From Candidatus Latescibacterota bacterium (GTDB lineage: Bacteria > Krumholzibacteriota > Krumholzibacteriia > WVZY01), in assembly GCA_963791045.1 (NCBI GenBank), contig CAWBQK010000009.1, positions 224,001 to 288,000 of the forward strand: a stretch of DNA of 64,000 nucleotides. The letters run 5' to 3'. Shown in pieces: positions 1 to 64,000 of the stretch. The notes beneath the pieces are model-generated. The model searched no databases. It saw nothing but the letters and a program-made list of their open reading frames with translations, and was not told the origin of the DNA. The position numbers and the translations under genes are program-made. Numbering within the stretch: position 1 is the stretch's first letter; each line of letters starts with the position of its first letter.

Positions 1-747
1 CCAACGGTGCATCCGCTGCGAAGCGTGCATCGAGGCTTGCCCCGAAGACGCCCGCGCGCGCTCCAACGGCGGGATCGCCCGCGATGAGGCGCTTTGTGTG
101 CTGTGCGGCACATGCGCCGAAGAGTGCCCCTCGGGCGCGATCGAGATTGTCGGACGCACGCGAACCGTCGACCAGCTGATGGTCGAGATCGAGCGCGACA
201 CGCCGTTCTTCGATCAGTCGGGCGGGGGCGTGACCTTCTCGGGGGGCGAGCCGCTCGGCCAGCCCCGTTTCCTCCACGAGCTGCTCGTGCGCTGCGGCGA
301 ACACGACATCCACCGCGCCGTCGACACGTGCGGTTTCGCCAAACCGGGCGTGGTCCGATCGGTGGCCGGTGAGGTCGACTTTTTCTTTTCGATTTGAAAT
401 TAATGGACGCGGCGGAGCACATCGAACACACCGGGCGTCACAACGAACCCATTCTCGAAAACCTCACCATGCTCTCCGAAATGGGATGCGACGTCCAGGT
501 CCGCGTCCCGATCATTCCCGGTGTCACCGACGGCGCCAAGAATATTAAGGCGATCGGCCGCTTTGTCGCCGGTCTCCCCAACCGCCATACAATAACGCTC
601 CTCGGCCATCATGCGACGGCCATGGACAAGTACCCGCGATTTGGCTTGAGCAGCAGCCTCCCCGGCGGTATCGATTCGCCGTCGCGGGCGGAACTCGGCC
701 GCATCGCCTTCGATCTGGGCGAGCACGGTCTCGAAGTTGCCTATTGA
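1..747 (+). CDS. Glycyl-radical enzyme activating enzyme (radical SAM with ferredoxin-like insert); 5' truncated by the window edge, one frameshift near 385
   Basis: CIRCEACIEACP and CVLCGTCAEECP ferredoxin motifs, GGGVTFSGGEP, DTCG, and DLKLMD...RVPIIPG after the frameshift; directly upstream of a glycyl radical enzyme. Confidence 0.9.
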
Positions 748-766
748 TCCGATGAAAGGACACTCG

Positions 767-3145
767 ATGAACGAGCGCGTCAACCGCTTGAGACAGGAAA
801 GTTACGAGACGCCGGTGACGATATCCGCCGAACGCGCGGAGCTTGTCACGGATTTCTACCGCGAGAATATCGGCAAGCATTCGACGCCGGTTACACGCGC
901 GCTTGCGTTCGAACACCTCTGCCGTCACAAGACCATTCATATCGGCGACGACGAACTCATCGTCGGCGAGCGCGGCCCGCGGCCAAAGGCCGTCTCGACC
1001 TATCCCGAGCTGACCTGCCACAGCGAAGAGGATCTGCGCATTCTCGACAGCCGCGCCCGATGACGCCGTATACGCGTCGCCGAGGACGACCTCGCCGTTT
1101 ACCGAGACAAGGTCATCCCCTTCTGGCGCGGACGCACGATGCGCGAGCGGATCTTCGAGGGGCTCTCCGACGAGTGGCAGGCCGCCTACGAGGCGGGAAT
1201 TTTCACCGAGTTCATGGAACAGCGGGCGCCGGGGCACACCACGCTCGACGGCAAGTTCTATTCAAAGGGGCTCCTCGATTTCAAACAGGACATCGACGAA
1301 CGCGCATCGACCGGCTCGACTTCAGGCGCGATCCGGACGCCGCGCGGCAAGCGCGAGCAGCTCCGGGCGATGGCGATCGCGTGCGACGCGGTGATCCTCT
1401 TCGCCGAGCGTCACGCGGACCTGGCCGACGAGATGGCCGCCGCCGAAACCGAGCCGCAGCGACGGGGCGAGCTCGAACGGATTGCCGCCAACTGCCGCCG
1501 GGTGCCCGCGCATCGCCCCGCGCGATTTCTGGGAAGCGCTGCAGATGTACTGGTTCATGCACCTCGGGACGATCACCGAACTCAACGGCTGGGACGCGAT
1601 GAACCCCGGCCACCTCGACCGGTATTTCTATCCGTTCTACAAGCGCGACCTCGAGGCAGGGCGTCCTGACCGCGAGACGGCGCCAGGGAGCTGCTCGGGT
1701 GCTTCTGGATCAAGTTCAACAACCATCCGGCCCCGCCCAAGGTCGGCGTCACGGCGGAGGAGAGCGGCACCTACAACGACTTCACCAACATCAATCTCGG
1801 CGGCGTGCTGCCCGACGGCAGCGACGGCGTCAACGAGCTCTCCTACCTGATGCTCGAGGTGATGGACGAGATCCATCTGCTCCAGCCGCAGGGCAACATC
1901 CAGCTCAGCCGCAAGAACGCGGATCGGTTTCTTCAAGGCGGCCTGCCGGGTGATCCGGAACGGGCTACGGTTATCCGTCGGTGTTCAACGCCGACGGCGT
2001 TGTCGAACAGATGGTCCGCTGCGGCAAGACGCATCGAGGACGCCCGCGAGGGCGGCACGAGCGGGTGCGTGGAGACGGGCGCCTTCGGCAAGGAAGCGTA
2101 CATCCTCACCGGGTATCTCAACACGCCGAAGATCCTCGAGATCACGCTCAACAACGGCGTCGATCCGCGCACCGGCAAACGGATCGGCATCGAGACGGGC
2201 GACCCGCGCGATTTCGAATCGTTCGACGAACTGTTCGAGGCGTTCGAACGGCAGCTCAACCACTTCGTCGACATCAAGGTCGCGGGCAACCAGTTCATCG
2301 AACAGCATGTACGCCGCGGACATGCCGGCGGTGTTCCTGTCGGTGCTGATCGACGACTGCATCGAGAAGGGCAGGGACTACAACGACGGCGGGCCCGCGG
2401 TACAACACCAGCTATATCCAGTGCGTCGGGATCGGCGACCATCACCGACAGCCTCTCCGCAATTCGCAAGCATGTGTTCGAGGACGCGACCATCGGCATG
2501 GCCGAGCTGCTCGACGCCCTCGACGGCGACTTTGACGACGCGGAGGCGCTGCGGCTTGAGGCTCGTCAACAAGACGCCGCGCTACGGAAACGACGACGAC
2601 TATGCCGACGCGCATCATGATGCGGGTCTTCGACGCACTGCACGACGCGATCGACGGCCGGCCCAACACCAAGGGCGGCGAGTACCACGTCGACATGCTG
2701 CCCACCACCTGCCACATCTATTTCGGCTCGGTGCTCGGCGCATCGGCCGACGGCCGCAAGGCCGGCACGCCGGTGTCCGAGGGGATCTCGCCGGTCCAGG
2801 GCGCCGACCGTCAACGGGCCCACGGCCGTCATCAAATCGGCCGCCAAGATGGATCAACTGCGCACGGGCGGCACGCTGCTCAATATGAAGTTCCTGCCGA
2901 GCGTGCTGGAGAGCGACGACGGGATCGACAAGCTCGCGCAGCTCGTTCGGACCTATTTCCGTCTCGACGGGCACCACGTCCAGTTCAACGTGGTCGATGC
3001 GGACACGCTCCGCGGGCGCAGGAACACCCCGAGGACTACCGCGACCTGATCGTCCGCGTCGCCGGCTACAGCGACTACTTCTGCGATCTGGGCCGGGAAC
3101 TCCAGGACGAGATCATCGACGCGGACCGAGCACCAGTCGTTTTGA
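767..3145 (+). CDS. hypD: Glycyl radical enzyme, trans-4-hydroxy-L-proline dehydratase-like; broken by many single-base indels
   Basis: Stitched frames give YPELTCHS, FTEFMEQRAPGH, KFNNHPAPPKVG, the GGTSGCVE Cys loop, DMLPTTCHIYFG and the RVAGYSDYF Gly loop, matching the HypD subfamily as I recall it; AAGGA ribosome-binding site before ATG 767. Confidence 0.85.
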
Positions 3146-3249
3146 TGCCGGCTCGAAGCGGGGGCACGAAGGACCCGTATCGTCGAATTTTGCAGCATCT
3201 AGTGGATCAGGATTGGGGGCGCTGACCAAGGAAGTGACTCGAAGAACGA

Positions 3250-4108
3250 TTATTTCTTGTAGAGATTCTTAATCGCACCCCATGTTTTGGGCTCGGCCTT
3301 CACTGTAGCGCAACCAACGGGAAGCGCGCCGATGAGGATCCCCGCTGGGGAGATTCCCGGTGCGCACGGGGAGTCGCTCTGCAGATAGAGGTTCCCCGCT
3401 GAGGGACCACAGAATTGAGGATACTGGGAGAAATTGATTTCTGGAAGACAAGAGTCCGAAAGGTCCAATAGATCATTAAAGAAACCACCGATGCACGCTC
3501 CGGCGTTCCTATCCCAAATGATGTTAAACTCGCAATTCAGTCCTCCCGACATATCCACACGGCTGTTTCCAAACAACGTGTTGTTTCGGAGCCACGCATC
3601 GGAGTTTAAATCTGCGCCGACCCCAACCCCATTGCCAGTAATCACGTTATTCGTCACGATAATAGTGGTGCATCCAAAGAGCAAAATCCCGAGGGCCTGA
3701 GATTCATACCAGCTATCGGGACACCAAACAAATCCCTCGATCCAGAAACCCGTGATTTCCGTAGGACCCAGATCGATACCGTAGCAATAAAACGCGCACA
3801 TCGGATTGGTCGACGGGACTGGGACGATTTTCGTTTGAAACGGCCCGGACTCCGAAATCACACTGATCCCACCCTTCATCAAAATGTATGGGGCAATCTC
3901 ATAAGTCCCCGCGGCCACGAGTACGACGTCCCCAGCGACGGCGCTATCCACCCCCGCCTGGATAGTCGGGGCGTCTCCCGTGCCGTCGGGCTACGATGTA
4001 CCAGGTGCGCGCCGAGGACGACGCTACCCATAGCCCAAGGATTAACACGGCAATCCAACCCACCCGCATCACCGTTCGTTTCGAGGCCTCACCAACCGCA
4101 TTATTCAT
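3250..4108 (-). CDS. Secreted beta-helix-like protein with C-terminal TWGAIKxLY motif, copy 1; one frameshift near 3990
   Basis: Signal peptide MNNAVGEASKRTVMRVGWIAVLILGLWVASSSA, ARTWYI.PDGTGDAPTIQAG, NNVITGN beta-helix-type repeats, ends KTWGAIKNLYKK; paralog of 4374..5234. Confidence 0.75.
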
Positions 4109-4373
4109 CTCGCACCCCCTTTGAGTCTTCTTTGCATGCTTTACTCACTTCCACCCGTTGGCAGTTCGATAATCGTCAAACGAGCAGGCCTTCCGTCCCC
4201 AAAAGCGTCCTCCCGAATTCGAAACTCACGAATAGTCTCCACTTATTCTTAAGTGGCAACGATATGTCTGATTCTAGTTGACAAATCAGGGGGAATTTGA
4301 AAATCAGCGGGTCAGTTGTTCCAAATCGATATTGCTGATCGAATGCGGCAATACGCTGGGGAAACCAGAGCCG

Positions 4374-5234
4374 CTATTCCCTGTAAAGATCCTTGATCGC
4401 ACCCCATGTTTTGGTCTCGGCCTTCACCGTGGCGCACCCAACGGGCAGCGCGCCAATGAGGCCATTCTCAGAAACAGGCGAATTCCCCGGCGCGCACGGG
4501 GAATCGCTCTGGAGATAATAGTTCCCTGCCGATGGACCACAGAACTGCGGATCCGCTGAAAGGCTGGCATATGGATTACAAGCATCGGACAAGTCCAATA
4601 CATTGTTAAAGAAACCACCCACACATCCACCTTCGCTTACCCTGTCCCAAATAATATTGAACCTACAGTCCAACGATCCACGCATTAGCACGCGTCCATT
4701 TCCAATCACCGTGTTGTTGTTGAACGAAGATCCGGAATTCCAATCCTCTTGGATCCCAATCGCGTTTCCGGTAATCACATTGTGAGTCACAGTCAGGCCT
4801 GTGCACCCGAATATCATCATCCCGTTCCCCAATTCATACCAGCCATCAGCAGTTTCAACAAATCCTTCGATCCAGAATCCCGAGACTTCCGTGGGCACCG
4901 TGATTCCGTTGAAATAAAACGACGTCATCGGGTTGGTCGACGGATCGGGAACGACTTTTGTCTGCATCGGCCCCGACTCAGACGTTACTGTAATTCCTCC
5001 CTTCATTGCTATCATCGACACGATTTGGTAAGTCCCCGCGGCCACGAGTACGACGTCACCAGCGACGGCGCTATCCACCCCCGCCTGGATCGTCGGGGCG
5101 TCTCCCGTGCCGTCGGGCACTATGTACCAGGTGCGAGCCGAGGGCGACGCCACCCACAGGCCGATGATCAACAAAGCAATCCAACCAAACAGCATCACCG
5201 TTCGTTTCGAGGCCTCACCAACCGCATTTTTCAT
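4374..5234 (-). CDS. Secreted beta-helix-like protein with C-terminal TWGAIKxLY motif, copy 2
   Basis: Intact ORF with signal peptide, APTIQAGVDSAVAGDVVLVAAGTY, DPQFC...LQSDSPC, ends KTWGAIKDLYRE. Confidence 0.8.
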   Translation of the reverse strand: MKNAVGEASKRTVMLFGWIALLIIGLWVASPSARTWYIVPDGTGDAPTIQAGVDSAVAGDVVLVAAGTYQIVSMIAMKGGITVTSESGPMQTKVVPDPSTNPMTSFYFNGITVPTEVSGFWIEGFVETADGWYELGNGMMIFGCTGLTVTHNVITGNAIGIQEDWNSGSSFNNNTVIGNGRVLMRGSLDCRFNIIWDRVSEGGCVGGFFNNVLDLSDACNPYASLSADPQFCGPSAGNYYLQSDSPCAPGNSPVSENGLIGALPVGCATVKAETKTWGAIKDLYRE

Positions 5235-5773
5235 CTCGCACCCCCTTGAGTCTTCTTTGCACAACTTACTCGCTCCCGCCCGCTGGTAGTTCGATAATCG
5301 TCAAACGGGCAGGCTTTCCGTCCCCAAACGCGTCCTCCCGAATCCGGAACACACCGTCGCGAGCCCGGACGAAGCCGACCACAAGGGACGGAGTCGCAAT
5401 CTCTTGTAATATATTATATCGCATAATTTCAGTTATGTCCACCAAGACGGGCCGGTTGTCCCAGCGACTAGGTAAACACAAGCTTACCACAAATTCGGGC
5501 CACCTAACAATTAACTAATGAGAAAAACTTCTCATTAACGGGGAGGCGCGACTTTTTGGCGCAAGGGATTGGCAAAAACGATCTATCCTGTTGTTATAGA
5601 GATAGATACATCATGATGAATGGCTGGTACGGTATCAGGTTTTGGCAGTTTTTGTGCCGACGAAGGATTCTTCAATCGAAGTAACCGTCATTATGGCCGA
5701 AGATAACGAGGATCTTGATGATATTGATCGCCATACTGTCTCGACAAATATGGCGAGCGTTTCACTCCCCACA

Positions 5774-5961
5774 TCCGTCTCGACGGCCACCACGTCCAGT
5801 TCAACGTGGTCGACGCGGACACGCTCCGGCGGGCGCAGGAACGCCCCGACGAGTACCGGGACCTCATCGTCCGTGTCGCCGGATACAGCGATTACTTCTG
5901 TGATCTGGGGCGGGAACTCCAGGACGAGATCATAGGGCGCACCGAGTACAAAACATTCTAA
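5774..5961 (+). pseudogene. Second, diverged copy of the hypD C-terminal glycyl-radical domain (61 codons), with no in-frame upstream start
   Basis: Reads [61 protein letters not shown]; aligns with 2958-3145; in-frame TGA at 5725. Confidence 0.8.
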
Positions 5962-6010
5962 CTAATTGTCCAACAGCACGTTATACTGCGAGGTCGCAAG
6001 CTCTTCGCGC

Positions 6011-6640
6011 CTAGTCGGCGACGACCAGTTTGACGAGTTTGTCGCGTTTGACGATCGATTTCTCGCCAAGCCAGACTTCCCAGAGGACGGTCGCAAGTCC
6101 CACACTGACGATCGGCTCCTGTTCCACGCCTTTTACGGTCGTGAGGAGGACCCCGCCGGGAAGCCAGCGGAAAACGTACTGATCGTTCTCTTCAACATCC
6201 TCTTCAAAATATGTGAGAAATCCGTCGAAAAGAGTTTGTATCTCGACGCGCTCTTCGTCTGAAGCGCTTTTGTTGAATCCGTCGCTGAACGCCTTCTGTA
6301 TCTTCTTGGCCTCGACGCCGCGGGCGAAATCGAGAACGAGCTGCTTGGCGTATTTGTCGTCTAAAACCGCCTCGAATGCCGCGTCCTTGTCATCGAAAAC
6401 GGCCGAGTGCTCGGCGTCCAGGTAGTGGGCCACACCGTACACCTTGAAGACCGCTTTCTTGCGCGCGGCGACACCGGTCAGGTTCAGAGTGTACTCTCCA
6501 CCGTCATGTTCGAACGCCACCGTGACGGGAAAGAACTTCCCCGTGGCCGTTTCCTCGACGGTGTCCTCGGGTCCCGCCGACACGGGCAGACAAAACGCGG
6601 CGACCGTCAATACGAACACAAAAAATAGCGTGGATTTCAT
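6011..6640 (-). CDS. Chalcone isomerase-like family secreted protein
   Basis: Signal peptide; LNLTGVAARKKAVFKVYGVAHYL and LWEVWLGEKSI patterns typical of bacterial CHI-like proteins. Confidence 0.75.
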   Translation of the reverse strand: MKSTLFFVFVLTVAAFCLPVSAGPEDTVEETATGKFFPVTVAFEHDGGEYTLNLTGVAARKKAVFKVYGVAHYLDAEHSAVFDDKDAAFEAVLDDKYAKQLVLDFARGVEAKKIQKAFSDGFNKSASDEERVEIQTLFDGFLTYFEEDVEENDQYVFRWLPGGVLLTTVKGVEQEPIVSVGLATVLWEVWLGEKSIVKRDKLVKLVVAD

Positions 6641-6812
6641 GGTGAACCCCTCCGTGTGTATCAGCCGTGGGCCAGGAACCGTTTCCACCAGAAGAATGGC
6701 ACACGCGCGCCCCGGGCGTCAACTCGCGTAACGCCCCGAGGATGGTTTGCCAGAAAACGCGACTGTGATACAATGAATCTCTTCGCTTCACGCCGAACAA
6801 AGGATTTGCGGG

Positions 6813-8811
6813 TTGTCAAAAAATCGCCTGATAATTGCCGTCATTGTTGTCGTCGTCATCGCCGCCGTGTTCGCCATTCTCAAAACGGGTGTGTTCGGCC
6901 CTTCGGCGCAGACGTTTCATTTCGAGTCCATGGACGACTTTCTCGGCGCGAAACGCGGCGCTGCGGATGACGACCACCAGGTCGTTATGATCGGTCTCGA
7001 TGGCGCGTCGTGGACGATTATCGATTCGATGATTGCCGATGGAAAACTCCCTACAATAGAACGGCTCAAACGCGAGGGCGCATCGGGGATCCTGCGCTCC
7101 GTGGACTGCTATTTCACGCCGCCCGCGTGGACATCGATGTTGACCGGGTTTCTTCCCCAGCACACCGGTGTTTACACATTTGGCAAGTGGAGCACGGGAA
7201 AACGGCGATTCGACGCCGTCTCCGTCCTCGATGTCGAGGTTCCCTTTGTGTGGGACGTCGCGTCGGCGGCCGGCCGGCGGGTGGGGGTCACCAACGTTCC
7301 GGTGACGTACCCCACGTACTCGGTGAACGGGATCATGGTGGGCGGACTCATGTCGCCCCTCGTCTATGACAACTGGAAGGACCCGCGCACGGTGAGTTTC
7401 CGCAAGTGGAGCGGAACCGCCGGTGTGCCCAATGACCGCCGCACGTTCTCCACGCCGCTCGTGGCGAAGGCCGCCGCACACTCGGCGCCGATTCTGTTTG
7501 TGCTCTACGACACCACGGACGACCGCACGGAAAACTACGACACGGTCGCGATGAGGGTCTACCGCCCCGGTGTCGTCGACTTCGGGCTGAACGTACAGCC
7601 GGCGATCTTCCCCCTCGGCGAGTATTCGCCGTGGGTTTCATTCGAGTGCCGCAAAGAGAGGCGAGGCGCGACGGAAACGGTTCTTGGCTGTGTCCAGGTC
7701 GAGCTTGCCGCTCCTGTACCGAGCCGCCCGGGACGGAAGGGGACGCTCTATTTCGCGCCGTTCCACCGCCTGCCGACCGATCCAAAACTCGCGCTCACCT
7801 ACCCCGTATCCCTCGCCGCGGACATCGAGAAACGTTTTGGCAAATACATCATATCGCTCGGATCGCATGCCGACCTCGTCGCCGACCAGATGGGCACGCT
7901 CACCGGGTTTGCCGATTATTTTTATGACTTCAGTGACTGGGATCTTTTTCTCTATGTGTTCCAGGCGCCGGACAACGTCCAGCACCGCGTGGGTTTCGGG
8001 GATGAAGCGGAACGGGTCTATCAAAGCCTCGATGATTTCCTCGCCCGGCTGATCGACCGCCTGCGCGAGGATGTGACGCTTGTCATCACATCAGACCATG
8101 GGTTTGCCGACTACGATTACATCATCGACTTCAATTACTTCCTCGAGACCATCGGTCTCATCCCCAACGCGAACCGGGTCAATTTCAAAACGGCGTTCGC
8201 GTTTGCCAATGAGTGGTGCCTGTATTTCAATGACGACCTCCTCACTACCGAAGAGCTGGCCGGTGTGGGGATCGAAGTCCCCTCCGGCTCAACACCGCGC
8301 GCGACACTCATCAATTATATAAGAGAACGCGCCGCGCAGATCACACACCCCGACACGGGACAGCCGATGCCCATCGAGCTCATCGACATCCCACAGGATG
8401 GGCAGGGTGTGCCGCCCGACATGGTCATCACCGGCACGTACTCCAACTATCTTGTCGAGGGCAACGACATCGAAATGAAATCGCGCCAGGTCGTCCGCGA
8501 CGCCCCCGCGTACCCGTATCACCACCGCGACGGTGTGTATCTCTTCTGGGGACCGAGGATCGCGGCGGGCTCTTACGCGGGAGTGACCAACATAGAGAAC
8601 ATCGCCCCGACGATGCTCTACCTCATGGGGCTTCCTCTCGACCCATCGATGGACGGATCGGTCATCAGTGAAATCATCAAGCCGGAATTCGCCGGTGACC
8701 CGCCGTTCACAATCGACGACTACAAAACTCTCCGACCGTCCATAACCTAACGATGAAGAGGATCGCGAAGGGCTCGAGGAGATGCTGCGGAGCATCGGTT
8801 ACATTCAGTGA
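6813..8811 (+). CDS. AlkP-superfamily (type I phosphodiesterase/nucleotide pyrophosphatase-like) membrane-anchored protein; probable frameshift near 8745
   Basis: IGLDGASW, FTPPAWTS (Thr nucleophile), SDHGF, HHRDG, IAPTMLYLMG; shifted frame continues EDREGLEEMLRSIGYIQ*. Confidence 0.8.
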
Positions 8812-8874
8812 TCGGTCGCGGCAAGTTTCGAAGACCGTGATCACTCGCCGGGTTGATAGCTTTCGTCCGATCCG

Positions 8875-8900
8875 TGTAACCTCGAAGACCCCGCCTCGTC
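8875..8900 (+). promoter_or_regulatory. Putative ECF sigma promoter TGTAAC-N16-CGTC
   Basis: TGTAAC ctcgaagaccccgcct CGTC; same motif and spacing as 37375-37400 and 40059-40084. Confidence 0.55.
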
Positions 8901-9045
8901 TCATCGGATAAGCAAGTCACAACAGCACATTCTCGGGACGCTACGTGTTCCGAAAAATGAATCCACAGGCGCGGAGCCCCGGCCTCGTTATGTCTTGCAT
9001 AAGAGGTATGATTTGATAGGGTTATAAGCGAGAGGAAGATCTGAT

Positions 9046-9354
9046 ATGCAACGAACTCTGTTGATTCTGACAGTGTTGGCATTCGCCATGACGCTCGGAG
9101 TGTTACCGGCATCGGCGGATAACGACGGGCGTGATCATTCTTTCAGTTGGTTTCGTGATGCCGACGGTGACGGCATTCCCAACTGCCTCGACGAGGATTG
9201 GGTCCGGCCCGAGAATGGCATGGGCTATATGCCGCGGCACGGCTTCGGAACGTTATTCCCCGTGACGATGACGGCGGGTGGCGGCAAAGTCCAACATAAG
9301 CACCATCTGCAGTATCAGCAGCGCAAAAAGAAGCCCGCTACGATAACCCCGTAG
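9046..9354 (+). CDS. Small secreted hypothetical protein with DADGDGIPN (Ca-binding-like) motif
   Basis: GAGGA ribosome-binding site, signal peptide ending PASA, DADGDGIPNCLDED. Confidence 0.65.
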   Translation: MQRTLLILTVLAFAMTLGVLPASADNDGRDHSFSWFRDADGDGIPNCLDEDWVRPENGMGYMPRHGFGTLFPVTMTAGGGKVQHKHHLQYQQRKKKPATITP

Positions 9355-9407
9355 CGGACACAAGAGCCGGACAGCGAAGGCTCAGCCGGTTGTTTGAAAA
9401 AGAAGCG

Positions 9408-9454
9408 AAGCCCTCGGCGTCGCCGCAACAGCGGCACGCCGAGGGCTTTTTTTT
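9408..9454 (+). terminator. Intrinsic terminator
   Basis: AAGCCCTCGGCGT...ACGCCGAGGGCTT followed by a T run, between convergent genes. Confidence 0.75.
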
Positions 9455-9489
9455 CTCCGGCATGAACCTGAATGGAGTACCTGTTACAT

Positions 9490-10145
9490 TCAATGACCGG
9501 ATGCCGCCATTTCGAGGATGCTGAATCACCGGCGCTGCGTCGGCCAGTTCGACAAGCGTTTCACCTACCAGATCAGTCTCAACGGTTTCCGAAGGACAGT
9601 AAACAACCATCCAGCCGCGCCGCGTGTCATCGGTGACTTTGACGCGTTCGTTCCCCGTAATAGGCGTGTCGAGCGGTCCCTGCGCGTCGCAAAGAAGCGG
9701 CTTTCCCTCGAGATTGATCGGCCCGCGGAGTGAGATGTAGCTTTCGCCGGGCGCACCCGCGCGAAAGGCATAGGGTGGCTCGAACGTTCCCTCGGCCATC
9801 ACGCAGCACGGGACTGCGAGCTCGGCGGACGAGACAGTTGTTGATATCGACAAAGGGATGGATCAAAGGAAGGTCTTCGCCTTTGACGAGACGCCGGAGA
9901 AGCGCCTCGGATGACGGCCGGTAACGAGTCGGATCGGTTCCCGCCCGGCGGAAGAGCTTTCGAAGCGCCGTGACCGTGGGATCGTCGGTAAGCGCGCTTC
10001 CCTCGTAACGGGCGCGGACACGCCGCGCAACATCGTCGAGAAGATGCGGGAGCTGGTCCTGGCCGGCGTCGGTCAGTTCAACGTCGGCCCAGAAAAGCAT
10101 CCAGCCCTCGAGTTCAAAGCGAACATCAAACGAAGGTGTTTTCAT
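9490..10145 (-). CDS. B3/4 domain (PheRS beta-like, tRNA-editing) protein; frameshifted
   Basis: GTDPTRYRPSSEALLRR, IHPFVDINN, LLCDAQGPLDTPI; 3' end approximate. Confidence 0.75.
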
Positions 10146-10163
10146 TGTGGAACCTCAACCGTG

Positions 10164-12465
10164 TCAATTGGGAGACTGGGAACCCTGGTTGATAAGGTTA
10201 TCGACATATGTTTTCACGTCGTGTCCGGTCTTGTTATCCGGCTGCGCCTCAATCATCTGTTCCGCCACGGCGCGCGCCCGCATGGAGCTCCCCGTGCTTG
10301 ATATAATGATCGGCAAGAGCGAACAGAAACTCGATGTTGCCGGGATCGGCGTCGATGGCGGCCGGCAAAGCCCGTTCCGCTTCGGGAATCCGCCCGAAAG
10401 CCTGTTCGACCAGCCCGAGGTTGTACCATACACGCCCGCGCCCGGGCATTCCTTCCGCCGCCTTGCGCATATACACGGCGGACTCTTCGAGGTTGTTCAT
10501 CTCGGCTAGAAGAAGCCCCAGCGAGTACGCCGATTCGTAGTGTTCGGGATAATCCTCGACGATTTCGCGCAGCAGCTTTTCGGCTTCGTTGTTGCGGCCC
10601 TGAGTGTTGTAGAGTACGGCAAGGTTGACTTTAGCCGGATAGAAAAGATGGTCGATCTCGATCGCCGCTTTGTAGGACGCCTCAGCCCGTTCAGGATCAC
10701 CCAGAGTTGTATAGAGATTACCAAGGTTGTGGCCCGCGAATGAAAAATCGAGCGAGTACGTCATTGCCGCTTCATACTCTTCGATCGTTTCTTCCAGCGC
10801 CTCCCTCTGATACGGTTTGAACAGTTCATCGGGCAAAGGGGCGAGCCGCACCGCCGCCTGCATTCGAACCGCGCGAATGGGATCGAAGAGAAGCGGCGAC
10901 ACCAGTTCGAAGAGCCGTCTCGGGTTCGAGGATGTTGGCGTTGAGCACCGCCGTATACCGCATAAGCGCCTCGGGATCGGACAGCGCACGGTTGAATGCC
11001 GCCGTCGTCGCGTCACCGGGATAAGCGCCGAGCAAGTTGGAGCGCCGTTGCGCGGACGATTGTCGGGATAGAGTTCGTCACCGGCAAGGCGTATCAATTT
11101 GCCTCCGGCCTCGGGAAGGCGTTCGCGGCCCGCCGCGAGGATCGTTCCGTAATGAGGTTTCTTGGCCTGGCCGTACCACTTCGCGTAGTGATGCGCCGAC
11201 CACTGTCGGGCTTGTCGTTGTGACACCGCGCCTGGCTGCACGCGTTGGGCGTTCCGGTCTCGAGCGTGAGATCGGGACGCGGCACGCGCAGACTGTGATC
11301 CGCCCGCCAGTCAACCACCATGTACGGCTGCTCGGCCATATGGCATTTCACGCAGAGATATCCGTCGCTCGGTTTGCCCTCGTGCTCTCGCTTGTGAAAG
11401 TGATGATCGTAACTGTCGTACACCTCGGCCTGGTGGCACTGAAGACAGAGGTCGTTGCCTTCTTTGACGAGCTTCGAGGCTATGAACGTCGTGACAGTCC
11501 GCGCAGCGAACATCGTTCTTGTACATTTTGCTCTGCGTGAAAGAACCGTAGACATAGACTTCGTCGAGGATCTGCCCGTCGGCATAGTACAGACCCTCTT
11601 CGAGAACCGACGGGACGACATTGTCCAGGATATCGGAACGCGTGTGATCGTAGTCGCCGATTTCCATCCGCCTCGAATGACACGGCGCGCAAAGTTCGAC
11701 CTGTTGGCGCGATTCGATATTGCCGGTACGAATCACAAGCTCGTAGTTCTCCGTGTCGGGCCGGGCCATCGGCGGAATTTCCGCCCACTCGACATGCCGC
11801 GACCCGGGCCCGTGACACGCCTCGCAGCTCACATTTATCTCGGACCACGTCGTTGCGAACGTTTGTGTCGCGGCGTCATAGTTTTTCTTGAGATTTGTGG
11901 AATGACACTCGGCGCACATCCCGTTCCAGTTCTGCGCGCCGCGCGTCCAGTGGAGCCAGTCGTCGGGCGGAACGATCGAATCCGGGTAGAGGTAGAACCA
12001 CCTGGACTCGCTCGGTGTCCCAGGCGATCGTCAGGCACTGGAGACTGCCGCCCGGGAAATGGGATCAAATACTGCTGGAGCGGCTCCACACCGAAGGTGT
12101 GTGTGATCTCGAAGTCGCCCGGCTCTCCCCCAGGGCCCTCTGTGTGAACAAAAAACTTCCCGTCTTTTTTGAAAAAACGGGCCGTGACGCTTTCATAGCG
12201 CAAAAACACTATTATTGAAGTCACCCCGTACCGTACTGTCCGCCGCCACCGCCATCGCGTTATCGTGATCGGAGCCCCGCCACGATTCGTACGCCTTCTC
12301 GTGGCACTTGATGCACTTTTCCTTGCCGACAAATGCCGCCTCCGGACCCGGCTCCGCATCACGCGCTCGTTCGACAAAGGCCTCTTTGAGCGACATAAAC
12401 GGGAACCGAGAGACCACGATGACCAGTGGTGGCGATGAGGCCGGCGACTTCCACTTATGCAAGGT
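10164..12465 (-). CDS. Multiheme cytochrome c with C-terminal HEAT/TPR repeats; multiple frameshifts, ends approximate
   Basis: CIKCH, CAECH, CEACH, CAPCH, CADCH, CLQCH, CVKCH and CSQARCH; FGVEPLQQYL; VYVYGSFTQSKM; TPR repeats (HNLGNLY, YSLGLLL, YNLGLV). Confidence 0.8.
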
Positions 12466-12469
12466 GTGT

Positions 12470-13061
12470 CGGGGGTCACGCGTGGTGTCAGCCTGCGCGG
12501 CGTCAGAAGGATTGCGTTTGATCGGGTCGACCGTATCGACTTTCACGATCCCGTTTTCGATCCGCACCGGGTGCAGATCGAGCGCGCGAGGCGCCGGCGG
12601 GCTCAAGACCTCGCCCGTGATGTCAAACGAGGACGAGTGACACGGGCACACAAACCGTCCTTTCTTCGTCGTCCCAGGGAACGGTGCAGCCGAGGTGGGT
12701 GCATTCGCGAGACAAGCGCCAGAAATCCACCGTCTCTCAAACACACCAAATAAAACTTCCCATGCGGAAAAGCCGTCACCGACTCGGGCTCGAACCGTTC
12801 GAGCGGCCCGGCCACCACGACCGCCGCTTCGCCGGCGCCCTTTTGCCTTCCCGCGGGCGGAGAAAATTGAGCGCGATCACGATATACTCGACGAGGGCAA
12901 TCCCGCCAATCACGATCCACAGCTTAAGAAGAACGAGCGGCGGGAGGATTCGCGGAGGCGCAGGCCCGTCACCGGCACCGCATCATCGTTCCCCGGCCGT
13001 CGCTTCCGCGGACATCGCCGGTCTTGCCCGGGTCGGGCTTTTTCTTTTTGTCTTTTGCCAT
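12470..13061 (-). CDS. Rieske [2Fe-2S] protein; frameshifted, 3' end approximate
   Basis: SRRSFL Tat-like motif, CTHLGC in a shifted frame, FVCPCHSSSFD, PPAPRAL. Confidence 0.8.
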
Positions 13062-13086
13062 TGTAGTCACTTCACTCTGGATACGA

Positions 13087-14544
13087 TCATCGCATCCACG
13101 GCCACACAAGCGCCATTCCCTCCCCGCGGAACCAGACACCAGCGATCGTCAGAATCACGAAAGCCGTCGCGAAAAAAATAAACAACCGCCTGGACCGCTT
13201 CGTTGTTCGTCGCACCGTATCGTCTTCTTGAAAAAAATGTAAAACGCCATGCGAGCGCCGAGAAAGAATCCCGCCGTGAATCAGACCGTTGCTCACCGCG
13301 GCAGGCAGCTGGGAAACCACGCGGCAAAGTCGACCCAGTACTCCCCCGTCACAACGGCGATCGAAGTCGCGATCGCGGCGATCGGAAGGCCGCCAGCGCC
13401 ATCCGCCGCCCCTTGTGCGACATCAGGAAAACACCCGATGTGTCCTCGTCATACCGCAGGTACGGAATGAGAAGCGAGACCGAGCGCCGCCGGCAAGCGG
13501 AATAATCAACACGGCGGCCACCGGATGGAAATGGAGCAGGAGTTCCTGAAAACCCATGAAGTACCACGGCGCCTTGGCGGGGTTGGGGCTCATCCCCGGG
13601 TTCGCCGCGTCGACCGAGCGGCGCGTCAAACAACACCGCAACGGCCATCACGACGGCGATGAGCACCATCGCGGCCGATACTTCGCGGAGAAACAAGTTC
13701 GGCAGAAACAAAACGCGCTCGGGTTTCTCCTCCGGCGCCTCCCCAGGCGAGAGCGGAACGACAACCCCGCGGGCCCGCCGTACCCGCCAAAAATGAAACG
13801 CCATGAGAACGATCGACGAGAACTGGCACCACGGTTGTATGAACCGTATAAAATATAATGAGCGTCGAGGACCCGATCTCTGCGCCGCCGCGAATCGTAT
13901 TGACCAGCCAGATCCCCCGCCAACGGGATGTACCCCAGCATCCCGGTTACTATGGTAATAGCCCAGTACGAGAGCTGATCCCACGGCAAAAGATACCCGG
14001 TGAAATTCGATACCAGGACACAGCAGAGAAGCAGGAGTCCCAGGATCCAGTTGAACTGGCGGGGCGCATAGAATCCGCCGGTGAAGAAAACCCTCAACAA
14101 ATGCAGCAAAACTATCGCAATCAGAAAATTGGCGCTCCAGTGGTGGATGTTGCGAACAAGCTTTCCAAAAAGAACGCTGGTCTGGAGCGTGACGATCGAC
14201 TCGTATGCGAGCCCCGGCGACGGCTCGTAAACAAACATGAGAAGAACGCCGGTCGCGACGAGAAGTCCGAAGAGGACGGCCGACATCCCGCCCAATCCAA
14301 AAGTGTGGGTGTACCGAAGCGTCCGCGCGTCAACACGAACCGGGCGGTTGTGGAGAATTAGATTGTTGACGACGATCAACTTGCGATCCGTGTCGTCCTT
14401 CGGAACCACGGGGCCGCGCGTCACCGATTGACCGATGCGCTCGAACATACCGGAGCGTTTTTTCTGAGTGTCTCGATCGTCTTTGTTGCTCAAATCCGGA
14501 TCCTGAAGTGCGGAAAAAGGTAATTTCTCAAAGGGATCAGACAT
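13087..14544 (-). CDS. Cytochrome b of a bc-type complex (fused b6 and subunit IV-like); frameshifted
   Basis: IHHWSAN, LHLLRVF, FTGYLLPWDQLSYWA, PNPAKAPWYF.GFQEL. Confidence 0.85.
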
Positions 14545-14717
14545 CAACCATACCGATCGAATCGACAAGCGTCAAGAGTCTCGACACTCGACCGGCGGCA
14601 ATGCGTTCGAACATCGCGAAACTGAAAGAGACATATCGACAGTGATTTCCGGGGCTGAATGTGTTATAATAGATGGACAAACCCACCTCTCGTTGACTAT
14701 TTTCCCCGGAGTCTGAT

Positions 14718-16530
14718 ATGCGCCGCTCCGCCACACTCTCGTGTCTTTGCATCGGTGTCTTCTCCCTGATTACCGTCCTTGCGAACCTTGTAAGCCCCGT
14801 GTACGTCCAGGCGCAGCTTATCGGCCCTGAATTCATGGTCAACACATACGTCACCGGCGACCAGGCATTCCCAGCCGTGGCGATGAACGCATCGGGGGAT
14901 TTTGTCGTCGCATGGGAGAGCACCGACCAGGACGGAGACGGGCTTGGGGTGTACGGGCAGCGGTTTGATGCGATGGGCAACAAGGTCGGCCTCGAGTTCC
15001 AGGCAAACACATACACCGCCCTCGATCAGAGTTTTGCGGGTGTCGCGCTTCGTGACGACGGGGCGTTTCTCATTGTGTGGCAGAGCACGGGCCAGGATGG
15101 CAGCGGCCGGGGGATCTTCGCCCGGTTGTACGACTCCGCCGGCGCTCCGACGGGGCCCGAATTTCAGGCCAACACAACTACATTCAGTAACCAGGCCTTT
15201 CCCGATGTGGCGGTCAACCCGGTGACAGATGGGTTCGTCGTGACGTGGAGTAGCGCGTTCCAGGACGGCAGCAGCGACGCGGTCATCGTGAGAAAGTTCA
15301 ACGCCGACGGGGTTCCGACACGCCCCGAAGTCATGGCAAACGACTTCACATATGGTTTTCAGGGTTATTCGCGCGCCGACTGCGACGCGGCGGGCAACTT
15401 CGCCGTTGCCTACACGAGCTTTGAGTATGACGGCGACCAGTACGCGATAGGCGCGAGACGTTTCCGCGCCGATGCTGTCCCACAGGGACCCGAGTTTCTC
15501 GTCAATACGTTCTCCACATCTCACCAGGATTACCCCGATGTCGCCACCGCTCCCGACGGGAGCTTTGTCGTGGTGTGGCACAGCGCGATCCAGGACGGCG
15601 ACGGCTACGGCATTTACAAGAAGAGATATACGAGCGCCGGTGTTGCGCTAACCGGAGACGTCCAGGTCAACACGCACACGGCATCGAGCCAGTGGTGGCC
15701 CAAGATCGAAATGAACGACTTTGGCAGTTACACGATTGTCTGGCAAAGCGACTCGCAGGACGGAAGCGGCCGCGGCGTATACGGAAGACGCTACCAGTTC
15801 GACGGCACGCCCCATACATCGGAATTCCGGATCAACACAACGACGGCCGGAAATCAGGATCGTCCCGCAATCGCGTCGGATCCCCTGGGTAACCTGGTGG
15901 TGGTTTGGCAGAGCACAAATATCGACGGCAGCGGCACGGACATTTTTGCGCAGAGAATGTCGAGCGGGCACCGTCCCGGTCGCGTTTTCCGCCGTTTCCG
16001 CCGAGGCGTTCGACGGATCGGTCCTCGTGCAGTGGGACGTCTCCTCGGATATCCGAATCGCCGGGATAAATGTTTACAGAGATGACGACACGCGTGACGA
16101 CATAAAGATCGCGTCGATGCTTCCGAGTAACATAACCGAATTCACCGACCACACTGCCGAGCCCGGCAAAGAGTATGTGTACACGGTTGGTGTCGTCGAC
16201 GCCGACGGACGCGAGACGCATTCCCGTAGCGTCACCGCGGCTGTTGATGCTTTCACATATCGCCTTCTTCAGAACCACCCCAACCCGTTCAACCCGTCCA
16301 CCACAATCGAGTACGTGCTCCCCACACCGGGCCATGTCGACCTTCGCGTGTACGACCCGCGCGGGCGCCTGGTGACGACACTCGTATCCGGCGACAAAAC
16401 CGCCGGGCGTCACACAACCTCCTGGAACGGCCGCGATGCCGTGGGAACTCCGATGACCACGGGCATGTACTTTTATCGGCTGCAAACCGATACGTTTACC
16501 CAAACCAGGAAAATGCTCTTACTGAAGTAA
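14718..16530 (+). CDS. Secreted repeat protein (EFxVNTxT...Q..P.VA repeats) with Fn3-like and C-terminal FlgD/T9SS-like domain; frameshift near 15965
   Basis: About 6 repeats of EF.VNT.T...DGSG.G; ends LLQNHPNPFNPSTTI...TRKMLLLK; extended -10 TGnTATAAT at 14662-14670. Confidence 0.8.
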
Positions 16531-16596
16531 ATGCGCGCGCCCGGGGCAGATCGTCGCATAAGATGTTCTAGCGCTTGATGTTGCCCGCCAATAACT

Positions 16597-16626
16597 TTGC
16601 CAATACGGGCCCGTTTGTGCTATTCT
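16597..16626 (+). promoter_or_regulatory. Putative sigma70 promoter of the arn operon
   Basis: TTGCCA-N18-TATTCT with TG extension. Confidence 0.4.
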
Positions 16627-16731
16627 TGGTGCAAGCGATTTTCTATCCTGTATATGACAAAGGGACCGTGCGATTCCCGTGAATCGTATGTAAACACCTG
16701 TATATCTCGCGACCGCTGGGGGTTCCGGACG

Positions 16732-17883
16732 TTGAGGAACGAATTCCTTCCATTTTCACGCCCATCGATAACCGAAGGGGACATCTCCGCCGTTGTCGAC
16801 GTGCTCCGGTCCGGCTGGATCACCACCGGGCAGAAGTGCGCCGAGTTCGAACAGGCGTTTTGTGAATACACCGGCGTGCCCGGGGCCGTCGCGGTCTCGT
16901 CGGCGACCGGGGGGATGCATCTCGCCCTTCACGCCCTCGGGATCGGGCCGGGTGACGAAGTCATCACTCCGTCGCTCACATGGGTGTCGACGGTCAACAT
17001 GATCGTCCTCGCCGGCGCCACTCCTGTGTTCGCGGACGTCGACAGGGACACACTCAATGTCACGCCCGAGTCGCTAAGCGCGTGTATCACCCCAAAAACA
17101 AAATTGATAATACCGGTTCATTTTGCCGGCGCCCCCGCCGATATCGGCGCCATCCGGCGAATCGCCGCGGACAAAGGCATCCCGATTATTGAAGACGCGG
17201 CGCACGCCCTCGGAACCGAGTACGACGACCGCCCCGTCGGCGCTTCCGGAACATCGATCTTTTCATTCCACCCAATAAAAAACATTACGACCGCCGAAGG
17301 CGGGATGGTGTGCTCCGATGACGCTGATTTTATCGAACGAATCCGACGTCTCAAGTTCCACGGACTTGGGCTTGACGCCTATGACCGTGCAACGCAGGGC
17401 CGCTCACCGCAGGCGGAAGTCCTCGAACCGGGCTACAAATACAACATGACCGACATTTCGGCGGTTCTTGGGATCGAACAGCTCAAACGAATCGAGACAT
17501 TCAACCTCAAGAGAACGCAACTGGCGCTGAGATACCGGCAACAGCTCACCCATATGGACGGGATTCTGCCCCTCGCCGACCCCGGCTACCCCATGACCCA
17601 CGCGTGGCATCTCTTTGTCATTCGGGTGGATACGGACAAGTTGGGATTGAGCCGCGCGGAATTCATGGACAGGCTCAAGACCCGCAACATCGGAACGGGA
17701 ATTCACTTTCTTGCGGTTCACAATCAGAAATACTATAGAGAAAAGATGGGCGCCGGGCCGGGGATGCTTCCCCACACCGAATGGAACTCCGAAAGGATCT
17801 GTTCGCTCCCGCTCTTCCCCGCCATGTCGGTGGAAGATGTCGACGATGTCGTGGACGCCATCAAAAAAGTAATCAGCGAGTAA
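16732..17883 (+). CDS. arnB: UDP-4-amino-4-deoxy-L-arabinose aminotransferase
   Basis: [34 protein letters not shown] (PLP Lys), LKFHGLG; first gene of the arn operon; TTG start inferred. Confidence 0.9.
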
Positions 17884-17907
17884 AGTACATACACAAAACG
17901 GAACATC

Positions 17908-18915
17908 ATGCACAAGATCTTGTCCCTATCAATAGTCATCCCTGTTTTCAACGAGGAAGAAAGCCTCCACGAGCTCATCGACCGCTGTCTGGCCGTGTGC
18001 CGGGATATGGCGCGGCCCACCGAACTCATCCTCGTCGATGATGGAAGCATGGACAACTCGATGGAGATCATCTCCGAAGCGGCGATCAAACACGACGGTG
18101 ACATCGTCGGTGTGTTTCTCAATCGAAATTACGGACAGCACGCGGCGGTTATGGCCGGTCTCGGCGAATCGAGGGGCGATATCGTGGTCACGCTCGACGC
18201 CGATCTCCAGAATCCGCCCGAAGAGATCCCGCGACTCGTGGCCAAAATGGAAGAGGGTTACGATGTCGTCGGGACCATTCGCGTGCCGCGAAACGACACT
18301 GCATTCCGCCGCCTGTCATCGCATCTCGTGAACAAGGTCGTCCAGAAATCGACCGGCGTGATGATGCACGACTACGGATGCATGCTTCGCGCGTACAAAC
18401 GCACGATCGTCGATGCGATGCTCTCGTGCCACGAACGGAGCACATTCATCCCCGTTCTCGCAAACAGCTTTGCCCGCAAGACGGCGGAGATCGAAGTCAA
18501 GCACGAGAGCCGCACGCAGGGCACTTCGAAGTACAGTCTCTGGAAACTCGTCAATCTCCAGTTCGATCTCCTGACGAGCATGACCACATCGCCGCTCCGT
18601 ATCTTGAGTCTTTTGGGAGCCGTCATTTCATTTGTCGGAATCGCGTTCGGGGTGTACCTGTTCGTGGGACGACTGATCTACGGAGCCGAATGGGCCGCCG
18701 GCGGGGTTTTTACCCTGTTCGCCGTTCTATTTGTTTTTATCGGAGCGCTTTTTATCGGCATGGGACTCCTCGGCGAATATATCGGACGTGTCTATCACGA
18801 CGTAAGGGCGCGGCCGCGGTATTTTGTCGAGCGGGTTGTCGGACGTCCGGCGTCGAGACGAACGGACTCCGAACACACATCACGGAAGTTCGACGGTTCC
18901 GGAACATCGCGTTGA
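17908..18915 (+). CDS. arnC: Undecaprenyl-phosphate Ara4FN transferase (GT2)
   Basis: [43 protein letters not shown], two C-terminal TM helices. Confidence 0.92.
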
Positions 18916-18926
18916 AGGATTCAAAA

Positions 18927-20939
18927 ATGAAAGCTGTCGTTCTCGCTTACCATGACATCGGCTGTGTCGGCATCGAGTCGCTCCTCAAGAACGGATTCGA
19001 CATCGCCGCCGTGTTCACGCACAGGGATGACCCATACGAAAACACGTGGTTCGGATCGGTGGCGGAGACCGCCGCCTCGCACGGCATCCCCGTATTCGCC
19101 CCCGATGATGTCAACCACCCCATCTGGGTGGAGAAGATCAAGTCGATCGAGCCCGACATCATCTTCTCCTTTTATTACCGAAACCTTGTCGGCGAGGAGA
19201 TTCTCGCCATTCCGGAGGCGGGAGGACTCAACCTCCACGGCTCGCTTCTGCCCGCGTACAGGGGCCGCGCGCCCGTGAACTGGGTTCTCGTCAAAGGTGA
19301 AACCGAAACCGGCGTCACGCTTCATTACATGACCCGGCGACCCGATGCCGGAGACATCGTCGCGCAGAAGAAGGTCGCCATCGCGGACGATGACACGGCG
19401 CTGACACTCCACAAAAAAACCGCCGCCGCTGCGGGCGAAATGCTCGACAACATTCTCCCGCAGATCAAAGCGGGGACGGCGCCGCGCACGCCACAGAGCG
19501 ACACCGGCGCATCGTATTTTGGCCGCCGCTCGCCCGAAGACGGCGAAATCGACTGGACGCTAACTGCATCAGACGTGCGCAACCTCGTAAGGGCCGTGAC
19601 ACATCCGTACCCGGGGGCCTTTAGTTTTGTCGGCGAGAGAAAATGCTTCTTCTGGTCTGTAAAAGACGTCCATAACGGCGGTCCCGCGATGCACCCCGGG
19701 ACGATTCTGTCGACCGATCCTCTCGTCATCGCCTGCGGAGAGGGCTCTGTGGAGGTTGAGTTTGGACAACCCGACGATGGCATCCATGTCGCGGGATCCC
19801 AGTTGGCAAGCGAGCTTCATCTCACCGTCGGCATGAGTTTTGGCAAGAGCATGGTGTCGCGAGCGGAAACGGTGAGAAAAAAGAAAGTCCTGATCCTCGG
19901 TGTCGACGGTTTTATAGGCAATGCGCTCGGCGAACGGCTCCTCGAGAGCGACGACTATGAAGTCCACGGCATGGATATCCGCTCGGAGTATATTGAGCGG
20001 CTCATGGACCGGCCGGGTTTTAATTTCACCGAAGGCGACATATCGATTCACAGGGAATGGATCGAGTATCACATCCGCAAATGCGATATTATCGTCCCTC
20101 TCGTCGCCATAGCGACGCCGGCGGAGTACACGCGGAACCCTCTGCGCGTGTTCGAACTGGACTTCGAAGAAAATCTGCGCGTGGTGCGCTACTGCGTAAA
20201 ATACAATAAGCGGATCATCTTCCCTTCGACATCGGAAGTTTACGGGATGTGCCAGGAGGACGAGTTCGATGAGGATAACTCGCAGCTCGTCCTGGGACCG
20301 ATTCGCATGCAGCGGTGGATCTATTCGTGCAGCAAGCAGCTTCTCGACCGGGTTATCTGGGCATACGGGCAGAAAGTCGGCACGCGGTTCACGCTTTTCC
20401 GGCCCTTCAACTGGATCGGCCCGCGGCTCGACAGCCTCGAATCCGCGCGGATCGGCAGCTCGCGCGCAATCACGCAGCTGATTTTGAATCTTGTCGAGGG
20501 CACACCAATCAAACTCGTCGACGGCGGCGACCAGAAACGCTGCTTCACCGACGTGACCGACGGGATTGAAGGACTATTCAGAGTAATAGAAAACAAGAAT
20601 CACAACTGTGACGGCCGGATAATCAACATCGGCAACCCGGACAATGAGATCAGCATCAAGGATCTTGCCCATATGCTGGTCGACATGTTCAAACAACATC
20701 CCCTGCGGTCGCAGTTTCCTCCGTTTGCCGGGTTCCGCGAGATCGAAAGCCGCTCGCACTACGGTGTGGGTTATGAGGACATCCAACACAGACGTCCGAG
20801 CATTAGAAACGCAAAGAAACTTCTCAAATGGGCGCCGACGGTGCCGCTCGAAGTGTCGGTTGAAAAAACCCTCGACTTCTTTCTCCGGCAGGCGGTGGAG
20901 AGCGAAGGGTTCGACACGGGACCGGTCAACAAGGCATGA
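18927..20939 (+). CDS. arnA: Bifunctional UDP-Ara4N formyltransferase / UDP-glucuronate dehydrogenase-decarboxylase
   Basis: [56 protein letters not shown]. Confidence 0.95.
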
Positions 20940-21006
20940 TGAAACGTCGATAGCTGTAATTCGAGTCGCGACTTCGTTTCAACCGCGAGCCCATTGAAAT
21001 TTGTCT

Positions 21007-21897
21007 ATGAGAATTGGCCTGAGAATTGATGTCGATACCCACCGGGGCACGCAAAGGGGCGTCCCGAATCTTCTGCGGCTGCTTGACGATCACCATATCG
21101 CGGCCACGTTCTTCTTCTCCGTCGGCCCCGACAATATGGGACGTCATCTCTGGCGGCTGCTTCGGCCGCAATTTCTCTTCAAAATGCTGAGAACGCGGGC
21201 GGCCAGTCTCTACGGCCCGGACATTATCCTCCGGGGGACATTCGGCCGCGGACCACTTCTCGGGGAAAAGTTCGGCGATATCATGAAAGCGGCCGCGGAC
21301 GCCGGGCACGAGGCGGGGCTGCACGACTGGGACCACTACACCTGGCAGACACATCTCGACAAGATGGACAGAAGCGTGATACGCGCCACACTAAAACAGG
21401 GTGTCGACACGCTCACGAGCATTCTCGGAACAACACCGGTGTGTTCGGCCGTTCCGGCCTGGAAATGCAACGATACGGTGCTTCTTGAAAAGAACAGATT
21501 CCCGTTCCGGTTCAACAGCGACTGCCGGGGGAAAAACGTCTTCCGGCCCGTCGTCGACGGAAAATCTCTCGACCAGCCCCAGATCCCGGTGACCCTACCG
21601 ACATACGATGAAGTGATCGGTCGCAACGGGATCAACAACAAAAACTTTAATCATTTTATGATCGAACAGCTCGACCTGAACGGTTTGAATGTGCTGACAA
21701 TTCACGCCGAATCCGAGGGCATATCCTGTCTGGGGCTCTTTAAAGAGTTCGTCGAAAAAGTCCAGTCACTTGGCGGATCGTTCTGTCCGTTGGGAGAACT
21801 CGTAGAACATGTCGAACCGCTTCCACGAGCGAGCGTGTCGCGGGGATCGCTTCCCGGCCGCGAGGGATGGCTTTCGCTTCAATCGCTCTATGAGTAG
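21007..21897 (+). CDS. arnD: Ara4FN deformylase
   Basis: GLRIDVDT.RGT..GVP, FFFSVGPDNMGRHLWRL, QIPVTLPTYDE. Confidence 0.92.
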   Translation: MRIGLRIDVDTHRGTQRGVPNLLRLLDDHHIAATFFFSVGPDNMGRHLWRLLRPQFLFKMLRTRAASLYGPDIILRGTFGRGPLLGEKFGDIMKAAADAGHEAGLHDWDHYTWQTHLDKMDRSVIRATLKQGVDTLTSILGTTPVCSAVPAWKCNDTVLLEKNRFPFRFNSDCRGKNVFRPVVDGKSLDQPQIPVTLPTYDEVIGRNGINNKNFNHFMIEQLDLNGLNVLTIHAESEGISCLGLFKEFVEKVQSLGGSFCPLGELVEHVEPLPRASVSRGSLPGREGWLSLQSLYE

Positions 21898-21918
21898 CGG
21901 CGTTTTTCGAACACCCAA

Positions 21919-23562
21919 ATGAATAAATCTCTTTCAATACTCGTTCTTCTTTTTGTCCTCGTGTATATGCTCCCCCTGGGTGCGCGGCTGTTTATTATCC
22001 CCGACGAAACCCGTTACGCTGAAATCCCGCGAGAAATGCTCGTGTCGGGAGACTGGATGTCTCCGCGTCTTGCGGGGGTCCGCTACTTCGAAAAACCCGT
22101 TCTCGGTTACTGGATGAACGCCGCGTCGATGGTGGTTTTGGGGGACAACCGATTCGCGGCGCGCCTGCCGTCCGTGTTGTCGGTTGGTCTGACGGCGCTT
22201 CTACTCCTCTTGTTCACAAGGCGTTTCACGGGCGACAGATTTGCCGGACCGCTCGCCGCGGCGGCGTTCCTGACGTGCCCGATGGTGTTTGCATTCGGAG
22301 TGTTCAATATTCTCGACAATGCGTTGACGTTGTACCTGACCGCCGCAATGGTGGCTTTCTTCTGTGCGCATACGGCCGACACGCGCCGTTCTCGATTAAT
22401 ATTCCTCGCCCTTTTTGGCGTGTCGTGCGCCGCCGCGTTTCTCACCAAGGGGTTTCTCGCATTTGCCATCCCCGTGGTTTCCATAATTCCCTTTATGTTG
22501 TGGGAGCGCCGATGGCGCGAATTCCTCACAATGCCGTGGATTCCGATCCTTGCCGTTCTCGTCGTCGCAGCGCCGTGGGCCATCGCGATCCATCTGCGCG
22601 AGCCGACGTACTGGCATTATTTCTTCTGGGTGGAGCACATCAGACGTTTTATGTCCGAAGGCGCGCAGCACCCGGAACCGTTTCATTTCTTTATCCCGCA
22701 CATCGCGTGGGGAATCCTCCCATGGCTCGCGCTCATTCCCGCCGCGGTCATGGGCTTCAATCGAGAGGACTTCAAGACGGCGCCGGTTCGGTTCGCCTTG
22801 TGCTGGTTTTTGTTTCCGTTTCTCTTCTTTTCGATGTCCGAGGGAAAAATCGCCACGTACATCCTGCCGTGTTTCCCGCCGCTCATTTTTCTCATCACGG
22901 TGGGGATCGTCGGATATATAGATAGCTGTCGGCGAAAAATGATCACCGCGGGGGTGTCCCTGCTCGCCTTATTGACCGGGGGCGCGGCGGTGGTCTTGCT
23001 TCTCAGCCAGTACACGGATTTCATGGGATTCAAGATTTACGAAGATCAGGAAGCGTCGAAGATTCTGATTCTCGGAGGTGGGATACTCGCGTGGGCGTTG
23101 ATCCTCCTGTCCGCACTCCGAGCCGGGACCACCCGGCGGGCGGTTGTGCTGTTTTGCGCCGCACCGGTGGTGGTGATGTTCGGCATGCACTTCATCTTCC
23201 CCATCGAGTTCGAAGGCAAAAAGATGCCGGGACGCTTTCTGGAGTCGAACGCCGGCCGGATCGGACCCCGGACGATCATCATCTCCGAAGGCGAACTTGC
23301 CGTCGCGGCATGCTACTACTACAAACGCGACGATGTTTATCTGTACAGGGGAAAGGGCGAACTCGCATGGGGGCTCGATTATGAAGACGCCGACGGACGC
23401 TTTCTGAGTGATGAAGATCTTCGCGAGCTCTTCGACACGTATCGCGGCGCAAGCCGGATCGTCCTCGTGGTCCGACGCGGCCACTACGAGGAGTACCGCG
23501 ACAAGTTCCCGCCTCCGGTCTACGAAGACACCTTCGGCCGCTTCACATTCGTAGAGTTCTAA
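21919..23562 (+). CDS. arnT: Lipid A 4-amino-4-deoxy-L-arabinose transferase
   Basis: PDETRYAEIPREM, RYFEKP, FLTKGFLA, YFFWVEHI, YILPCF; multi-TM. Confidence 0.92.
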   Translation: MNKSLSILVLLFVLVYMLPLGARLFIIPDETRYAEIPREMLVSGDWMSPRLAGVRYFEKPVLGYWMNAASMVVLGDNRFAARLPSVLSVGLTALLLLLFTRRFTGDRFAGPLAAAAFLTCPMVFAFGVFNILDNALTLYLTAAMVAFFCAHTADTRRSRLIFLALFGVSCAAAFLTKGFLAFAIPVVSIIPFMLWERRWREFLTMPWIPILAVLVVAAPWAIAIHLREPTYWHYFFWVEHIRRFMSEGAQHPEPFHFFIPHIAWGILPWLALIPAAVMGFNREDFKTAPVRFALCWFLFPFLFFSMSEGKIATYILPCFPPLIFLITVGIVGYIDSCRRKMITAGVSLLALLTGGAAVVLLLSQYTDFMGFKIYEDQEASKILILGGGILAWALILLSALRAGTTRRAVVLFCAAPVVVMFGMHFIFPIEFEGKKMPGRFLESNAGRIGPRTIIISEGELAVAACYYYKRDDVYLYRGKGELAWGLDYEDADGRFLSDEDLRELFDTYRGASRIVLVVRRGHYEEYRDKFPPPVYEDTFGRFTFVEF

Positions 23563-23605
23563 ACCGGCTGACGCGCTGATGACCCGGTACGGGTCCTGTC
23601 GCCGA

Positions 23606-25432
23606 TTATTCCGCGTCGATCACGTCTTCGAGTGTGTCCGCCGTGGCTGCGTTGACGAGCCACTTCTCAAGCGTGGCCGGCGTCTCGGTCTCGAGTATCT
23701 TCGTCCGGGCCGCGGCGTCCACGGCGATTCCCCGTGCGTCGAGCAGCGAGAGCAGGCTCTCGGCCGTCTTCTTCGCTTTTTCTTTCGTGGCGGCCTCCGC
23801 GGCGCGTTCGCCCGAAAGCTGGTGGACCTTCAACTGATCGCCGGTCGCGGCGGCGACCTTTTCATACCACTCTTTCGGATAGCCCGGGTGCGTGACCTCT
23901 CCGTGCTCATCCTTCACATTCCCGTCGAGATACTTATAGAGAAGGAATTTTCCAAGTTCCCGCCACCGCTCAACCACGGCATCGCCCGTCCGCGTGCTGT
24001 AATCGGTCAGATAATCGCACGCGAGCTGCGGCGACTTTTCGTGGAGCGCCAGGGCGGCGGAGTCGATTCCCCGAACCTCGGCGATAAACTTGTTTTCCAG
24101 CTCGCTCTGAACAAGCTGGACGTCTTTTATCATGTCGCTGTACCGGAGATACGTAAAGTTCGACACATAATTGAAAACCCAAAAAGCCGATTCCCACGTG
24201 ACATGGTCGAAGTCGCCCGTCCCCACTGCATAGCTCTTCGGCACGTCCGTCGAACCGCAGTACATAGGGAAATAGACCGTGCTGTACGCGTCATCGACAC
24301 TGAACCAAAAAATCCCGCCGATCGGATCGGGGAGCCACGAACGCGCCTGCGCGACAAACGAAAAACCCGTTTGCTGTGTTGACGTCGCACGTTCGTTGAG
24401 GAAGCTGCCGTCCCCCGCCTTCCACGTCAGCGGCCGCCAGCGGTACGGAAGTTCAAACGGACCGGCGCCGATGTCCTGCGTCATATCGAGCGGCGTTCCC
24501 TCGAAGTGGTCCCTCATGAACGACATGATGTCGGCGACGGTGAGTTTGCGGTCTGGCTTGATCCACAGCGGGATCGGCTCGGCATCCTCTTCCACACCGA
24601 GCGACCAATTGATGGGAAGCTCAAGCGACGGAGCGGCGCGGTTGAACATGCACCACACACGCGCATCGCAAAAACGCCGGGACCCAAAACGCGGCGGGTT
24701 GTATACCTCGGCGAAATTGAAATCCTCGTCGCTGCCTTCGTAGAATCCCATGTCGCGCGCAAACGAGATAACGTCCGGAGCATAAAGCGTGTTTTTGTCC
24801 TTTTTGGGAAACTGCGTGATCCGCGCGGCATTGGCGTGAGCTGCAATGTACCCATCGGGCACCCGGCGCGCGACCCAAACGGCGCCCTTGTTTCCGGGTC
24901 CCTTACCGATCATGTCCATGATCCACACTTCGTTGGCATCAGCGACTGAGAAGGTCTCACCCGAGCTGTAGTACCCGTACTCCGCAACGAGTTTTCCCAT
25001 GATCTCGACGGCCTCGCGGGCCGTCTTTGCGCGTTGGAGTGTGATGTACATCAGGCTGCCGTAATCGACGATCGCGTCGGGGTCGTGCAGCTCGTGCCGC
25101 CCGCCCCACGTGGTTTCACCGATCGAGACCTGGTGCTCGTTCATGTTTCCGACAACGGTATACGTCTCCTCCACCTGGGCGATCTGTCCGAGATGAGTAC
25201 CCGTATCCCACTCGTAGACGTCGAGCATCGCCCCAGGGGGGTGAATCCGCGCGGGCGTATAATAAAGCTCACCGTAGAGCACATGCGAGTCGGCCGCATA
25301 CGTGATCATGGTTGATCCGTCGGCGCTTGCGCCTTTCGTTATCAAAAAGTTGGTGCACGCCAGAACCGCCGGCGCGGCGGCGACGAGCGCCGCTACAAAG
25401 ATGGCTGTGAAAGCAATAACGGCCTTTTTCAT
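23606..25432 (-). CDS. Peptidase family C69 (dipeptidase/secernin-like), secreted, with extra C-terminal helical domain
   Basis: Signal peptide followed by the catalytic Cys in ACTNFLITKGASADGS; MNEHQVSIGETT; HANAARI; NERATSTQQTGF. Confidence 0.9.
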   Translation of the reverse strand: MKKAVIAFTAIFVAALVAAAPAVLACTNFLITKGASADGSTMITYAADSHVLYGELYYTPARIHPPGAMLDVYEWDTGTHLGQIAQVEETYTVVGNMNEHQVSIGETTWGGRHELHDPDAIVDYGSLMYITLQRAKTAREAVEIMGKLVAEYGYYSSGETFSVADANEVWIMDMIGKGPGNKGAVWVARRVPDGYIAAHANAARITQFPKKDKNTLYAPDVISFARDMGFYEGSDEDFNFAEVYNPPRFGSRRFCDARVWCMFNRAAPSLELPINWSLGVEEDAEPIPLWIKPDRKLTVADIMSFMRDHFEGTPLDMTQDIGAGPFELPYRWRPLTWKAGDGSFLNERATSTQQTGFSFVAQARSWLPDPIGGIFWFSVDDAYSTVYFPMYCGSTDVPKSYAVGTGDFDHVTWESAFWVFNYVSNFTYLRYSDMIKDVQLVQSELENKFIAEVRGIDSAALALHEKSPQLACDYLTDYSTRTGDAVVERWRELGKFLLYKYLDGNVKDEHGEVTHPGYPKEWYEKVAAATGDQLKVHQLSGERAAEAATKEKAKKTAESLLSLLDARGIAVDAAARTKILETETPATLEKWLVNAATADTLEDVIDAE

Positions 25433-25742
25433 AATAGCTGCAAAACTCCCGCGTGTGCGCGCCGGCTGCCGCCGCCGCGTCGTGACAGAACACCCTGTTT
25501 CAAATATGGTTTTGTGTGTGGCTGACGATTCTACAGTCAAAACACCCGATTTTCCAGCGCGAATCATTCTCACCATCGGTTCGGTCTTTGGCCTGCCCGC
25601 TGGAGCGCAATCGTGAGCGCCTGCCACTATTGAAGTTAACTTTGAATCCCAAGCACGGATATGATACACTTATATAAGGAGTGCAGCTCAGGCAACCGCA
25701 GCGGATCTGTATTCTACATTTGTCAAACCCGGGGGGGGCGTC

Positions 25743-28700
25743 ATGACGCGCAAACGGATCGGACTGCTCGTACTGGTCGGTTCTCTGCTTCTTCTCCTTG
25801 TTGTTCCTCTATCACACGCAATCACAAACTCATACTTTGAAGATTTCACCACGACGGCCAAAAAAGATGGCGACTTCACCGACGCGTGGTGGGACACGGC
25901 GACCGGCAAACTCAAATTGAGGTCTTTCAACTCGTCGCTCGTCGGGTACTACATTACGTCGGAAAATGCGCTGGGCATCGACGTCGATGGGGATTACGCC
26001 TATGTCGCCGCGGGGAGTGAAGGGCTCATCGTGTTCGATATCACCACGAATACTCCTGGGCCGGGATACATCGGCGCGTACGACACGCCGGGGTCGGCCT
26101 GGGGCGTGAAAGCGGATGGAGACCTGGTTTACGTGGCGGATCTCAATACGGGGCTCATGGTAATCGATGTGACCGACCCGTCGACGCCGACACTGTACGG
26201 CAGCTACGACACGCCGGGATGGGCGCGCGACGTCGTTCTCGACGGCAAGTACGCATACGTCGCCGATGGAACCGACGGTGGAATCCAGGTTATCGACGTG
26301 AGCGACCCGTCGACGCCGGTCGGGATGGGAAGCTATAACACACCGGGGGAAGCGATCAGTGTCGACGTCAAAGGCCATTACGCGTACATCGCCGACCGCG
26401 GCTCGGGTCTTGTCGTGGTGGATATCGCGAACAAATCATGGCCGATACTTGCTGATTTCTATGATACGACCGGCGACTGCTGGGGCGTCGCCGTGTCCGG
26501 TGACTACGCATTCACTGGCAACGCGTTGCAGGGAATCCGCGTCTTCGACATCAGCAATCCACTCGACATCGGATATGTCACGACAATCACCCCGGCGGGA
26601 TCCCACCGGCGGTTGTCCGTCCAGGGGGATTACCTTTACGCCGCCGCGTACGGACAGCTCTACACTATTGATATCAACGACCCGTCCCTCCCCGTTGTCG
26701 TCGGCTCGTACACGTCCATGTATATCGCGACGACCGCTGTCGTCGACGGAGAACACGCATACGTGGCGGATGGGTCCGGGGGACTGAGGGTCCTCGATGT
26801 AAACGAATCGTTTCCGCCCTTCCGTATCGCGGAGCGAGCATCGACGGGCAGTTGCGAAGCGGTTCATGCCGAGGGCGACCTGTTGTACATGGTTCAATCA
26901 AGCGGCGCCACGCCGTTCAAGGTATTTGATATTCGCTTTCCCGACGGCCCCACTGAGATCGGGAGTTGTGATGTGGGCGGGTACGATTTGTTCGTGGCAG
27001 GCGACCTCGCTTACACAGCGGATGGGTCGTCCGGCCTCCAGATTGTAGACATTTCAGATCCTGTCAACCCGGTCGCGATCGGAAATTACAATACATCCGA
27101 CAACGCCACAGGCGTAGCCGTTCATGGGAATTATGCGTATGTCGCTGAAAACTTCGCGGGACTCCGGGTGATCGATGTTTCGGATCCGATGAATCCAAGC
27201 GTGGTCGGTACCTACAACACGCCTGACCGCGCAACTGACGTCGTGGTCAAAGGAAATCTCGCGTACGTCGCCGATGGGAGCAGCGGCCTCCAGATCATTG
27301 ACATATCGACACCGTCCAGCCCGACGCTGGTCGGATCGTACGATACGCCTGGGTTCGCGGTCGAACTCGCCGTCGCCGGAAACCTCGTGCTTGTCGCCGA
27401 CTCTGACGATGGACTGGCCGTCATCAAGGTATTGAATCCATCGGTTCCTCAACATCTTGCACAGATGTCCACGCCCGCGTGGGCGGTCTCGGTGGTAATT
27501 TCCGGCAACTACGCGTTTGTCGGAACTGGGGCGAGTGTTCAGCGGGTGGATATCCAAAACCCATCTTTTCCGACGCCTGTTGACGACGCGCCGGTCGATG
27601 ACTATGCGCGCGGACTGTGCGTATTCGGAGATTATATTTTTGTTGCGGACGCGGACGACGGACTCAAAACGTTCCGTGCTTTCCACCACAAATTCACAAA
27701 TGCCAACAGCGCCCGGTCGTACCCGGTCAACGATACGGACGATACAATCGTCCGTGCGCGGCTGACCACGACAGAGATCGAAATCATCGACTGGGAGTTG
27801 TCCTCCGACGGCGGCGGTCACTTCGAGTCGGCAGACCCCGGGGAATGGGTACGTTTTTCGTCGCCGGGCGCAAGCCTCGCCTGGCGCTCGACGCTCTTCC
27901 CGAAAGGCATGGGAACCCCCTATTGTTCGGAACTCACCCTCGATTGGCTCTACGAATTCCCCGCGATCGAGTACGTCGAAGACGTGCCCGATGATGAGGG
28001 AGGGACGGTCAAACTGAAATTTGCGCCATCGGGTTACGATTTTGCCGACGAAACCGAACACCCAATCGATGAGTACATCGTGTGGCGGCGAGTGTTGGAA
28101 ACAAGCACGGGGATCGAAACTTCATCGGCAAAAGAAAACCCCGCGTTCTTCGCGGAAATGCCGCCGGGAACCTGGGAAGAACAAATTACAATCACGGCCT
28201 CCAACGCCGCGGGACACATCTCGTATCTGAACACGGCGGTTGATCTCGGCGCCCCCGGCGCCGCCCCATCGGTCTTTGTCGTGTCCGCCCACACCGCGGA
28301 ACCTTCGACGTGGTGGGTAAGTCCGCCGGAGAGCGCGTATTCCGTCGACAATATCGCCCCGGCCGCTCCAACCAATTTCTCGGTAACGTACAACACACCC
28401 AAAGGCAACCACCTTCACTTCAGCCGGAGCGTGTCGCCAGACGTCCATTACCATGCGGTCTACCGTGGCGAGACCGAGGATTTCTCGATCGACGGACTCA
28501 CTCCCGTGACCAAACGAGGAGGCACGAACTGGGACGACCCGATCCTGGAAGGTTGGCGGTACCATTACAAAATCACCGCCGTCGACATTGCGGGCAACGA
28601 GAGCGACGCCGTCATGCCGGGGACCGTATCGGGAATCGACACTCCGGTTAACCCTGAGCATTTCGCTCTCCACGCCAACACGCCGAATCCGTTCAACCCG

Positions 28701-28937
28701 TCAACGGTCATCCACTATGATGTTCCCGCCGGCGGCGGACACGTGACAATCAAGGTGTATGACGTGACCGGACGATTTGTGCGATCGCTCGTCGCCGAGC
28801 ATCGCCCGGCGGGCACACACGAAATCGAGTGGGATGGAAACGACGGCAGCGGCGTAATGACATCAAGCGGTGTTTATTTTTGTCGTCTCGAAGCACGCGG
28901 AATCGTCCAGACGAGACGCATGGTTCTCTTAAAATAG
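25743..28937 (+). CDS. LVIVD-repeat secreted protein with Fn3-like and C-terminal FlgD/T9SS-like domain
   Basis: More than 10 repeats of G.YAYVAD..GL.V.D.SDP..P..VGSYDTPG; ends ANTPNPFNPSTVI...TRRMVLLK. Confidence 0.88.
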   Translation: MTRKRIGLLVLVGSLLLLLVVPLSHAITNSYFEDFTTTAKKDGDFTDAWWDTATGKLKLRSFNSSLVGYYITSENALGIDVDGDYAYVAAGSEGLIVFDITTNTPGPGYIGAYDTPGSAWGVKADGDLVYVADLNTGLMVIDVTDPSTPTLYGSYDTPGWARDVVLDGKYAYVADGTDGGIQVIDVSDPSTPVGMGSYNTPGEAISVDVKGHYAYIADRGSGLVVVDIANKSWPILADFYDTTGDCWGVAVSGDYAFTGNALQGIRVFDISNPLDIGYVTTITPAGSHRRLSVQGDYLYAAAYGQLYTIDINDPSLPVVVGSYTSMYIATTAVVDGEHAYVADGSGGLRVLDVNESFPPFRIAERASTGSCEAVHAEGDLLYMVQSSGATPFKVFDIRFPDGPTEIGSCDVGGYDLFVAGDLAYTADGSSGLQIVDISDPVNPVAIGNYNTSDNATGVAVHGNYAYVAENFAGLRVIDVSDPMNPSVVGTYNTPDRATDVVVKGNLAYVADGSSGLQIIDISTPSSPTLVGSYDTPGFAVELAVAGNLVLVADSDDGLAVIKVLNPSVPQHLAQMSTPAWAVSVVISGNYAFVGTGASVQRVDIQNPSFPTPVDDAPVDDYARGLCVFGDYIFVADADDGLKTFRAFHHKFTNANSARSYPVNDTDDTIVRARLTTTEIEIIDWELSSDGGGHFESADPGEWVRFSSPGASLAWRSTLFPKGMGTPYCSELTLDWLYEFPAIEYVEDVPDDEGGTVKLKFAPSGYDFADETEHPIDEYIVWRRVLETSTGIETSSAKENPAFFAEMPPGTWEEQITITASNAAGHISYLNTAVDLGAPGAAPSVFVVSAHTAEPSTWWVSPPESAYSVDNIAPAAPTNFSVTYNTPKGNHLHFSRSVSPDVHYHAVYRGETEDFSIDGLTPVTKRGGTNWDDPILEGWRYHYKITAVDIAGNESDAVMPGTVSGIDTPVNPEHFALHANTPNPFNPSTVIHYDVPAGGGHVTIKVYDVTGRFVRSLVAEHRPAGTHEIEWDGNDGSGVMTSSGVYFCRLEARGIVQTRRMVLLK

Positions 28938-29145
28938 CGAATCGGCGGTAAACAATACCGCGCTCGACTCCTCCCCTTGCGAGCCCAGGGCTTGCTTGCT
29001 ATCAAACGGCCATTGTTTGACACGACGATCGAATCGGTGTTAGATTCACTCGATCTTGTAAACTCTATTACTATCAAATGCTTCCGCCTGCGCCGCTCCA
29101 TTCGAACCACCAATGGAGACTGGCGACGGGTTTTGAAAGCACAAA

Positions 29146-31667
29146 ATGGACGCCGATTACTCCATAGAAATCCAAAACCGTCTCGCGGGCGAAGTCCGAA
29201 AGGCCGAACTTCACCGCCCGCCGCGGGTGAGCAAATACGAACCCGGAACGGAACTCGTCTACGACGTCACGGCGCTCGATACGGGGCTAACCGGCCGCGC
29301 GCGGCTCGTCATCGAAAAGTTTGTCGGCGGCGGATTCGCCGGGCAGGTGTACCGGGTAAAGGTCCTGGCTATCGAGGCGAACGGTGGGACGGTCGGGGCG
29401 CCCCTCGGCGGACTCGAAATCGGCGCCGTCTACGCGATGAAGATCCTCATTCCGCCTTCCGGGTTTTCGCGCATCTTCCGCAATGTTCTCTACCGGATCG
29501 GCTTCCAGGGACCATTCCAGCTCCAGGTAAACCCCACGGCCGCGCGCGCCGGCGCACTGTGGCAGAAGTTCATCCGCCGCGCCGCCTCGCGCCGTTTCGG
29601 CGACGACGGATCGGTCAACGACATCCACGCGACCTTTGTCGATCACACCATGGGAAGCTGCGGCGAATTGAGCGACTGGGTCGACGGGAGGACATGGCGC
29701 CTCGAAGTCGATGACCGTCTCGATCTGCTTCGAAAATGGCTGCAGGCGAAAACCGGTAGACGAAGCGGCCGTCGGCTCGCCCGAATTCCGCGCCAAACGA
29801 GTGTTCATGCGCACCTTTGTCGACCTCCTCCACGAGATGGGCGGACACGAGTTCGCCCGCCAGTACGAGTGGACGACATGGAAGAGCCAGCCAAACTGCC
29901 TGAAGAGAAACGACGCCGACGACAACCCGGCGGAAGGGCTCGTCGCCGTCGATTTCCGCGCGGGACTCGCACTGCTGCCGTTCCTTCCGATGAGCCCCGG
30001 TGATTTCAAACTCATATTCCAGGGAATCGGCCGCGGGAGCCTCGTCCAGTTCGACCGCGGCGATACGGCCAGGCTCGAACGGTATGTCGACGCGCACGCG
30101 GAAGATTTCAAAGACATGCGAGCGATGCTCGATGAGCTCAAAAAGGACGAAGAGGTATACAGAAACTCGATCCCCGACATCACGCACAACCACGTTCGTC
30201 TTCTTTACAGCCGGACGTTGTGGTCGACTATTTTTTCGAGCGCCGTCACCGGCTGGGCCGTCACGAATCTCGTCGGCAAAAACGCAGAGGCGCGGCTGCG
30301 CAAGAGCGGCCTGCTCACATTTCTCTTTGGTCTCATTGGAATCATCCCGTTTCTTGGGAACGTTCATCCGGCGAATATGGGGCCAGGACTACTGGCGAAA
30401 GCACTACGCGGCCTTGTTTTCGAGCCCCGCTTACTTCAGACGGGCCGTCCGCGCGAGGCTGCTTGAAAAAACTATGGGCTGGCACAGGGCGGGGAGACTG
30501 AGCGACGGAAATGCGGACAGGGCCTCGCGCGGCTTATGGCGGATCGGGTTACAACTTCCGTTCTCGATACTCCCCGCTCGGCTTCATCGATTTCTTACCG
30601 ATGGGGAATATGCGAGGGATCGACTCGGCTATTATCTTCTTCGACCGGTCCGGTTGTATTTTAAAGCGGATCTCCGCGAACAGTGGCTCCGCGACATGGT
30701 CACCGACGGCAAGAAGGAACACCTTCTTAGCAACGACGATGCCAATGTGATCCTTTCGCGGATCGACGAACCGTTTATTCAAAAATATCTCAAGAGCCTC
30801 GCCGTTCATGTGTGCACGCTCCCCGTCACACAGATCGTCTCGGTTCTCATCGCCGTCATCTATGTGCTGACGCACCCCGACATGCCGCGGGCCCAGGCGT
30901 ACAGTATCGGTGTGGGGATCATCGCACTCTTCCAGGTTGTCCCAATCTCGCCGGGATCGCTGGCGCGCGGTCTTTACGTGGTGTATCTCGTCATTCGCGA
31001 GAGGAATTTCAAGGATTACAATATTGCCGTCTTTCTCTCGTTCTTCAAATATGTGGGGTACCTCGCGTTTCCGATCCAGATGGCGTATCGCTACCCCACA
31101 CTGGCCCGTTTTATGGCGGCGCACTGGGCGACGGGTGCCGTCCACACGGTTCCTGTGTTTGGCGAGCGGGGCGCCCTCCTCGAACACTGGGTATTCAGCG
31201 CCTTCTACAACTGGCCGCTCACGATCCGGCGCCGAATGAGACGCCGGGCCGAACTGCGCGCGACACTGACGCCGCGATTCTGGCACGTGGTGCCAATCGG
31301 GATTTTGGGCGCGGGCCTGTTTGGGCTTGCCGATTATCTTTATCTCAACCAGGCCGGCACCATTCCCGCACTCAAGCAGGTTTGGTGGCTGGTGATAGTC
31401 GTCCCATTCGTCTGCGGATCACTGGTCACATTCGGGGCCGGCGGGGCGTCACTCACCCGGCGCGTGGGCGCCGCCGCCGTATGCGGGAGCCTGATTGGGA
31501 TTCTCTCCCTCCTCCCGCCGACGCTTCTCGGCGCAAATACACTCACCGGGGCGGGCGACCTGATTTCAAATGGTCTGTGGCGGGTCTTTCTTTTTGGACT
31601 CGTATCGACAGTCGGAGTTCTCCTCACAGAGCTGAGACTCCCCGAACCGGCGGATCCGGGGCGTTAA
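29146..31667 (+). CDS. Hypothetical protein with kinase-like N-terminal domain and multi-TM C-terminus; frameshifts near 29745 and 30360
   Basis: FVGGGFAGQVYRV, YAMKIL, WKSQPN, VAVDF; hydrophobic C-terminal segments; three overlapping ORFs join into one. Confidence 0.65.
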
Positions 31668-31802
31668 ACGGCGGCACCCGCTCCGCTTTCGCCTATTGCG
31701 CCGGGCAACCCGACGTAGTATCTTCTCGCATGGGTTCGCGTGTCGGATGCGAGCCCCATTTTATGCCCACAATCGATCATGTGCCCGAACAAGGACCCCC
31801 GA

Positions 31803-33630
31803 ATGCCGAATCAAAGACGAAGAAAAGACGTCCGCAATGTAGCCATCATCGCCCATGTCGACCACGGCAAAACCACACTCGTCGACGCGCTGCTCAAGCA
31901 AACGGGCGCATATGATTTTCGCGATGGCGAAACCACAATCATGGATTCCAATCCCCTCGAAAGAGAACGTGGGATTACCATTTTCTCGAAGAATGCGTCC
32001 TTCATCTGGCGGGATACGACGTTCAACATCGTGGACACACCGGGGCACGCCGACTTTGGTAGCGAGGTCGAACGTATTCTCAAGATGGTCGATGGTGTGC
32101 TGCTCCTCGTCGATGCGTTCGAAGGTCCGATGCCGCAAACAAAATTCGTCCTCAAGAAATCACTCGAGCTTCACCTGAAACCCATCGTCGTCATCAACAA
32201 ACTCGATCGCCCCAATTCCAGGCCGGCCGAAGTGGCCGACATGACGTTCGATCTTTTTTGCGAATTGAACGCGACCGACGAACAGCTCGACTTCCCCATC
32301 GTCTACGCATCGGGCAAAGACGGTTATGCAAAATTCGAAATCGAGGATGACAATACCGACATAACGCCGCTTCTTGACACAATGTTTCACCGGGTGCTTC
32401 CACCCGTCGGGGATATCGAGAATGATTTCCAGATGCTGGTTACAATGATCGATTACGACAACTATGTGGGGCGTATCGCCGTCGGAAGGATCTCTCACGG
32501 AACGATCAGAACCAATGAACCGGTGGTCCTGGTCAAGCGCGACGGCAAACATGAACGCGGCAAGGTCACGAAGATCTTGAAATACCGCGGACTTCTCCGC
32601 GTCGAAACGGATATCGCGATGGCCGGAGATATCGTCTCGATCGCCGGGATGGAAAACGCCAAAGTCGGCTCCACAATCGCCGCGCCGGAAAACCCCGAGC
32701 TCGTTCCCATGGTCAAAATCGATGAGCCGACGATCTCGATGAATTTCTCGCACAACACGAGCCCGCTGACCGGCAAAGACGGTGGACGCTTTCTCACATC
32801 ACGTCATATCCGCGAACGGCTCCAACACGAAGCAATGATAAACGTCGGAATCCGCGTCGAGGAGACTCAGGGCGGAGAACGTTTCAAAGTGTCGGGGCGC
32901 GGCGAACTCCATCTGTCGATCCTCATAGAAACGATGCGGCGCGAGGGGTACGAAGTCGAGGTATCGCGTCCCGAGGTGATTCTCAAGAAAGTCGACGACG
33001 ATGTGCTCGAACCCGTCGAAGAGGTGGTGATCGAGGTCGATCCCGATTTCCAGGGTCCGGTAATGCAGGCGATCGGGCGAGCGCAAGGGCGACATCGAGA
33101 ACATCACGGTAAGCACCGTCGGAACGGTGCGGATTGAGTTCTACATTGCGTCGCGCGCGCTCATCGGTTTCCGCGGCGAGTTTTTGATGATGACGCGGGG
33201 AACGGGGATCATGTACCAGAATTTCTACCAGTATCAAAAATACAAGGGTGAGCTGCCCAAGCGGAAGACAGGCGTAATGGTGTCGATGAGCCCCGGCAAT
33301 GCCGTTGCCTACGCACTTTGGGGACTGCAGGAACGCGGTGAGATTTTCGCCCACCCGGGCGACGCCCTTTACGAGGGAATGATCGTGGGCGTCAACAACA
33401 AGGGCAGCGACATGGTGGTCAATGCGATTAAAGGCAAAAAGCTCACAAATATTCGCGCCGCCAGCGCGGACGATGCCATCCAGTTGACGCCGCCGCGCGA
33501 GATGACCCTGGAGTTTGCTTTGGAGTTCATTGCCGACGACGAACTCGTCGAGGTCACGCCGAAGAATCTCCGGCTGCGCAAGATGAACCTCACTGAAAAC
33601 GCGCGGAAGCAGGCGGCAAAAGGCCGCTGA
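31803..33630 (+). CDS. typA: Translational GTPase TypA/BipA; frameshift near 33080
   Basis: [53 protein letters not shown]. Confidence 0.95.
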
Positions 33631-33688
33631 CAACCGTTCAATTCCACCTCGGGCCGGGGAGCCCCGGCCCACATACTACAGCTTAACT

Positions 33689-33910
33689 TTACAAGTTAAC
33701 CGCAAAACCGACGAGAAAGGTGAACTGGCGGTAGTCGGCCTGCACCTCATCACCCCCCCCAATCACCGCGCCTTCGTCACCCGGATTTAAATCTATCTCC
33801 TGGACAAACGTCTGGCTGCCCCACCCATACCGAAGCCCCAGCATGATCTCGGTTCGCTTGAGCGCAAAATTCGCTCCCCCCGCCGCATGATAGTCTCCCG
33901 CGCCCATGGA
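33689..33910 (-). pseudogene. Probable 3' remnant of an outer-membrane beta-barrel gene
   Basis: Amphipathic strands MLGLRYGWG and YRQFTFLVGFAVNL*, with no signal peptide and no room for a full gene. Confidence 0.4.
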
Positions 33911-34142
33911 AGCTCGTTTGGGAAATTCACCCGCCATTTCGGGCATCCTATCATGAAACAGCACCCGCTTTCAACTTCTCCCTGACACACGAAATCCTCA
34001 TAACTTATCTATTTTTAGAGCGGTTACATCGATACTGCCAATATTTTGTCCCACCCGGTAGTACTCAAAACGCCCAAATAGTGGTATGGTGGTAGAACGC
34101 CCCCAGATTAAATTGGGGCAACTCGAGCGTTGGGAGAGAATT

Positions 34143-36083
34143 ATGTCGAAATCAGATTCAATTAAAGATGAGAAAGCCCGGGCCAAACCGCGCAAAGAGC
34201 CCGGACAACGGTCCACACGGATCGCTGAAGACGTCATAGCCGACGTTCTCTCGGGGGTAAAACCCCGGTTCGTCGTCGACCCGGACAAGTATTTGCAGAT
34301 GCTCTGGGACGCCAATCCACAAATTTATGAGATTCTCAAGGCAGCCGGATCCATCGAAGACGCACGCGACAAAGTATTTACATATCTCGATCATACCGAA
34401 CGGGCCGTTTTCTCGCTGGAAGACCCCTACCACGAGCTCGAGAAAGCGATCGTCCGGGACTGCATCCGGGTGTTCAAGAGCGTCATCGGACCCATCAACG
34501 AAAAACGGACAGAATTCAGCGCGCTGAACTGTCTCTGGAGGCTGGCCAGGGGGGACGCCCAGAATGCACAGTGTGAGATTTCACTCGGTTTCTTGATGGA
34601 ATTCATCAATCTGTTCCGCGGTGTCGCGGGGAACAGCAACGTTTACCTTGAGCAGGAAGAGGTGCGGAAGGGCATTCCCGATTTTCTCCGGCTCGACGGC
34701 CGGGAGGCGGCCCTCTCGCGGTCCGAGACGCTCGACGAGATGGGCGGCACGGTCCGTAAGTATTTCAAACGATACCCATCGGGTCTCGACAAAGAGGTCA
34801 TGGCCTGGCGCCAGCGCAACCGCGAACGGATTCTCAAGTATTTCGACGCATCCGATGACGACTGGAACGACTATCGTTGGCATCTCAAGCATGTCATCCG
34901 AACCGCCGACGTTGTTTTCGATCTGATCCAACTGTCGAGAGTGCGGCGCGACGCGGTGAGAAAAGCGCTCGAGACACGTCTTCCCTTCGGAATCACACCA
35001 TACTATCTCAGTCTCATGGACAGGAACCCGGCGGTAGGGTACGACCATGCCGTCCGCGCCCAGGTTCTCCCACCACCCAACTATGTCGAGCAGGTGTCGA
35101 TGTTCAAAGAGGATCGGAGCATGCACCTCGACTTTATGGGCGAGCACGATACGTCTCCCATCGACCTGGTCACACGACGCTACCCGCTCATCTGTATCCT
35201 TAAACCCTTCAACACCTGCTCGCAGATATGCGTGTACTGCCAGCGGAACTGGGAACTCGACGAGGTCCTCTCCCCCGATGCACAAGCCGGGTGGGAAGAA
35301 ATTGAGAAAGCAATAGAGTGGATCGCCGGACAAAAAGCAATTGGTGACGTACTGGTGACGGGGGGCGATCCCGGTATAATGAACAACACCATGGTCGAAA
35401 AGATCCTCGAGCGGCTCTCCGCAATCGATCACGTGTACCGTATCCGTTTCGGGACTCGGACACCGGTGGTGCTGCCAATGCGGTTCGACGACGAGTTCTG
35501 CGACCTGCTCGCCCGATACCACGAACCGGGCAGACGAGAGATTGCCCTCATTACACATTTCGAACACAGTTATGAAATCACACCCGAGGCCCGCGATGCA
35601 GTCCAACGCATTCGCCGCCGCACGATCGGTGTTTACAACCAGTGCGTATTCACGGTCGAGAACTCGCGGCGTTTCGAGCTCGCCAAGCTGCGCCGCGACC
35701 TCCGCCGGATCGGCGTCGACCCGTATTACACCTTCAATATGAAGGGAAAGAGGGAGACCGGCGACTACATGGTGCCGATCGCCCGGCTCCTCCAGGAACG
35801 CAAGGAAGAGGCACGGCTTTTACCCGGTCTCGACCGCACCGATGAACCGGTATTCAATGTGCCGCGAATGGGCAAGAACCACCTGCGTGCGATGCAGGAT
35901 CACCGGATCGTTATGATTCTCGCGGACGGCTCCCGAGTGTACGAGTTCCATCCGTGGGAGAAGAACATCACACCAATGCCACCGTACAACTACGTCGATG
36001 TTCCAATATACGAGTACCTCGAAGAGCTCGCTGCCCGCGGAGAGAAGATCCGCGATTACCGGACGATCTGGTACTACTACTAA
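34143..36083 (+). CDS. KamA-family (lysine 2,3-aminomutase-like) radical SAM protein with long N-terminal extension
   Basis: WNDYRWHL, ITPYYLSL, RRYP, CSQICVYCQR, VLVTGGDP, RFGTRTPVVLP. Confidence 0.85.
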   Translation: MSKSDSIKDEKARAKPRKEPGQRSTRIAEDVIADVLSGVKPRFVVDPDKYLQMLWDANPQIYEILKAAGSIEDARDKVFTYLDHTERAVFSLEDPYHELEKAIVRDCIRVFKSVIGPINEKRTEFSALNCLWRLARGDAQNAQCEISLGFLMEFINLFRGVAGNSNVYLEQEEVRKGIPDFLRLDGREAALSRSETLDEMGGTVRKYFKRYPSGLDKEVMAWRQRNRERILKYFDASDDDWNDYRWHLKHVIRTADVVFDLIQLSRVRRDAVRKALETRLPFGITPYYLSLMDRNPAVGYDHAVRAQVLPPPNYVEQVSMFKEDRSMHLDFMGEHDTSPIDLVTRRYPLICILKPFNTCSQICVYCQRNWELDEVLSPDAQAGWEEIEKAIEWIAGQKAIGDVLVTGGDPGIMNNTMVEKILERLSAIDHVYRIRFGTRTPVVLPMRFDDEFCDLLARYHEPGRREIALITHFEHSYEITPEARDAVQRIRRRTIGVYNQCVFTVENSRRFELAKLRRDLRRIGVDPYYTFNMKGKRETGDYMVPIARLLQERKEEARLLPGLDRTDEPVFNVPRMGKNHLRAMQDHRIVMILADGSRVYEFHPWEKNITPMPPYNYVDVPIYEYLEELAARGEKIRDYRTIWYYY

Positions 36084-36106
36084 AAAATTCCGTTCCGCAC
36101 AGAATT

Positions 36107-36147
36107 AAAAAACCGAAGGGCCGTGTCTCGCGACACGGCCCATTCGG
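36107..36147 (-). terminator. Intrinsic terminator, possibly bidirectional
   Basis: CCGAAGGGCCGTGTC/GACACGGCCCATTCGG stem preceded by A6. Confidence 0.7.
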
Positions 36148-36255
36148 CTCCAGTGAGGACATTCACAAAGTTGTGCCGCCGAAGAAGGTCAGGCTCTATC
36201 AATAGGCGGCCCTTTTCACTGTGATGCGACCCCACGGATATGTCGTTCCCGGCAA

Positions 36256-37308
36256 TCAGCCGTTGCCCTGACCGCCATCGCCGGTACCTCCACCCTTGCC
36301 TTTGTCATGATCTCCATTGCCCTGTCCGCCCGGTCCTCCGCCCGTCCCATTATCCATCGGGTTGTGGCCGCCGCGTCCGTCATGCTGGTCGGCGGGACCC
36401 ATCCAGCCGTGCTGCCACATATTCTGCATCATCTCTCCCAGTTGTTGCTGGTTGCGGATGCCACGCTCGAGTTCGTCGCATACGTCGTCGTTCTGGCCGC
36501 CGTGCATGTGCGCCGTCATTACCATCCAGCCGAGCTGGCGCATCTCGCGAGAGGTATAGCCGTTCTGGAGCGCGTCGCCGGAGAGGTTGACGGCCCGTTT
36601 GCGCTCGACACCCATCTCTTTGAGTTTAGCGGCGGTTTCGGATGCCGCGACCAGGTCTTCTGTCGTACACGATCCGTCGCGGAGACGGCGTCTCGCACGT
36701 TCACGCAGCTGATCTATATCGCCCTCTTCGAGACCGTGCCACATGTGCATCGCCATTTCGCCTGTCCGCCGGCGTTCGACGTCCGCGTCACCGGGAACCA
36801 CACCGTCTTCCCTCGCCCGTTCCATCACCCGGTTGGCGGTGCGAACATGAGCCTCCATCTTGTCACAAACCTGGTTCAACACTTCTTCGTTTGCACCCTT
36901 GCGCCGGCCTTCCCGGAGCTTTTGCATAAGCGGGTCGACGGGCAGCCCATCATGCGCCATCGCAAGCACCCGTTCTTGCGTGCGGATCTGTTTCTTCAAA
37001 GGCTGCGATTCGTCGAAGAGCGCGGCGACATCCTCGTCACTCAGGCCAAGATCGCCGCAATCGCCCAGATGTTTGCGCAGCTGTTCGCGCTCCTGGGTCT
37101 GGAGTCCGTCTTCGTTCTGGATGCGATCGCGAATCTGCTGACGAAGCATATCGCCCTGCGGATCCGAGTCCATATCCCGCACCTGTTCGCGCGTCCGCGT
37201 CTGCGCCGGATCGTCGTCCTGCGCAAAGGCAGTGGCTACCGTCATCCCGGTGAGCATGAGTGTCACCAGAACAACCATCGCTGCCACGGACAAACATTTC
37301 CCTGTCAT
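36256..37308 (-). CDS. Secreted helical hypothetical protein with Gly-rich tail
   Basis: GAGGA ribosome-binding site, signal peptide ending AFA, RLRDGSC motif, Gly-rich C-terminus; preceded by an ECF-type promoter. Confidence 0.75.
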   Translation of the reverse strand: MTGKCLSVAAMVVLVTLMLTGMTVATAFAQDDDPAQTRTREQVRDMDSDPQGDMLRQQIRDRIQNEDGLQTQEREQLRKHLGDCGDLGLSDEDVAALFDESQPLKKQIRTQERVLAMAHDGLPVDPLMQKLREGRRKGANEEVLNQVCDKMEAHVRTANRVMERAREDGVVPGDADVERRRTGEMAMHMWHGLEEGDIDQLRERARRRLRDGSCTTEDLVAASETAAKLKEMGVERKRAVNLSGDALQNGYTSREMRQLGWMVMTAHMHGGQNDDVCDELERGIRNQQQLGEMMQNMWQHGWMGPADQHDGRGGHNPMDNGTGGGPGGQGNGDHDKGKGGGTGDGGQGNG

Positions 37309-37374
37309 GATGTAATCCTCCGTTGGTATGGGCCTGTGGTGGCCTGACGCACAGGCTCTCTCCTCACCTTTTTA

Positions 37375-37400
37375 GACGACCGAAGGGGGTGAGGGTTACA
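37375..37400 (-). promoter_or_regulatory. Putative ECF promoter TGTAAC-N16-CGTC
   Basis: Minus strand TGTAAC cctcacccccttcggt CGTC taa. Confidence 0.65.
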
Positions 37401-38700
37401 GTCCGGGGGGCAAAACCTCAAGAATTCCGTTCCGCCCACCAAATCCATCATTTACAATGAGTTTCGCCTCTGGAGGCGTGGTCCATTCGCCGTCAATAAT
37501 GTAGATATATTCGTATGTTCCCGGCGAGATTACGAGCCGCGCCTCCCACCAACCATCTGCGGCTCTCGAGAGCGCCGTTCCCGTGGAATTCCACTGGTTG
37601 AAGCTCCCCGCGACCGACACCGATTTCGCTCCTGGGGCCTTTATCCGGAAAACAACTCGATCATCAGGACCGGGCTGCTGAACCGAACCGGCGCTGTCCC
37701 GGGTCAGTGTCGCGATGTCCACTCGCGGCGGCGGCGCCGTTTTTGGGCGCCCCCACGCATACTGAAATCCTATGGCCATGCGATGGGTGTCCTCGTCGCT
37801 CCCATCCGTCCACGTATAGTTCGAGAACCCGTAGCGAACCAGGGCCGTCCACCCAGGGAGCATGTTGTATCGGAGTCCGATGCCCGCCGAGAGGTAGTCA
37901 TCTCGGTTCTCTCCCGTTGGCTGGTTGACAAACTCCCGTTCCTGGTATGTGCCTGAAACCGTCAAGAAAAGTGTCGAAACGATGCGCGTGTCGATGCTTC
38001 CCCCGAGTGTCCAGGAGTTCGAATTCGAATATGGATCGTTGGCCTCGGTACCCTGGAGAATACCATCCAATCGAACGCCCACCCGTTCGATCGGCGCCGT
38101 CCGTATAATGAGTCCGCCACTCCACCCAACCTCTTCGTACGACCCGGTCGTGTTGTGAGTAGTGGTGACTTCGAGGTTCGGGTAACTCCTGCCGCGAACA
38201 CCACCCCACAGTTCGGTGTTCCATTTTCGTCTGACCAGTCCGATGCCGAGTTCTCCACCGAGCCCAAGCCGGCGGATGGCGCTCCGCTCCGAGTCGTCGA
38301 AGTAGTCAAAGGAAGCAGAAAAGCGGCCTCGGAAACCCTTTCCAAAATTCTGGAGGAGATTTCCCCATACCGTTTGACCGTACAAAAAGCGGGATTCACT
38401 GTTGAAGTAGCGTTGGAGCGAGACAAATGTTCCGAAGTCGAGCAGCCCGCCGTTGCCGACAAATCCGCGGGCGGCGATGGCCGGCGTCAGTTCAATAAAC
38501 GCTCCACCGGGAACGATCGTCCGTGTTAACCCGGGATCGATCACCAGATCCGACTCGTCGCCGCCGGTGAAGCGCACCTCGGGGTTCACCCGCCACTGCG
38601 ACACCGCCGGCGTAACCGCCGCACACACGAAAACCGCTCCCACAAACAACAAGAGAGCGATTTTCAAAAGGTTGACTCGGACGGTCAAAATATTGACCAA
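37396..38700 (-). CDS. Outer-membrane beta-barrel-like protein with C-terminal glycogen-binding (CBM48/AMPK-beta-like) domain
   Basis: Signal peptide, alternating beta-strand pattern, then APGAKSVSVAGSFNQW...PGTYEYIYIIDGEW...DGFGGRNG; start approximate. Confidence 0.75.
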   Translation of the reverse strand: MVNILTVRVNLLKIALLLFVGAVFVCAAVTPAVSQWRVNPEVRFTGGDESDLVIDPGLTRTIVPGGAFIELTPAIAARGFVGNGGLLDFGTFVSLQRYFNSESRFLYGQTVWGNLLQNFGKGFRGRFSASFDYFDDSERSAIRRLGLGGELGIGLVRRKWNTELWGGVRGRSYPNLEVTTTHNTTGSYEEVGWSGGLIIRTAPIERVGVRLDGILQGTEANDPYSNSNSWTLGGSIDTRIVSTLFLTVSGTYQEREFVNQPTGENRDDYLSAGIGLRYNMLPGWTALVRYGFSNYTWTDGSDEDTHRMAIGFQYAWGRPKTAPPPRVDIATLTRDSAGSVQQPGPDDRVVFRIKAPGAKSVSVAGSFNQWNSTGTALSRAADGWWEARLVISPGTYEYIYIIDGEWTTPPEAKLIVNDGFGGRNGILEVLPPGL

Positions 38701-38701
38701 C

Positions 38702-39412
38702 TCACAGCTCCACATCAATAACGGCGTTCGTACCGCCAAACCCATCGTCACGTGTTTGAACGGCAAGCGGGTCGGTGACCCAGCGCTCACCGTCCTCGAT
38801 AAACATGTACTCGTAACTTCCCGGCGGGAGAACGAGGATCGTACTCCACGCGCCGCCCTGCTTCACCAGCGGTGTGACGTCCGGATTCCAGTTGTTAAAA
38901 TTCCCCACCACCGTCACCCGCTTCACATCGGAAGATGACGAAACGTAGGCAAACCGGACATATTGATAACCGTCATCCGACGCGCCCGCCTGGCTTACGA
39001 ATGTCGGTGACGCGTCTTCCATGACAACTTCCATCGACTGAGATGCGTCCTCCTGTGTGAGCGGCCCGATGTCGCGGTTGATTCCCGCCCACCATCCTCC
39101 GACGTAGGCAACAATGGCGACGGCGGCGGCCGCGGCGAGTCCGATCCATCGTGTATTTCGGTCAGCTCGTTTTTGGCGGATGATTACCGGGCGTTCATCG
39201 TCGGCGGCGACACTCTTCATCACCCGTTCGGTGAAGCCTTTCGGCGCGCCAGGTGTTGGAAGGGTCTTGCCGAGCACGAGCAGTTGTTCGTATGCGCGGA
39301 GGTCCTTCGCCAGTGCGGGATCTTCCCCGACCCTGTCGAGAAACTCGCGTGCTTCGCGCTCATCGAGGTCACCATCAAAATAACGTGCCAGCAGGGCGTC
39401 CATCGTTCTCAC
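38702..39412 (-). CDS. Anti-sigma factor with TM helix and extracytoplasmic glycogen-binding-like domain
   Basis: LLARYFDGDLDERE anti-sigma-type N-terminus, TM WIGLAAAAAVAIVAYVGGWW, VTVVGNFNNW...PPGSYEYMF...DDGFGGTNA. Confidence 0.8.
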   Translation of the reverse strand: MRTMDALLARYFDGDLDEREAREFLDRVGEDPALAKDLRAYEQLLVLGKTLPTPGAPKGFTERVMKSVAADDERPVIIRQKRADRNTRWIGLAAAAAVAIVAYVGGWWAGINRDIGPLTQEDASQSMEVVMEDASPTFVSQAGASDDGYQYVRFAYVSSSSDVKRVTVVGNFNNWNPDVTPLVKQGGAWSTILVLPPGSYEYMFIEDGERWVTDPLAVQTRDDGFGGTNAVIDVEL

Positions 39413-39418
39413 CTTTCC

Positions 39419-40051
39419 TCATTCCACGATGTCTTCGGGTGTCATCCGCGTTGCATCGGGAAAAAGCTTATCTTTTAAAATAGCGCGGGCGCGGTGCGCC
39501 CTCACTTTGAGCGAACCAACCGTGTCGCCGGTAATCTTACTGATTTCGTCGTATGGAATATTCTGTATATGGTGAAGGACGAACACTTCGCGGTACCCGG
39601 GGGGGAGTTCCTGGAGCGCGGTTTCGAGTTGCTTTCGCATCTCGCGCTCGCTGATCTCGGCAAGGGGATCGTACTGCGGACGCCTGTCCTCGAGTACCGC
39701 CGTATCCGTGTCCTGTTCCAGCAACGCGTCTAGCGACACCACATTGGACCGCTTGCGCGCCCGGATGTGATCCCGGGCGAGATTGACGGCGATCTGGATG
39801 AGCCAGGTACCAAATTGCGACTGGCCCCTGAAGCCGTCGAGCCCCCGGTAGGCGCGGACAAACGCCTCGTGCGCGAGTTCTTCGGCGACCTGGCCATCAG
39901 CCATCAGCCGAAGAAGAACGCCGTACACACGATCCTTGTGACGGTTGACCAGGGTCGCAAATGCTTCCCTGTCACCGGCTTGAACTGCCTTGACTGTTGT
40001 CTGGTCGTTATTGGTCATAATCCGATCGCCATCTTGAAAGATAGGGTCCAT
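39419..40051 (-). CDS. ECF RNA polymerase sigma factor
   Basis: GDREAFATLV, AEELAHEAFVRAY, FGTWLIQIAVN, LPPGYREVFVL, GSLKVRAHRAR; start at 40051 or 40018. Confidence 0.9.
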   Translation of the reverse strand: MDPIFQDGDRIMTNNDQTTVKAVQAGDREAFATLVNRHKDRVYGVLLRLMADGQVAEELAHEAFVRAYRGLDGFRGQSQFGTWLIQIAVNLARDHIRARKRSNVVSLDALLEQDTDTAVLEDRRPQYDPLAEISEREMRKQLETALQELPPGYREVFVLHHIQNIPYDEISKITGDTVGSLKVRAHRARAILKDKLFPDATRMTPEDIVE

Positions 40052-40058
40052 CAGGTTG

Positions 40059-40084
40059 GACGACCAGAAGCATACAGGGTTACA
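40059..40084 (-). promoter_or_regulatory. Putative autoregulatory ECF promoter TGTAAC-N16-CGTC
   Basis: Minus strand TGTAAC cctgtatgcttctggt CGTC caacctg ATG. Confidence 0.65.
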
Positions 40085-40820
40085 ACACTTTTTCTCGACT
40101 ATTTTCTGGTGCGTCCGGTTGGGGGCCGCCCGACGCCGAACCGTTCTTGACCTGGAACTCGAGCTGCTCGACTTTGTCGAGAAGCACCTCGAGCACACGG
40201 ACATCGTGATCGCCTTTACTCTCGCTGAGATTGACGTCCATTTTACGCGGCGCGCCATCGCGCTTGCGGTCGAGGACACGGCCGACAAGTCCAACCACGG
40301 TGGCGCCGGCAGGAACGTCCTTCACGACAATCGCGCCCGCGCCGATGCGCGCATCATCGTCAACGGTGACCGCACCGAGCACTTTGGCGCCGGCACCGAC
40401 CACGACGCCATTGCCAAGCGTCGGATGCCGCTTCTTTTTCTCGAGACTCGTTCCCCCCAATGTGACCGCCTGGTACAACGTAACATCGTTGCCGATCTCC
40501 GTGGTCTCGCCAATAACCACACCCATGCCATGATCGATAAAGAAACGTCTGCCGATCGTGGCGCCCGGGTGGATCTCGATCCCGGTGAGCGCGCGATTGA
40601 CATGGCTCAGCAGCCGGGCAAGGAGCCGTATGTTCGACGTCCACAATCGGTGCGCGATCCGGTGCATGACGATCGCGTGGAGGCCCGGATAGCAGAGAAT
40701 GACTTCGAGAACGCTTCGCGCCGCGGGATCCCGCCGGAAAATCGTCCGTATGTCTTCCGCGATTCTCGCGAACGGACCGGAGCGCCCGGCGGTCTGTGTG
40801 GTGTCGTGTACGTGTTCCAT
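40080..40820 (-). CDS. cysE: Serine O-acetyltransferase
   Basis: [40 protein letters not shown] hexapeptide repeats. Confidence 0.95.
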
Positions 40821-40837
40821 TGTAGTCTCCTCTGACC

Positions 40838-41800
40838 CTATGATGTTTGTGCGGCGGTTTTCTGGTCTTCTTCGAACTGAAAAAGCGGTGTCGACAGATA
40901 CCGCTCACCGGTGTCGCAGAGTATGGTCACAATTAGCTTGCCCGCGTTTTCGGGGCGCTTCGCCACCTCGACGGCGGCGTGAACATTGGCTCCCGCCGAA
41001 ATGCCCGCGAGGATTCCCTCGGAGCGTGCGAGCTCGCGCGCCATTGCGAACGCTTGTTCGTTGGTAACCTGCACTATTTCATTAATGATTTCAGTGTTGA
41101 GCACGCCGGGGATAAATCCCGCTCCGATCCCCTGGATCTTGTGCGGTCCGGGCGCGCCACCCGAGATGACCGGTGAATCGACTGGTTCTACGGCGATGGC
41201 CTGAAACGCTGGGTTGCGCTCGCGGATAACTTCGGTCACTCCGGTAATGGTCCCGCCGGTGCCGACTCCAGCGACGAAAATATCGACCTTGCCGTCGGTG
41301 TCTATCCAGATTTCCTCGGCCGTCGTGCGTCTGTGTACTTCGGGGTTCGCCGGATTCTCGAACTGCTGGAGGATCACGGCGCCGGGGGTTCGTTCGGCGA
41401 TAACGCCGGCTTCGGCGATGGCGCCCTTCATCCCATCAGCCCCGGGTGTGAGGATCAACTCGGCGCCAAGCGCGCGCAGCATGTTGCGCCGTTCGACACT
41501 CATGGTGTCGGGCATCGTGAGAATCAACCGGTAACCCTTGGCGGCGGCGACAAACGCGAGCGCGATTCCCGTGTTGCCGCTGGTCGGTTCGACGAGCACC
41601 GTCTCGCCGGGACGGATGCGGCCGTCGCGCTCGGCGGTCTCGACCATGCTGACGCCGATCCGGTCCTTAACGCTCGAAAGAGGGTTGCAGAATTCGGCCT
41701 TCCCGAGGACACGACCGCCGCCCTTTGGCGAGAGACGCCCCAGTTCGATAAGCGGCGTTCGCCCGATAGCCTGTGTGATGTCAGAGAAAATCCGTCCCAT
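40838..41800 (-). CDS. cysK: Cysteine synthase A
   Basis: [17 protein letters not shown] (PLP Lys), [32 protein letters not shown]. Confidence 0.96.
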
Positions 41801-41841
41801 TTTGTTGATTCCTTTCGAGTGTCGTTCGACGAGTCTGTGGC

Positions 41842-41871
41842 AAAAAAAAACCCGCGGCAAGGCCGCGGGTT
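41842..41871 (-). terminator. Attenuator terminator in the cysK leader
   Basis: Minus strand AACCCGCGGC-CTT-GCCGCGGG followed by T9, about 40 nt upstream of the cysK ATG. Confidence 0.88.
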
Positions 41872-41900
41872 GGTATTCGTTCGAATGATATTAAAGTACT

Positions 41901-41984
41901 CTATTCGATAATAAATACACCCCGGCCCATGGCGCTTCTACAAGCGCAACAACAGCAGCAGAATTCTTGGGTTCGGGACGTCAA
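41901..41984 (-). CDS. Putative Cys-rich leader peptide, 27 aa: MTSRTQEFCCCCCACRSAMGRGVFIIE
   Basis: TTG start after AAAAGG; TGC TGC TGT TGT TGC GCT TGT; lies between a sigma70 promoter and the terminator. Confidence 0.8.
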   Translation of the reverse strand: MTSRTQEFCCCCCACRSAMGRGVFIIE

Positions 41985-42015
41985 ATTATCGCCTTTTTCG
42001 ATAGATGTTTGATTA

Positions 42016-42044
42016 AGTATATAGGTATCGGAAGGCATTGTCAA
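42016..42044 (-). promoter_or_regulatory. Sigma70 promoter for leader-cysK-cysE
   Basis: TTGACA-N17-TATACT on the minus strand. Confidence 0.85.
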
Positions 42045-42078
42045 GCCGCCTGGGGCGATTTGCCATGTGAATCGGTTA

Positions 42079-42981
42079 TCAAGCGTTCGTCGGCAGCGGC
42101 TTCTGACGGCGCCGCTCGTGGAACACACCCATCACACCCAGAACGATGAGCACCGATCCGCCGATCGTCCACCGCGTGATCGGTTCGTCGAGGAGCACGC
42201 GGCCAAGCAACACCGCGACGACAGGATTCACATAGGCGTACGTCATCACGATGTTGGTGGGCAGGAGACGGAGCGCTTTTACAAATGATGTGAAAGCAAA
42301 AACCGACCCAAAGATGACGAGATACCCCCACGCAACCCATGCTTCCGGAATCGGTGTCGGTGCCGGTTCGTTTACAAGGAGCGCCACCGTAAATAGTCCG
42401 ATCCCCCCGAACATATGCTGATATCCTGAACTCACTTCGGGTCCGAGCGAGAGCGCCTTTCGTTTCTGGAAAATCGCGCCCATCCCCCAAAAAACCACGG
42501 CGGCGATTATCGCAATGGCGGCAAAAATATCCAGGATGTTGCCGGCAAGAATCACGGGGCCGTTCAACACGCCGACACCGACAAGACCGACAAGGAGTGC
42601 GCCGAGGAGACGAAGCGACGGAGGTCGCCTGTCGACAATCGCTTCCATAATGGTCACCCAGATGGGAAGCGCACCGACGAGAAGCGCCGCGTAGCCCGAA
42701 TCCGCCCGTCGTTCCGCCCACGACACCAGACCGTTCCCTCCCACCCACAGAAGAACCCCCGATACGGCGAGCACGCCGAGTTCACGCTTGCCAACCTTGA
42801 GGTTTTCTTTGGAGAGTTTCGCCCATGCAAAAAGAATGATGCACGCGGCAAAGACACGCATCCCCGCCATCGTAAACGCGGGAAACCCGGAGCCGTCGCG
42901 TACCGCGACACGAATCGCGAGGTACGTGCTTCCCCACACGATGTAGACAACGATGAGATGAAATATTCCACGGAGGTTCAC
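42079..42981 (-). CDS. EamA/DMT family transporter
   Basis: VYIVWGSTYLAIR, YLVIFGS, YAYVNPVVAVLLG; about 10 TM helices. Confidence 0.9.
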   Translation of the reverse strand: MNLRGIFHLIVVYIVWGSTYLAIRVAVRDGSGFPAFTMAGMRVFAACIILFAWAKLSKENLKVGKRELGVLAVSGVLLWVGGNGLVSWAERRADSGYAALLVGALPIWVTIMEAIVDRRPPSLRLLGALLVGLVGVGVLNGPVILAGNILDIFAAIAIIAAVVFWGMGAIFQKRKALSLGPEVSSGYQHMFGGIGLFTVALLVNEPAPTPIPEAWVAWGYLVIFGSVFAFTSFVKALRLLPTNIVMTYAYVNPVVAVLLGRVLLDEPITRWTIGGSVLIVLGVMGVFHERRRQKPLPTNA

Positions 42982-42998
42982 GCGGTGGAGCCTAGTCG

Positions 42999-43673
42999 TT
43001 AATAGGTGTTGATAAATGTCTCTGTGTCGATGACCGTGGCGTAATTGCCGCCCAGGGTTTTCAGGGTCGAGAGATGGACATCCACGGAGTCGATTACTTT
43101 GTCGTCATACTCTAAGGAACGTGTCGCGCACGCATCACCCACCAGGATACATTCGAAACCGAGATCGTAGGCAGCCCGGACGGCGCCCTCGACACACATG
43201 TGTGTCTGCATCCCACAGATCACCAGACGATCGATGCCGGCGCCCTTGAGATAGTCGAGAAGGTCCGTGCCGTTGAACGCGCTGACCTCATCCTTCATTA
43301 CAACCTTCTCGCCGTCGATCGGTACGACGTCCGGATGAAAGTCTCCACCTTTGGACACATTGTGCCCAACATGAACGACGGTGAGGTTCCCACCTCTGAA
43401 TTTCTCGATCAGCTTTTTGCAGTTGGCGCTCGCCTTTTCGGGCTCGGCGAGCGGCATGAATCCGTCTGGAAAATAGAAGGCCTGGACGTCTATGACGACA
43501 AGCGCCGTCTTCGCATCCAACGGCCGGGGCCCTTCCGCGTCGGCGGCGACCGCCGCGGCGGGGATTGCGGCGAGAACCAACATGAAAACCGCGACGACCA
43601 TCGTCTTTAGCTTCCGGATTCGCGCGAACCCTCGTGTTTGCCCATCGATAAATTGAATTGGCTTGTTTTTCAT
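42999..43673 (-). CDS. Cysteine hydrolase (isochorismatase family) with N-terminal hydrophobic segment
   Basis: ALVVIDVQ, K...SAF.GTDL, ICGMQTHMCV, DACAT. Confidence 0.85.
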   Translation of the reverse strand: MKNKPIQFIDGQTRGFARIRKLKTMVVAVFMLVLAAIPAAAVAADAEGPRPLDAKTALVVIDVQAFYFPDGFMPLAEPEKASANCKKLIEKFRGGNLTVVHVGHNVSKGGDFHPDVVPIDGEKVVMKDEVSAFNGTDLLDYLKGAGIDRLVICGMQTHMCVEGAVRAAYDLGFECILVGDACATRSLEYDDKVIDSVDVHLSTLKTLGGNYATVIDTETFINTY

Positions 43674-43990
43674 TTTTTGCCTCTTAGCGCCGTCGCGCCC
43701 GCCGACTTCGTTGGAGATTTCCCGGGGGCAGTTTGTGATGGGGCCCCCCTCGCGCCCCATCGTACCAGAAAACCCCAAACGGTCAAGGAAGGTACTCCGT
43801 CGGACAACTTATCGACTCGTCGTCGGACTCTCCCGTGATTGAACGTCCTTTAATGGACGGCCGGGGGCGTAATGTGGTATCTTCGCTTCGGCGCATGCTC
43901 CTCTCCGACACCCTGCATCCCAGCTATACCACCTGCCGGACGGGAGCCTTCCTTTTTGGAAAACTCAAACTGTTGACGGAAGGATTACCG

Positions 43991-45451
43991 ATGGGCGGCT
44001 TTTTTGGTGTTGCTTCAAGAGAAGACTGTATCACAAGCCTCTTTTATGGAACCGACTACCACAGTCATCTCGGCACCAAACGCGGCGGACTAGCGACGAC
44101 GAACGGGGGAGGCTTTGTCAGGTACATCCACGACATCACAAACGCCCAGTTCCGGAGCAAATTCGAAACGGACATTCAGTCTATGAAAGGCCGCCTGGGT
44201 ATCGGTGTCATTAGCGATTACGAAGACCAGCCGCTTCTCATCAACTCGCATCTCGGGAGCTATGCAATCGTGACCGTTGGCGTTGTCAAAAACGCGGACG
44301 AACTCGTTCGAAAAGCGTTCAGCAAACGAGGTGTTCATTTCTCGGAAATGAGCGGGGAGGAGATCAACCCGACCGAGCTGGTGGCGTCACTCATAGACCA
44401 GGAAGAGAGTTTTGTAGAAGGAATCAAGAACGCGCAATCGCATATCGAGGGCTCGTGCTCCATATTGCTCCTCACAAAGGACGGCATCTACGCGGCGAGA
44501 GACAAGCTGGGACGGACGCCGGTAATTGTTGGCGAGGGCCCCGAGGGGTATGCCGCGACGATGGAAACATGCGCCTTCCCCAACCTGGGGTTTAAAACCA
44601 CAAAGTATCTGGGACCCGGCGAAACCGTGCTCATGACCCCCGACGGCATCGAACAGAAAACCCCGCCGGGGCCTGACATGCAGATCTGTAGTTTTCTCTG
44701 GGTGTATTATGGTTACCCCGCGTCAAGCTACGAGGGCTTGAATGTCGAGGCGGCGCGTTACCGGTGCGGCGCCGCGCTTGCCGACGCCGACAATGTTGAA
44801 ATCGATTACGTGGCAGGCGTCCCCGACTCGGGCACCGCCCACGCGCTCGGCTATTCCGACCGTGCAAACGTCCGCTACCGCAGACCGTTTGTCAAATACA
44901 CGCCGACTTGGCCGCGAAGTTTTATGCCGCAAAACCAGTCGATCCGTGACCTGGTTGCAAAAATGAAACTCATCCCGATCCAGGAACTCACCGAGGGGCA
45001 GAGGCTTCTCTTTTGTGAGGACTCCATCGTCCGAGGAACCCAACTCAAAGACACCATACAGAGGATGTACGAGTACGGGGCGAAAGAAGTCCACATGCGC
45101 CCCGCGTGCCCACCGCTAGTATTCGGCTGCAAATTCCTCAACTTCTCGCGTTCGCGTTCCGAACTCGATCTTGCCGGAAGAAAAGCGATCGCCGAAATGG
45201 AAAACGGCAGGGAACCCAATCTCGACGAATACACCGATGAAACATCGGACAAGTACCATGCGATGGTCGACCGGATCGGAGAAACCATCGGCGTGACATC
45301 GCTTAAGTATCAAAAGCTCGATGACATGGTGAAAGCAATCGGGGTCGCCCGGGAGAAGGTCTGCACCTACTGCTGGAACGGCTGCGACAAACCTGGAATC
45401 TGCAGCGCGCCCGTGGATGAATCGCGGGCGGCGGTCACGGAAGAATTGTAA
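43991..45451 (+). CDS. purF: Amidophosphoribosyltransferase variant lacking the N-terminal Cys
   Basis: MGGFFG start, GVPDSG, EDSIVRGT PRPP-binding motif, RPACPP, CTYCW. Confidence 0.88.
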   Translation: MGGFFGVASREDCITSLFYGTDYHSHLGTKRGGLATTNGGGFVRYIHDITNAQFRSKFETDIQSMKGRLGIGVISDYEDQPLLINSHLGSYAIVTVGVVKNADELVRKAFSKRGVHFSEMSGEEINPTELVASLIDQEESFVEGIKNAQSHIEGSCSILLLTKDGIYAARDKLGRTPVIVGEGPEGYAATMETCAFPNLGFKTTKYLGPGETVLMTPDGIEQKTPPGPDMQICSFLWVYYGYPASSYEGLNVEAARYRCGAALADADNVEIDYVAGVPDSGTAHALGYSDRANVRYRRPFVKYTPTWPRSFMPQNQSIRDLVAKMKLIPIQELTEGQRLLFCEDSIVRGTQLKDTIQRMYEYGAKEVHMRPACPPLVFGCKFLNFSRSRSELDLAGRKAIAEMENGREPNLDEYTDETSDKYHAMVDRIGETIGVTSLKYQKLDDMVKAIGVAREKVCTYCWNGCDKPGICSAPVDESRAAVTEEL

Positions 45452-45540
45452 CCATGTTGCGGGCACCGGAGTCAGAACGGGCCCTGACTTGCATCACAAC
45501 ATCGAGAGTCGTTGACCCCACGCACCGGAACCAAAACAGA

Positions 45541-45586
45541 GAACCCCGTAACGGAACTCGGCACTCGAGCCCCGCTACGGGGTTTC
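45541..45586. terminator. Hairpin between convergent genes
   Basis: AACCCCGTA...TACGGGGTT. Confidence 0.5.
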
Positions 45587-45612
45587 TTCAAACAAAGTGA
45601 GGAGCAGCGGGG

Positions 45613-46116
45613 CTACGGCCCCATCGACAACAGACCGTCACTCTCGAGAAACGTCTTCGCGTCCTCAGAGTTTCGCATCTCGATCTGATTCCATTCGGCC
45701 TCGAGAATCGCGTAGTGGCTCTTCTCCATATTGGCCATGTATGTCAAAACCTGCCGGGCATTGAGGTCATTTGTCTTCTGGGCGAGACTCGAGTAAAACT
45801 CCTCGGCCATTTTCTCCGCCGTCATTCCGGCATCAAAGAGTTCCTTGAGACTCGCTTCCCTGCTAAGGACCTCATCGATCATCGGGACGATCGATTTGGG
45901 CGGCAGGGCAAGATCAACCTCGGGGAATTTCTTGTTGTAAACTTCCGTCAAGATCTGCTCGTGTTTTTCTTCCTGTGAAATCAAGAAGGCCATTTTTTCC
46001 TTGAGATCGTCCGCGTCGACGACTTCCTTCATTCTTGTGTAGAGCTTCACAGCGTCGATCTCGGATTTGATCGCGATGCTCAGGACCTCCAGAGTGGTGA
46101 GATCGTCTTTTGCCAT
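45613..46116 (-). CDS. Rubrerythrin/ferritin-like di-iron protein
   Basis: AIKSEIDAVKLY, EEKH, AEKMAEEFY, EKSH. Confidence 0.85.
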   Translation of the reverse strand: MAKDDLTTLEVLSIAIKSEIDAVKLYTRMKEVVDADDLKEKMAFLISQEEKHEQILTEVYNKKFPEVDLALPPKSIVPMIDEVLSREASLKELFDAGMTAEKMAEEFYSSLAQKTNDLNARQVLTYMANMEKSHYAILEAEWNQIEMRNSEDAKTFLESDGLLSMGP

Positions 46117-46305
46117 TTTGTTTCCTTTCTGATTCTCTCTCGCGAATTGTCACAGTTGAGGCCGGCCGCGGGGACACCCGTCGCGTCGACCGATCCTTGA
46201 TATTGGTTCGTGTCAAAACCATACCATAAATCGAGGTTTCGGGGAATCGCAAACCTAAGCCGGGCGGACGCAACCGGGTCAAACAAGGAATCAAACACGC
46301 TCCTC

Positions 46306-48441
46306 TCAACTCTGTCTTTCGAGAAGGGCCTTGAAGCGCGGATGCTCGCGGAGCGCATCGAGGTCTGTATCCTTTTCTATCCAATCGGAGTGACAACAAC
46401 CCTGGCTCAAGGCTTTTTCGAGCTGGTCGATCGCCTCTTCTTCACGTCCCGTCAGCGCATAAACACACGCAGCGCCGTAGAGAATCATCGGATCGTCGAC
46501 GTCGATCGCAAGCGCCCTGTCGATCACCTCGAATGCTTCTTCCCTCACCCCGTTATTGGCCAGGCCGATGGCATACATGTATAAGGCGCGGGCATGTTCC
46601 GGATGGAGTTTCGCATATTTCTTGGCGTTCGCAAGCCCGCGCTCGTGCTGCTCCACCGCTTCGTCTTCTCGCCCCAGTGCTTTGAGAGTCTGCGCGAGAA
46701 GAATCGGTGAATCAAAATTATCGGGATCTTTCTCCACCGCGACGGCAAAAAGCACGGCGGCCTTTTCGAGACCACCCCAGCTGTAGCTGTTCCTCGCGTA
46801 TGCCTCAAACGCCCCTGGATGATCGGGGTTCAATTTGATAGCCATCTCAAATTCTGTTTCCGCCTCGGCGTAGCACCTGTCATGGTAAAACGCTCGTCCA
46901 CGCGCAACATGCCCATCCGCCGCTTCGGGATCCAGGTCGATTGCTTTTTGCCCCAGCGCCATTGCTTTGTCGATGTTTGCCCTGTCGGCGTCGTGAAAGC
47001 TGTAAATATATGAATAACAATCCGCCATTCCAGCATACGCAGGCGCGTAGTGTGGATCCCTTTCGATCGCGTGTTCGTACATTTCGATCGCGTAACCGAT
47101 CCCCTTGCGGTGGGTCTGCCTGTAGAACTGCCGGCCGCGAAGATAAAAATCATACGCCTCGTAAATCTGCGTTGCGGATTTTGCGAGGACGCGTTCATCC
47201 TTCGGCGTCAATTTTACTTTTAGGGCCTGGACGACGTTTTCCGCGATCTCATCCTGAATGGCGAAAACATCCCTCAACCGGCGATCGTAACGCTCGGACC
47301 ACAGGGGCGCTCCCTCGGCGGCATCGGTCAGTTGAACGGTGATTCTCAACGCGTCGCCGACTTTTCGCACGCTTCCCTCGAGGAGATTGCGCACACCCAG
47401 CTTCCTCCCAATCTCCTGGACATCTCCGTGCTTACCTTTGAAGGCATACGTCGAGGTTCTTGCCGCAACACTCAAACCGTCGATTTGAATGAGCTCGTTC
47501 ATGATTTCTTCGGCGATACCGTCGCAAAAATACTCCTGATCCTTGCCCGGGCTCAAGTCCTCGAACGGAAACACGGCAATAGAGGGGTGAAGCTTGCTCT
47601 CTCGCCGGGTGGCCGCCGCGCCCGGATGCCGGGCGGACCTGGGGTTCTTCAGTTGGGCGAGGAATTCACTCATCCGCTGATACCTGTCATCGGGGTTCTT
47701 GGCCAGGGCTCGTGACACGATAGCGTCCAGGTCGGCGGACACCTCCGGCCGGATTCTCGACGGCGCCTTGAAGTCTTCATTAAGAATCGAATACACAACG
47801 GCCGCGGCAATGTCGCCCCTGAAGGGCAGCTCGCCGGTAAGCATTTCGTAGAGGCAAACCCCGAGCGACCAGATATCGGTTCTGTGATCGACTTCCTCAC
47901 TCCTCGCCTGTTCGGGAGACATGTAGGCGGGGGTGCCGACACCGGTGGTCGTTTTCGAAATCTCCTTGCCGCCGCCCATCCGGGCGATACCAAAATCAGT
48001 TATTCTGACCCCGCCGTCTTTCGTCACCATGATGTTGGAGCATTTGATATCGCGGTGAACGATTCCCTTCGCGTGAGCGGCGGCGAGACCGCTGCCGACC
48101 TTGATGGCAATATCGAGCGCACGATCGATCTCCAGCGCCCCGGAAGCGAGAAGTTCCTTCAGGTCGGCGCCATCGACATAGACCATCGCGATAAAAGTCT
48201 TATCGTCCGATTCCTCAATCTCGTAAACGGTGCAGATGCTGGGGTGGTCCAGCGCCGCCGCCGTCTGGGCTTCGCGGATGAACCGTTGTTTTTGTTCCTC
48301 GCTCCCCACGGCGGCCGGCAGGAGGAACTTGAGCGCGACGATTCGCCTCAGGTTGACATCCTCCGCCTTGTAAACCATACCTACGGCGCCCTCACCAAGC
48401 GGCTCGAGGATACGGTAATGGGAGATGGTCCTGCCGATCAT
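46306..48441 (-). CDS. Ser/Thr protein kinase with TolB-N-like and TPR domains
   Basis: LGEGAVGMVY, VALK, HRDIKCSN, DFG, GTPAYMSPEQ, SIAVFPF...QEYFCDG, TPR repeats. Confidence 0.92.
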   Translation of the reverse strand: MIGRTISHYRILEPLGEGAVGMVYKAEDVNLRRIVALKFLLPAAVGSEEQKQRFIREAQTAAALDHPSICTVYEIEESDDKTFIAMVYVDGADLKELLASGALEIDRALDIAIKVGSGLAAAHAKGIVHRDIKCSNIMVTKDGGVRITDFGIARMGGGKEISKTTTGVGTPAYMSPEQARSEEVDHRTDIWSLGVCLYEMLTGELPFRGDIAAAVVYSILNEDFKAPSRIRPEVSADLDAIVSRALAKNPDDRYQRMSEFLAQLKNPRSARHPGAAATRRESKLHPSIAVFPFEDLSPGKDQEYFCDGIAEEIMNELIQIDGLSVAARTSTYAFKGKHGDVQEIGRKLGVRNLLEGSVRKVGDALRITVQLTDAAEGAPLWSERYDRRLRDVFAIQDEIAENVVQALKVKLTPKDERVLAKSATQIYEAYDFYLRGRQFYRQTHRKGIGYAIEMYEHAIERDPHYAPAYAGMADCYSYIYSFHDADRANIDKAMALGQKAIDLDPEAADGHVARGRAFYHDRCYAEAETEFEMAIKLNPDHPGAFEAYARNSYSWGGLEKAAVLFAVAVEKDPDNFDSPILLAQTLKALGREDEAVEQHERGLANAKKYAKLHPEHARALYMYAIGLANNGVREEAFEVIDRALAIDVDDPMILYGAACVYALTGREEEAIDQLEKALSQGCCHSDWIEKDTDLDALREHPRFKALLERQS

Positions 48442-48712
48442 CGGCTTCCTCTCACACGATCGAGATATTTGGATTCGGGGTTCTTCTCGGACAAAACGCA
48501 CACCATCTCTAATATTAGCAAAGAACGCCCGATGGTCAAGGAAAGCGACGAAAATCCGGTTTTTCGTCCGGCCGGCGTAACCCGTCGGAGCGAGTTCCCG
48601 TAGTACTAACAGAGATTGGAAGCCACTTTCTACAGACCCCACCTCTTACAACCCACACCGGCCGCGGGCCGTTACGGGTACGACTCGCGGCCGGCCTTCC
48701 TATCAAAGCAAG

Positions 48713-48750
48713 AAAGTGCCGCGGACCATTTGGCTCCGCGGCACTTTTTT
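48713..48750. terminator. Intrinsic terminator-like hairpin
   Basis: AAAGTGCCGCGGA...TCCGCGGCACTTTTTT. Confidence 0.65.
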
Positions 48751-48775
48751 TATCTATTGTCGGTACGGAAGACGC

Positions 48776-49443
48776 TTAGGGAGCGCTCCCAAGAAGAATA
48801 CCAATACCGGCATACAGGTCGAACTGGGTGATTCCCGTTCCGCCAACGCTAAGCCCGCCGGTGCCGACACCGACAAACCCGTCGGTGATGCTTATCGGAA
48901 TGTTGCCCTGGACGCGGAGCGAGATCTTCTCGTTGAGATACATCTTCGCGCCCAAACCAAAGATCACCGCGAACTTCCACGAATCGTCATAATCTTTGAA
49001 GGCGAACCGCGACGCCCCGAGCGTCACTGATGTGAACGGGCGAACGTTTCCGCGCTGAACTCCCGTGATAGCGCCGATCTGGTAATACTCAAGAGCCAGG
49101 TCGGTCAGGGGCTCGGTCCGGCCTCCGGTCTTGAAGGTAAGTTCACTGTCCTGGCGGCGGTAGAGAAGCGTGAGCTGCGCTTCCGGGCGAACGTTGATGT
49201 CCGCGGCAATTCCCCAGAGCCCGCTGTTCTTGATATCGATGGAACCGGGCTGGTCGCCGACCCATGCATCCTGAGAGAGCGTCCAGGCATACCCGCCGAT
49301 AAAGTAGACTTCCGCTTTGTGCGACGGCGCATTACCGTACCAATTGCCGCCACCGCCACCGCCACCCCACCGCGCTGAGCCATCGCGGCCGTAAAGTCGA
49401 GCGCGATCACGAGGGTGACAACGATCATTAACATCCGCTTCAT
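48776..49443 (-). CDS. Outer-membrane beta-barrel protein; frameshift near 49380
   Basis: GGAGG ribosome-binding site and signal peptide MKRMLMIVV; beta strands VRPFTSVTLG, FAVIFGLGAK, FDLYAGIGI. Confidence 0.7.
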
Positions 49444-49663
49444 GGTTTCCTCCTGCCTTAGGGGAGCATCCGATGTGCTTACGTTTCGGAAAACAAAAAA
49501 TTGTCGACGCCACGATCCTATCCAGGTCGATCACCGCCGCGCCAATATGCGGTAATACTAAGCGATGAAATTTCAGTAATCAAGCAAGAAACGGCCGGCA
49601 TCACCCGGGCTCCGGGTGGCGCGGGGGTTGCAATCCGGCTCCGGGTGTGCATAATTATACTTC

Positions 49664-50020
49664 ATGGAAATCTTCAAGGAGTTCACTTTCGAGGCGGCCC
49701 ACCGGCTTCCCAACGTCCCCGAGGGCCACAAGTGCCACCGGCTTCACGGGCATTCCTTCCGTGTCCGGGTCTACGTCGAGGGCGAATTGGATCCGAGTCT
49801 CGGGTGGATCATGGATTTCGCCGAAATCAAGACGGCGGTCGACCCCGTCATCAAACAGCTCGATCATTACTATCTCAACGAGATCGATGGGCTTGAGAAC
49901 CCCACGAGCGAGGTTCTCGCGAGGTGGATATGGAAACGGCTGGAACCGGTGCTCCCGGCCCTCAGCCGTATCGATATCAGTGAGACCTGTTCCTCGGGGT
50001 GTGTCTACAGGGGCGACTGA
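49664..50020 (+). CDS. queD: 6-carboxytetrahydropterin synthase
   Basis: [31 protein letters not shown]. Confidence 0.95.
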
Positions 50021-50081
50021 GCCCCCCCGGCAGCCACCTATCCTCCCTGCGCCGAAGTACTCCACCCTTGCCTCGCCCGGA

Positions 50082-50406
50082 CTATCCAAAATTTCCCAGA
50101 AACCCTATTGCGACGAGTATTATCAATAACAGAACGATAAGCGACCCGGATATGAGCGACGCGAAGAATACGGTCTTGAGAAACATCAGTCGTCTGGCTT
50201 CCTTGTACGCTTCCATTTTATCCTCCTTCGTGAGCGGGACCGGGATATCCCCCGGCAGTTCGCCCACTTCCATTTTCATTACGAGTTCCGACAGTTCGGG
50301 ATCGGTCCCCATTCGTTCCTCGATCAGCCTGCGCGTGTCTTCGCTCGCCTCACCGGCGACATAGAGGGGCAGAAGATCGAGTATGACGTTTCGTGTGATT
50401 TCCATG
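50082..50406 (-). CDS. Small membrane anti-sigma factor-like protein
   Basis: VILDLLPLYVAGEASEDT N-terminus and one C-terminal TM helix; directly downstream of an ECF sigma gene. Confidence 0.7.
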
Positions 50407-50407
50407 A

Positions 50408-50893
50408 TCAAGACGCCTCTCTTTTGATACGCATATCGAGCAGCTTCTTTCTGACCCGGTGTATTTTGACCCTGGTCGCGGCCAGCGTCAGATCGAGAAC
50501 GCGCGCGATCTCGGCGTACGGCAGGTCGTGCTGGACGCGCATGACAAAAGCGGCACGGTCGATCTCCGGGAGCGTCTGGAGCACCCGATGAATTTCGAGA
50601 AGTTCAAGACGGGTTTCCGCGCGGACGTCGGGGCCCGGCGCGGTGTCCTTATGGACATCTTCAAGCTCGACCTGTCGACTCTCCCGCCTCTTCTGCTGCA
50701 AATACACGTTCCGTGAAATGGCGAAGAGATATGCTTTCAGCGTTTCGGTGCGGATCGTACTCCTCCTTGCCCACGCGCGGACGAACGTCTCGGACGTTAT
50801 GTCCTCCGCGTCAGTGCTGTTACCGGAGAGCCAAAATGCAAACCGGTACACGTCCGGCGCATATGACTCGTAGAGTTCCTGGAAATTCATCAT
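50408..50893 (-). CDS. ECF RNA polymerase sigma factor
   Basis: FQELYESY, AEDITSETFVRAW, YLFAISRN, YAEIA, VKIHR. Confidence 0.9.
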   Translation of the reverse strand: MMNFQELYESYAPDVYRFAFWLSGNSTDAEDITSETFVRAWARRSTIRTETLKAYLFAISRNVYLQQKRRESRQVELEDVHKDTAPGPDVRAETRLELLEIHRVLQTLPEIDRAAFVMRVQHDLPYAEIARVLDLTLAATRVKIHRVRKKLLDMRIKREAS

Positions 50894-50912
50894 GACTGCT
50901 CTCCGGACACAA

Positions 50913-50938
50913 TATGCGCGGGGACCGGAAAAGTTACA
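50913..50938 (-). promoter_or_regulatory. Putative autoregulatory ECF promoter TGTAAC-N16-CATA
   Basis: Minus strand TGTAAC ttttccggtccccgcg CATATT, 19 nt upstream of the sigma ATG. Confidence 0.5.
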
Positions 50939-51004
50939 AAGTATCCAGGGGAAACAAAAGAAATGCGACGGGAGCTTGTTCGGCTTGTCCGGGAGGACGA
51001 AGGA

Positions 51005-52816
51005 TCAGTCCTTCCAACGGATAAGGCACTTCCCGTTCATGTTGCGGATATCGGCTTTGCCGTCGACGAAGCTGCCGTTGATCGATACAACGTGTAGCGT
51101 GGCGTGGAGGCGGTCGTTCTCCAGACGCAAACAAGCTTGTTCGGAGGTCATGGTGCCCCCACCGCCGGGACCAGAAATTTTTGGCAGCAGCCCACCGACC
51201 CATTCGCGCAAACCGATGACAAGCGTATCCCCATCGGCGCAAATCAAGAGCGCTTGATCGATGCCGTTCCACGATATGGTTCGTGCGCTCCCATCGATTT
51301 CAATTGAACTCATGCACGCCTCGACGCGAACCAGAATGTCGGCGTCTTCCAGAGGGAGGACATCGGGGTCGGGAGAAACCGAGAGGTGGAAATCCTCGCT
51401 GTCGGAGAGCGGCTGGTTCCATTTGGAGATATACTCGACATTCATCTCTTTCATTATCCCACGGACGAGTACTTTCCCTTTGTTGAACTCGTACGTGTGG
51501 GAACCGTCGACGGAGAACGTGTCGATCTCCGTCCACCGCTCGCCAAACCACGGAGCAATGTCGCCGGCGCCATGCGTGGTCACCACGTAGTCGAGCACCG
51601 CGCTGATCTCTTTGCGATCCGCAAATTCAATATCGCCGGCGGCGGGCTGGATGACCCCGTCGGAGAGAAGTTGGTTGGCCTCGAGAAGACCGGTCAGGCG
51701 GTTCATCTGGCTTTTTTTCGACACGGCGAAAGCGCCCCACGGGCCAAACGACGTCACAAACGCCAGACCGCAAAGCGTGATCGGTATCAATTTTATGTTC
51801 CGCGTGCGGCTCACCACAAAATAGACGGACATTACCGCAAGCCATACGGCAAGAACGGCGAGCAGATATCGGTTCTCGGTGACGCCATATTGATCGATCC
51901 GCTTGCCAACGGCGAGAAGCAGCATCCCAATTGCCGGAATCATGGCCGCATAGTACCAGCGCGAATAGTTGCGAACCCACTGACTCCCGCCTTCGCTGCG
52001 CATCGGGTACACGAGAAGATGGGCGAGGATCCCCACAACGGCGACGCTCGATACCAGATATCCTATCCAGCCGCTCGGCCACACCCGTGTGGCGATGACT
52101 TTCCCGAGATAGATCGTGAGTATGATGAGATAGATGATGACGAGTGGAACGAGAATATACTGGGCGAACACCCTTAGTCCCTTTGTGTACTCGGTGACAT
52201 CTTCGAGTCCAAGAATATCCTTCGGCACGCCCGCGATGAATACCCAGGTATTGAAGATCGCGACGATGACAATCCACAAACGAATGTAGACATCCTCATC
52301 CACATGGATTCCAAGAAGTTTGTCTATCGCGAGGAGCGCGACGGAGAGCCCGGCATAAAGCACTACCGAGTAGAGCGCCGACAGGCAGAAACGGAGGAAG
52401 AGCACCCGGTTGTACTGCCAGAACCCGTTCAGCCGACCCGCGCCGGCAAACGGAGTGAACGCGACGAGAAGGTGCAGACCGATGGTGAACTGGACGTGCC
52501 GCGTAATGGCGACCGGCGTGAACGCATCGGGCAGCGTTAAAGCGTAAGCGGCCAGTGCGCCGCCCGCGACGGCGACCCCGACAAAACGAAGCGGGCGCAG
52601 GCGGTCATTCGACTCTGCCTTTACCGCGATAGCTAACATGAAAGCAATACCGAGCTGGCCGGCGAGCAGGATCTTCAGCCAGATCATCTCTTCGCTGTGA
52701 TCGACGAGGATATTGGCGGCAATTGCCGCCGTGACCGCAGCAAGGAGGACAAACGGGAAGCGCGTGATAGACTCGCGCGCGCCGTGACGAAGATTGTCGA
52801 ATGTGGGGATTCGCAT
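51005..52816 (-). CDS. DUF4153-like membrane protein
   Basis: RFP, FWQYN, YILVPLVIIY, RIDQYGVTENRY, GPWGAF.VS..SQ..RL. Confidence 0.75.
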   Translation of the reverse strand: MRIPTFDNLRHGARESITRFPFVLLAAVTAAIAANILVDHSEEMIWLKILLAGQLGIAFMLAIAVKAESNDRLRPLRFVGVAVAGGALAAYALTLPDAFTPVAITRHVQFTIGLHLLVAFTPFAGAGRLNGFWQYNRVLFLRFCLSALYSVVLYAGLSVALLAIDKLLGIHVDEDVYIRLWIVIVAIFNTWVFIAGVPKDILGLEDVTEYTKGLRVFAQYILVPLVIIYLIILTIYLGKVIATRVWPSGWIGYLVSSVAVVGILAHLLVYPMRSEGGSQWVRNYSRWYYAAMIPAIGMLLLAVGKRIDQYGVTENRYLLAVLAVWLAVMSVYFVVSRTRNIKLIPITLCGLAFVTSFGPWGAFAVSKKSQMNRLTGLLEANQLLSDGVIQPAAGDIEFADRKEISAVLDYVVTTHGAGDIAPWFGERWTEIDTFSVDGSHTYEFNKGKVLVRGIMKEMNVEYISKWNQPLSDSEDFHLSVSPDPDVLPLEDADILVRVEACMSSIEIDGSARTISWNGIDQALLICADGDTLVIGLREWVGGLLPKISGPGGGGTMTSEQACLRLENDRLHATLHVVSINGSFVDGKADIRNMNGKCLIRWKD

Positions 52817-53102
52817 AATTCAGCCTGTCGATGTCATCACTCTGACATCTCGCCCCCCCCCCTGCAAGCGGGAAATTTGACTATGCGGTTTGTTCTACGC
52901 GTGCGCCCTTGGTGCAGAACGCCGGGTCAAGTTTGTCGCTCATTCTTGGATAGACTCCCGCCGTGGGGGGATTGGCAGAAATACAACACCAAGCTCATCA
53001 AGACGCAACCTGTGTTTTATCTATGACTTGCGAACTACTTTGCAGGAGTCGGCCCAATGTGATGGTACCCGTCAACCACGGGCGAGAGATCACGCCGACG
53101 TC

Positions 53103-54182
53103 TCAATAGTCGGCAAAATATTCCTGAATTTGTTTGGGGGAGCTGGTTTTTGTTAGTGCCAGCCGAAGCAGAATGCGAGCCTTTTGAGGACTTAGATCGT
53201 ACGATGCGACAAAGCCCAATTTGTCGTCGTCGAGTTCAACATTGCGACCGACATAGCCGGTAGGAACACGCGAGGCGCGTACAACGACAACTCCCTTTTC
53301 CACCGCCTTCGAAAGGGCCTCAACGGCGGCATCAGTCATGTTTCCATTTCCCACACCCGAAGTGACGATTCCCATCGCGCCCAGTTTGACCACCGCGTCA
53401 ATAACATCGCCGGGAACATCTTCATAAATAGCGATGATGTCAACACGTGGAAGTTCAACGATATCCTTTACCGAAAACTCGCTTTCGCGCGTATGCCGCC
53501 CGGTGGGCCTTCGGAAAAAGGCCACATCACCGTAAGTTACCGTCCCGACCAGGCCAAAAGTGGGAGAGATAAATGATTGAACGTCGGACGTGTTTGACTT
53601 CGTGACCGCGCGTGCCGAGTGAATATCATCATTGATCGCGACGAGCACACCACGCCCCACGGCATCGGGATTCCCCGCGACAGCCACGGCATTATAAATG
53701 TTGAGCGGTCCGTCGGCGCTGAGCGCCGTCGAGGGGCGAAGCGATCCCGTCAAGACGACGGGTTTCTCTGATTTCACCACGAGGTTGAGAAAGTACGCCG
53801 TCTCCTCCATCGTGTCGGTACCGTGGGTTATGACGACGCCATCCACATCTTCCGATCCAAGCAAGTCATTTATTCGGCGTGCGAGCTCGATCCAAATGGC
53901 ATCGCTCATGTTCTGGCTGCCGACGTTGGAAACCTGCTCGCCGGAAACTCTGGCGATCTTTTTCAGTTCGGGCACGGCGTCGAGAAGAACGTCCACGCTC
54001 AACTGGCCGGAATCGTAATTCGGCTGCGTCCCGGTCTCAGCCGATCCCGCGATGGTGCCGCCGGTCGCCAGAATGACGACGCGGGGAAGATTCTCTTTTT
54101 TGGCAGACACGTCCCCAGTTAAACAGAAAGCAAGTACAACCGCCAGCAATATCCAGAAATTGAGAACTGATCGGGCGAACAT
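53103..54182 (-). CDS. ansB: L-asparaginase type II (periplasmic)
   Basis: Signal peptide, ILATGGTIAG, VITHGTDTMEETAYFL, SADGPLN, GVGNGN. Confidence 0.92.
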   Translation of the reverse strand: MFARSVLNFWILLAVVLAFCLTGDVSAKKENLPRVVILATGGTIAGSAETGTQPNYDSGQLSVDVLLDAVPELKKIARVSGEQVSNVGSQNMSDAIWIELARRINDLLGSEDVDGVVITHGTDTMEETAYFLNLVVKSEKPVVLTGSLRPSTALSADGPLNIYNAVAVAGNPDAVGRGVLVAINDDIHSARAVTKSNTSDVQSFISPTFGLVGTVTYGDVAFFRRPTGRHTRESEFSVKDIVELPRVDIIAIYEDVPGDVIDAVVKLGAMGIVTSGVGNGNMTDAAVEALSKAVEKGVVVVRASRVPTGYVGRNVELDDDKLGFVASYDLSPQKARILLRLALTKTSSPKQIQEYFADY

Positions 54183-54298
54183 GGCAACCTCACAGGATAG
54201 AGGAATTGTCTGGTCCGGTTCGAATCATTACATCTCGCGGAACTGTTTGTAAATGCTGTATTGATCGGACGGCGGGACGGGAGCATGTCCTGTCCGGC

Positions 54299-54327
54299 TT
54301 GACAAACCGACCCCGGCAGTCTTTAAT
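54299..54327 (+). promoter_or_regulatory. Putative sigma70 promoter
   Basis: TTGACA-N17-TTTAAT upstream of 54390. Confidence 0.6.
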
Positions 54328-54389
54328 TTGATGATACAAATCAAATCAACGCACCACCCAGATCCCACTTCGAGCAGCGAGGAAAACCC

Positions 54390-56207
54390 ATGAACAGACG
54401 ATGGTTATTAACAGCTATCATTGTGTTGTGCGGAATCGGGCTTGTGGCGGTCTGGGCTGGGGAGCTCACCGCCGCCACTCCCCCGAGCGACGCCGATCCG
54501 TTTCCGCGCACGCTCGAAAGCTATCATGATGACGACATGGGGAACATCGGCTCCATTCTCAAAAACCGTGTGACGCAAGAGCCCTTCAATCTGGTCGCCA
54601 CGCTGATTTTTGTTTTCGCGATCATCCATACATTCCTGACCGCCAGGTTTATGACCATCTCCCACAAGTGGGAACACAAACACCGGCAAAAGATCGACAA
54701 CGGCGAAGTCCCCCGCGATTCGGTACATCATGGCGCCGAGTTGTTTCATTTCCTTGGTGAGGTTGAGGCTGTTTTCGGCATCTGGGCCGTCGCCCTGATC
54801 GTCGCCATCGTTGGATTCTATGACTGGCACACCGTCGTGGACTACATCGGCCACACAGTCAACTTCACCGAACCGGCATTTGTCGTCGTCATCATGACAC
54901 TCGCAGCCACGCGGCCGATTCTCAGGCTCTCCGAGAACATGATAAATAGCATCGCGAAAGCGCTCGGGGGGAGTCTCACCGCCCGCTGGCTTACTACCCT
55001 AACCATCGGCCCCATTCTCGGATCGTTTATCACCGAGCCCGCCGCGATGACAATCACGGCCCTGGTCCTGGCCAGGACATTTTTCGAGCTCGAGCCCAGC
55101 AACAAGTTCAAATACGCCACGCTGGGGCTGCTGTTCGTGAACATCTCCGTGGGGGGAACCCTCACGCACTTCGCCGCCCCACCGGTGCTCATGGTCGCCA
55201 GCCCGTGGGACTGGGGTATGGGGCATATGATGCTCAATTTCGGCTGGAAAGCCATTATCGGGATTCTGCTTTCAAACACGCTTTACTTCCTCGTGTTCCG
55301 CAGAGAGATGGCCGGACTCGAAGAGAAGTCAGCGCTGGTCAATCTCAAGGATGAGATCCAGAGAACCTACCTCAAGCGGCGCGACGTTGATGCACGTTTT
55401 GAGGAACTCGCCAAACAGGCGAACAAGGACGAAGGTGTGTTCGAGGCGTTTAACGCACAGATCGACAAAATGTCGAATGACATCCGTTCGCGTCTCGAAG
55501 AGCACTTCGTCCCCGAACTTCTCGAACAAGGGATCGAAAAGGATCTCGTCAGCAAGGCCTTCGCGAAGAGATTCGAGGAGATCAAGCTGCGCGAGATGCG
55601 GCGGCTCTTTCCGGGATTGTTGCCCGCCGAAAGGCGCGGGGAGTTCTTCGACCCCGACTGGGATAAACGCGACGACCCCGTGCCCGTCTGGGTGACACTC
55701 ATCCACGTCTTTTTTATGGCGTGGACAATTGTGAACGCCCATTATCCGCCGCTCTTTGTTGTTGGCATGCTGTTCTTCCTCGGGTTCGCCCAGGTGACGC
55801 GTCCGTACCAGAACCGCGTCGATCTCAAACCGGCGATGCTCGTCGGTTTCTTCCTCGCCGGACTGGTGATTCACGGTGGAGTCCAGGCATGGTGGATCGC
55901 GCCGATCCTGGGGAGTCTTGCCGAGGTCCCGCTCATGATCGGGGCGACTGTGCTGACCGCCTTCAACGACAACGCGGCGATCACTTTTCTCGCGACGCTC
56001 GTTCCCAATCTCACCGACAGTCTTAAGTATGCGGTGGTGGCGGGCGCTGTGGCCGGCGGCGGTTTGACCATCATCGCCAACGCTCCCAACCCGGCGGGCG
56101 TATCGCTTCTCAAAAAGTACTTCAACAACGAGGTTTCCCCCGGGGGAATCCTGGCCGGCGCACTGGTGCCGACAGTTATTGTGTTTCTGATGTACCTGTT
56201 GTTGTAG
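54390..56207 (+). CDS. Putative Na+/H+ antiporter (DUF1504-like)
   Basis: HFLGEVEAVFG, GSFITEPAAMT, NISVGGTLTHFAAPPVLMV, DNAAITF, GGGLTIIANAPNPAG. Confidence 0.82.
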   Translation: MNRRWLLTAIIVLCGIGLVAVWAGELTAATPPSDADPFPRTLESYHDDDMGNIGSILKNRVTQEPFNLVATLIFVFAIIHTFLTARFMTISHKWEHKHRQKIDNGEVPRDSVHHGAELFHFLGEVEAVFGIWAVALIVAIVGFYDWHTVVDYIGHTVNFTEPAFVVVIMTLAATRPILRLSENMINSIAKALGGSLTARWLTTLTIGPILGSFITEPAAMTITALVLARTFFELEPSNKFKYATLGLLFVNISVGGTLTHFAAPPVLMVASPWDWGMGHMMLNFGWKAIIGILLSNTLYFLVFRREMAGLEEKSALVNLKDEIQRTYLKRRDVDARFEELAKQANKDEGVFEAFNAQIDKMSNDIRSRLEEHFVPELLEQGIEKDLVSKAFAKRFEEIKLREMRRLFPGLLPAERRGEFFDPDWDKRDDPVPVWVTLIHVFFMAWTIVNAHYPPLFVVGMLFFLGFAQVTRPYQNRVDLKPAMLVGFFLAGLVIHGGVQAWWIAPILGSLAEVPLMIGATVLTAFNDNAAITFLATLVPNLTDSLKYAVVAGAVAGGGLTIIANAPNPAGVSLLKKYFNNEVSPGGILAGALVPTVIVFLMYLLL

Positions 56208-56262
56208 GCAATCGAACATCGGAAACGGGAACGAGTCGACGACAGCGCGACTACCTGCAAAG

Positions 56263-56309
56263 AAGCCCGGCCCGAGGAGTGTTCATCCTCACGATGGCCG
56301 GGCTTTTTT
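56263..56309 (+). terminator. Intrinsic terminator
   Basis: AAGCCCGGCC...GGCCGGGCTT followed by a T run. Confidence 0.65.
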
Positions 56310-56335
56310 ACACATGATTTCAAACAAGCCACAGA

Positions 56336-58099
56336 TTACTTCAAAAACACGACCTTTCTCGTCTGGATGCCACCGCCCGATTCGAGACGCACGAAGTAAA
56401 CACCACTGCTCACCTCCGCGCCCCCGTCATCCCGGCCGTTCCATGTAGCCGTAGTGCGGACCCGCCGTCTCGTCCGCGTCAACCAGGGCCTTGATCATAC
56501 GGCCCGCCGCGTCATAAACACGAAGGTTCACGCGCCCCGCTTCCGGCAAAGTATATGCGATGGTCGTCTGTGGATTGAACGGGTTGGGATAATTCGGGTG
56601 CAGCGAGAGCGAACTGCTCGCCGGCCCGTCCTTTATTCCCGATGCTTCGCAGTTAACCAGCGTAAACGTGCCGCCGGGACACTCGCTGCAGTCGACACCA
56701 AAGGTTCCCGTCATCATCACGTCGCTGATGAGTGTCGCATCGCGGATATTGATTTCATTCCACGGCGCGGCCTCACCCGTAACGATGTGTCCCGCGAGAT
56801 AAGGAGGCTCAAAGAGAATCCGCCCCGTCACCGGTGGCGCGAGCCCCGTGCTGCTCGTAATGACGCCCATGTCATCTATGTTAAGGGTCACGTTGTACGT
56901 CGTCGCCATTTCCGCATGAACGAACGAGCCTTCCCAGCACCCACTGGTGTACACAGGAGCCATTACCTTGTGGGTTGCCCACGGCCCCAGAGCACCCAAG
57001 GAGAGCTGCGCCAGGGTATCTGCGTCGAAATACCCCGTGAACGGCGCATAGCCGTCGCTCCAGAGAAACCCGGTGATGTCACAGTTGGTATCAATCGAAT
57101 ACTCACCCGCCGAATCGGGGACGCCGAACGAGCCCAGCTCGTCGATCGTTCCCTGCCCATCGAAGTTCATATACACCGAATAGTCGTAAGCCTCCACGCC
57201 GGTAATCCGGATGATCCACGGGCCGTCGAGCGCGGACTCGTCGCACTCGCGCGTTTCCGGTCCAAGCGACAAACCGTAGCATGACCGATGCCCCCGGCGA
57301 TGAGATCGACAACGCCGGTGCCGTCGAGATTGCAACGCTTGATCTTTGCGTACGAGTCGCCCGTATCCGAAAAATAAATGTATCCGGCGCTCACGTCGAG
57401 ATCGATCCCGACGGCGAGATCAAGCCCCGTGGCCACGAGATCCTGTACACTCGTCCCATCGAGATTGGCGCGCTGGACTTTGTGCGTACCGAGGTCGGTC
57501 CAGTACATTTTACCGCCGGCGAGGTCGAGCGCGATCTCCATCGGCGCGGACAAACCCGCTGTCACGAGAGTTTCAACATTCGATCCGTCCAGATCGGCCC
57601 GTTGGATCGTTCCCGTTAGAGCCCCCATCGTCCAGTACATCTTGCCGCCGGCAAGATCGAGGGCGATTCCGTTTGGATGGTTGAGTCCCGTGGTCACAAG
57701 ATCCTCAAGGGAGAAGCCCGTCAACGTGCACCGCCGGATCTTGTTCGTCGCAAATTCGGTCCAGTAAAGTTTGTTGCCGGGGACGTCGAGCGCGACACCG
57801 TACGGCCCACCCAACCCATTGGCCAACGTGAAGACGTCGGTCCCGTCGAGCCTGGCCCGCTTGATGTCCGACGTTCCCCAATCGGCCCAGTACATATAGC
57901 CCCCCGCCCGGTCGATCGCGACGCTCCCAACAGCATCAAGCCCCGTGGTCACGAGTTCCTCGATACTCGAACCCGTCAACGTGCAGCGTCTGATCTTGTT
58001 GTGTCCAACATCGCCAAAGTAGATCTTCTCCGCCGCCGACGCGCAAACCGCAAGCACGAGTACGGCGGCCAGGATCCAAAGAACCAGCTGCTTCCTCAT
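56336..58099 (-). CDS. Secreted YWTD (LDL-receptor class B) beta-propeller protein with C-terminal FlgD/T9SS-like domain; frameshifted
   Basis: Repeats of IALD..GGKMYWTD..KI.RA.LDG; HPNYPNPFNPQTTI; ends RKVVFLK*. Confidence 0.8.
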
Positions 58100-58269
58100 T
58101 TTGATGCCCCCCTGTCAAGAATTCATAGCAGTAACCCTGTCCTCCCAGAATCCGCATACGGACGGGGCAATTATACCACAAATAGTGTTTAACTAACACG
58201 GTTGATAAGGGATATGGGGGCTCTGCGGGGCGGGCAATCTTCTAATGAAATCAAATTCGCGCGCGGAGA

Positions 58270-58713
58270 TCAGAACTTCATTCTGACCTGGAGACCCGCT
58301 TTGGCCGAGTCGTCGGAACCGAAGGGGTTGACCAGCGGGGCGACAGTGAGATCCTGCCCGGCGGGGCTGGAGAAGCGAATCGACATGAGCCCGGTCGCCG
58401 CCGATGCGAGCCCGGAAAAACCGAGCATGATCGAGAAATCGTGGGTCTGGTCCGTGTCCGCAACCATCAGCGCAACAGCCGAAATCGCCATCGTCGTCGA
58501 CCCGAGAACAACGCCAAACATCCCGCTTCGTCTGTTTGTGGTGCCGGCGGCCAGAGACCATGTGTTGGCGAAGGCGACACCACTGTTCACAGCCAGAGCG
58601 CCGGCGCCCAGCCAGGAGACATTGTTGGCCGGTTCCCCGGTGAATTCGTCGGCGGCTGCACCCACAGGGATAAGTGCAATGATGACAATTAATAATATCG
58701 TTCGAGTGGCCAT
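58270..58713 (-). CDS. Hypothetical membrane protein
   Basis: Signal peptide, three hydrophobic segments, terminal amphipathic strand AGLQVRMKF. Confidence 0.6.
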   Translation of the reverse strand: MATRTILLIVIIALIPVGAAADEFTGEPANNVSWLGAGALAVNSGVAFANTWSLAAGTTNRRSGMFGVVLGSTTMAISAVALMVADTDQTHDFSIMLGFSGLASAATGLMSIRFSSPAGQDLTVAPLVNPFGSDDSAKAGLQVRMKF

Positions 58714-58826
58714 ATTGATGTATTGAGCTCCCGAAGATGGAATTCGGTCCATTTTTCCATGCGACCCCTTAAAGAAAAGCCCGTGGCGGTGCCGAGTCAA
58801 GCGATTTTGCGGGCTGAGAACCCGGC

Positions 58827-58869
58827 AAAAAAAGCGAAGAGAAGGGTCGTGAACACCCTCTCTTCGCTT
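58827..58869 (-). terminator. Intrinsic terminator after the S9 peptidase
   Basis: A7 followed by GCGAAGAGA...TCTCTTCGC. Confidence 0.7.
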
Positions 58870-58896
58870 AAGTTACACTGTTTTGCCCGAATTCGG

Positions 58897-61637
58897 CTAT
58901 TTGACAGCCTGAAGCTCGGACGTCACGGTGCCGCCGCCCATCATAGCAGGCAGCTGCATCTCAGAACGGACCTTTTGATGGCCCTCTGCGGTGCTGACAA
59001 ATACAGTGCCGCCACCCGGCTCGCCGTCCATGTTGGCGAGCTCGACCTTGAACGCTTCGAAGGTCCCCGCTGGAACGGTTACCTCTTCGATACCGACAAC
59101 CTCGAGCGTCATGATCTTGGTCGACTGGGTCAAGATATCGAATGTCCTGAATGTCGTGGCATACCCCGGCGCGAGGGGAAGCGACGCCAGCACGAGATCA
59201 AGCGCCGTCTCGCTTCCGTACACGGGAGCAATGAGCTCGCTCGCCAACGGCATTTCCCTGCCGGGCATATTGATCGAACCACTGATCTCGGTCTCCGAGT
59301 AGTTGACAACCACGGTCGTGCCACCCTGTTTCACCCCACGGTACACGGGGAGAAGCGAGTTGTAATCGACATCGAACGTATCGATGGCCGCGCCCATCGG
59401 GCCGGTCTGCTCGGAGATAATCCGCCACACATCCTGGTCGCCACGCTTGGCCTTCGCGCATCCAACGGCGACGACCATCTCGACTTCCTGCCCCTCACAG
59501 CCGCGGTGCTCGCGTACTCGAGGTTCATGGGCTTCAAGTTGCTCGTGTCGACAACCGGCAGCGGAGCGGTCTTCGCCGCCTCGATATCACCCTTGGGCTC
59601 TTCGATGACGACGGTTTCGACCGGCACCCACATCGCGTCGAGCGCTTCCTGAACACTCGGTGTGACTTCCTCCTGGAAACGTCCGCCGAGGTGCTTGGAC
59701 CAGAATTTCTCCATCGCCACCTGGAAGGCGGTCCGGTTGTCGACACCGGCGAACCCGTGACCCTCATCGGCCGCCACCAGGTACTCGACATCACGATCGA
59801 GGTCGCGCAACGCGATCACGATCTGCTGTGATTCGGGCATCTTGCAGCGCGGATCATTGGCACCCTGGACGATAAGAATCGGCGCGGTGATCTTGTCCGC
59901 CGAAAACAGCGGGGACTGCCGTTTCATCCGTTCGACATCTTCCGGGTTTTCGGGATCACCGACATGCTCGTTAAAAAACTTTCTCGCCGTTTCCCAGTAA
60001 GGCGGAATCGACTGAAGCAAGGTGATCAGGTTGCACACACCAACGTAGTCGACTCCGCAGGCATAGAGATCCGGCGTATACGCAAGACCGGCGAGCGTGG
60101 CATACCCACCGTACGAGCCCCCGTAAATCGCGACCTTGTTCGGATCGGCGATGCCTTCATCGATGAGATACTTGACACCGTCGGTGATGTCGTTCTGCAT
60201 CTCTTCGCCCCACTTCTTTTTCCCGGCATTGAAGAATGCCTTGCCGTAACCGGTCGACGAGCGGAAGTTGATCTGGAAAACACCATAACCGCGATTTGCG
60301 AAGAACTGCGCCTCGGGGTTGTATCCCCAGCTGTCGCGCGCCCACGGCCCGCCGTGCGGATTGATGATCACAGGAATGTTCTTGGCCTTGATTCCCTTCG
60401 GCGTCGTCAAATAACCGTGAATGGTCAAACCGTCGCGCGAGGTGAACTTCACGGGCTTCATATTCGCCAGGTGCTCACTCGGGAGTTTCGGTCGCGGTTT
60501 GTACAGGAATTCGGTCTTCCCGTCCTTCATATCGAACAGATATGCGACGCCGGGGTTGGTGTCGCTCGTCACCGCGATAGTGTGGTAGCGGTCATCATTG
60601 GTCGACGACGTGATATAGATATCGCCGTCTCCAACTTCTTTTTTAAGATCTTTCTTGAGCTTTTTGTAGGCTTTTTCAAATTCTTTGTTTTTCCAATAGA
60701 TTCGGACTCTCGAGCCCTCATAAGTCGTTGCGATGAGTTCATCGGTCGCCCTGGAGAACAATGCGCCTCCAAAATCGACTTCTTTTTCAGGGTCCGTTTC
60801 AATGAGTTCGGTTTTCCCCGTTTTGGGGTCGAAGAAAACAAGCTGAGACAAGTCGTTCTCGGCGCCTTTGTTGGTCACCATATAAGCGCGTTTGCCGTCC
60901 TCGTGATATCGGACGATGTAGGCCTGTTCTTCGTTGGTAACCGTGTACACGGACACAAGGTCTTTGCCCTCGACGCGGAAGAACTCTGTCCCGCCGTCTT
61001 CGGTCTCGCGCGTGGCCATCCGCAGCTTACCCTCACGGTCGAACTCAAAGCCACTCATCGCTTCGGTGTTCTCCCATACGAGTTCGCGTTCGCCGGTCGA
61101 GATCGTTACACGGTAGACATCGTGGTAGCGTTCGTCCCGGTCGTTGAGACCAAGATAAAGAATGTCCGGTTCGCTTTTCGGGAACGAGTAGAACGTCACC
61201 CTGATGCCATCTACCGGCGTCAGGTCGCGCGCTGCTGGAACGTCCATGCCCTCTTCTGGTTTTTCGGTGGGATCGATGACATAGGCGTGGAAGTTTTCGT
61301 TCCCGCCTTTGTCCTGAATGTACATCAGGTATTTGCCGTCGCGCGTCCAGAAATAACGAAAGACGGGGCGCGTCGTATCCGCACTCATCGGCCGGGCCAT
61401 TTCGAACGCTTCATCGACACCTTTGACCCAGATATTGAGATGGCCTTTATATGTTTTCAGGAACGAAATGTGTTTTCCGTCCGGTGAAATTCGCCCGGCG
61501 GCGATTTCCGGATCGCCAAAGAACACATCGCGATCAATAAGCGGCGGCAGCTTATCGAGATAATCGAGTTTCTCGGCCGCCCCGGCAATGCCGCTAACGA
61601 GCATCACCGCGACCAGCAACAACAGAAATCTCCTCAT
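58897..61637 (-). CDS. S9 family (prolyl oligopeptidase/acylaminoacyl) peptidase with C-terminal beta-rich extension; frameshift near 59480
   Basis: Signal peptide, HGGPWARD, GGSYGGY, QGANDPR, DEGHGF. Confidence 0.9.
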
Positions 61638-61705
61638 CTAACTTCCTCCCTTTCGGTACAGACAAAATGTTGAGGGATTAAACACCTAAGAAGGCTTCTA
61701 TTCTA

Positions 61706-61731
61706 TACGGTTCCGTGCGAAAATCGTTACG
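61706..61731 (-). promoter_or_regulatory. Putative ECF promoter CGTAAC-N16-CGTA
   Basis: Minus strand CGTAAC gattttcgcacggaac CGTATA upstream of the S9 peptidase. Confidence 0.45.
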
Positions 61732-61932
61732 AAAAAATGGGGTGGCCCCATAACCCATATAATTATAATGAGTTGCGTGGCAACAAAAAATAAGGCTCGT
61801 CAAAGAATCGCTCTTCGGCGCGCCATCTTTGCCACCTTGTCACCGGGCTTTTTTTGATATAGTCTCAGGCCACCCAGCAGTCGTCTTACCATTTTTGTCT
61901 GTGCTCCAACATCATATACCGGCCGGGTTCCT

Positions 61933-62598
61933 ATGAAAGACGCGTACTTTTTGGACAGTTCGATTCAAGAGAAATCCAGTAAAATGCTAGGACGAGTGAG
62001 CCCGTTGCGAAAAGACCGTGGGGGCGGGTTTGACGCCACGCGGTCGGCGCTCCTTGTGCTCGATATGCAGGACTATTTCCTCGAGCCAACATCGCACGCT
62101 TTTGTGCCCAGCGCCCCCGCGATCATTCCCGGCATTCGCAATCTCATTGACGCCTTTTCCGGCCGCGGCCGCCCTGTGATTTTCACACGGCACGTAAACA
62201 CCGGCGCGGATGCGGGCACGATGGCGACATGGTGGGGCGAGTTGATTCGAGACGAGGATCCGAGAAGCGCCATTACCGCCGACCTGGATCTGTCACATGG
62301 CAAGTTGATAAACAAAACCCAATATGACGCGTTCTACGACACCGGGCTTGAAAAAGAACTAAACGAAAGCACCAGCGACCAGGTGGTAATTTGCGGCGTA
62401 ATGACCCATCTCTGTTGCGAGACAACAGCGCGGTCGGCTTTCGTGCGGGGGTTCAACGTCTTTTTTACTATCGACGGAACGGCTACCTATAATGAGGAAT
62501 TCCACATGGGGACACTTCTCAATCTGGCGCATGGCGCGGCGGTTCCCATGCTGGTCGAGGAACTGGTTTTGAAGTTAACCAACGATAATGACAACTGA
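61933..62598 (+). CDS. Isochorismatase-family cysteine hydrolase
   Basis: ALLVLDMQ, KTQYDAF, GVMTHLCCETTAR. Confidence 0.88.
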   Translation: MKDAYFLDSSIQEKSSKMLGRVSPLRKDRGGGFDATRSALLVLDMQDYFLEPTSHAFVPSAPAIIPGIRNLIDAFSGRGRPVIFTRHVNTGADAGTMATWWGELIRDEDPRSAITADLDLSHGKLINKTQYDAFYDTGLEKELNESTSDQVVICGVMTHLCCETTARSAFVRGFNVFFTIDGTATYNEEFHMGTLLNLAHGAAVPMLVEELVLKLTNDNDN

Positions 62599-63478
62599 GA
62601 AAGTCGCAATAATAGGGGCGGGGCCGGCGGGACTTTCCGCCGCGCTCCAACTCAAACGCCACGGGATCGATGCGCTCGTTCTTGAACGGGACTCGATCGG
62701 CGGAGTGCTTCGAAACGCAAACCGGGTCGAAAACTATCCGGGGTTTCCCGATGGAATCACCGGCCCGGCTCTGGTTCGCCTCTTCACAGAGCAGGCCGCC
62801 CGCGCGGGTGTCGTTGTAACCCATGACGAGGTTCGGACGCTCGACTTCAATGATGGCGTGTTTGTCATCGGCGGCCGGGATGAAAAGTACCGTTCGCGGG
62901 TGGTTGTTATTGCGTCTGGAACCCGGCCCAGGACATTCACCGGGCTCGATATTCCCGAAGAGGCCCGGGACAAGGTGTTGTACGAGGTCTACCCTCTCCT
63001 CGGTGAGTCCGGCAAAACAATCGCGATAGTCGGCGCGGGCGATGCCGCATTTGACTACGCGCTCAACCTTGCCCGTCGGAACTCCGTTGTCATTCTGAAC
63101 CGCGGTAGTGAGCTCAAGTGCCTTCCGCTTCTCCGGGACCGGGTCAGCGCCACCCCCGGAATCGAGTATATTGAAGGTATTTCGATTACAGCCATCGCGT
63201 GGAATGACTCGAACGGACTTCGGCTTGAATGCGTTGGTCCCGCGGCCCGGACCAACATCGACGCCGATTACCTTATCGGGGCCATCGGCAGGGCCCCCAA
63301 CCTTGACTTTGTGTCAAAAAATGTTCACGACAGGATTGCGCAGTTGGGGGAGAAAGCATTACTCTACTTTGCCGGCGACATCCGGCATGGACGGCTCAGG
63401 CAAACGGCGATCGCCGTCGGGGACGGAATCCTGACGGCAATGACAATCCATCACGGGCGAGAGGAAGCTTCACGTTGA
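62588..63478 (+). CDS. NAD(P)/FAD-dependent oxidoreductase (thioredoxin-reductase-like, no CxxC)
   Basis: IIGAGPAGLSAA, VENYPGFP, IASG, VGAGDAAFD, AGD...QTAIAVGDG. Confidence 0.85.
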   Translation: MTTEKVAIIGAGPAGLSAALQLKRHGIDALVLERDSIGGVLRNANRVENYPGFPDGITGPALVRLFTEQAARAGVVVTHDEVRTLDFNDGVFVIGGRDEKYRSRVVVIASGTRPRTFTGLDIPEEARDKVLYEVYPLLGESGKTIAIVGAGDAAFDYALNLARRNSVVILNRGSELKCLPLLRDRVSATPGIEYIEGISITAIAWNDSNGLRLECVGPAARTNIDADYLIGAIGRAPNLDFVSKNVHDRIAQLGEKALLYFAGDIRHGRLRQTAIAVGDGILTAMTIHHGREEASR

Positions 63479-64000
63479 ACATCGTGGCATCATCGGGCAG
63501 AGACGACATTGCCGTCGTCTACATCGCGGAGTTCGGAGACGGCAAATGGGTCGAGTGCGTCGAGGCCGTCCAACCGCCGGCGCCCCGCGAAGACAAGTGG
63601 ATTCTCCTCGTCTCCACATTGTACGGTTGTCCCGTCGGTTGCTCGATGTGCGATGCCGGCGGGTTCTATCACGGTCGTGTGTCAAAAGAGGATTTGTTTG
63701 CCCAGATCGATTTCCTTGTTCGCAAGCGGTTCCCCTCGGGTGACATCCCCAGCAAGCAGTTCAAGATCCAATTTGCGCGGATGGGCGATCCCGCATTCAA
63801 CCCCGCCGTTCTCGATGTCATCGAAGAACTCCCCGATCACTACGGGGTTCCGGGGTTCTTACCGTCGCTGTCGACGGTGGCTCCGATGGGCGTCGACGCT
63901 TTCTTTGAAAGACTCGAACAAATCAAGCACGATCGATTCCCCGGCGGACGCTTCCAATTCCAGTTCTCGATCCACACCACCGACGAGAAGCGCAGGGATG
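63475..64000 (+). CDS. RlmN/Cfr-like radical SAM protein, 3' truncated by the window edge
   Basis: TTG start overlapping the upstream stop; VSTLYGCPVGCSMCDAG, QFARMGDP.FN, QFSIHTTD. Confidence 0.8.
   Translation, partial: MNIVASSGRDDIAVVYIAEFGDGKWVECVEAVQPPAPREDKWILLVSTLYGCPVGCSMCDAGGFYHGRVSKEDLFAQIDFLVRKRFPSGDIPSKQFKIQFARMGDPAFNPAVLDVIEELPDHYGVPGFLPSLSTVAPMGVDAFFERLEQIKHDRFPGGRFQFQFSIHTTDEKRRD

Follow-up and report, generated by a model that had tools for sequence, protein, structure and literature searches.

Cysteine synthesis is usually described as being under the control of proteins (CysB, CymR) or of T-boxes. The Cys-specific T-box of Firmicutes binds uncharged tRNA directly, with no translation involved, and sets the choice between a terminator and an antiterminator before cysteine genes. 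The classical leader-peptide transcription attenuators are those of the enterobacterial trp, his, leu, thr, phe, and ilv operons, as summarized in 10.1101/834739. Poly-Cys leaders are described in Actinobacteria, where they precede cys operons in Mycobacterium, P. acnes, and B. longum and come without terminators (PMC1262725). The mycobacterial polycysteine sORFs are presented in 10.1101/834739 as leaderless, with regulation at translation and not at termination. Finally, uORFC-8-2, located upstream of cysS in Rhodobacterales, is a predicted Cys-uORF attenuator with an intrinsic terminator; it has a tandem pair of Cys codons at about position 14-15 and a two-stem consensus ending in the terminator (PMC8632094). 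Since this motif is in print, a terminator-type Cys sensor is already known as a prediction. An earlier note on the DNA studied here had held that Cys leaders are known mainly from Actinobacteria, which the published cases broadly bear out (PMC1262725 and 10.1101/834739), next to the terminator-type Cys uORF predicted in Rhodobacterales (PMC8632094).

We analyzed a window of 64 kb, i.e., the whole stretch of DNA under study, whose minus strand carries all the elements of an attenuator, in the correct order, within 203 nt immediately upstream of cysK-cysE (Table 1). This element, at 41842-42044, is probably a real classical attenuator. From its sequence and from modeled folds, we consider it likely that the leader works as a ribosome-mediated transcription attenuator coupling the expression of cysK-cysE to the supply of charged tRNA-Cys.

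Table 1. Features of the cysK-cysE leader and of the two genes it precedes, in positions of the 64-kb window
Feature	Coordinates	Strand	Description
Sigma-70-type promoter, TTGACA / 17-nt spacer / TATACT	42016..42044	-	11/12 consensus match
-35 box, TTGACA	42044-42039	-	
-10 box, TATACT	42021-42016	-	
Shine-Dalgarno-like AAGG	41992..41995	-	7 nt ahead of the leader-ORF TTG
Leader ORF, TTG start (41984-41982), 27 sense codons, TAG stop (41903-41901)	41901..41984	-	product LTSRTQEFCCCCCACRSAMGRGVFIIE then stop, TTG read as Met
Regulatory codons TGC TGC TGT TGT TGC GCT TGT (Cys in six of the seven)	41940..41960	-	codons 9-15
Region 1, ACGUCCCG..ACCC, 5' arm of the 1:2 hairpin enclosing the Cys codons	41969..41981	-	in MFE
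Region 2, GGGCCGGGGUGUAUUU, in the 3' portion of the leader ORF; partner is region 1 or region 3	41913..41930	-	folding
Antiterminator inner hairpin, UCGAAU.AG ... CAUUCGA	41881..41908	-	folding
Region 3, GAAUACCAACCCGCGGCCU; partner is region 2 (antiterminator), or region 4 via 41871-41862 (terminator)	41860..41878	-	folding
Intrinsic terminator, stem AACCCGCGGC/GCCGCGGGUU, loop CUU, T9 run 41850-41842	41842..41871	-	hairpin + U-run
cysK (cysteine synthase A), 320 aa	40838..41800	-	TIGR01139, 449.3 bits (cut-off 350.95)
cysE (serine O-acetyltransferase), 246 aa	40080..40820	-	TIGR01172, 244.5 bits (cut-off 210.65)

The promoter claimed by the earlier note is present, and it is the top scorer among the seven promoter-like sites found by scanning positions 38000-46000, where 50 shuffles gave a mean of 2.9 sites (sd 1.5). 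It is also one of two 11/12 matches on both strands of the whole window. The usual promoter spacing would place the start of transcription near 42009, and with this geometry the leader ORF would have a 5' UTR some 25 nt long that contains a Shine-Dalgarno (SD) motif, which is not the arrangement of a leaderless ORF. The promoter scan found no promoter of cysK's own in the 41-nt spacer that separates it from the terminator, where there is too little room for one. The SD of cysK, AAAGGAA (41815-41809 on the minus strand), lies 9 nt ahead of its ATG, and cysE begins 17 nt past the cysK stop, with GAGGAG as its SD. An anti-sigma factor encoded further downstream has a CBM48-type domain and not a single Cys residue; a thiol-stress link through this protein was rejected on these grounds.

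The 27-codon ORF with six Cys in seven positions, its ribosome-binding site, and its TTG start are all found where they had been reported. In this frame, TTG is the sole canonical start downstream of the predicted start of transcription. The initiation signals consist of this TTG and of an SD motif of only 4 nt; SD-like motifs precede 11 of 50 long ORFs, whereas a control position has them in 5 of 50. The Cys residues occupy codons 9-13 and 15, and 12 codons follow the last of them. The cluster is unique in the window: the six frames of the 64 kb contain one occurrence, whether the threshold is set at five or more or at six or more Cys in seven codons, and 100 first-order Markov simulations produced on average 0.03 clusters at the lower threshold and 0.0 at the higher. 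In 507,625 bases around 80 other cysK genes (the best 80 of at least 600 matches), one cluster of at least six Cys in seven codons was found, and it is a mycobacterial Cys leader.

Neither the 27-residue nor the 45-residue form of the leader peptide matches a Pfam or NCBIfam family, and the peptide has no similarity to the actinobacterial leader peptides. A word-indexed search of the proteins of 24-79 residues in a collection of 5.8 billion proteins gave no candidate. An exhaustive HMMER search of 1.84 billion cluster representatives returned a single match, to 11 stretches of a repetitive protein of 843 aa, which we dismissed as a relative of the leader peptide given its low complexity. Since short ORFs are seldom called as genes, these blanks in protein searches are no argument against conservation of the leader ORF. 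The plus-strand ORFs across the leader region could not be assigned to a family (the top match, at E 0.042, is below the cut-off).

The GC-rich hairpin with a run of nine U that had been claimed about 40 nt ahead of cysK is there, its end lying 41 nt from the cysK ATG (41800). The stem-loop proper (41871-41849) has 10 pairs, 8 of them G-C, around a loop of 3 nt, and it forms with a pair probability of 0.998 in the fold of the full leader. It ranks among the three strong terminator sites of the window, where its T9 run is the only one and its hairpin sequence has no second copy. No other terminator was found between the stop of the upstream EamA-family gene (42079) and position 41871.

Folding reproduced the imperfect complementarity between the leader and the terminator arm, inner stem included, that the earlier note had described: the pairing of GGCCGGGGUGUAUU (41927-41914) with AAUACCAACCCGCGGCC (41877-41861) around the UCGAAU/AUUCGA hairpin is both the MFE and the centroid structure of 41932-41858. 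This antiterminator has 16 pairs and an energy of -26.2 kcal/mol (z -4.01), equaled in none of 200 shuffles. It occupies 9 of the 10 bases of the terminator 5' arm, in agreement with the idea of mutually exclusive structures. The 2:3 duplex taken separately reaches -22.5 kcal/mol, and 4 of 1000 shuffles do as well. The inner hairpin has a 5' arm that overlaps the last two sense codons of the leader and the first base of its stop codon. As for the 1:2 hairpin, it is part of the MFE structure, and its stability is not above chance (z -1.23, equaled by 23 of 200 and by 68 of 1000 shuffles).

We also folded the leader with the bases covered by a ribosome masked. When the transcript ends at 41862 or 41858, with region 3 already made but region 4 still missing, and the mask is placed at Cys1, Cys3, or Cys6, the full antiterminator is the MFE structure, and with the mask at the stop codon of such truncated transcripts just a 10-bp long-range remnant of it is left. 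A ribosome at the stop codon would cover, given the footprint that we assumed, the inner hairpin and the 3' half of region 2, the G+C-rich 5' half of this region (41930-41922) lying just beyond. In the full leader, the terminator conformer is ahead by 15.2 kcal/mol when the ribosome sits at the stop and by 4.9-9.4 kcal/mol when it sits at the Cys codons. However, the terminator persists in the MFE structure of the full leader at equilibrium under every ribosome mask. Hence, the switch is workable only as a kinetic, co-transcriptional device. At the decision point, in the absence of a ribosome, the 2:3 pairing is more stable than an enforced 1:2 pairing by 3.3-4.4 kcal/mol, which suggests that untranslated transcripts might read through.

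The following course of events, which takes in the start site, the use of TTG, the stalling of the ribosome, the order in which the structures fold, and the effect on regulation, is inferred from the sequence and the modeled folds. The strong promoter would fire and transcription would begin near 42009, after which a ribosome would enter at the AAGG/TTG (41984) and translate the 27-codon leader. When Cys-tRNA is scarce, the ribosome would stall on the six Cys codons (41960-41940) and mask region 1, leaving region 2 free. Once transcribed, region 3 would then pair with region 2 into the 16-bp antiterminator, together with the inner hairpin, and by holding the terminator 5' arm this structure would allow the polymerase to read through into cysK-cysE. 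When Cys-tRNA is plentiful, the ribosome would reach the UAG at 41903, melt the inner hairpin, and cover the 3' half of region 2; behind it, region 1 may re-pair with the 5' half of region 2. The 10-bp hairpin and the U-run would then form, and transcription would stop near 41843 and release a leader RNA some 165 nt long. This is the trp/his-type layout that had been claimed along with stalling and read-through, and its anatomy is supported by the scans, the folding, and the shuffle controls.

We compared this locus with other cysK loci by scanning genomes with CysK, keeping the best 80 of at least 600 pattern matches. These have 59-71% CysK identity and come from many phyla, none named as the phylum of the window, which is probably Candidatus Krumholzibacteriota; among the matches listed, there is no near-identical or otherwise close relative. 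A comparable leader is missing at 79 of these 80 loci. Stretches with at least three Cys in six codons within 500 nt upstream of cysK were found in 19 rows from 18 of the best 80 of at least 600 loci, always with a maximum of three except at locus L079, and when start-codon and terminator criteria were applied to 12 of the 80, the leader of L079 alone was recovered. The six-frame scan of the same best 80 of at least 600 loci gave five clusters of at least five Cys in seven codons. Two of them (L079 and L055) are leaders of the actinobacterial type, with the Cys run ending at the stop, and the other three (L069, L067, and L003) were rejected as leaders, being out of frame in apparent coding stretches. 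A blastn-short search with the leader against these best 80 of at least 600 loci returned nothing at E <= 1. As to the neighborhood, cysE is near cysK in 11 of the best 80 of at least 600 loci, and none of these 80 has a match to the sigma, anti-sigma, EamA, isochorismatase, or PurF-like genes or to the 464-aa gene of the window. The CysK relatives from Krumholzibacteriota are 78-91% identical and known as proteins only. Among the 29 relatives inspected out of the 120 listed, no informative over-long CysK gene call exposes upstream DNA: the C-terminus accounts for nearly all differences in length, and P0014 and P0107, the two that are extended at the N-terminus, are uninformative.

The search for known RNA families gave no Rfam 15 family at gathering score in the 64-kb window. 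There are 22 sub-threshold matches over 41780-42100, the highest being MicF with 24.9 bits (gathering 79). Leu_leader (RF00512) scores 18.3 bits against a gathering threshold of 50 and Trp_leader (RF00513) 17.8 against 41. The T-box has no match at gathering level in the window and is absent from the 22 sub-threshold matches of the leader. The motif uORFC-8-2 was not matched in the scan of the window, although Rfam 15 may not include it.

Could the locus be explained otherwise? With a strong promoter on one side and an equally clear terminator on the other, the unit of about 165 nt would also suit an independent small gene, either for an sRNA or for a Cys-rich peptide that has metal or redox activity or serves as a RiPP-like precursor, with cysK-cysE expressed by leak-through or from elsewhere, and most of the sub-threshold Rfam matches are indeed to sRNA families. 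Yet, these matches are all far under gathering and rest on the terminator, the peptide has no Pfam or NCBIfam match, and no related small protein was found among the length-matched proteins of the 5.8-billion collection or among the 1.84 billion cluster representatives. Such a gene would moreover leave cysK, with its 41-nt spacer, without a promoter and would give no role to the complementarity between region 2 and the terminator arm, and we regard it as very unlikely. As no alternative terminator lies between the EamA stop and 41871, the hairpin and U-run might instead serve to terminate the EamA-family gene that ends at 42079, the Cys ORF being a chance intergenic frame. This is highly improbable, since an 11/12 promoter follows the EamA stop and precedes the terminator, the 2:3 complementarity is matched by 4 of 1000 shuffles, and cysK would again be promoterless; a cluster of six Cys in seven codons was seen in 0 of 100 simulations and once in 0.5 Mb of real DNA (around the best 80 of at least 600 loci).

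Translational control, the sole mode experimentally shown for Cys leaders (10.1101/834739), has to be weighed as well. The Cys ORF would then sense cysteine as in mycobacteria, via the translation of cysK (by sequestration of its SD) or via Rho-dependent polarity, and the hairpin and U-run would be incidental or a leaky pause. In the MFE structure of the read-through transcript, 41980-41956 does pair with the cysK initiation region, the SD being 0.48 unpaired. However, this pairing (-19.5 kcal/mol) is equaled by 122 of 1000 shuffles and is not above chance, the window has 15 other initiation regions, 2 of which do as well or better, and the Cys tract pairs with the cysK ribosome-binding site at a mere -8.0 kcal/mol. 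Sequestration of this site by the leader was rejected, the pairing being at chance level. The leader ORF is also SD-led rather than leaderless, its Cys run is mid-ORF, away from the stop, and a terminator close to the ideal, along with the antiterminator that matches it, would be left unaccounted for; we thus give translational control less credit still than the independent small gene. The least probable of the four alternatives is that the choice between terminator and antiterminator depends on a protein or a small ligand, in a switch of the riboswitch or RNA-binding-protein type, with the ORF left untranslated. It would fit the preference for 2:3 at the decision point without a ribosome, as well as the TTG start and the short SD, but no Rfam family was found at gathering score, nor any ligand- or protein-binding element, and the run of Cys codons before cysteine genes would become a coincidence. 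The sequence elements, their rarity, and their alternative pairings and energies are observed features of this locus, and no alternative accounts for the rare ones gathered right before the cysteine-synthesis genes.

If ribosome-mediated attenuation is indeed at work here, the textbook terminator/antiterminator switch of the trp type would also serve cysteine, and it would have arisen outside Proteobacteria and Actinobacteria. An uncultured phylum would thereby gain its first cis-regulatory element, and reporters a compact, portable part responsive to cysteine or Cys-tRNA. The general understanding of attenuation is unchanged by the present case. Somewhat short of an even chance, and therefore put forward tentatively, is the broader proposal that no classical intrinsic-terminator attenuator of a cysteine biosynthetic operon was found before this one, which would make it a leader filling the place of a "missing" amino acid in the trp/his/leu/thr/phe/ilv set, and the founder of a conserved family in Candidatus Krumholzibacteriota and neighboring FCB-group candidate phyla that evolved independently of the actinobacterial poly-Cys ORFs, whose output is different.

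The resemblance to the enterobacterial attenuators extends to the promoter, the short SD-led ORF, the run of end-product codons in the middle of the ORF, the 2:3 and 3:4 pairings with a candidate 1:2, and the G+C-rich hairpin with a U-run before the first structural gene, in a leader RNA of predicted length close to 165 nt. The present leader differs from them by the amino acid concerned (cysteine), the operon (cysK-cysE), the host (probably an uncultured FCB-group candidate phylum), the TTG start, and the weak 1:2 pairing, and it resembles them neither in sequence nor by covariance model. With the actinobacterial leaders, including that of M. tuberculosis cysK1-cysE, it shares a run of Cys codons in a short ORF that precedes cysteine genes, as well as a presumed signal, the supply of Cys-tRNA sensed by the translating ribosome. 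However, those leaders are leaderless, have a C-terminal Cys run beside the stop, and lack a terminator hairpin, whereas the ORF described here is SD-led, continues for 12 codons after the Cys, and is followed by a terminator with its antiterminator. The Cys T-box has in common with it the signal (tRNA-Cys charging) and the output (terminator versus antiterminator before cysteine genes), but T-box leaders bind uncharged tRNA without translation, while a translating ribosome would do the sensing here. Finally, uORFC-8-2 is likewise predicted to work by ribosome-mediated attenuation, with a uORF that contains Cys codons and with an intrinsic terminator. Context and codons set the two apart: cysS, the gene of the Cys-tRNA synthetase and not a biosynthetic operon, and two Cys codons in alphaproteobacteria for uORFC-8-2, cysK-cysE and six Cys codons for the present leader.

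The minus-strand leader ahead of cysK-cysE is best read as a classical leader-peptide transcription attenuator, which probably senses cysteine. The promoter, the ribosome site with its TTG start, the Cys-rich ORF and the hairpin followed by U9 that the earlier note had described were all recovered where it placed them. Four individually rare features lie in the correct order within 203 nt, ahead of two cysteine-synthesis genes. The ATG at 41800 starts CysK (TIGR01139, 449 bits for a cut-off of 351), and CysE (TIGR01172, 244.5 bits, cut-off 210.65) begins 17 nt past the cysK stop codon.

Coordinates of the leader, its pairing regions and related features (window positions)
Feature	Position	Strand	Remark
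Promoter	TTGACA 42044-42039; TATACT 42021-42016	minus	17-nt spacer; sequence reading
Second 11/12 promoter match of the window	5441	minus	
Ribosome site AAGG	41995-41992	minus	7 nt before TTG 41984
Leader ORF LTSRTQEFCCCCCACRSAMGRGVFIIE	start TTG 41984; stop TAG 41903-41901	minus	TTG translated as Met
Region 1	41981-41969	minus	
Region 2	41930-41913	minus	
Region 3	41878-41860	minus	
Terminator stem AACCCGCGGC/GCCGCGGGUU	41871-41849	minus	loop CUU; 3' arm is region 4
T9 run	41850-41842	minus	ends 41 nt before cysK ATG at 41800
Other strong terminator-like hairpins	45584-45542; 9359-9333	minus	
EamA-family (DMT) transporter gene	42079-42981	minus	upstream of leader
ECF sigma, anti-sigma, 464-aa protein	37396-40294	minus	in this order, directly after cysE

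Between 38000 and 46000 there are 7 promoter sites, versus 2.9 (sd 1.5) in shuffled sequence, and the leader promoter is the only one matching at 11/12 positions. Over both strands of the whole window, 7 matches reach at least 10/12 and 2 reach 11/12 (42044 and 5441). Transcription would start around 42009, and 3' of this point TTG 41984 is the sole canonical start codon in the Cys frame. An in-frame ATG (42038-42036, minus strand) lies within the promoter spacer and would lengthen the leader ORF to 45 codons, a form that would need a transcript coming through from the EamA gene; since both starts share the Cys run, the same logic holds from either. Motifs resembling Shine-Dalgarno (SD) sequences precede 11 of 50 long first-ATG ORFs, compared with 5 of 50 in a positional control, which indicates moderate use in this genome; cysK has AAAGGAA and cysE GAGGAG. 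In the minimum free energy (MFE) fold of the full leader, the SD stretch 41993-41985 pairs with 41913-41905, the last leader-ORF codons (CGAUAAU/AUUAUCG, minus strand), a predicted pairing that could perhaps restrict translation to the first ribosome.

The Cys run has no counterpart in any of the window's six frames: a single cluster has at least 5, or at least 6, Cys per 7 stop-free codons, against means of 0.03 and 0.0, respectively, over 100 first-order Markov simulations. As a control on real DNA, the six frames of 80 cysK loci (507,625 bases) contain 44 clusters with at least 4/7, 5 with at least 5/7 and only one with at least 6/7. The latter corresponds to the poly-Cys leader in a Mycobacterium locus (L079), and another of the 5/7 clusters is the homologous leader of an uncultured actinomycete (L055). 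Those of loci L069, L067 and L003 were rejected, as they are out of frame inside apparently coding stretches. The leader uses TGC and TGT three times each, and ten confident genes use them 37 and 26 times, so that a bias towards rare codons is not evident. The terminator hairpin (-19.3 kcal/mol) is one of three distinct strong terminator sites on both strands of the window (45584, 41871, 9359); its sequence has no second copy anywhere in the window, and its T9 is the longer of the two T-runs of at least 8. The hairpin at 45584 has a 19-bp stem and lies just downstream of an ORF at 45613-46116.

Folding predicts an antiterminator (regions 2:3) and a terminator (3:4) for the leader, and a candidate anti-antiterminator (1:2) around the Cys codons. 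Taken as a whole, the leader (42010-41835) folds at -52.6 kcal/mol (z -2.26, 2/200 shuffles) into the long 1:2 hairpin, a small hairpin and the terminator. Folded alone, 41932-41858 gives the antiterminator as both MFE and centroid structure (-26.2 kcal/mol, z -4.01, 0/200 shuffles): 41928-41913 forms 16 pairs with 41878-41860 around an inner hairpin (41908-41881), engaging 9 of the 10 bases of the terminator 5' arm and two loop bases, which bears out the mutual exclusivity claimed in the earlier note. The 2:3 duplex (-22.5 kcal/mol) is matched by 4/1000 shuffles of region 3. The 1:2 hairpin is weaker (z -1.23, 23/200 shuffles), its duplex of -16.0 kcal/mol being matched by 68/1000 shuffles. 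In ribosome-free transcripts ending at 41862 and 41858, the margin of 2:3 over an enforced 1:2 is 3.3 and 4.4 kcal/mol, a modelled preference that would count against a clean attenuator.

We then represented the ribosome as a masked 30-nt footprint moved along the full leader. It had been proposed that a ribosome stalled at the Cys codons frees the antiterminator; this holds in truncated transcripts but not in the full leader at equilibrium, whose MFE keeps the terminator under every mask. The terminator advantage (MFE with region 4 pairing allowed versus forbidden) is 12.2 kcal/mol without ribosome and 15.2 when the ribosome sits on the stop codon, and becomes 4.9, 9.4 and 8.0 kcal/mol with the A site on Cys1, Cys3 and Cys6. 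Stalling shrinks this advantage without inverting it, so the switch must be kinetic, which agrees with textbook accounts of the trp leader. Once region 3 has emerged and region 4 has not, as in transcripts ending at 41862 or 41858, a ribosome at any Cys gives the full antiterminator as MFE, and one at the stop codon leaves only a 10-bp long-range remnant across the ribosome. In this model the 5' half of region 2 (41930-41922), rich in G+C, stays exposed just beyond the assumed stop-codon footprint, which would also cut against a clean attenuator.

Other explanations fit these data less well. An independent gene for a Cys-rich peptide or sRNA is improbable: searches of families and protein collections gave no family and no relative for the peptide (as a query against 24-79-residue proteins and 1.84 billion cluster representatives it returned nothing usable), and cysK would be left without a promoter. 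Even less probable is control of the mycobacterial type, acting on cysK translation by SD sequestration or through Rho-dependent polarity. In the MFE of the read-through transcript, 41980-41956 does pair with the cysK initiation region, with the SD 0.48 unpaired, but this energy is also reached by 122/1000 shuffles, and of 15 further initiation regions in the window 2 equal or better that of cysK. The leader hairpin could be a plain terminator of the EamA gene beside a chance Cys ORF, as the 35 nt from the end of this gene to the -35 box contain no terminator. This is very unlikely, being contradicted by the intervening promoter and by the rarity of the Cys cluster, promoter and terminator. 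Least probable is a switch set by a ligand or protein, for which no supporting element was found: Rfam 15 has no gathering-level match in the window, and its sub-threshold matches over the leader are terminator-driven (Leu_leader 18.3/50, Trp_leader 17.8/41).

CysK matches metagenome proteins at 90-91% (P0003-P0005), 85% (P0006) and 82-83% (P0007-P0009) identity, and its closest named relatives (77-78%) are from Candidatus Eisenbacteria (P0035, P0044). We compared the best 80 of at least 599 confirmed CysK loci (at least 600 pattern matches), which span many phyla at 59-71% identity and include no Krumholzibacteria or Eisenbacteria titles. Of these loci, L079 alone carries a dense Cys ORF in the 500 nt preceding cysK; that of L055 lies 1.47 kb upstream, separated from the gene by an ORF of up to ~450 codons. 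Both loci share a conserved leader peptide (L079 ~2560-2690, L055 ~1480-1560, both plus strand) whose terminal Cys run (9 and 5 Cys) abuts the stop codon, and no hairpin with U-run was seen downstream of either. From the 79 negative loci of these best 80 it follows only that the element lacks a wide distribution. Among 29 of the 120 listed CysK relatives, no over-long gene call gave readable upstream DNA.

Regarding the neighbourhood, the top NCBIfam match of the EamA-family gene is YedA, under its cut-off. As the E. coli EamA protein is an exporter of cysteine and O-acetylserine, a functional tie to cysK-cysE is possible. No strong terminator separates cysE from the sigma factor gene. The anti-sigma factor has no cysteine and carries a C-terminal CBM48/AMPK1_CBM-type domain, also present in the 464-aa protein together with a weak porin-like match. 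Elsewhere, typA (31740-33630, plus strand) is split by a frameshift: residues 1-429 of the 608-aa relative P0123 correspond to 31803-33089 and residues 425-608 to 33076-33627 in another frame, reflecting a pseudogene or else an error of assembly or sequencing. TypA is 84-86% identical to Candidatus Krumholzibacteria proteins (P0126, P0183) and 83% to one of Candidatus Krumholzibacteriia (P0182). An arn-type cluster for lipid A 4-amino-arabinose modification (ArnB-like, ArnA, ArnT-like) occupies 16597-23562 (plus strand); arnA as listed runs into the ORF before it and has 183 codons upstream of the profile start, so that the gene probably begins further downstream. No NCBIfam family matches a 1064-aa protein (25743-28937, plus strand) at E ≤ 1e-40. 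The Atlas look-alikes of this protein, only a lead because they score 0.80, are proteins with T9SS C-terminal sorting domains from Krumholzibacteriota (the commonest), Ignavibacteriota and Eiseniibacteriota. Taken together, the TypA and CysK relatives, these look-alikes and the arn cluster point to an FCB-group candidate phylum as source, most likely Krumholzibacteriota; the top 15 of 86 open-access papers naming this phylum carry ecological or metagenomic titles.

Searches of the open-access literature turned up no attenuator of the intrinsic-terminator type for cysK or cysE; older subscription papers on comparative genomics may describe one. Passages of the following works deal with related systems. 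Seliverstov et al. (PMC1262725) report actinobacterial Cys leaders, in cys operons of Mycobacterium, P. acnes and B. longum, that lack terminators, and suggest Rho dependence. Canestrari et al. (10.1101/834739) describe mycobacterial leaderless polycysteine sORFs, one before M. tuberculosis cysK1-cysE, which act by translational attenuation, the transcriptional reporter being unresponsive to cysteine; they claim no earlier description of uORF-mediated cysteine attenuation. M. tuberculosis leaders are also marked with regulatory Cys codons in PMC13236596. For cysS of Rhodobacterales, Brewer et al. 2021 (PMC8632094) predict an upstream motif, uORFC-8-2, that combines two tandem Cys codons with a terminator. 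Passages of PMC9723704 mention "strong clues" of leader-peptide attenuation before amino-acid operons of a flavobacterium, the amino acids being unnamed there, and those of PMC7366714 long 5' UTRs with sORFs in Bacteroides. The mechanism itself is not new, and the leader is a clean, testable example of it. Its cysteine-sensing input is as in the leaders of Actinobacteria and its terminator output as in enteric operons; the leader likely joins both, in a phylum without described cis-regulation.
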